From contig MU271457.1 of the NCBI GenBank assembly GCA_021432655.1, positions 1 to 36,400 on the forward strand: 36,400 nt of DNA, written 5' to 3'. Made by a program: the position numbers and the translations under genes. Below, in pieces: positions 1 through 36,400 of the stretch. This stretch comes from Atractiella rhizophila (Eukaryota). Every line of letters starts with the position of its first letter. Within the stretch, counting starts at the first letter, position 1. A model generated the notes under the pieces. That model ran no database searches. It saw nothing but the letters and a program-made list of their open reading frames with translations, and had not been told where the DNA came from.

Positions 1-520
1 TATCCCACTCCGTTTGTTTCTCCTCTTTGTTTCCTTATGAAGGTTCACGGCATCTGGGCAGAGACGGATCCGCTGTTCGAGACTACTTGCATGTAATGGA
101 GTTAGCGGATGGGCACACTCTGGCCCTTCAAGCCCTCGATCCCTCGAACGAGAGGCATTCCATCTTCTCCACTCCATCTCGCGATCTCGGTTTCGGCATT
201 GGCAAAGGGAAGTACAAGGCGTACAATCTCGGAACTGGGAACGGGGTGAGCGCTATCGGCATCATCGAGGCCATGAAGAAGGCAACTGGCGTCAACTTCA
301 CCTATGAAGTCGGACCACGGAGAGCGGGAGACGTTCCCTCCCTTATCGCTGACCCGAGTTTGGCGGAGAAGGAACTAGGTTTTAAGGCTAAGAAGGACTT
401 GGAAACAATGTGCCGGTGCGCTTTTCTTGCTAATTCAGGTCTGTGAGATTCTTACCTCCCGCTCTTGCTAGGGATCTTTGGAATTGGCAAAAGGGTCATC
501 CTGACGGTTATGAGTCGTAA
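1..520 (+). CDS. GAL10: UDP-glucose 4-epimerase, 3' part (gene begins before the window)
   Basis: Translation shows the GalE motifs DGSAVRDYLHVMELADGH, YNLGTGNGVS and GPRRAGDVPSLIADPSLAEKELGF. A GT-AG intron at about 416-470 is followed by DLWNWQKGHPDGYES and TAA at 518-520. Confidence 0.92.
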
Positions 521-966
521 AAGGAAATCACAGGATAGTTAAGCTGAATAGATGTGGGTAAATTGTCGCTGGGTGTAAAGATTTCGTTTGTTTCTCAAAG
601 GCCGCATCAGTCCAGTTTCGTGCGAAGGGAAGTGACCTCCTAAGTTTGCCCGACACCAATGGATTGCACAGAGTCACAATATCTGAACCTTGAAATTGAT
701 ATGACAGACCAATCAAATGGAGAAATTGAATGAAATCTGAAGGAGGGAGGATATGGAAAGGAGAAATGTACTATCTGAGCCGAGAGAGAGCAGAAGAGGA
801 AAGATGAGAAAGCTCGAATCACTGCGAGGTGGTGGGTTGTTTATTGGGGGTATATGGACGAAAGAAGTAGGTAGAAGATAAGAGTGAATGTCGCGATGGA
901 TGCAGAATAAATATTAGTCATCAAAGACAGAGACATTCGTGGCCAGCCCGTCGTTCTTTACCCTGA

Positions 967-2115
967 TTATATCTGCGACCCCCGGAGTCAATACTAGGAC
1001 GAGAACAAAGGGATGACGAACGAGAGATAACTCCAACGTCCAGACACGTCTGGCCCAAACTTTGATCACTTTCCCCATCGACGGCAACTCAATCTCCGTC
1101 GCATCCCACCAGCATTTCCTCTACATCAAAAAAACACTTCAGCCCTGCTTGTAGATAGAGAACAAATACGAACGGCGGGCTTTCTCCAGAAAAGAAGAAG
1201 TTTCTGAGCGGTGGCAAGCTGCTGGGCGTTCACAGGGGGTTGTCCCTCTTCTGTGTTCGGATCGGATCCTTCAGGTGGTTGGCCGATGCCAGTCTTGAGA
1301 AGGACGAGAGCTATGGAAGCAATGCAGCATCTATTGAGCTCGAGAGATCGGTATCCCCATTCGTCTGCGCGATCAAAGCCACTACAACGCAGTCCGCGGT
1401 CTTACTTCAGCATGCGACACGACAGGTTAGAGGGAAGGTCAACGAACCTCATGCAAAGCATATCGATGAGATGCTGCTCCGCCAAGTTGTTTTCCCTATT
1501 CACATTCCTCTGGAGTGCGGTAAAGATGGACTTGCGCTCCAGAAGCTGCTGTCCGCATTCCTTCTTCAAATCTAGCAGTCCTTTGTTGGGCAGTCCTTCG
1601 TCATCGGTGCTCGGAAAGTCCTCCGTGATTGCAGTGCCGTCCGTCGGTTTCTTAGGAGGAATGGCGAAGTACTCCAGCTCCTCTCGAAGAACAATAATCG
1701 CTTGCTTGTGGAACAAGGGATTGGATGCGGCTGCTGGGTCGGAGAAATCACGATTTGGGCGTGTGGGTGCAGACGGTGGGCCATAGAAGTCTTCCTTTGC
1801 TTGAAGGAAGAAGTTGAGGATGAAATCGAGACAAGGACCATCGAACTTCGAACCGTGTCATCACCACAAACCCACATGGCGGAAAGGAGAGGAATCACAC
1901 ACATCGACATAATAAACCTCCTCCTCCTCCTCTTCCGCTCCATCCATCTCACCTCCTTGAGCGCGCTGCGAACTGAGTACGACCCCGTTTGGAAAGAGAC
2001 ATAGGAGGACGCTCTCAGGAAGCTCCATCAAACTGTCCCGCTCCAACGTGAACCTCCTTCCGCGCAAGTCCAGTTTTACTTTCGAGTCGACGCCTTCAAT
2101 CTGAGAGGCAGCCAT
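967..2115 (-). CDS. WHI2: Whi2-like BTB/POZ-domain general stress-response protein (spliced)
   Basis: N-terminal BTB-like KLDLRGRRFTLERDSLMELPESVLLCLFPNG, then IIVLREELEYFAIPP, AEQHLIDMLC and C-terminal RKCWWDATEIE...KVWARRVWTLELSL. The last intron (973-1021) gives I-stop at 967. These blocks match the fungal Whi2 family. Confidence 0.8.
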
Positions 2116-3588
2116 CTTGCAAATGAAGCCAATGAAATCCCTGCGAAATTGTTGAGGCTCCTCGTCGTTTCACCTGTTTCAATGCGGAAGTCTCACCCTC
2201 GGTTCCGGCAAAACAGCAAACAACACCACCATGGCTTCGTTCATTTTCCGGCCCTTTCAAAAGACTTATGCTCGCCTGGTAAGCTTACCAGTCTCCATAT
2301 TATTATGTTATCCATGCTGATTGGGATGGAAAGCACCGGTATGCGATGGAGAGCCCGACCGCCTACTGGTCAATCGTGATAGGTTGCGCAGGTTTGTGTT
2401 TCTCCTCGCGCTGTTGTCTTTGTTAAATCCAAAACTGACAGGTCCTGTCATGCTCGCCGTCGTTCCCCCCGTACGGAGGAATTTGGGCTATTTCCCACCT
2501 CCTCCAGTCCCAAAAACGTATCCTTGTCAGTCCTTCGTCGCTCACAAACAATGTGGATCTAATCGACGCTTCTACAGTACCTGACAGGCCTAGAGATCCT
2601 AATCTAACGGGATATGATGATCCGGAACCAGAGGGAGCGAAAGAGGCGGAGTCGTAGCATGCTTAATAGCGTAATACAGTGGTGTGTTAATGTTAACAGA
2701 AAAAGAGGTCAGGGACGTTAGTGAGTGGACCACAACTCGTTTATTATTTGGGTTGAGACTCCAAGAGGAGAGCTACGAGCCGTAAACCTACAGTATTAGA
2801 AGCGAGAGACAATAAGATATCTTGACACTTTGCACTTGCTCGCTTCTCCACGCTGCATTGATGCTTGTCTCAGTGACAGATCATGTCCTAGGCTCAGGTG
2901 CCTGTTTTTCCTAAAACATCCAACAAGACTGGTCACAAAATCACATTTGATTGAATGAAAAGGAGAACCTCACCTTTTTTTTAGTTTCGAGCGAAAATGC
3001 TACTTCATATGCTACTGTTGACTTTGAAGTTGACATTCAATAGTAGTTTTCATGACAGCCTGAAGTGAACATTTAATCCAGCTAGCTTCAACCAGAGCTT
3101 GGAATTTCTGCTTTAATCCTAATTGCCTAATTGCTTCAAAAGTTGTTACGACCACTGTAAGAAGCCTATTGACTAAGAACAAGCAGGGATAGCCTAAAGG
3201 ACTGAGCCCTTGTCTTTCTAAGTTATGAGATGATTGTCCTGGTGTGGGAACCACGAGAGCACGAGAGACCTGCACTGGAAATGAAATCCCCAGACCGCGA
3301 GCCAGGTCGGATGATTTGTCACAATTTGACTTGTCAAAGCAGTAGTCAAACTGTCCGACATCCATGCCGAACGAAGTCTGGGCCCATGACGCAGGTTGCT
3401 GGAGTGGCAGCGATAATTGAAATTTGAAATCCCAGCCAAGGTCCTTGTCACTTGTCCCGGCAAGGCATAAAAGAGTACTGAGCCGTGTCTCTTTCCCTTG
3501 AGACGCACGCGTCCCAACGCTCGACATTGTCAGGCTTTATCAAGTTATTCTTCACTTGACGTTTCTACGCTCAATCTCCCCTACATTT

Positions 3589-5631
3589 ATGAATCACCGT
3601 ACGTGACACTGCCCTCGCCTTCACATATACATGTGGCGAAGGGGTTGATACTTATTGAATACTCACAGCTCCTGATATTTCGTCTATAAATGATGATGCT
3701 CTGAATATCACAAGACTACCACCCACGACTCCCCTCAGTAGTCCCAATCTTCTTGCGCACGAAGTCAAACAAAACATCTCACCCGATGAAGACGTTCTGA
3801 CTATCACAAAGTCAACTACAAGCGTTCCTGCCCCCATCCAAGCTCAAACTGTACAAGATGGCAAAACCGCGATATCGACTTTCTTTTCACCCGCGCATAA
3901 GATTGGGCCTTCTCCGGGGTGGAAAACATCATTGAAGAATACGATCCGTTATTCGTACCTGAACGTCCTTCTCGTTTTCATCCCGGTCTCATGGGCCCTC
4001 GCCCTTTCGCATCAATCGGCTACAGTCGTCTTCTTCACAAGCTTTGCAGCCATCGTACCTCTGGCTACCCTCCTCGGTCTCGCTACCGAAGAATGCGCTC
4101 TGAGAATGGGACCCGCCGTTGGCGGGCTGTTAAATGCTACCCTTGGGAATTCGGTTGAGTTTATTGTTGCTGGTAACTGCCTCCTTTGACACAATCTGGC
4201 ATTGGAGGGTGACGTGTTTCTCTGCATCAGTGTTGGCTCTTATCAAAGGAGAGCTGAGAGTGGTCCAAGCTTCTATGGTCGGCTCAATCTTGAGCAATGC
4301 ACTCTTGGTGCTCGGCATGTGTTTCTTCGCTGGTGGTAGGTGCCCTTCACCTTTTTCCATCATACACCGGCTGATCGTTTCCGAAGGATTGAGGTTTTAC
4401 GAACAAACGTACACGGTTCGAGTCCAGCAACTCAACATATCTCTCCTTGGATTAAGTGTCTTCTCCTTCCTCCTGCCTGCGGTCTACTTTGCAGCTCTCA
4501 CGAATCGAGGGCTTGCGAATCCGGTCATCGATCAGCAAACTGCTCAAAATGAGGAGAAGGAAGCTAACGAGGACATTCTCAAAATCTCCCGTGGTTTGGC
4601 CTTCATTCTGCTCTTTGTTTACGGCGCATATTTAGCTTTCCAGTTCTGGACACATGCTTGTGAGTCTCCGTAGAAGTTGAACGCATTGGGAGTGCTGAAA
4701 ATATCGACCAGATCTTTTCCTGCCGAAACACAACACACCAACGGTTCCTATCGCACCGCCATCAGGCCCTCAACCCCCTGCCCACAACCATGTGTTCAGA
4801 TGGTCGACTTCTAGCACTGGGACGAGGTCAAGGAGCAACACGGCGAGCAGCAATAATCCCACTTTCACCGACATGTTAGATAAGAGCGACAACGATGTCG
4901 AAGCGAACAGGGAGATTGAGCAGGATGAGGGAGTGGTGGAGAATCCTAGGATGAACTATAAGGCTGCCATCGCTCTCATTCTTTTTGTTACAGTGGTCAG
5001 TAGCTCCATCCCTTCCACTCGCGGACGCAGATTGACGGCAGCAACAGCTTGTGGGTGTGACTGCAGAATGGTTGGTGGAAAGTATCGACGGAATGACGGA
5101 GTCGGGAACTATTTCGAAGGAATTCACAGCCCTGATTCTCCTCCCCCTCGTCGGCAATGCGGCTGAACACTTGACAGCTGTGACGTGAGTCCCTAGTTCT
5201 CAGGTCTCACGATATTCTAATGTGGACCCCACAGTGTCAGCGTGAAAAACAAATTGGACCTGAGTCTTTCTGTCGCAATCGGAAGTTCAATACAGGTTCG
5301 CTCCCTTTCCCACTACCCGCAACTTCTCCTCACATTGCTATTTTAACCAGATTGCGCTATTTGTTCTTCCATTGTTGGTTCTGATTGCCTGGGCGATTGG
5401 CCAGCCTGTGCGTCCTTCTACATGTCTGATTCTCACAACTGACATGTACTTCGACAGTTGACCTTCCACTTTGATATTTATGAAACAGCCGTGTTGTTGA
5501 TCTCCATATTGCTCGTCAACTTCGCCATTCAGGATGGAAGGACGAATTGGCTCGAAGGACTTTGCTTGATGACTGCCTACGGCGTTATCGCCCTTTCTTT
5601 CTGGTTCTTCCCCTCTCCTGAAGAAGGCTAA
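3589..5631 (+). CDS. VCX1: Ca2+/H+ antiporter, CAX/VCX1 family (spliced)
   Basis: Alpha-1 repeat GGLLNATLGNSVE, ASMVGSILSNALLVLGMCFFAGG, alpha-2 repeat LLPLVGNAAEH, AIGSSIQIALFVLP and DGRTNWLEG. ATG at 3589 with first intron 3599-3668; TAA at 5629-5631. Confidence 0.92.
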
Positions 5632-6167
5632 ACATATTACGAATCATTTTTAAGCATGACTTGGCCGCCTTGTATACTAGCATTTTCACCAATCTGACAG
5701 CGGCTTGAATTCATGAAGACTTTGAAGGCTTTTCATTTTTTGCATGTGGGAGAATCTAATTTGAACAAGACTATTCACTGTTCACTGGGCGCGGCGCAGA
5801 AGAAACTCAACTTCTTCCCCGATCCTCATCCTCAGGTCGCTATATTTCTTAGCACGTCTTTCAGTTTACTGTCAGCGGTATAAAACCCACCAATAAACCG
5901 TCAAGGAAACATGGTTGCGGCTCCAGTAGTGCATGGCCACCTCAAAGTTGGGAGACGAAGCCCCAGTCTTTAAAGAACCCAATTAAGCTGAAAGAAACGG
6001 ATTCTGCTCAAAGATTAAATTATCTAGAGACGGCATGTCAATCTCTAGTATGGCTTTGCCATCCTCAGTGACGGTAGAAAGGAGAAATCCTCGCAAAACG
6101 AGCAGCAAGGCTCTTATTATTACACAATCGTTCCCACAACCCCATCGCCACAAAACAAAAAACCAAC

Positions 6168-6728
6168 TCACGACTTGTCAATCTGCATTTCATCTCCTCC
6201 ATCCGCTGTGGCCGTTGCGCCATCCTCCGCATCCTTTCCCACCACATGCTCCTTCAACCACTCCTCATCTTCCCACACAGGCCTATTGCTTCCAGCGGTA
6301 AGGATGCCCTTTGTGGGTTTGGCGAGATTGACTTTGAGCGGACGAGTTTCGATGGTTTGTTTGCCGGAGACGAAGGTGAAGGTGTTCAGGTGCATGTTGT
6401 CGATTGCTCGATGAGCGGAGATGGGGAGGGAGAAGGTGACGAATCCGAATCCTCGGTGTGTCTCATCTGTCGTCGAGCATGTTGATGATTAGATCAAAGA
6501 TCAAAGAGGAGAGAGGAAAGAGGAAGGAAGGAGTACTGTGTGTGGGATCTGGTGGCAGTTGCACCTCGAGAACATCCCCAAAGGTCAGAAAAGTGTTGTA
6601 GAGCACTTCTTCGTTTGTTTCGGGAGGTAGTCCACCTGCGAGAACTGGCTCAACCCACATCCACAACTCTCCTGAAAGAACAGCGCACCCACGTAAATGG
6701 TCTTGTTTCCAGTCACCGCTCCCTCCAT
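6168..6728 (-). CDS. Small RRM protein similar to the N-terminal RRM of cyclophilin E (PPIE/Cyp33), without a PPIase domain
   Basis: MEGAVTGNKTIYVG|GLPPETNEEVLYNTFLTFGDVLEVQLPPDP, then RGFGFVTFS, AIDNMHLN and LKVNLAKP...RPVWEDEEWLKEH. RNP2 and RNP1 motifs are present, plus the PVW..EEWL tail typical of PPIE RRMs. Confidence 0.8.
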
Positions 6729-7716
6729 CTCCTTCAAACGTTCACGCTTGGTCAAGAATAAAAATGATGAGAGAAGGACGTCGCGAACCAATGTTGGTGT
6801 ACGTCCCGCATGAAGTCGCCTATTACTCCGGCTGGCTTTTGCAATCATATGAAGGCAGAGAGAAGTAATTCAGAATGATGGATCATCCTCACCCACCGCG
6901 GGTGTTTGAGTGTTTGAGAGTATCTGGCTTCTTACTGTAGCACATTACGGTTCTGCTCCATGTTTTGTTTTGGATGCGGTTGGAGCACTGGCAGTCGAGG
7001 AAGCTTCAACCTCATCCCAGGATAGCATACTCGGTTAGACAAAATCGTCAGTTGAGTTCGGAAACTGTTGCCACTGAAGAGAATAGTACACCTGTAGATG
7101 GGTAAGGCCGGTTGTAACTTCATCCTCGAGAGTGAAAGTATGGCGGTCAGAACCTTACGAAGATGAAAAATGGCACCAGGGTGACAATACAACAGCTCTA
7201 CAGACATACAGATTATATACAATCTCAATACCCCTCGTCGCTGGCAGTGGTTTCTAGCTCCACTTTACTCTTAACCTGGTGATAAACAGAAAGCGCACCT
7301 CCAACAAGCAATGCAAGAAAACTCATAGCTTCGGCTTCCGCTCTTCATATCCAAACCATGCAGGATGCTTCTTCCTCACGTCCTCCGCTACCCGCTTTCC
7401 TTCGGAGACACTGATTGATGAACGGACTTGGTTGAAGTAGGGAAAGTGTGCGAATGCGGGATGGGGTGCGAAATTTGTGGTCGGAAGTCGTTTCATGGCA
7501 TGTGAGGGGTGTAGAAGGGCAGTCTCATGTGAGGCCCGTGGTCGTTGTGAATGGGAGTACATCGTCGTTTGCTGTGATAAGATGATGTAACATGTTTGCC
7601 CTGATCGCATTTCCCAACAAATTCGAATTTGAAGTCACAAGACATTTCTTCCTTCGAACGAAGCGACTGGATACCCGCGTCAAGCTCTGAGCACTGGCTT
7701 GTATTCTGCAGGAGGC

Positions 7717-9463
7717 ATGAAGGGGACACGAAAAGGACATCGTTTCCAGTCGTCGATCAGCGTAACCTCTCCTCAAACAGTAGCAGAACTTATATCAAGG
7801 GAAGAGCGAACGAACGATGAGCGAGCTTGGACGGACGAAGAAGATCATGATTCCCCTGCGTTTGTTTGGGTGAATTATTGGTGGAGGAGGTTTAAAGAAG
7901 GCTTTAAAGATGCTCAGGGCATTCTGCTCATCTGTTTGGCTCAAGGTACGCCTCCCCTAATATCCCATCGGAGAGTAGGCAGCTTGTACAAAGCACCGTT
8001 TATGTGTCCCATAAAATCTAAGACACTGGTCTGAATATGCATACGGTCCAAACAGTGCTGATATTCCTACAGTATTTAGTGCTGGCATGAACGCGACCGC
8101 TAAATACTTCGCCATCTATGGCATGCCCGCTTGGGAGCTCATCCTGTTACGCATGACGATAACGCTCGCTTTTACCTACACCTACATGAGATACAGAGCA
8201 ATCCCTGATCCGATTCTGGGCCCCAAAGGCATCCGCCTCCTCCTCTGCCTTCGAGGCTTCTTTGGATTCTTCGGTTTGTTCGGAACGTATTATTCCGTCA
8301 GATACCTCTCGTTGAGCGACGCTACTGCAATTACGTTCCTCACTCCCGTATTGACTGGTTCGTATTCTTGCTACCGTTAATATGCTGTCTTAAACCTGGA
8401 GCCTCAGCCCTGGTTTCCCCTTTCCTCCTGGGTGAACCATTCGCGAAGACTGCTATTTGGGCTGGTCTTTTATCAATATTTGGCGTGAGCATTCCTTCAA
8501 CTTGTTAAAAGCATACCAAATTATCTATACAGGTTCTCTTGATTGCGAAGCCAACTTCTCTGTTTTCTTCGGATGTCCAAGTAGAGTTGCCTCCTCCAAC
8601 TGAGGGAGGAGAAGGTATTGAAGAGGGAGAGCCCCTTCCGGATGTGACGAATGCTCAGCGTTTGAGCGCTGTCATGGTTGCGCTTCTCGGTGTCGTTGGC
8701 ATCGCTGGAGTGTATATCTCAATTCGAAAGATTGGGAAGCGGGTATGCCGTTCCTTCTCACCGAACCAGCATTGAACGTGGGACCAGGCCAGTGTCCTCA
8801 ACTTCATCGTTTACTTTTCCATGTGGTCAACACTCATATCCATCGTCACGGGCATCGTCACGTACAATATTTTCCCCTTACGTTCTCTATACGTATACTG
8901 AAGCTTTGTTACAGGAAGGAGAGACCCTACCTACCCACATCGTGGCCACAATGGCTGCTTGTACTTGCTATATCTCTTCAAGGCTTCGGCTCCCAATTCT
9001 GCTTGACCGCCGGTCTCCAAAGACTAAAGAACACGGTCCGTCCGTTCTTCTGATAATTAGTGAATTCTGCTAACAAGTGAACGATTTGAAGGGCGTAGGC
9101 ACTTTTTTCACATACACCAACCTCCTCTGGGCTCTCACCTTCCAACGTCTCTTCTTCCACCACAGTCCCGACATCCTCTCAGTCTTAGGGAGCTGCGTGA
9201 TCCTCACGTCAGCGCTCTGGGTGTACATCTCTACAAATAAAGAGGAGAAGAAGGAGAAGGAATCCCTTCTTCCTCCTCCGGCCGACGAGGTGGAGCTGTT
9301 AGGTAGCAGGAGTCGGTCGCCGAGTTTGGGGTCGGAGGAAAGAGAGGTCGGAGTGAGAATTGGGAATGAAGAACATTTTACGGTCGGAGCAAAGGATTCG
9401 TGCGAGCCTCTAGCTCCAGATGAAAGGGAAGATCTCGAAGAAGCGGCTATAGCCGTTCGATGA
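7717..9463 (+). CDS. EamA/drug-metabolite transporter (DMT superfamily) membrane protein (spliced)
   Basis: Many hydrophobic helices. PILGPKGIRLLLCLRGFFGFFGLFGTYYSVRYLSLSDATAITFLTP and IAKPTSLF match the fungal EamA family. The start codon is tentative. Confidence 0.85.
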
Positions 9464-9862
9464 CCCATGGGTCTGAGCCGGCTAGAGTAGTTTGGAGGCA
9501 CCGACTGCGTGCGATAGAGCTTCTTATCATCCATTTGACTGATAGTTTGCCTAATCAAGTTCTATGAGTACAAGAAGAAAGAACGATTACAGCTTCAACC
9601 TAAGGGCTACAAGCAAAAATCCAAAAAAATTCTTGCTCGGCAAGACGAAGGAGACGAAGAACCATTAACGACGATTATTAACGTGTGCTTCGAGAAAAGA
9701 GAAACGAATGACAGATTAGGAACAATGCCTACTAAGAATAAGTGGCTGGGAAGAGAAAAGACTGACAAAGATTACGAAGTACTGATTATGCACATTTTTG
9801 GGGTTTCGGGAATAATCATCAACCACTTTTTTTCCCAACTGAATTCCTTAAAAAAGAAGGTA

Positions 9863-10535
9863 CTACTCAAATGAGAACCTGCACCTCTTGTTCACACACT
9901 CAGCCTCCTCTTCCGGAGTGTCCTCCCTCTTCCTCCTTTGAGCTTGAGTAAAAGACACCATGAGGGGCGGAGGAGAATTTTGGCTCCATCGCGCGATTGG
10001 AGACTCTTCTAATAATGCCTTGAGTCTCTGTAACATTCTCAAAGAGAAGAGAGAAACGGACCAGCCTTCAAATCTTCTACTTCCATCTGGTAATCCATCG
10101 GCTCAATAGTCGGACTTGGAGCTGGACTCTCCAAGCAAGCAGTCGTGAGTGGGGTCACGAGATGACGGAGAGGCTGCGGCGCTTCAAGGTGCTTCCTAAA
10201 GTCGTCTATCCCATGGAAAGAGATAGCTGTCGCTCTCGATCTGCCTCTCGCCTAGAAAGATAGAACAGGGATTGATCAGTGCATTGACTTTCAGAGAGAA
10301 ACGTTGGACGGACGGTCCGAGATTCCACTTGTGGAACACTGGCAATACTTTGTCCCGCCACCACATTCTTTGCCGTCAACAGAGCAATCCACTCCTCTTG
10401 TGTTGTTGAAGGGAAACCGACTATCACTTGAGAGCGCTGATGGTGGACCGTGGAGATATTGTGATCAATGGTCGAAAGTGGGTGAAGCATTGAAGAGACC
10501 CCGCCATTTGATGGATTGGGGTAAGACAGTTCCAT
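9863..10535 (-). CDS. Hypothetical protein (three exons inferred)
   Basis: ORF MELSYPNP...VESRT joins in phase through two GT-AG introns to ARGRSRATAISFHGIDDFRKHLEAP...EDLKA and GIIRRVSQ...RCRFSFE-stop. No family recognised; the start may lie further upstream. Confidence 0.5.
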
Positions 10536-11221
10536 ACTTCTTTTGGAAATGTAAGATGAAGGATAGAATGAACTGCGACGAAGAAGTGTAGATAGCTGCT
10601 AAAATCCTCATCAGAAGAATGATTCAGACCCTGCTTTCAAAGGTTGACTCACAGCGCTCGCTTAATAGATAGGAAGGAGATATGATCGAGAGAAATGTCG
10701 AGAAATTATAGAATATTGTAGCCAGTGCTCAATGAAGTTGGTATGAAGAGGAGAAGCAGATTAGCTATTTCAACCAGTCAGAATCTGGACATGATTGATA
10801 CTTATTAGACGACGAACCACGATATGTAAAAATACAGCGGATGCGAAGGAAAGACAGTATAGTATCTCACTCCTGAAGATAAAGCAATCAGGCGATATCA
10901 AGAGTGAGAGAGCAGAAATGTTGATGGGGGTTGCAGAGGATGGTCGTTTTGATGCGGAGTCGATAAGGTTTCGATAAAGTTTCTGTAAGGAGAGAAGGTG
11001 ATTTCTTCCCGACCGGATGTTTGCTCACACGAGTGACGTAGATCTCATTTGTTTAATTGCTCCCCTCGCAAGAATGACGTAGCTGATAGAACATCTTGCT
11101 CTGGTATAAAAAGAAAGAACTGCCGTTGTTGCCTTCGAAATTGCCAAGAGATAATCCTCGATACCTCCAGCTTTAGCGCTACAATTTTCAAGAGTCGATA
11201 ACGAACTACAGTAACGACGAA

Positions 11222-11762
11222 ATGGGTCTCTTCCGCTCCAGCTCCGAGGCTCAACGCAGCCAATCTCCCCCTCCAGCCGCTGGAAGGACGAGCACGACGA
11301 CCTCGCATTCCTCGTCTTCGCTCTTCAGCCGTCGAAGCAATTCCACACACACGAGCGAGCACTCTGATAATTTGAGGAGGCACGACAGGACTTTCGGCGG
11401 CCCCAAGCCTATCACCAGCGACACGCTCACGAATGCCAGAGAGGGACTAAATCGGGCCATCAACCATGAGAAAGAGGCTGAGATGGCTTTGCAGAAGGCT
11501 AAAGCTTCCTTGTGCGTTCATTTCCTTATTCGAGGTTTGCATGCAATAGGATGTTGACGTTTCCTTCCGTTCGTAGGAGGGAAGCTAAACAGCATGTCGA
11601 GAAGTTGGAGGATGAAGCGAGGAGGGAAGCCAAGCTTGCGAAGTACGTTTCATGCTATCTTCCTTTTCATCAACTGCGGTAACTGATGCTTGTGTGATGT
11701 GTAGAGCGAAGCTGACTGAAGCTAAATCGATGAGACATGCTGCCAGCAAGCTTGGCCATTAA
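11222..11762 (+). CDS. Small hypothetical protein with Ser-rich N-terminus and coiled-coil C-terminus
   Basis: MGLFRSSSEAQRS... exon, two GT-AG introns in phase, helical AREGLNRAINHEKEAEMALQKAKAS / EAKQHVEKLEDEARREAKLA, and stop TAA at 11760-11762. Confidence 0.7.
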
Positions 11763-12739
11763 TATACATGAACCAACATGATACACGATGAAGAGGAGCC
11801 TGAAGAGGAGCCGAGTTCTCTCTGTGAATACTTCTAGGTCTCGATTTTGCTAGTTTGATGTCCAAATTGTTTCGCAACTCTGTGATTGTATTCTGTGATT
11901 GTATCGCAGGCATGATACCCCCGAATAATACCTGGAATAATACCACCCACTTTCTGTCTTGTATTGAAGTGTGCAACTATGTGTTGACTATGTTGCTGAC
12001 TGCGTTATGATCGTTCAGAGCCAAGCAATGCGAACATGAGTGAACTGGGGGTCACTGAAACAAAGATAGGATGACAAGTATCGCTATTCCAAATTTGCTC
12101 TCGTGCTCGGAAAGACCATGCGCAAGTAACTAATCTTGGTGTGTGGAACCCTTCTGTGGATGGGGCGGGATGGGGAGAGAAGCATTTGTGGGGAGTGATC
12201 CACACGATAAGTATTGCGATCTGTACTCCTTAAACATCTCTCCACCTACAGTCTGGTCTGAGGTCTAGGAGGGTAGATCGAAGGATTGAAGGTCGAGAAA
12301 GAAAGAACAGCGTCTCGTAGTTGCCAGGCTGAACCTGCACACGTACCATCCAGGATGAAGAATCTCACAAATTGCAATCGACAACTAGTACCTCACCAAT
12401 ACGTGTAAACACCCTTGTCCTTGAAAGTAGCCCTGAAATTGCTCTTAAGCTCACAAGGCAACCCCAAAGTGTTGAAAAGCGGGAGGAAAAGGAATATGTT
12501 TCATGTGCAGAAGCGGACTCCGCCGCCCCCACTTTACAATCAACAAACCACGAGGACCGTGTCCATGTCATGTCGCGCCTCTTGTTGCTCCCTTTAGTGC
12601 GACCGGAGGACAAGCGCTGTGACAGTGGATGCGTGGAGATGTCCTTGTCTCACTGCCCGCCTTATAAGGACTTTAAGGTGGTTTGGTGCTAAAATAGTCC
12701 CTCTTCCAGCGTAGCCTCTGCCCTCAGAAGAACGACGAA

Positions 12740-14168
12740 ATGGTCGGCTCCAGCGTCATCCTCAACACTCTCGTTTTCGCCACCTCCCTTGCCTTCGGCA
12801 GGCTCAAGCCTGTCCCGAGGAGGGGCTCTCACACCATCTTCGCTGGTACTTATAACCAGCAGCTGTTGGCTTTCACCTTCGACACCAACACCGAAAAACT
12901 CGCCCTCGCTGGAAACACCAGCACCACGGCGCCGTTCAACAATCCCTCGCCTTCCTGGCTCGAGAGGACAGGATCAGCCACCAAGTTCCTAGTCACAGAC
13001 GAGAGTGCTGTGGGTCAGATTCAACTGGTGGCTGCTGAAAGCAACAAGTCCGTCGCACTTGTCGCGTCGACCTCTTCCGGAGGCGAGTCCTGTTAACCAT
13101 GCGTATGCGATTAGTGACTGACAAAGTGAGCAGGAAATGGACCTGCTTGGGTTGGTGCCACCTCTGACGGAGATTGGGCCATTGCTGCCAATGTAGGTGT
13201 TCATACTCCGTTTGGTGTGCTATCGCATCCATGTCTAAATTGTTGGAGTAGTACGGAGACGGAACCGTCCTTCCTATCCCTCTCAAGGAAGATGGCACCT
13301 TTGCCTCCTCCTCCCAGCCTCTCATCACTTTCACTGGTGCCACGGCGTCCCATCCTCACCAAACCGTCGAGCTTCCCGGAGGTTCAGTCCTCATCAATGA
13401 TTTGGGCCGTGAGCACACATCTTTCTATTCCAAGTTTGATCGCTGAGGACCGGGTCGAATAGTTGACTTGATCCACGAGATTGCCTTGAACGATGCTGGT
13501 GTCTGGGAAGTCATTGGAAACACCCAAGTCAGTCCCACAGGTAGCGGTCCTAGACACGGAGCTCTCTCAGACGACGGTGCGTGCTTTCTTCGTAGCTTCC
13601 TCCCAAACACAGTCTAAGCATCACTCTCTAGGCAAGGTTTACTACCTCGTCACTGAGGAGGCGAACGAGCTCCAGATCTTCACTGTCGACGAATCCGTCA
13701 AGCCCACCGCTCTGACCCATGTTTCGTCCACCTCTATCCTCCCTCCTGGTGCCGTTCCTTACTCTGGATTCATCCTTGGAGCCGGTGAGCTCCTCAGGGT
13801 CGGCAACCACATCTACATCAGCAACAGGGTACGTTGCTCCATTCGCATGAAGGGAAAACAAGATGATTAAGGAATTGATGGGACAGAACCAAAACACAAC
13901 GCTCGGTGACGCCATCGCCATCTTCGAGCTCACCTCTCCCACCACCGTCTCCGCTCCCACCTTTGTTCGCACGGGTGGACAACACGTGAGGGGCATGCAG
14001 TTCGACAGCACCGACTGCTACCTCATCGCTGGAAACATGATCCAAAGCCCTTACGCTCCTCAGTCCGTCGTTGCTTTCAGACGGGATACTAGAACTGGTG
14101 GCCTCACCTTGGTCGACACCCTCCCTGTCCCTGGAATCAGCGTCACCGGATTCTGGTGGCAGCAGTGA
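12740..14168 (+). CDS. Secreted lactonase-family 7-bladed beta-propeller (6-phosphogluconolactonase / carboxy-muconate cyclase-like), paralog 1
   Basis: Hydrophobic signal-like N-terminus, IFAGTY, NPSPSWL, SSGG, ANYGDG, SHPHQ, NDLG, GSGPRH, YISNR and GGQHVRGMQFD, all lactonase-family motifs. Confidence 0.88.
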
Positions 14169-14494
14169 ACTAAGTCACGTAGTATATGTAGGCGCCTTGC
14201 AATCACAGCGTTTCATTAATGTTCTCCCATATATCTTGCGCTCGTGTCCTCTTCCCTCAGAACCCAAATATTCGGATTATACAAAGGAGAGTTGAACGAT
14301 CTCGATGGACAACGTGACATTCGACAAAGCGAAAAGTCTCTGGGCTCATTGCTGTTAAGATAAGCGTGCTCGGGTGACGATCGCAATTCCTCAAGCAAAC
14401 AATCTGATTATCGAGACAATAAGATTGCAGCGGGTACATATTTTGTCAGTACAGTACCACTTCCAAGTGACCTCGCTCCTCGCAACTCTCACAT

Positions 14495-16001
14495 TTAAGG
14501 ATCGATGAGGAAACTCGTGACCTTGAACAACATCAGATATTTGTGCCGAGAAAGGAAACGAAAGCAAACTGACCTGGGTGCCTTCGGGAAGGTCGATGAT
14601 GGTCGCGAGGGTAAGGCCTCCAGTGTTAGCATCACGCTTGAATACGGAAACGCTCCACGAAAGCATATTGCCAGCGAGGAGGATGGCGTTGTCGTCGGAC
14701 AACTTGATTCCTCTCAGATGCTGTCCTTCACTTCGCACATAGACAGGCTCGGAAACCGTGGTCGGCGAGGTGAGCTTGAAGATCGTGATGGCATCTCCCT
14801 GCTTGTAGTCTTGGTTCCTACCATCCCGTGTCAGCAACCATTGTCACTACCGGTCATGAAAGATAGGCACCTGTTGCTCGTGTACAAGAACTTGCCGTCC
14901 TTGGAAAGCTGAATTTCTGCGGCCGCAAGGACGGTACCGTTGATGGGCACAGCACCAGGGGGAAGCATGGACGTGGTGGAAACGTGGGTAAGCTTGAGCG
15001 GGGTCGTCTTTGAGACCTTGAAGATCTGAAGAGTCTTCTGCAGTTCGCTGAGCAGGTAGTAGACAGATCCTATCCGAAAACACAGTTGATCAGCACTAGA
15101 CAACCACCCAGAGTAATTGGATATACCGTCGCTTGAGAAGACAGAGTGCCTGGGACCGGAACCAGTGGGTGTAACGTCTGTTTTACCAATCGTCTCCCAA
15201 ACTCCCGATTTCTTGTTCAGAGCAATTTCATGAATCTGATCCACTGCAAACCAATTCATTAACAAAACGTTTCAGGAGAAGAAAGAGACCCGTACATCCA
15301 AGATCGTTGATGAGGATGGTTCCAGTGGGTGTGTTCACAGCCTGGTGAGGATGGCTGGGGGCGGTCTTCGACGTGTTGTAGTTGAGGATAGGTTGTTTCA
15401 CAGAGGCTTTGGCGAAGGAGCCATCCGGATTGAGAGGGATGGGAAGGACAGTTCCATCTACTCCAGTCGATCAACATTGCCCATGCTGCCAAAAATGGAC
15501 TCACCTCCATAGTTAGCCGCGATGACCCATTTGCCATCAGCAGTCGATCCGCAATGAGCAGGCCAAACCCCTATTCGGTTCGTACAGTTAGTGTGGGCCA
15601 CTTCATCTACGCGAAATTACCAGCTTACCTCCTGAAGGAGTAGTACCAATGAGCTTCACGCTGTTGCCGTGACGTTCGACAACCTGAATATTGCCGACAT
15701 CGCTCTCATCCGTGACCAACCACCTGTGCTTGGAGGTTTGGCCGGGAACGCGGAAGGGTTCGAGCCAGGAAGGATTGGGGTTGTTGAACGGTGCACCCAA
15801 GGTCTGGTTGTTTACGAGCTTGATGGTGTTGGCGCCGTAGTCATACGTGAACGTCAAGAGCTCGCCGTTGTACGTGCCCGCAAAGATGGTATATGTCTTC
15901 GAAGAAGAACCGGAAGACCCAGAGCCTCCTCCGCTGTTGCTAGGGGCAGCGAACGAGGTCGCGAAGAGGAGAGACTGGAACAAGACGGTCGCAAGAATCA
16001 T
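14495..16001 (-). CDS. Secreted lactonase-family beta-propeller, paralog 2
   Basis: MILATVLFQSLLFATSFA signal-like peptide, Ser/Gly linker, IFAGTY, NPNPSWL, SHPHQ, NDLG, GSGPRH, LYTSNR and EGQHLRGIKLS. The final exon VTSFLIDP-stop ends at 14495. Confidence 0.88.
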
Positions 16002-16908
16002 GGTGGCCGTTCTCGGTGCGCGTTCACGAAAAAAGCAAACTGGAGGGGGAGCTTTGGGATGCCTGGCTTCTTTTATGGGGAGCATGGCTCCCCGCACTGT
16101 CGTGTTCATCCCCAGAACTTGTGCAATGAGGAAGCAGGATGGACGCCCCGGCATCCGAGAGAAGGTGCATAAGGTGACACCTCCATGCCTCGAATGAATT
16201 GCTCGCCCTCCGCACGTTTCAGAATTAGCCTCCTCATTCAATATTCCACAAAACGTCAAATCTTCAAGGCCGTCGTTTAGGTTCGTCTTGGCCCGCTCTT
16301 GCGCCTGATGGGATCTTGGATCCAACGCTAACAGTCAACAGGGCTTGGACGGGACGTGCGATGGCAAAGACAGCTCCATGGGCTCTAATGCAAGGTGTCG
16401 ACCAGAGGGGAGAAGGTTCGTCAGGAATATCGTGCTCTTCTCCCCCACTGCAATTCGCAATATTCGACGGGTAGCATCAAGGTCACGGAGGTCTCTTATT
16501 CAATTCCCCCATACGCACGCATTTCGCCGCGCTCATTTCTGCTTCTCAGTTTCATATCCTCACTGCGGGTAGCTCAAAGATGCCCACAAAGAACCGACGT
16601 ACCGTCTTGTCAAAGCGCCTTCCCAATCAAAAGGAGCAACACAAATCGATCTCAAATTCTCAATCGATGACGGCAAAGATCACGCTTTCCTTTCTTGGAC
16701 GTTTTCAGTTCAAAAGGACGCACGTGATACTTGTGTTCCACGGATGTGCACAGTATGAGTGTTGTTTGAAGCTCTGGAGACTTTTGCCTGTCCATACAAC
16801 ATTGAGAGGGATATATTTCCTTGTTCCTTACGTAAAGTTTGTCGGCAGCTGCCTCCCTAGGAATAGCCACGTGGCGTCCAGAATGCGTAACGGAAACGAC
16901 GACACGAC

Positions 16909-18003
16909 ATGGAACTCTTACCCTTCCCGCCACCCGTCGCGCTCTTCGTCCTCGGCGTCACCTTCCTCCTCCTCTCCATTCTCTTTCGGCGCAGAAATGC
17001 ATCCCCCGACACACGCTCTGGCGCCAAAGCGGTGGTGCTGTTTGGCCCAACAAATGCTGGAAAGACCGCTTTATTCTGCAAAGTGTGCATCATCATCCAG
17101 ACGTTGAAACTTGTAAGCTGACTCCCGTCTCCCTCTTAGCTGGTATATGGATCTGCGCCGGATTGTGTCACGTCTACGAAAGAGAACGAGGGAACGATCG
17201 TGTTTGAGAAGAGCAAGGAGGTGAGCTTGCCATATCTTCGCTTTGTGGGTTATTGGGTTGAGAGTTTTTGAAGGAGGTAGAGGCTGATCCTAATGAGACG
17301 AGAATTGAAGAAGCGGGAGAAGTCGTTGACCTTCCTGGTCATCCCCGCCTTCGAGCTCGGCAGCTTGCTCGACACCTTCCGCACGCCTCTGGCATAGTGT
17401 TTGTTGTAGACGGCTCTGCAGGACTAGGAGGGAAGGCTATTCGTGAAGCTGGAGAGTAAGAGTTTCCCTTCCATGCACTCCAGCAAGCAATTTTGAAACG
17501 CCGGAATGCGCAGGTGTCTTCACATCCTCATATCTTTATTGCGCACCCTCTCAAACCCTCAGCCTCTCCCTCTCTTCATTTACGTCTCCAAATCCGACCT
17601 TTCCCCCTCCCAATCCCCCACTCTCACCATCTCCCGCTTCCGCTCATCACTCGAGCGCGAACTCGAACGACGGCGGCTCTCCAACGTCGGAGGCATCCAT
17701 TCGACTGGGACGACGGGGGTGGGAGCAAAGCTGGAAGGTCTTGAAGACATCTCGTTGGCGAGGAACCAATCGCTGGTGTCGTCCATAAAGAAATTCTTCC
17801 TTGGAGGAACGGTGGAGGTTCAGAAAGGGAATTTGCCCGAGGACGAGAATGAGATCCTCGCGAATGAGGATTTGGCTTTTGAGGAGGAGGGAGAGTTTGA
17901 GTTTAGGAAGCTTAAGGAGCTGGTGGATATTTCTTGGGGCGTGGGAAGTACGAAGAATGATGATGTTGATGCTGATCTTAGAGGTTGGATCAAGAGTGTT
18001 TAG
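16909..18003 (+). CDS. SRP102: Signal recognition particle receptor beta subunit (SRPRB/Srp102)
   Basis: N-terminal TM helix, P-loop GPTNAGKTALF, G3 DLPGHPRLR, IVFVVDG, G4-like SKSD and LERELERRR, which is the SR-beta signature set. Confidence 0.9.
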
Positions 18004-18250
18004 ATATGGACATAATAGATCACTTACTCATGGATCAACGTGAACATGCACACTGATGATAAAGCGAACAAGTCCATTCATTTCATTCCATTTGTTTCCG
18101 TTTGTACATTAATCGTTACATTCCAGCCATTCCGCACAGATCCACACAGACTGAGCATTTTTGAGTTTTCAACGACATAAGCAAAGTAAGACAAAAAACG
18201 AGAAATTCCAAAAACCGTAACAACGGAACAGACGAGTGAACTCGTATGGA

Positions 18251-21200
18251 TTAAGCTTGCGCTTTGAAGTTCCTATAAGGCTCGAAAAGCGACTTCTCGT
18301 GAGGGACCATGTCGTGAGGGAACTTCAACTTGATTCCAAGGTCCTCAGCCAAAAGGTCGGCACCCTTCTCCCCGACCAGCAAGGCAGAGCTGTACGTATT
18401 CGTGCCCTGCAGAGCGTTGAATATCGAAGCACTTGGGACCAGAGGCATTGGGAAGACATACCAAATTGTCAGGGCAGATCGACAGGTCGACCACTTTGAG
18501 TCCCTCAGTTCCTACAAGTTGGTTTATTAGGAGAGAGGTCTAGGAATATGAGGAGGTAGACGAACCAAAAACGTTGAGTCTCTTGTCCACGACACCGCCC
18601 TCCTTGCGCGGTTTCATGGCAGCGGTTCCCAGGCTGAAAAAGCATCAGTCTCGGTTCTCAGTACAACGCAATACGTACCTGTGCCAGGTAGTCTCGACGT
18701 GGTCCGAGATCCATTCATCGATGCGATCGTCGTCCTCCTTGGTGTATTTGACGTTTTGATGCACCTGCGGGAGAGTTATCAGGAAACTACCCACAGGTCC
18801 TCTGCTCACTCACCTTGTTTTCGTCGTAAGGCTTGCCAGGTTTATGCTGCCCGGAACACCATGATCAGATGTAGCTGTACTCGATGATGGACGAATGACG
18901 AACCCATGTGCCCATGCTATATCCGAATATTAGTGACGGTAACCCGAAAGAATGAATACTTACTGAATTCCAGCTACAAGGGCCATCCCGTGTCAGCAGT
19001 AAATTGTTTAAGGTGCAAAACACGCACTGGTAAAGGAGTTGGGCAAGATCTGTTTCGCAGTTTCGATGTCGATGTCGAGACAAGCCGCCTCAGAGGCTGG
19101 GTGGAAGTGAGGGTGATGAGAGGTTAATTCTCCTCTGAAAGCCGCCATCCTCCTCGCTACCTCTCGAGTCTTCTTGTAAGACCATCTGAACGGAGCGAAG
19201 TCGGCCTTTGGACACCAATGAATCAAACAAAGCTTGTTGAGAACCAGCATATTTACCTTATTATTCATGAATCCAGAGTCGAAGAAAGGCTAGGAATAAT
19301 CGGTTTAGCATATCCTTGTAGATGAACCAGAATGCCTCACATCGTCATAGGGGTTCGGAGAGTTGATGTGGATCTTTTACAACGAATCAGCTGAGATCTG
19401 CGACAAATTAAATTACAGACCTTGCCTCGAGATGCTGGATATTCGAGGTATTGGAACCTAGATCCTGCTCAATATGGGAATGGGAGAATAATCTAAAACT
19501 TGCATCGTCATATATTTTCCAGGAGGGAGGAGCGTGTGGTCGGCATAAGCACCAGACACAATGCTGCCAAACATCACAGGCTTGTCAGGCTTGTCCTTGA
19601 AGTAGCGGTTCCAGAGATCGTTGAATTCGGCTAGGTGACAGCTCAGATAATCTACGTTGGGAGCATATACTTACGACCCATCTCCTTCAATTCCTCTTCC
19701 GTTGGCCTAATCTTGAACCCGGCATCGATGGCGTTCGATGAAACAAGAGCTTGTTCTGGCCTGTCTTGCCACTCCTTGAACAGCTGTGTCCCAACTAATG
19801 AGTCCTTTGTTCCTCAGCGGAAGTGGACGTACCTTCTCTCGCACATCTCCGACACCTCTCAAAAAGTCATCCGTAGTAGTCGATTCCTCAGAGACACGGT
19901 AAATCGACAACGTGGTGTAATGATCTTTGATGGAAGGTAAGGGACGCTGTTTACGTGACACAAAGCGCTCACCTTGATACTGCTCTCCGACTCCAGGAAG
20001 ATCAGAAACGACAGGAATCTTGAGCTTGTTCAGGAGTTGCGCATCTCCCACACCAGATCTATTTCGCGTCAAGTCAACTCTTTTCAGAGCCGGAACGCAT
20101 ACCTTTCCAAGATTTGTGGACTTCCCAATGTGCCAGAAGAAAGAACGACGAATTTCCTGGCCTTCACAATACGCTCGTCGACTCGGCTAGCAGGACATCA
20201 ATAAAGATTACGAGCGTGCAAGATAAGTCTCACCCTCCATGCAGATTGCGCGATGGAACCCAGCCAAGTCCAACAGCGCGTGTCCCTTCGAAGATGACAC
20301 GGTTTGCTTTCGCGTTGCAGAGCAAATGAAGATTCTGTTGATTCGCTCGAACAGAGTGGACATATGCCTAGGATAATGTTTAGGTCTTACGACAGGCGAT
20401 TTAGATGAGCATATACCGTCGCGGCATCCTAGGAGACAAAATCAGAATGTGCATGGCTAGAGATGTCAAACGGGGACGTACAGAACGACGCCCAGTGTAT
20501 TTATTGATGTATTTCGCCTATAGATGCTCAGTTAGTCAGATTCTTGAGTAAGTTGTGGTACCTACCCATATTTCACAAGCGTGAGAAATGCCATCAATCT
20601 GGTCCTGTAAATCATCGGTATATGGAATGCCGATGGATTCGGAAGCCCTGAAATCGATCAGACGTTACTGAGGGTAGATAAAAGACAAGTCACCTCAAAA
20701 AGTCATGCGCAAGAGCCGTTCTGACCTTCAATATGAGCAAACGTCGTCAAAAATGTTGTCAACTCACATTTGACCACCATTGGAGATTGCAATCGGTCCA
20801 TCGTATCCGTGGGTGTCATTCACACAAGGTTTTTGGTACTTCTCGAGGCGTTTCATCAACGGTAATAAGTCCTTGGCGGTCCAGCCTAATCAACAAAGTT
20901 ATAGCATCCAATTCCACTTGAGATGACGTCTCACCTTCCGTCTTGAAATCGTCCTAATAAGTCCACTGATGATGAGGGATGCTTTATAGGAATGAAAGAA
21001 GAACTTACCCAATCTGACGGAGAGGCACGCGTGTACATCTAAAGAAAATCAGTAAGGAATATGTCAAACGAAAGACATACTTGGAAGTTGATGCTGCTTC
21101 CACCTCCAAGTATGTTTGCGCACGGAACGATACTTTGCTATTGATGAAGGTCAAACAAACATCATGGTGAACATGGACACCTTACTCTTCCTCTCAGATA

Positions 21201-21667
21201 GCTTGACGCCTAAGAAATATCAGCTTCGAAGCTCTGAGACAAGAGACTTACTTTGGTGTCCACGTAGAATTTAGCTAGATAAACGTAGGGCTAAGCGCTG
21301 TCACAACTTTTGCTCCACTCACCCTTGTCATTGATGCCATTCCTTTGCATATTTCGCACATACACTGCTGGCCTGTAAACCTAAAGCACAAGGTTGGCTG
21401 CCTGAAAGGTTCTTTGATTGTCGTACCCATGGATCATCCTGGTTGTTTGCTGGAAATCGCTTGAACATTTGCCTCATGGATGGAGTCATGCACGAACCTC
21501 CTGCTTCAACAAGTAACACCTGTAAGTTGGGGTCTGCTTTAGCCAATCGACCAGCAACAACACAACCAGCCGGGCCGCCTCCAGCTACAATGACATCGAC
21601 TGGATGATTGTCAGTTCTTTCTGTAAAGCGCACATCAAAAAGCAAGCGCACCCTCAGGAGGGATCAT
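18251..21667 (-). CDS. AOX: Alcohol (methanol) oxidase, GMC oxidoreductase AA3_3-type; about 31 exons
   Basis: MIPPE|VDVIVAGGGPAGCVVAGRLA, LGGGSSINFQMYTRAS, GRRSDAATAY, DLPGVGEQYQDHY, FQYLEYPASRG, RGELTSHHPHFHPAS, HVETTWHSLGT and GTNTYSSALLVGEKGA, all diagnostic of fungal alcohol oxidases. Confidence 0.95.
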
Positions 21668-22727
21668 GGTTAAGAAACTTTTCGTTGCCCTTAAATCACT
21701 TTCAAGTGGTTTCGAAACTTCGAAGGCTTGACTTCCAATGTCCCGGGGCCCTCCTTTTATAGCTGAGGCTAGATGACTGATAGTTATGTGGGGTAGAAAG
21801 GAACGTAGATGAATCCGCGTCCCTCTAACGTCTCCACAGGATCCAAGATATTCTCCATATTCTTCTATATCGAATCTTGGGGAAACAGATGATAAATAAC
21901 CCCGATTACAAGCCTCTATAGTGGGGAACGCGATGAAATCCCAGCCAGAGGTGGTTGTCGCAGTGAACAGAAGTGCTGACTATCAGGGTTAATTCTCCTC
22001 AACTAAAAGTGGTTCGCGAAGTGGTGACATGCAAGAAAAGATGAGCCTATGAAAGAGCGAGACGGCATTAGCTCTACTGGGAGGAACGAGAGAGCTCAGG
22101 CCTGACGCTTGGCGCTGTTGCACCTCAGTCGCCTTCGTGCTTCATGATCTGCCTGAGATAGCTTGATTGCAACCTGATTTTGCCAGATTGCCTCATCCAT
22201 CTGCTTGAGCTCTTAGCTCCTTTCAGAGTGGCAGTTTTCTGGAAAATTTGGAGCGGCTTTAGCTTCAGCTGTCAAGGAAAGAAATTGAAAGCTTCCACCT
22301 CGGGTAGGCCCCTCAGTCTTTCGCTTCGTGCGGTAATTATTGGCCGTGGAGGTGGGGAACCACTCAAATTCCCAAGCCTCTGGCTCGCAGAAGCGTAACT
22401 AGCCATCGGAGCAGCACGAGAGGAAAATAACGAAGAAGAGGAAGATTGTACTGCAATATTGATGACGTGGTAAGAATAACGTGACCTCGTTTCTTCTTCT
22501 GCGCCAAATGGCAAATCAATCTGCGCAATAACAACAAGGGCATCATGACCCCCCAACAAACCATCTTGGGGACTCGTGAGACTAGACATTGACACAAACA
22601 ACATTGCGAGCAAGGTGAACCAGGACTCACAGAAATGTGATCCCTCTTATCAACTATGATTCGCCCTGCTGACTCTCTTCCACACCGCTATCTGATTCTT
22701 CTTTATGATACCTTCCATCAAACTCCG

Positions 22728-24498
22728 TTAGCCTGAAAACTGAAGACAAGGCAATTTACCATTCTGATCATGGCCAGAGGATGCGATCATCCATCTGGCA
22801 CCGTGTGGCTGAATGGATACGGCTTGAACAGGAAAGGTGGTCTCCAAGCTTCCTAAATCAACGAAGCCTTCGTCGTCAAGAGTATACATTGCGATGATGG
22901 TATCTACTGTCCCATTTCTTGCGGGAACTGCCAACAGAAATTGGCAGAAGCCAGAATAAGGTGACATTGGCCCTGTGTCCTCGAGGCCATCTCCAAAAAT
23001 GTTCGGATTAGATGGGAGATGGAGTCCAATGCCTTGAGTGATGGAGATAGATGAAGTTGCATACGTAAGATGGGTGTATGTCGTAAAAAGCCGATTTTGA
23101 GATGTTAAGATCGCGGAAAGGTTCCTGTCCGTCTTTTCGTCCTCAAGCGCTTCAAGCTCCTCCAACGCATCCGGTTCCCAGAGTACAATTCTCGGAGGGA
23201 TGTCCATTGTGGTAAAATCTGCTTTTCTATGGCCGTTCTTGCTAAGAATTGACAAGTTGCTACTGGATAGGAAGGAAACAAAATCAATCCAGTGAGCGTG
23301 GACGTTTCTCGTCGACCACCAAGGAAATTGCATGAGCGGAGCGTCTCTCTCCGTTGGCTTCTTGTCCTTTTGTTCCCGACGCTGCTCATAAGTTTTTAAG
23401 AGGTACTCATCCACCTTCCATATCTTGACAGCGCCATCTGATGCCCCCGATAGCATAAGAGGTAAGGAGGAATGCCAGTCCTAGGAACGCTTAGTGGCAG
23501 GCTGAAACTGAAACCGCTGACATACAAGGGACAATACGGGAGCGCTGTGCCCTCCTGCACCGCTGAAGATTGCGACGAGCTGACCTGGGGGAGGCAAACC
23601 GGTTGCCTCTTGTGAACGCGTTGAACGAGACCGTTTCTGCTGGCGAGTCGGAGGGATAGATATATCCCAAAGAAGTATTTGATTGTCGAAACCGCAACTG
23701 GCGAGAAGATGCGGATGAGAAGGCGAAAACTTGAGGTCCATGATTTCCTAGTTCTTTAATAAGCCAAGTAACATCGAACCTGCGATACGTACGCCACCAT
23801 GACCTCCAAGGTAAAGCAACTGCGTTCCAGCTGTAGCGTGAACGATATAAATCTTCCTATCATCTCCACCGACCGCAATGAGAGGGTCGAGGGTGTCGGG
23901 ATTCACTACAAAACATATTCAGCACTATCGATTCTCGATGTGTGAGGCAGCAGCTTACCAGAGCATGCAATGGCTCTAAAATTCTCCGTTTTCTGAAATT
24001 CGCCAGTATAATTGAGGTCCGCGTCAGAAATAAACTGGGTAATAAAGTAGTTGAGCTTACGATCTCTGATTCGAACAGCAGGAGCTCTTCAAGGCAATCT
24101 TGATCGTCCTGAAGGTTAACCGCTAGGACCTGTTAAAAAGTTAGTTGTGAGCGACATGCGCGGTTTTATTTCGTATATTTTACCTTACAACCTCCACACA
24201 AAGCAGCCCAGTCTCGGAACTGCCGAAAAGGACTGTGACGCCAGTAAGGGAAGAAAGTAATGGCATTGTAACCATCTATCAAGTACCCGTTGTTAACAAG
24301 TTAACCTAAGAAAGGTCACCTACATGCCTTCGAGAGTCAACAGAAAGCTCTCAAAAGTTGAAGTGGAATACGCACTTGTGTGTGTGACAAAGGTTTCCAT
24401 TCATCCACAATTTGGTGTTTCTTGCCATCGATATGAAGGAGATCGAGCTCATTTGATAGAGATTCCGAGTTTTGGGAGTATGGTACCTGGCTTTCCAT
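22728..24498 (-). CDS. EED: Polycomb repressive complex 2 WD40 subunit EED/ESC, apparently complete coding copy (copy A)
   Basis: ENFRAIACS..NPDTLDPLIAVGG, LGGHGGEIMDLKFSPSHPHLLASCGFD, LVAIFSGAGGHSAPVLSLDWH and QFPWWSTRNVHAHWIDFVSF...ILSK...IVLWEP are collinear with the conserved EED/ESC blocks. The start ATG at 24498 and a 4-nt micro-exon are inferred. Confidence 0.82.
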
Positions 24499-24595
24499 TG
24501 GTCACTTGGCAAGTAACAAAGTGAATCTGGGAATGAGAGGGCCAGATATCCCTGATGGTCTTGAAAGTAGCTTCGCGAAAACAACTTGCTCAGAT
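23298..24595. repeat. 1.3-kb direct duplication, copy A
   Basis: Matches 25686-26984 apart from 7 substitutions and one 1-bp indel found by eye. Confidence 0.97.
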
Positions 24596-24667
24596 CCTTA
24601 TATAAAAAGCACGACGGGTTTTGACCATGACTCACGCATGTACTTTTGAGCACTTATATCACTGCGA

Positions 24668-24908
24668 ACAACAGCCCTATCAGAACTCTGAGCACACAAC
24701 CAGAATACGCGTGTCGGCGCCTTTCGAACCGCATACAACAAAGCCTATTTGAAAGACGAAAAAAAAAAAATTGTTTTCCTTACTCAATTGACTTCTTGGT
24801 CCACAAAAACCCCATCAAAATTTTGAGCATACCACCAGAATACGCGTGTCAGCACCTTTCCAACCGTATACAATAAAGCTTATTTAAAGGACAAAAAATG
24901 GTTCTCTT
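24668..24908. repeat. Two diverged tandem units with a period of about 135 bp inside the element
   Basis: ACCAGAATACGCGTGTC occurs at 24699 and 24834 with collinear flanks. The differences are mostly C>T or G>A. Confidence 0.88.
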
Positions 24909-24991
24909 CCATGACTGAGTCAAGTGACCGACTTTGGCACTTTGACAAAAATTTCCTTACCTACTCAAATAAGGTGGCAAGGTAAAGAGTT

Positions 24992-25075
24992 TGCGCGATG
25001 GTGTAGTTGGTGTATGGTTGGGAGTTGAGTCATGACTGATTGTTGTTAGTCTGGGTTTGATTCTCAGTCATGTCA
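24992..25075 (+). pseudogene. Degenerate tRNA-like sequence (tRNA pseudogene or SINE-head-like Pol III promoter)
   Basis: A-box TGGTGTAGTTGG at 24999-25010, T-arm CTGGG-TTTGATT-CTCAG at 25051-25067 (B-box with CpG>TpG), an imperfect acceptor stem and a TTTT run at 25078-25081. The anticodon cannot be assigned. Confidence 0.65.
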
Positions 25076-25655
25076 CATTTTGTCACTGCCAAATCCTGTT
25101 GTGTGCTGCGTGACCGCAATTTCTTTAGAGCTTTCTGAGACTTCTCATGTCATGCGCCAAAAACTGTTGTTTGCCAACTATGAGGGAAAGCGAGCAAGCA
25201 TTCATGCAAATATGCTTCCTAACAGTCTACCATAGTATCCCTGAGCCTGTTAGCATCAAATCAAATCAAGCAAAAAAAGCATAGGTGTGTGGACTCTGGC
25301 TTATATATTCTTCACTCATCATTTTGTTACGTGCAGCAAGCTACACTCTCATGCCACGTGCAATTCAGAGAAATCAAAACAAAGAAATCGAGAGCATCGA
25401 TCCAAACCGCATCAATGTCTGCAGCAGGAGGCACCACTACACCAAGGTCGACCTGTAAGAGAGAGGCAACGCCCTGTACGTTTTAATCCTACTCCACCTA
25501 CTCCATCTCAACATGAGACAAGATCAACTAGGGCTCCACATCAGTGTCAGTGGCACCGTCAAAGCTCTTCACTATCTATATCATCACAACCAGCTCGACG
25601 ACATTGGAGACAGCATTCACCCTCCGCTGAGGAGTACAGTGAAGAAGAAACCCGA

Positions 25656-26887
25656 TCATACCCATCCTCTCCTGATCCTGATGGTGTGGACGTTTCTCGT
25701 CGACCACCAAGGAAATTGCACGAGCGGAGCGTCTCTCTCCGTTGGCTTCTTGTCCTTTTGTTCCCGACGCTGCTCATAAGTTTTTAAGAGGTACTCATCC
25801 ACCTTCCATATCTTGACAGCGCCATCTGATGCCCCCGATAGCATAAGAGGTAAGGAGGAATGCCAGTCCTAGGAACGCTTAGTGGCAGGCTGAAACTGAA
25901 ACCGCTGACATACAAGGGACAATACGGGAGCGCTGTGCCCTCCTGCACCGCTGAAGATTGCGACGAGCTGACCTGGGGGAGGCAAACCGGTTGCCTCTTG
26001 TGAACGCGTTGAACGAGACCGTTTCTGCTGGCGAGTCGGAGGGATAGATATATCCCAAAGAAGTATTTGATTGTCGAAACCGCAACTGGCGAGAAGATGC
26101 GGATGAGAAGGCGAAAACTTGAGGTCCATGACTTCCTAGTTCTTTAATAAGCCAAGTAACATCGAACCTGCGATACGTACGCCACCATGACCTCCAAGGT
26201 AAAGCAACTGCGTTCCAGCTGTAGCGTGAACGATATAAATCTTCCTATCATCTCCACCGACCGCAATGAGAGGGTCGAGGGTGTCGGGATTCACTACAAA
26301 ACATATTCAACACTATCGATTCTCGATATGTGAGGCAGCAGCTTACCAGAGCATGCAATGGCTCTAAAATTCTCCGTTTTCTGAAATTCGCCAGTATAAT
26401 TGAGGTCCGCGTCAGAAATAAACTGAGTAATAAAGTAGTTGAGCTTACGATCTCTGATTCGAACAGCAGGAGCTCTTCAAGGCAATCTTGATCGTCCTGA
26501 AGGTTAACCGCTAGGACCTGTTAAACAGTTAGTTGTGAGCGACATGCGCGGTTTTATTTCGTATATTTTACCTTACAACCTCCACACAAAGCAGCCCAGT
26601 CTCGGAACTGCCGAAAAGGACTGTGACGCCAGTAAGGGAAGAAAGTAATGGCATTGTAACCATCTATCAAGTACCCGTTGTTAACAAGTTAACCTAAGAA
26701 AGGTCACCTACATGCCTTCGAGAGGTCAACAGAAAGCTCTCAAAAGTTGAAGTGGAATACGCACTTGTGTGTGTGACAAAGGTTTCCATTCATCCACAAT
26801 TTGGTGTTTCTTGCCATCGATATGAAGGAGATCGAGCTCATTTGATAGAGATTCCGAGTTTTGGGAGTATGGTACCTGGCTTTCCAT
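25656..26887 (-). pseudogene. EED: C-terminally truncated EED/ESC copy (copy B), reading into the element (...STRNVH-TIRIRRGWV-stop)
   Basis: Same exons as copy A up to NVH, then a 9-residue element-derived tail. It lacks the last about 190 codons (22728-23297). Confidence 0.8.
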
Positions 26888-26984
26888 TGGTCACTTGGCA
26901 AGTAACAAAGTGAATCTGGGAATGAGAGGGCCAGATATCCCTGATGGTCTTGAAAGTAGCTTCACGAAAACAACTTGCTCAGAT
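25686..26984. repeat. 1.3-kb direct duplication, copy B
   Basis: Offset 2388-2389 bp from copy A (23298-24595). Confidence 0.97.
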
Positions 26985-27047
26985 TACCTGAATGCGGAGT
27001 GTTAAGGTTTGGCATTTTAAGCGTGGAGCAACAACGAAAAGAAAGGC
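26888..27047. promoter_or_regulatory. Compact divergent intergenic region (putative bidirectional promoter) between EED copy B and PRP46
   Basis: Only 160 bp separate the two inferred head-to-head ATGs (26887 minus, 27048 plus). Confidence 0.55.
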
Positions 27048-29057
27048 ATGGATTCAACAGCTTCTGCGCCAATGATGGCCTTGCCGCCTTTAGAGCCCTT
27101 GTTTAAGAAGTCTGCTAAGAGGTCTAGAATAGTGTTTTCGGGAAATGAAGGGCTGGACTGGAAAGAGGATGAGCGAAGGTGAGCTTTGCATTTGCCTTTG
27201 AGCTGGGTTTTGTGGCATGGTAGGGCAAAGAGCATGCTCTGTTCTAATTTCAAACATCTTACTATACCAGACACTGATATTTCCAAGTGTCTGTGTCCTC
27301 TCACGCGTTTAACTGGGTTGTGCTGTCCTCCAGATGGAGTTTGAAGAGGCGGCGCCTGCTTTGACATCTCCTATCGCGTTAACAAGGCTTGTCTGATGTT
27401 TCTCCGTTGTAGTACCAAGATACGGATAGCGTCAACCATAAACTCGGAATACGCTCACACGCGGAACCTGCCTCGATCTCTGCTCATGCAGCAGACGCCA
27501 CTGGGGCCAGCTCCCGCGAAAGCAATAACAGGCGGAGAGGGACCAAAGCGGCTTATGATAGAAGGTTGTATCGTTTACGCCTCGAAAATTTCCCTATTTT
27601 GACAAGTGTTTTCCAGGGCCAAATGGTGCTCCAAATTCGGTGGTAGACTCGGTTGCTCTGTAAGTCCAATGCTGTTCGGACTGAGCGTGCTTAATCTGTG
27701 AGGCAGATCTACATTGCCTGCCCAACAAGCGCCGTCATTACTGTCACAGTCTTTGATTCAGCGGAAAGAGGCGCGAACACTGAAACCAAAATTTCATCCA
27801 CAATGGAAGCTTATGAGGGTGATTTCTGGACATCTTGGTACATGTTTTCTCTAAACTTCTGCTCTCTAAACTTATTTTTCTGCAAGGCTGGGTGCGTAGT
27901 GTTGCCGTTGAGCCAGGAAACAAGTGGTTTGTCACCGGAGCAGGAGACCGTGTCATCAAAGTTCGCTTTTCTCTCTCATTGTAGTGTGCTCCTCCTCACA
28001 ATCAGTAGGTTTGGGATCTGGCATCTGGAGAGCTCAAGATATCGCTAACGGGTCATATCTCGACCGTCAGAGGACTTGCGGTCTCAAACCGCCACCCTTA
28101 TCTTTTCAGCTCTGCGGAGGATAAAGTGGGTTTATTCGCTCCCTTGGTCACATTCGCTGACGCATCTTCAGATGGTCAAATGCTGGGATCTGGAACAGAA
28201 TAAGGTCATCCGACATTATCATGGGCATCTGTCAGGCGTCTACTCTTTGGCGTGCGTCACTGTGTTATCTCCACCTCCTAGTGCTCAAAGCGTGAACATA
28301 GCCTACATCCGACCCTCGACATTCTCGTAACAGCAGGACGAGATGCGGTAGCTCGCGTACGCATCGTTCTCTTTCACCGTCCACTCGAAGATTCAATAAT
28401 CCATTATAGGTCTGGGACATGCGAACGAAAGCTGGTATTCATGTGCTCTCTGGCCACACAGCTACTATTTCAGCCGTAGCTTGCCAAGACTCCGATCCTC
28501 AAGTGATTACAGGGAGCATGGACAGCACGGTTCGGTTAGTCTCACGACCTTCTTCTTTGAAGTGAGTCTGATATAGTCGCAGGTTGTGGGATCTAGCCGC
28601 TGGCAAAACAATGGTCCAGCTCACACATCACCACAAATCAGTGCGAGCTCTCGCAGTCCACCCAACGGAATACTCCTTTGCATCTGGCTCTTCTGGAGGG
28701 AATAATATTAAAAAATGGAAGTGCCCAGAAGGAGCATTTGTTCACAACTTCAGTGGCCACGACGCCATCATCAACACCGTCAGCGTTAATGAGGAAGGTG
28801 TATTTTTCAGTGGCGGTCCGTTTCCCATGAATTGCATTATTCGTTATATCGTGCTCACGATGAGAACAGGAGACAATGGCTCGATCTCTTTGTGGGATTA
28901 CGGAACTGGTCTCCCGTTCCAAACCTTCAATGACATACCACAGCCTGGATCATTGGATTCTGAGGCTGGGATCTTTTGTAGCACTTTCGATCAGACAGGG
29001 ACGAGACTTATCACTGGAGGAGCGGATAAGACGATCAAGGTATATAAAGAAATGTAA
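27048..29057 (+). CDS. PRP46: Pre-mRNA splicing factor Prp46/PLRG1 (WD40, NTC/Prp19 complex)
   Basis: [14 protein letters not shown]-terminal motif, [52 protein letters not shown] and [37 protein letters not shown]; stop at 29057. Confidence 0.95.
27190..27369 (+). ncRNA. Candidate intronic H/ACA-like snoRNA in PRP46 intron 1
   Basis: The intron is 234 nt, against about 50 nt elsewhere. It has hairpin 27191-27229, H-box-like AGAGCA at 27229-27234, further hairpins and ACA at 27364-27366. Confidence 0.3.
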
Positions 29058-29104
29058 CTTGGGTAAAGTTGCAATGGGGATCCAACAGTGCTTACAAGAA
29101 AAGT

Positions 29105-30515
29105 TCAATCAGTGTCCAAAGCTTCCTTCTTTTTCGACCTTTTCTTTTTCTTAGAACTGTCTATCACACCCTCATCTTCTGGCCTGACTTCCTTTCTCGC
29201 CTTCTTCGACCTCTTTTTGCTAGGTTGCTCCTCAGGTCCTGTATCTTGCTCCTCTCGCACAATCGTCCTCTTTGATCGTTTCTTCTTGCTCCGACCCTCT
29301 TCATCCGATACCCCTTCTTTCGACTTCTTCTTGCTCTCCTTTCTTGGAGCCTCATCCTCGTCGCTAGCTTCACGCTCTTCCTCCGGCTCCATGGGCTTAC
29401 TACTTTTGTTCTTTGGCACACCTTCATTGTCACCGTCAGTATCGTATAATGCTAGGCCTTCGGTATTAGCGCGTCACTTCAACCAAAGAAGAGAGCGCCC
29501 ACCTTCTTCCTTCTTCTTCTTCCTCTTCTTCCCACGCCTCTGCTCCTCGTCGCTTACACCATCGCGTTCCTCCTCTGATCGATACCTTGGCTTCCTACCT
29601 GGCGCGTCAGATTCAGATCTCTCTTCGTCTTCTTTCCGTTTACGCTTCCTCTTCTGCCTCTTCTCCTTCTTCTTCGCTAATGTTTCTTCCTCTTCCACCT
29701 CAGAATCTGCAACCAGGAAGCCATTTAAACTTGCACTGTCGTCCTGATCCACCGTCTCTAAAGGATGTGCGCGAAGCTCTTCCGCATCCGTCAATACGTC
29801 CATATCTGCATCCATGATTTCAGGAGTGGCATCGCGCTGCTTCTTCTTCTTTTTTGTTTTGTTGGCAAGAACGTCCACTGCTTCCTCACTCTCGCTGTCC
29901 GGTCCCTTCTCCTTCTCCTTTGTCACCGCTTGGGGGTCCCGCTTTCGTGGCTTCGGGCGAGGTCGGTCCTTCTTGGATTTATCGTCCACTTTGGATGTGA
30001 GGTCGATTCCTTGGTGCTTCGCGTTAGCTACAATATCGTCGAAGAGTCCTGGTGTGCCTTCACATGTATTTAGAGCTTATTTGAATGAGTGGGCAAGCAT
30101 ACGATGAGTGACAAGTCGAAGGTCCTCCACCCCTACGGTTTTCCGTCCAGCATGCAAAGCATATTGTTCTAGAGTGCTTCCCAGAGATTTCGCCTGATTG
30201 AACACGAGCTCGGTAAGCGTAGCGCAGAAGCCTTCGGAGGCTGCAAAGCCCAATTCGACTTCTACAGGAACACTCAGGGTCAGCTGTTACGCTCACAAGC
30301 TAGGATGAGAATTACGCGCCAGATTCTTCTAGTATCTAGATACATCAATGCTCGTTAGTAAAACGCGTCATTTTGAGAAAGATTGTGGCGACTTGCCTTT
30401 GAGACAGTGTACCACATTGCGGTTTTGAGCTCCTACAGGAGAAATGAATGAATTCTGAAAAAAAAATTACACGAAAACGCACATCTTCCTTTGGCGACCC
30501 ACCCCTCTGAGCCAT
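29105..30515 (-). CDS. MHF1: CENP-S/MHF1 histone-fold protein with a long Lys/Glu/Arg-rich C-terminal extension (about 383 aa in this model)
   Basis: Spliced translation ELKTAMWYTVSKILEESEVELGFAASEGFCATLTELVFNQAKSLGSTLEQYALHAGRKTVGVEDLRLV matches the CENP-S pattern. It continues in phase into ORFs 29474-29989 and 29105-29419. Confidence 0.8.
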
Positions 30516-30880
30516 TGTGAAAGGTACTCGCGTATAAGTTCGGTTCTTTTTATCTGAAGAAAGTTGCCAGATACCATGACTCGACGGAAGCGAGGATTGT
30601 GTTGTTTGCTTCTTACTTCTCCCCAACTTACTGCCTTCGAGTTCTTACCATCAAGTCACAATCAGTCTGTAGTGGTTGAATCTCGGAATTAGGACAAGAG
30701 CATGTAGGCAGCGCGCGAGATAAGGGATATCTCGTTTGTTTCCCTCTCGACCAAGGTCTTCACACAATGGAAGCCTTCAAAATGATTTGTAACTATCGAC
30801 AGTCGTGCAGGAGAAAAGAGTACTGAGCATGTGTGGAACGTGCTAGTCGGACGCCATAACGTATTCTGTGTTGCAATTCA

Positions 30881-31169
30881 GGAGGAGTTGATCAAGTCGG
30901 CTGATCTTCACTATTGGGGAGACGTTGAGGATGAGCTCAGGTGAGCCTACTTCAACCTTCTTGGGCCGGTAGTAGAGCTATTGGAGGGAAACAGTACCTT
31001 CCAGAAACGTTTTCCATTGGACTGGTCATCAAGTCTCGTCTCGACACTGGCAACAGGGAGGCAAAAGCTGAGTCACGTGACGAGCAGAACCGCCAATATT
31101 TTTGCCGAAAGCATGACCTGGATCTGGCGTGACAACCCACCTGACCAGCACCCGTTTATTGAATCGTAA
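30881..31169 (+). CDS. Possible small spliced hypothetical gene or gene remnant (5' end unresolved)
   Basis: EELIKSADLHYWGDVEDEL joins through a GTGAGC...CAG intron in phase to TFQKRFPLDW...HPFIES-stop. No family recognised. Confidence 0.3.
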
Positions 31170-32610
31170 TCTCGTAAGCTTTTCGGATTGAATGTTTATT
31201 TAGGTTTTCTAGCGCACCCTGCAATCCTGATGTTGAGCCAGGTTGAACACTTCCCGAACCAATTTTTTTGGTGTTGCTTGCCCGATTCCCGATTCACCGA
31301 TTGAAGGAGCTCCGGTAGCGTGTTAGCAACGCTTCATCCATGCGCCTGAAGGTGGACAAGTGTCGCTGAGCGCAAAATTCGTCAGAGCTTTTGGGCTGAA
31401 CTGAGCAATTTTCTCCACCTTAGCGCTGACATCGCTGATATCCAACTGGGCCAAAATACGAACCACCTTATTTGGAGATTAGATCATAGGCCACCCGGAC
31501 TCGATAGACTGTCCGCTCGCTCTTTCGATCCCATGCCCAACTCGCTCCACATAGGAAGCTGACCTTACTGGAAGGTCGCGTTCGGACATCACTTCAGCAT
31601 CAATATGCAGGCATATGTGAAAACCGAACTGCTAATGGGTGAGTGAGGTTCTGAGAGAGGTTGTATGTACACCGTGCTCTTCGGAATAAAATGGAATCTG
31701 CGAGCAGAGTATTGACAAGTCGCAAACGTACGCTGAGAAGCTGAGAATCTTGAGAAAATGCCCGAACCTTTTTCCCGTCAAACTTAAAACTGTTGCCACC
31801 GCTAAAGCCAAACGTTCTCCCTGACGCGAGGCCTGACGTCCCCTAGCATCCGCTAGCATCGAAGCTCCTGAGCTGAGCAGATATACCCTCTATCTGTTTG
31901 ACCTCATTCTCCCTTCGATTCAGCCGCGAGAATCGACTGAGAGCGGTCTACGGTCTTGTGGGCACACTCAAAGGGGTTCGTTCCCATTGAGAACATCATT
32001 TTGCGGGAGTACCTGGAGCATTCTTGCAAGGGTAAGCCTTTTCATTCTACGCTTCATCGTCGGTAAAAGGGGGGTCGTGCTCACTTGGGGTGCTCACAAA
32101 GCGTTGTCGTTACCTCAAACGACTTGTGTTGAACAGAGGATCGCGATTTGCGTCGAAGTCGCTTGCCCTCGTTCCCTGTTGCGTCAAATCCTATCCTCGT
32201 CGCAATCCGCCAGCCCTCGCTCCCGCCTATTGGTGACCTCGCTATCAGGTTGGGCTTACGATACCTTAAAACCCGAAAACGAGACATACGACAAGTCATC
32301 ACTTTCTTTCAATACCTACCACTCACCTCAAAACCGAGATAGTGAACACAAGATTTGGAGCGCATATCATAGTAGTTATTGTCATTTATTGTTAAGACTT
32401 TTCTTTATCCCAGTTAAGAGGTGGAGCTTGGGTCTAGAAGCACTTGTGACGAAGTATCGTTTAATTCTTTACTCCCTTTTTGTTCATTTCTTTCCCTTTC
32501 TGATCCCGAACAGTAAGTGCCACTTGGTTCACGCAGTTCCTGCTCCTGAGCTGATTGTCTGCTAGCGTGTACGGGTCAATCCAAAGGGATTCAGTATTTC
32601 GACGCTCCAA

Positions 32611-35600
32611 ATGTCACTACTGGTTTCACCATCGTCACCTCCTAATCTTCTCTCGAACCTCGCGACGACGTCAACGACATCCACCAATACAGCCGTACCT
32701 AACACTGTCCTCTCCGATCCTCCCATCGTTGATCCAGCGTTGGTCGCCGTAGCTACTTCTGCAGCTGCAGCGGTCATGCCTCTCCTCCGACGCGGAACGA
32801 AGGACTCCTCGACAGGGAGTGACAGATCCGCTCCTCCCTCCCCCAACGCTGGAGCGCTCGCGCAGCTGCAGCCTCAATCGCCTCAGCGTTCTGATTCCCG
32901 AGCATCTGACATCATCTCCGTTTTCACCACGAAACGCGCCGGGACACCAATCCCGTCATCGAACTCCCATCCTGCAAAGCTCAACCTGAAGCTCTTCAGA
33001 AGCAACCCTAGCGCCGAAAAGAAGAAGTCGGCGAACAAACTTAATAAGCGGAATCGCATTCAGCAGCCTTCAGCAGAAGAATCACTACCTACTAACGACT
33101 TTGGAATGTTGAAACAAGAGCCTGGTTCACCACAAGTCATACCGAAAAGGAAAGCGTCTCTCTATGCTGGACGACGAGGTAGCATGAGCGAGAGAGCTTT
33201 GGACAAGCTAGTGGAGAACCGTGAAGGCGGAAGGTTTAGGGTGCACCAGAAGCAAGAGTCTGTAGTATCCGTACAGATCCTCAATCCTGCCGAGTCCGAG
33301 CATGGTGTTGTCGACGACAGGAAGGATAGCGAAATGTACCAACAACCAGCGCTTGCTTCCTCGACTTCATCCTATTCGCCGGATTTCCCTTTTGGCGGAC
33401 TACCGTCACCTACAACATTGAACTCAGTTCCAACGCCTCCGCAGGTCTCAACCCCTGTTACAGAAGATGGAAGCAACATGTCCGGGTCTCGCAAGAGAAC
33501 CAGCTCCAGATTTTCCCCCTCAGAAGCGCTGCATTCAGTCATTGGTGCTGTGCGCACGAGGAGACCTTCCAGCAGGACTCGCACTTTGTCTGGCAACGTT
33601 TCTCCCACGCCGCCTCCGATTGTCACCAGCCTTTCACTTGAAGAATCGAGCACGAACACGCCGTCCGCATTTGATGATGGAACGAGCCAGCCGTCCAGCC
33701 CAGTTACTCCCTCATCTTCCCCGGAGAAGCCCCGCCGTCAGCCAATTCGCAGAAGCAGTCGAGCAATGTCGATAGAGTCCAACATCTCGGAACGATCACG
33801 GAGAAGTTCGACCCCACTTCCAACTCCAGCAAAGCTAGTTAAAAAGCCAAAGGTACCGGAGAGTCCTTCTAAACAGGCGAACAGCATGATACGCCTCGGG
33901 TTGGGACTTCCCAGCTCAGCCGCCAACTCTCGTATCCTCAATGATGGAGCTCTCAAAGCTTCAGCTCAAATGAAACCCTCTTCATCGAAAGATTCTAATG
34001 GATCCAAGTCAGCTGCAGAAATTGAGGCGGATAAGATAACGCATAATAGGGCTCAGGCGTTGTCGATTTTAGAAGGAGGTTCCGAAACTGGCTCCAGCAT
34101 TCGAGGTACTTTGGGAGACTCGGACTCGGATGATAATGACGTTGCCGTGGACGATGACGAGCTTGACATGGACTTCTCCGATCCTCTCGATTTCCCTCGA
34201 CCCGTCCTTCCCGCGACTACCCCAAGCCCTGGTCGAGGCTCCCCAGCCCTGCATAGTGAGAGCGGACTGCCAATAGCACCTCGAGTACGGCGGAGGAGCT
34301 CTTCGAACAGGGGCTCAAATGGGAAAGGTAAAGGACGAGAACTGGCCGGAGTTATAGAAGTTCCCGATTGGGCTAGGGTCAGCGATTTCATCAAGAAAGA
34401 ATTAGGACGCGGCTGCTTGAGCAGAATGAGCGGAGTAGCCATAAGTACCGGCAATTTGCAGGGGAAGCAGATGCGTCGACTGGAGAGCGATGAAAAGGAG
34501 CTGTGGAGTGCTATTGCTGATGGTGTCGTCCTCGTACGGTAAGTTAGTCTTCACCACGTTTCTCTTTTGCTCACTCCGGAACCACAGACTCCTCACCCAC
34601 ATAGCTCCGTATCTGGGACTGTCAGATCCAGACCGTCGCGATCTGCCGATGGCTCGAAGGCAAAATATCATCTCTTTTGTTCAAGGTGTGCAAACCCTAG
34701 GAATACGACCTCAAGATCGTTTCCAACTAGAGGATCTGGAGGGCCGACGTGGTGCTGATGGTTGGGACACCGTTCTTCGATGCCTTCTCGCTTTAGAGAA
34801 ATGGTGTTACGAACAAAGAACTGATGTGCCATTCAAGGCATCACTGGAACCGCCTCCAGAGATAAATCGCGATAGCGGACGATCATCCGTCGAGTTTCCT
34901 AGGAGCGACGATGAACCAACTTTCCCTATTTCCCCTCGACATACCCCTCCTCCTCCTCATACTCCTTCATCACTAGCCTCCCGTCACTCCTTATTAACAA
35001 GTTCGACCAAAATGGTCAGGGCGAGGAACTCGAACCAAGAACCCAGTTCGTCGAGTGGAGCATCTTCACGGTTGAGTTGGGAGCGGTCATCCACCGAAAG
35101 CAGACCAGACTCGCGGATATCCCAAGTTACAGCCACGACCTCTGCCCCGAGTTCGAATGGAGGTGTAAGGAAAAAGACTCTGTCCGCAGCTGAATCTCCA
35201 AGATTGCCGACGGACTACTTCACAGGGGTACCGGAAGACAGAGAATTCCTTGCCACTTCTCCCCGACGCTTACGAGTGTCTATCGCACGAAATGCGTCCC
35301 ATCACGCTTCGAGATCGTCTCCCTATTCTCCCCCTACGTCCCCAACCCTGCCTTCAGCCCACAGTCCAAATCGACCCTCTCCGCTGCGCACTCCCGAATC
35401 TACAACAGGGCCTTCTGTCACCTTCGCCCCAGAAGTTGACTCGCCACCATCCCGAAAAAACATGTCCACACGCATTTATGGCGATCGAAGGATGTCGGAG
35501 TCTGCCATTGATATATTGACAAGGGTGGACGAGTCAGACGAAGGAACGTCTGCGAACAGTAGTCCAAAGCGAAACCCCTCGGAGCCAAAACCAACGAACG

Positions 35601-36400
35601 CCCGGGTTGCTGTGCCCAAAAGAGCTATGTCAATGTCACCTCCTGTCATCAATTCCCACCGTTTGCCACCGTCTCCACTGTCAAACTTCAAATTCCCTTC
35701 CATCCCAAGCCAAGAATTCAACGAGGACATTGTGGACATGTCCACTGTCACAGACACACTCCAGGTTGAGCGTCCTCTACGCTCTGGAATCAAGACGCGC
35801 CTTCGTCATTCGAGTGATTTGGGAGGTAGTCGACCAACAACACCGTCACCCATGAGCGTGCTTGGGCACAACAGAAGTTCCTCTTCTCTGGACAGAGGCA
35901 GAGTCCAGTCCCTAAGCAATGGATCTCCCAGTGCATCTCGCTCTCATTCGCCAGCTCCAGCTGTGAGGAAGAAGGCATCAAGCAATCGTGTACCATTCCC
36001 GAGAGCAGCCTCAGAATCCCCAAACCCGTCGGCTAATGGGCATTCAAGCGGACGAGAACGTCTCGAATCTCGCGTCCACCACGTTCGACCTCGACAACAG
36101 CATAAACGCTGGAATTCTGAGCTCTATATGGACCTTCCTTTGGCCAGTGGTAGAGACAAGGAGCCCATAATGCCCCTAAGATCACGACATGATAGCATTC
36201 AACCTGAGGAGATGTACACCGGTCGCCATACCCCTCAGCCGGATCTTGGCGAGGCACGAAGACGGGAAAGTCGCGGGGGTATTGGGGAGGAACGAGGTAG
36301 ATCTATTCATCAATCAAGGAGAGTGTCAAATGCTGCAACTCGGCAAAAGTTGGTGATCAGAGAACCGGGACAAAAGCATGTGACCTATGTGAGTCATGCT
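32611..36400 (+). CDS. Large Ser/Pro-rich protein with a calponin-homology domain; probably the N-terminal part of a Cdc15/STE11-type kinase (continues beyond the window)
   Basis: 643-codon first exon, intron 34539-34587, CH-like LWSAIADGVVLVRLL...NIISFVQGVQTLG...FQLEDL...VLRCLLAL, then an open frame to RQKLVIREPGQKHVTY and a donor GTGAGT at 36389. The kinase call is an inference because the catalytic domain is outside the window. Confidence 0.7.

Follow-up and report, generated by a model that had tools for sequence, protein, structure and literature searches.

A probable Helitron 5′ end between two near-identical copies of a WD40 gene segment in Atractiella rhizophila

Gene capture by Helitrons has been described as a filler-DNA process with junction homologies of 2–13 bp (PMC6544945), truncations and 3′ end bypass are known for the Helraiser transposon (PMC4778049), and template switching has been described in transposon-linked duplications (PMC8277862). 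Natural intermediates of capture are seldom seen, since a fragment has generally gone through many rounds of transposition by the time it comes to notice. Here we analysed a 36.4-kb stretch of the Atractiella rhizophila genome (the window), in which a 1091-nt insert, hereafter X, lies between two copies of a 1.3-kb segment of a host gene. X resembles canonical fungal Helitrons such as HELPO1 and HELPO2 of Pleurotus ostreatus (PMC4289320) in its TC terminus, its A^T site, AT-rich letters by the insertion site, its multi-copy state and the occurrence of truncated copies. X differs from such Helitrons in being a 5′ end only, with no CTRR, subterminal hairpin or Rep/helicase ORF within reach, and this copy of X stands between direct repeats of 1.3 kb, whereas Helitrons make no target duplication (PMC4289320).

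The duplicated segment and its host gene

Self-BLAST of the window detected one long direct repeat, matching positions 23298–24595 to 25686–26984 over 1299 alignment columns with 99.38% identity, 7 mismatches and 1 gap. A repeat search and a global alignment concurred, which bears out the near-identical 1.3-kb copies around an insertion proposed in a first-pass annotation of this DNA. Since a T is common to both repeat ends, the end can also be read as 24595/26984; from the repeat alignments we define copy A as 23298..24594 and copy B as 25686..26983, both carrying the host gene on the minus strand. The substitutions between them are located at 23333, 23744, 23922, 23940, 24038, 24138 and 24575, and the indel is one additional G at 26724 in copy B. 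The spacer X (24595–25685) is unrelated in sequence to the copies. The letters quoted in the first-pass annotation are present, with CTCAGA followed by TCCTTATATA at 24594/24595 and CTCAGA followed by TTACCTG at 26983/26984. The unit 24595–26983 does lie between an A and a T as quoted, but these flanks follow automatically from the repeat itself, and the informative point is that the native host site is A^T.

The duplicated DNA belongs to a minus-strand WD40 gene with a Pfam WD40 match on exon 6, the middle exons of which were set by the splice joints of run X3. Copy A takes in exons 1–6, preceded by ∼42 nt of upstream sequence, and extends 183 nt into exon 7, with exon ends taken from the gene model and the GT..AG joints of the same run; copy B is the same host segment, truncated, with the native divergent promoter still attached. 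The candidate start codons are the ATG at 24498 and one further downstream in a different frame, and the boundary between exons 1 and 2 is approximate. The single-copy remainder of exon 7 (22757..23297, minus strand) is continuous with copy A, as the ORF at 22728–23480 (minus strand) crosses the repeat boundary, and is followed by a 48-nt intron (22709–22756, minus strand), which is skipped by a spliced contig of run X3 and has further exons below it. Among longer proteins, no homologue of the 250-aa exon-7 ORF was returned.

Copy A together with 22757–23297 is the sole full-length coding copy, and it now stands behind X rather than behind the native promoter. In copy B, the exon-7 frame enters X and ends after nine foreign codons (ORF 25656–25868, minus strand, ending in STRNVHTIRIRRGWV before the stop). 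By this gene model, copy B is predicted to retain the promoter and to encode a truncated protein, and copy A to hold the full coding sequence with its promoter 2.4 kb away. The native DNA beyond the integration site (26984..27029, with the T at 26984) is the rest of a short region between two divergently transcribed WD40 genes. In run X3, a minus-strand transcript contig reached 26941 and a plus-strand spliced contig began at 27030 (contigs cannot fix transcript ends). The integration point lies in the short divergent promoter/5′UTR of the WD40 gene.

When solved structures were searched, EED chains gave the longest match (query 10–77), with an E-value of only 0.015, and generic single WD40 repeats scored stronger, which points weakly to an EED-like gene; EED is the name that the first-pass annotation had used for it. 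An Atlas search with the host gene returned WD40 clusters, in which Basidiomycota were most frequent.

The differences between copies A and B look like allelic differences. Only 2 of the 7 substitutions fall in exons, though 890 of the 1297 nt are exonic (Fisher p = 0.035). At three of the seven sites (23333, 24038 and 24138), the B letter was carried by contigs that extend into the single-copy DNA left of A. Over the 1.3 kb on that side of A, these contigs and the window showed 7 differences, namely 6 substitutions and an indel of 5 nt, a density equal to that between A and B, so that the 0.6% divergence of the copies equals the neighbouring allelic divergence. Compared with contigs of other samples, apparently private changes were found at 23333 and 24138 in A and at 26132, 26310 and 26328 in B. 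Both exonic differences, on the other hand, change an amino acid, unlike what purifying selection would leave, with n = 2 only. A RIP-like mutation of the duplicate was also considered, given that 6 of the 7 substitutions are transitions, but their directions are mixed and such small counts support no conclusion.

The dispersed element between the copies

X (24595..25685, plus strand) is the 5′-terminal 1091 nt of a dispersed high-copy element, with an AT-rich terminus and its 3′ side cut short. Contigs from public sequencing runs were placed on a 6-kb stretch, 713 from run X1 and 540 from run X2, both of the same sample, and a minor run, X4 (share 0.07), provided 3 contigs, 2 of them on X. 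The summed contig depth over X was 18,000–33,000 in run X1 and 4,700–17,000 in run X2, compared with about 140–530 in the flanks, or about 50–100 times the flank depth; in the window itself, self-BLAST found no second copy. The integration junction (24594..24595, plus strand), where the host A is followed by the element 5′ terminus TC, was represented by 13 contigs in run X1 and 12 in run X2, the matches of which started at 24594 behind an A with unlike DNA before it (agreement 0.42), and none of the contigs among the rows listed started at 24595 instead. The expectation of the first-pass annotation that X should exist in many copies sharing this exact boundary was therefore confirmed.

The hexamer GTGGAC (25686..25691, plus strand) is common to the element family and to the start of the duplicated segment (23298–23303), as read from loose contig ends and the letters of the window. 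Beyond 25691, the family continues in 4 contigs of run X1, 3 of run X2 and 1 of run X4, all with one sequence (agreement 0.99–1), and since these other copies continue, the window copy of X is truncated. The X-to-B junction accordingly has an overlap of 6 nt, and the chance of an overlap of at least 6 nt is about 0.0013. Self-BLAST placed the copied host segment 1.3 kb away, so that shared bases and nearby source DNA, the marks of microhomology junctions of the filler-DNA or FoSTeS-MMBIR type, are both present.

At 16 or more substitution sites, and by 2 one-letter indels, X also departs from all or nearly all family contigs, and another family copy in the sample of runs X1 and X2 has its final 20 nt tandemly doubled (joint 24614 to 24599). 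Within X, the repeat search and self-BLAST detected a 96-nt pair (24668–24763 and 24803–24898, plus strand) that is 82% alike and 135 nt apart, and no special fold was found at the 5′ end.

On the plus strand, frame 0 of X is stop-free after 25251 and open from 25254 to the break (∼146 codons, the last 440 nt), which is consistent with a 5′ leader followed by the beginning of an ORF, and this copy breaks off about 340 nt into its ORF. A minus-strand ORF was ruled out by 16, 25 and 20 stops in the three frames. The open frame runs through low-complexity, T-poor DNA and would alone be non-significant by a rough, uncomputed estimate. No Pfam family, including reverse transcriptase and endonuclease, was matched by any of the 12 X ORFs, and no relatives of the X ORF were found among longer proteins or proteins of similar length (177-aa query). 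In metagenomes, a search for loci by the X-ORF protein gave 598 pattern matches, none of which was confirmed, and an exact 22-nt pattern from X gave 0 matches in contigs. Against a representative library, the X ORF gave two weak matches (E-values of 4e-4 and 8e-4; PLD and HepT domains) that were judged to be low-complexity noise, an Atlas search with the X ORF gave no usable match, and Rfam gave 0 matches over 24400–25900.

X represents the front part of a mobile element, most likely a canonical Helitron, a class assignment that is made from one terminus. The canonical 5′ TC is present at 24595, its boundary is common to the 13 + 12 contigs, an A precedes it both here and in all of these, and the native host site reads A^T; this copy has no 3′ side and is flanked by the 1.3-kb duplication instead. 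At the right end of the unit, CTRR and a subterminal hairpin are absent and the final four letters are CAGA, which describes this copy only. The last 60 nt of the unit folded with −2.1/−2.5 kcal/mol, a weaker fold than in 198 and 191 of 200 shuffled sequences. Folding found no terminator-like hairpin at the breakpoints or at the A/B end, and for this reason a sequence resembling a Helitron terminator was discarded as the explanation of the unit end. The Helitron-like insertion of the first-pass annotation therefore stands as to its multi-copy state and its TC terminus behind an A, but no Rep/helicase, 3′ CTRR or hairpin was found to go with it.

Origin of the arrangement

The duplication, the repeat nature of X, its shared 5′ boundary behind an A, its truncation and the 6-nt overlap are direct observations. 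We consider it somewhat better than an even bet that they reflect a real element insertion, the broken end of which was resolved by a microhomology-mediated template switch. The element would have inserted by its normal 5′ terminus at the A^T in the divergent promoter/5′UTR of the WD40 gene, and its copy would have stopped after about 1.09 kb. At GTGGAC, it would have been linked to host DNA lying 1297 nt upstream of the insertion site: a free 3′ end inside the element would have primed synthesis, on a copy of the gene's own upstream DNA, as far back as the point of integration. The outcome would be the promoter-proximal 1.3 kb (exons 1–6 and part of exon 7) in two copies. We infer a polymerase switch rather than end joining, as we infer the element class and the timing. 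As the template, we lean slightly towards the element-free homologous chromosome, which would have served to repair a break in a hemizygous insertion, rather than towards the same molecule at the time of integration. The first-pass annotation had proposed a template switch into adjacent host DNA: the join into adjacent host DNA is backed by the GTGGAC overlap, and the switch may have taken place at integration or later. Two further routes were rejected. An earlier tandem duplication with X later landing exactly at its joint would be too coincidental, and a sister-chromatid exchange predicts a second full element after copy B, none of which was found in the window by self-BLAST.

A switch on the same molecule at the time of integration overlaps with the preferred reading and differs from it in timing and template only. 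Here, rolling-circle integration would have transferred the 5′ end only, and the 3′ end of the incomplete strand would have annealed by microhomology 1.3 kb upstream on the target and been extended, leaving A and B identical at birth. The precise 5′ junction behind A with T as the next host base and the 6-nt overlap at the opposite junction agree with this, private changes in both copies are as expected of divergence after duplication, and the many differences of X from its family contigs fit an insertion that is not recent. On the other hand, the differences are depleted in exons although a truncated B should drift freely, the divergence of the copies is the same as that of the alleles next door, and no such case was found among the papers that a literature search listed. 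We regard this course of events as possible but doubtful, at roughly one chance in five. The same tentative standing is given to its wider form, a half-completed Helitron integration in which the transposase joined the 5′ end only and the host finished by microhomology-primed synthesis on the target's upstream DNA, resulting in a kilobase-scale target duplication and in a Helitron 5′ end that is joined to a gene fragment with a promoter.

Slightly less probable, and in our judgement unlikely, is an assembly or library artefact, in which the tandem arrangement would stem from a chimera or from element-bearing and empty alleles of two haplotypes being joined in error, with X as a repeat of the 100-copy class. 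The sample of runs X1 and X2 is heterozygous, with half-depth variant contigs at 22158, 27220 and 27293–27467, and A and B diverge to the same degree as alleles do. One contig (22842–24216) extends without a break from the left flank to copy A, with mixed A/B letters, and its depth of 291.6 in run X1 and 201.9 in run X2 is at the level of the unique flanks (278–351 and 180–290), which argues against an additional copy in the sample concerned. Among the matches listed (27 pieces of a table with 1275 more), no contig crosses A-to-X or X-to-B, and none represents a molecule spanning A-X-B. Against an artefact, sequences abutting by chance would share at least 6 nt only 0.13% of the time, and the window contains no N. 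Given that assemblers need long overlaps and not 6 nt, the X-to-B junction must exist in reads. Furthermore, the second haplotype carries a replacement of 51 nt by 14 nt at 26916–26966, at half depth in both runs; it is absent from both A and B, which are therefore not simply the two alleles of the sample. The bins 24211–24411 and 26623–26823 sum to 468 and 358, which would fit three copies in two haplotypes, and three copies are also in line with the depths at the indel bubble when its two arms are both retained, although contig depth is not equal to copy number and the depth figures here are mutually contradictory. The zero depth over 25819–26421 in runs X1 and X2 reflects common contigs assigned to copy A only.

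The minus strand of X might also be read as the 3′ end of a 5′-truncated non-LTR retrotransposon (LINE) inserted by target-primed reverse transcription, with 24595 as the 3′ end of the family, GTGGAC as the 5′-junction microhomology and A/B as a very long target-site duplication. In the textbook footprint of a LINE insertion, the copies share one exact end, the other end is truncated and shows microhomology, and the element lies between direct duplications. This very pattern is seen at the locus, and the tandemly doubled 20 nt in another copy could result from 3′-end re-priming. A duplication of 1.3 kb is, however, about a hundred times the usual target-site length, and the minus-strand end of X has no LINE tail, neither an A-run nor a simple repeat. 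With 16–25 stops per minus frame over 1.1 kb, a very long 3′ UTR would be required, whereas the plus strand is open in its last 440 nt, and no X ORF matched a reverse-transcriptase or endonuclease family in Pfam. Taken with these points, a LINE origin is improbable. Least probable by far is the transposition of X together with an already captured fragment B as one chimeric Helitron: the unit has TC as its first letters after an A and a T next to its end, and Helraiser without its hairpin is described as ending at fortuitous sites (PMC4778049), but the target would have to coincide with the exact nucleotide that ends the captured fragment in the same gene, the unit end has neither a terminator-like hairpin nor CTRR, and copy B has no excess depth, so the X-B unit has not multiplied.

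Significance and comparison with described mechanisms

This is a single and unusual instance of a type of event already known, seen at one locus in one assembly. If the arrangement is real, it would combine a precise 5′ junction made by a transposase on one side with a microhomology junction made by the host on the other, and the captured DNA would still lie beside its source. A probable chromatin regulator, the EED-like WD40 gene, would have been split into a promoter-bearing truncated copy and a promoterless full-length copy, and this split is predicted to have a measurable effect on expression. Should half-completed integration be the true course, the locus would represent a proto gene-capturing Helitron and would show how Helitron activity can lead directly to local gene duplication.

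With 5′-truncated LINE insertions, the locus shares a precise end, a truncated end with microhomology and direct target repeats, but the orientation evidence from X and the missing tail argue against a retrotransposon, and the duplication is far longer. The likeness to Helraiser is that a left end suffices to start and that after a failed terminator the right end is formed elsewhere with host DNA attached (PMC4778049). In the events described there, the DNA comes from the downstream flank of the donor and a new tetranucleotide beside a T forms the end, whereas here it comes from the upstream flank of the target and the microhomology is inside the element. The filler-DNA model and template switching by FoSTeS/MMBIR or gap filling (PMC6544945, PMC8277862) agree with the locus in their short junction homology, 6 nt here, and in nearby host DNA being copied onto a broken element. 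Under these models, the filler lies inside an element that keeps both ends, whereas in the present case the 3′ part is lost and the copy is a tandem duplicate of the flank of the integration site.

The direct repeat and its spacer

Self-comparison of the window detected a single long direct repeat, in which 23298–24595 matched 25686–26984 over 1299 alignment columns with 99.38% identity (7 mismatches and 1 gap). Between the two near-identical host copies, A (23298–24594) and B (25686–26983), lay a 1091-nt spacer, X (24595–25685), which occurred only once in the window and contained a pair of 96-nt units that were 82% alike. This was the layout described by the first-pass annotation, whose quoted junction letters were also present, and the assembly had no gap here (N count of 0 in the window).

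We consider the A-X-B structure likely to be real. The X-to-B junction shares only 6 nt, too short for any assembler to join, so the junction must occur in the reads, and the A-to-X junction, a proper family terminus, was also counted for a real structure. In the second haplotype of the best-matching sample, the one behind the public runs X1 and X2, 51 nt in the 5′ region of the duplicated gene (26916–26966) were replaced by 14 other letters at half depth in both runs, indicating that the sample is heterozygous; since this replacement was absent from both A and B, the copies are not simply its two alleles. The depth evidence on copy number conflicted: the contig leading from the left flank into A (22842–24216), in which A and B letters were mixed, had flank-level depth only (291.6 and 201.9), whereas over the right part of the duplicated segment the summed depth was 468 and 358, as three copies would give. 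Among the 27 contig pieces listed, with 1275 more beyond these, none crossed the A-to-X or X-to-B junction. At 27293–27467, run X1 yielded two contigs, one identical to the window and the other showing 10 differences over 175 nt; divergence between the two haplotypes is very high at this place, where the window equals one of them exactly.

Repeat family and class of the spacer

Contigs of runs X1 and X2 (word shares of 0.71 and 0.64) and of two other public runs, X3 and X4, were compared with 22000–28000, where 713 contigs of X1 and 540 of X2 were placed. Summed contig depth over X was 18,000–33,000 in X1 and 4,700–17,000 in X2 against roughly 140–530 in the flanks, a 50- to 100-fold contrast in which contig depth does not equal copy number. 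X belongs to a dispersed repeat family. In 13 contigs of X1 and 12 of X2, the match began at 24594 and was preceded by unlike DNA (agreement of 0.42, median loose length of ~190 nt), indicating many copies in different places with the exact same left boundary, each behind an A; the final letters of the flanks ahead of it were AT-rich. At the other end, 4, 3 and 1 contigs of X1, X2 and X4, respectively, matched through 25691 and then shared one identical continuation (agreement of 0.99–1), so the copy in the window is cut short. The hexamer GTGGAC (25686–25691) is common to the element and to the host segment, whose duplicated part opens with it (23298–23303); the chance of an overlap of at least 6 nt is ~0.0013. 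In one X2 contig from another copy of the element, with a depth of 94.8 (about that of a single haplotype), the initial 20 nt (24595–24614) stood twice in tandem behind an A, through either nested insertion or re-initiation at the terminus.

The plus strand of X had one frame without a stop from 25254 to the break. Two extra letters in the window, 25379 and 25381, were absent from all other contigs compared, and with both removed the open frame extended back to an ATG at 25351. The family seems to carry an ORF behind a leader of 750 nt, an arrangement consistent with the plus strand carrying the 5′ end; the copy in the window is degenerate, with a frameshift between the family ATG and the open frame. 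The five best-supported differences between family and window in X (25396, 25408, 25477, 25561 and 25588) all had a coordinate mod 3 of 1, the third codon position of no open frame, possibly by chance. No relatives of the ORF or DNA of X were found in any protein, domain or DNA search tried.

Compared with the 5′-end and insertion-site criteria for canonical Helitrons described for Pleurotus (PMC4289320), X agreed in its fixed 5′ end of TC behind A, in a host site reading A^T, in the AT-rich flanks of its family and in being preceded in the window by GA rather than TA, TTAA or TWA. X is somewhat more likely than not to be a Helitron, a class further defined by a Rep/helicase and by a CTRR end with a hairpin. 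The main rival at the class level, a LINE on the minus strand for which A and B would be a very long target duplication, is weakened by the stops in the three minus frames of X (16, 25 and 20), by the missing tail and by the length of the duplication.

The duplicated gene and its surroundings

The segment present twice comprises the front part of a gene on the minus strand. Its introns are short, of fungal type, and their GT..AG joints were found in spliced contigs of run X3 aligned to the window. Based on these joints and the sequence, exons 1–7 were placed approximately at 24552–24376, 24275–24184, 24129–24061, 23992–23959, 23905–23793, 23747–23526 and 23480–22757, with the exon 1/2 boundary and start codon provisional; below exon 7, a 48-nt intron was followed by more exons. 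The product is a WD40 protein (Pfam; Atlas clusters, Basidiomycota commonest), its longest match among solved structures was to EED chains with an E-value of only 0.015, and EED, as the first-pass annotation called it, is a reasonable candidate name. Copy A, placed behind X, is unbroken with the remainder of the gene (ORF 22728–23480 spans the repeat boundary), and copy B retains the divergent promoter, its exon 7 entering X and reaching a stop after nine foreign codons (ORF 25656–25868).

In the opposite direction, X3 contigs and Pfam revealed a second, multi-intron WD40 gene (27030–29057, plus strand) with GT..AG joints at 27176/27411, 27562/27615, 27659/27707 and 27836/27886 and matches to WD40, Prp19, WDR3 and Gbeta-type propeller families. 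Its spliced contig begins at 27030 and that of the first gene extends to 26941, which places the integration point (26983/26984) within a divergent promoter/5′UTR region of at most ~88 nt, true transcript ends not being fixable from contigs.

Further along the window, 29001–30100 had a strong strand skew (GC skew of −0.28, AT skew of −0.37), a minus-strand ORF at 29474–30076 was rich in Lys, Glu, Asp and Ser with no Pfam family, and 31837–36400 (plus strand) held three long open frames of 242, 658 and 652 aa, none with a Pfam family and the last leaving the window. Ordinary host gene pieces included a Na/Ca-exchanger domain (4134–4673, plus), a 7-bladed lactonase (14391–15271, minus) and an FAD/NAD-binding N-terminus best matching lycopene-cyclase-like proteins (21328–21663, minus).

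Origin of the duplication and known precedents

The element's own machinery probably made one end of X; at the other, X was probably joined through microhomology to DNA lying 1.3 kb behind the integration point. A slight preference goes to a scenario in which a hemizygous copy of the element broke and was repaired on the empty homologue, with synthesis primed by microhomology. Exons make up 69% of the segment but held only 2 of the 7 A/B substitutions (P = 0.035), which leans towards an empty-homologue template; against it, both exonic changes are non-synonymous, and A and B each carry changes unseen in other samples. Nearly as probable is the version of the first-pass annotation, in which the incoming strand was incomplete and used the same molecule for priming. 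Also bearing on this choice, B letters at 23333, 24038 and 24138 were present in contigs continuous with the left flank, and the A/B divergence of 0.6% equaled that of the window from the left-flank contigs next door. Transposition of X and B as one chimeric unit is very unlikely, as no terminator look-alike was found and the target would need to coincide with the captured fragment's own end. Sister-chromatid exchange was excluded by the window self-comparison, a full element being expected after B and none being there.

The first-pass interpretation, a Helitron insertion completed by a template switch, is partly supported: contigs and sequence show that X belongs to a repeat family whose copies have the TC boundary behind A in common, that the copy here is truncated and that its break lies at a microhomology, whereas Helitron identity, timing and physical linkage of both junctions stay putative. 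In a non-exhaustive search of titles and abstract beginnings, we found no description of a Helitron 5′ fragment lying between kilobase-sized duplicates of its own target. Three papers together cover the ingredients of the event: end bypass and truncation for the Helitron Helraiser (PMC4778049), junction homologies of 2–13 bp in the filler-DNA model (PMC6544945) and template switching in transposon-linked duplications (PMC8277862). The locus represents one individual instance of an event type already known.
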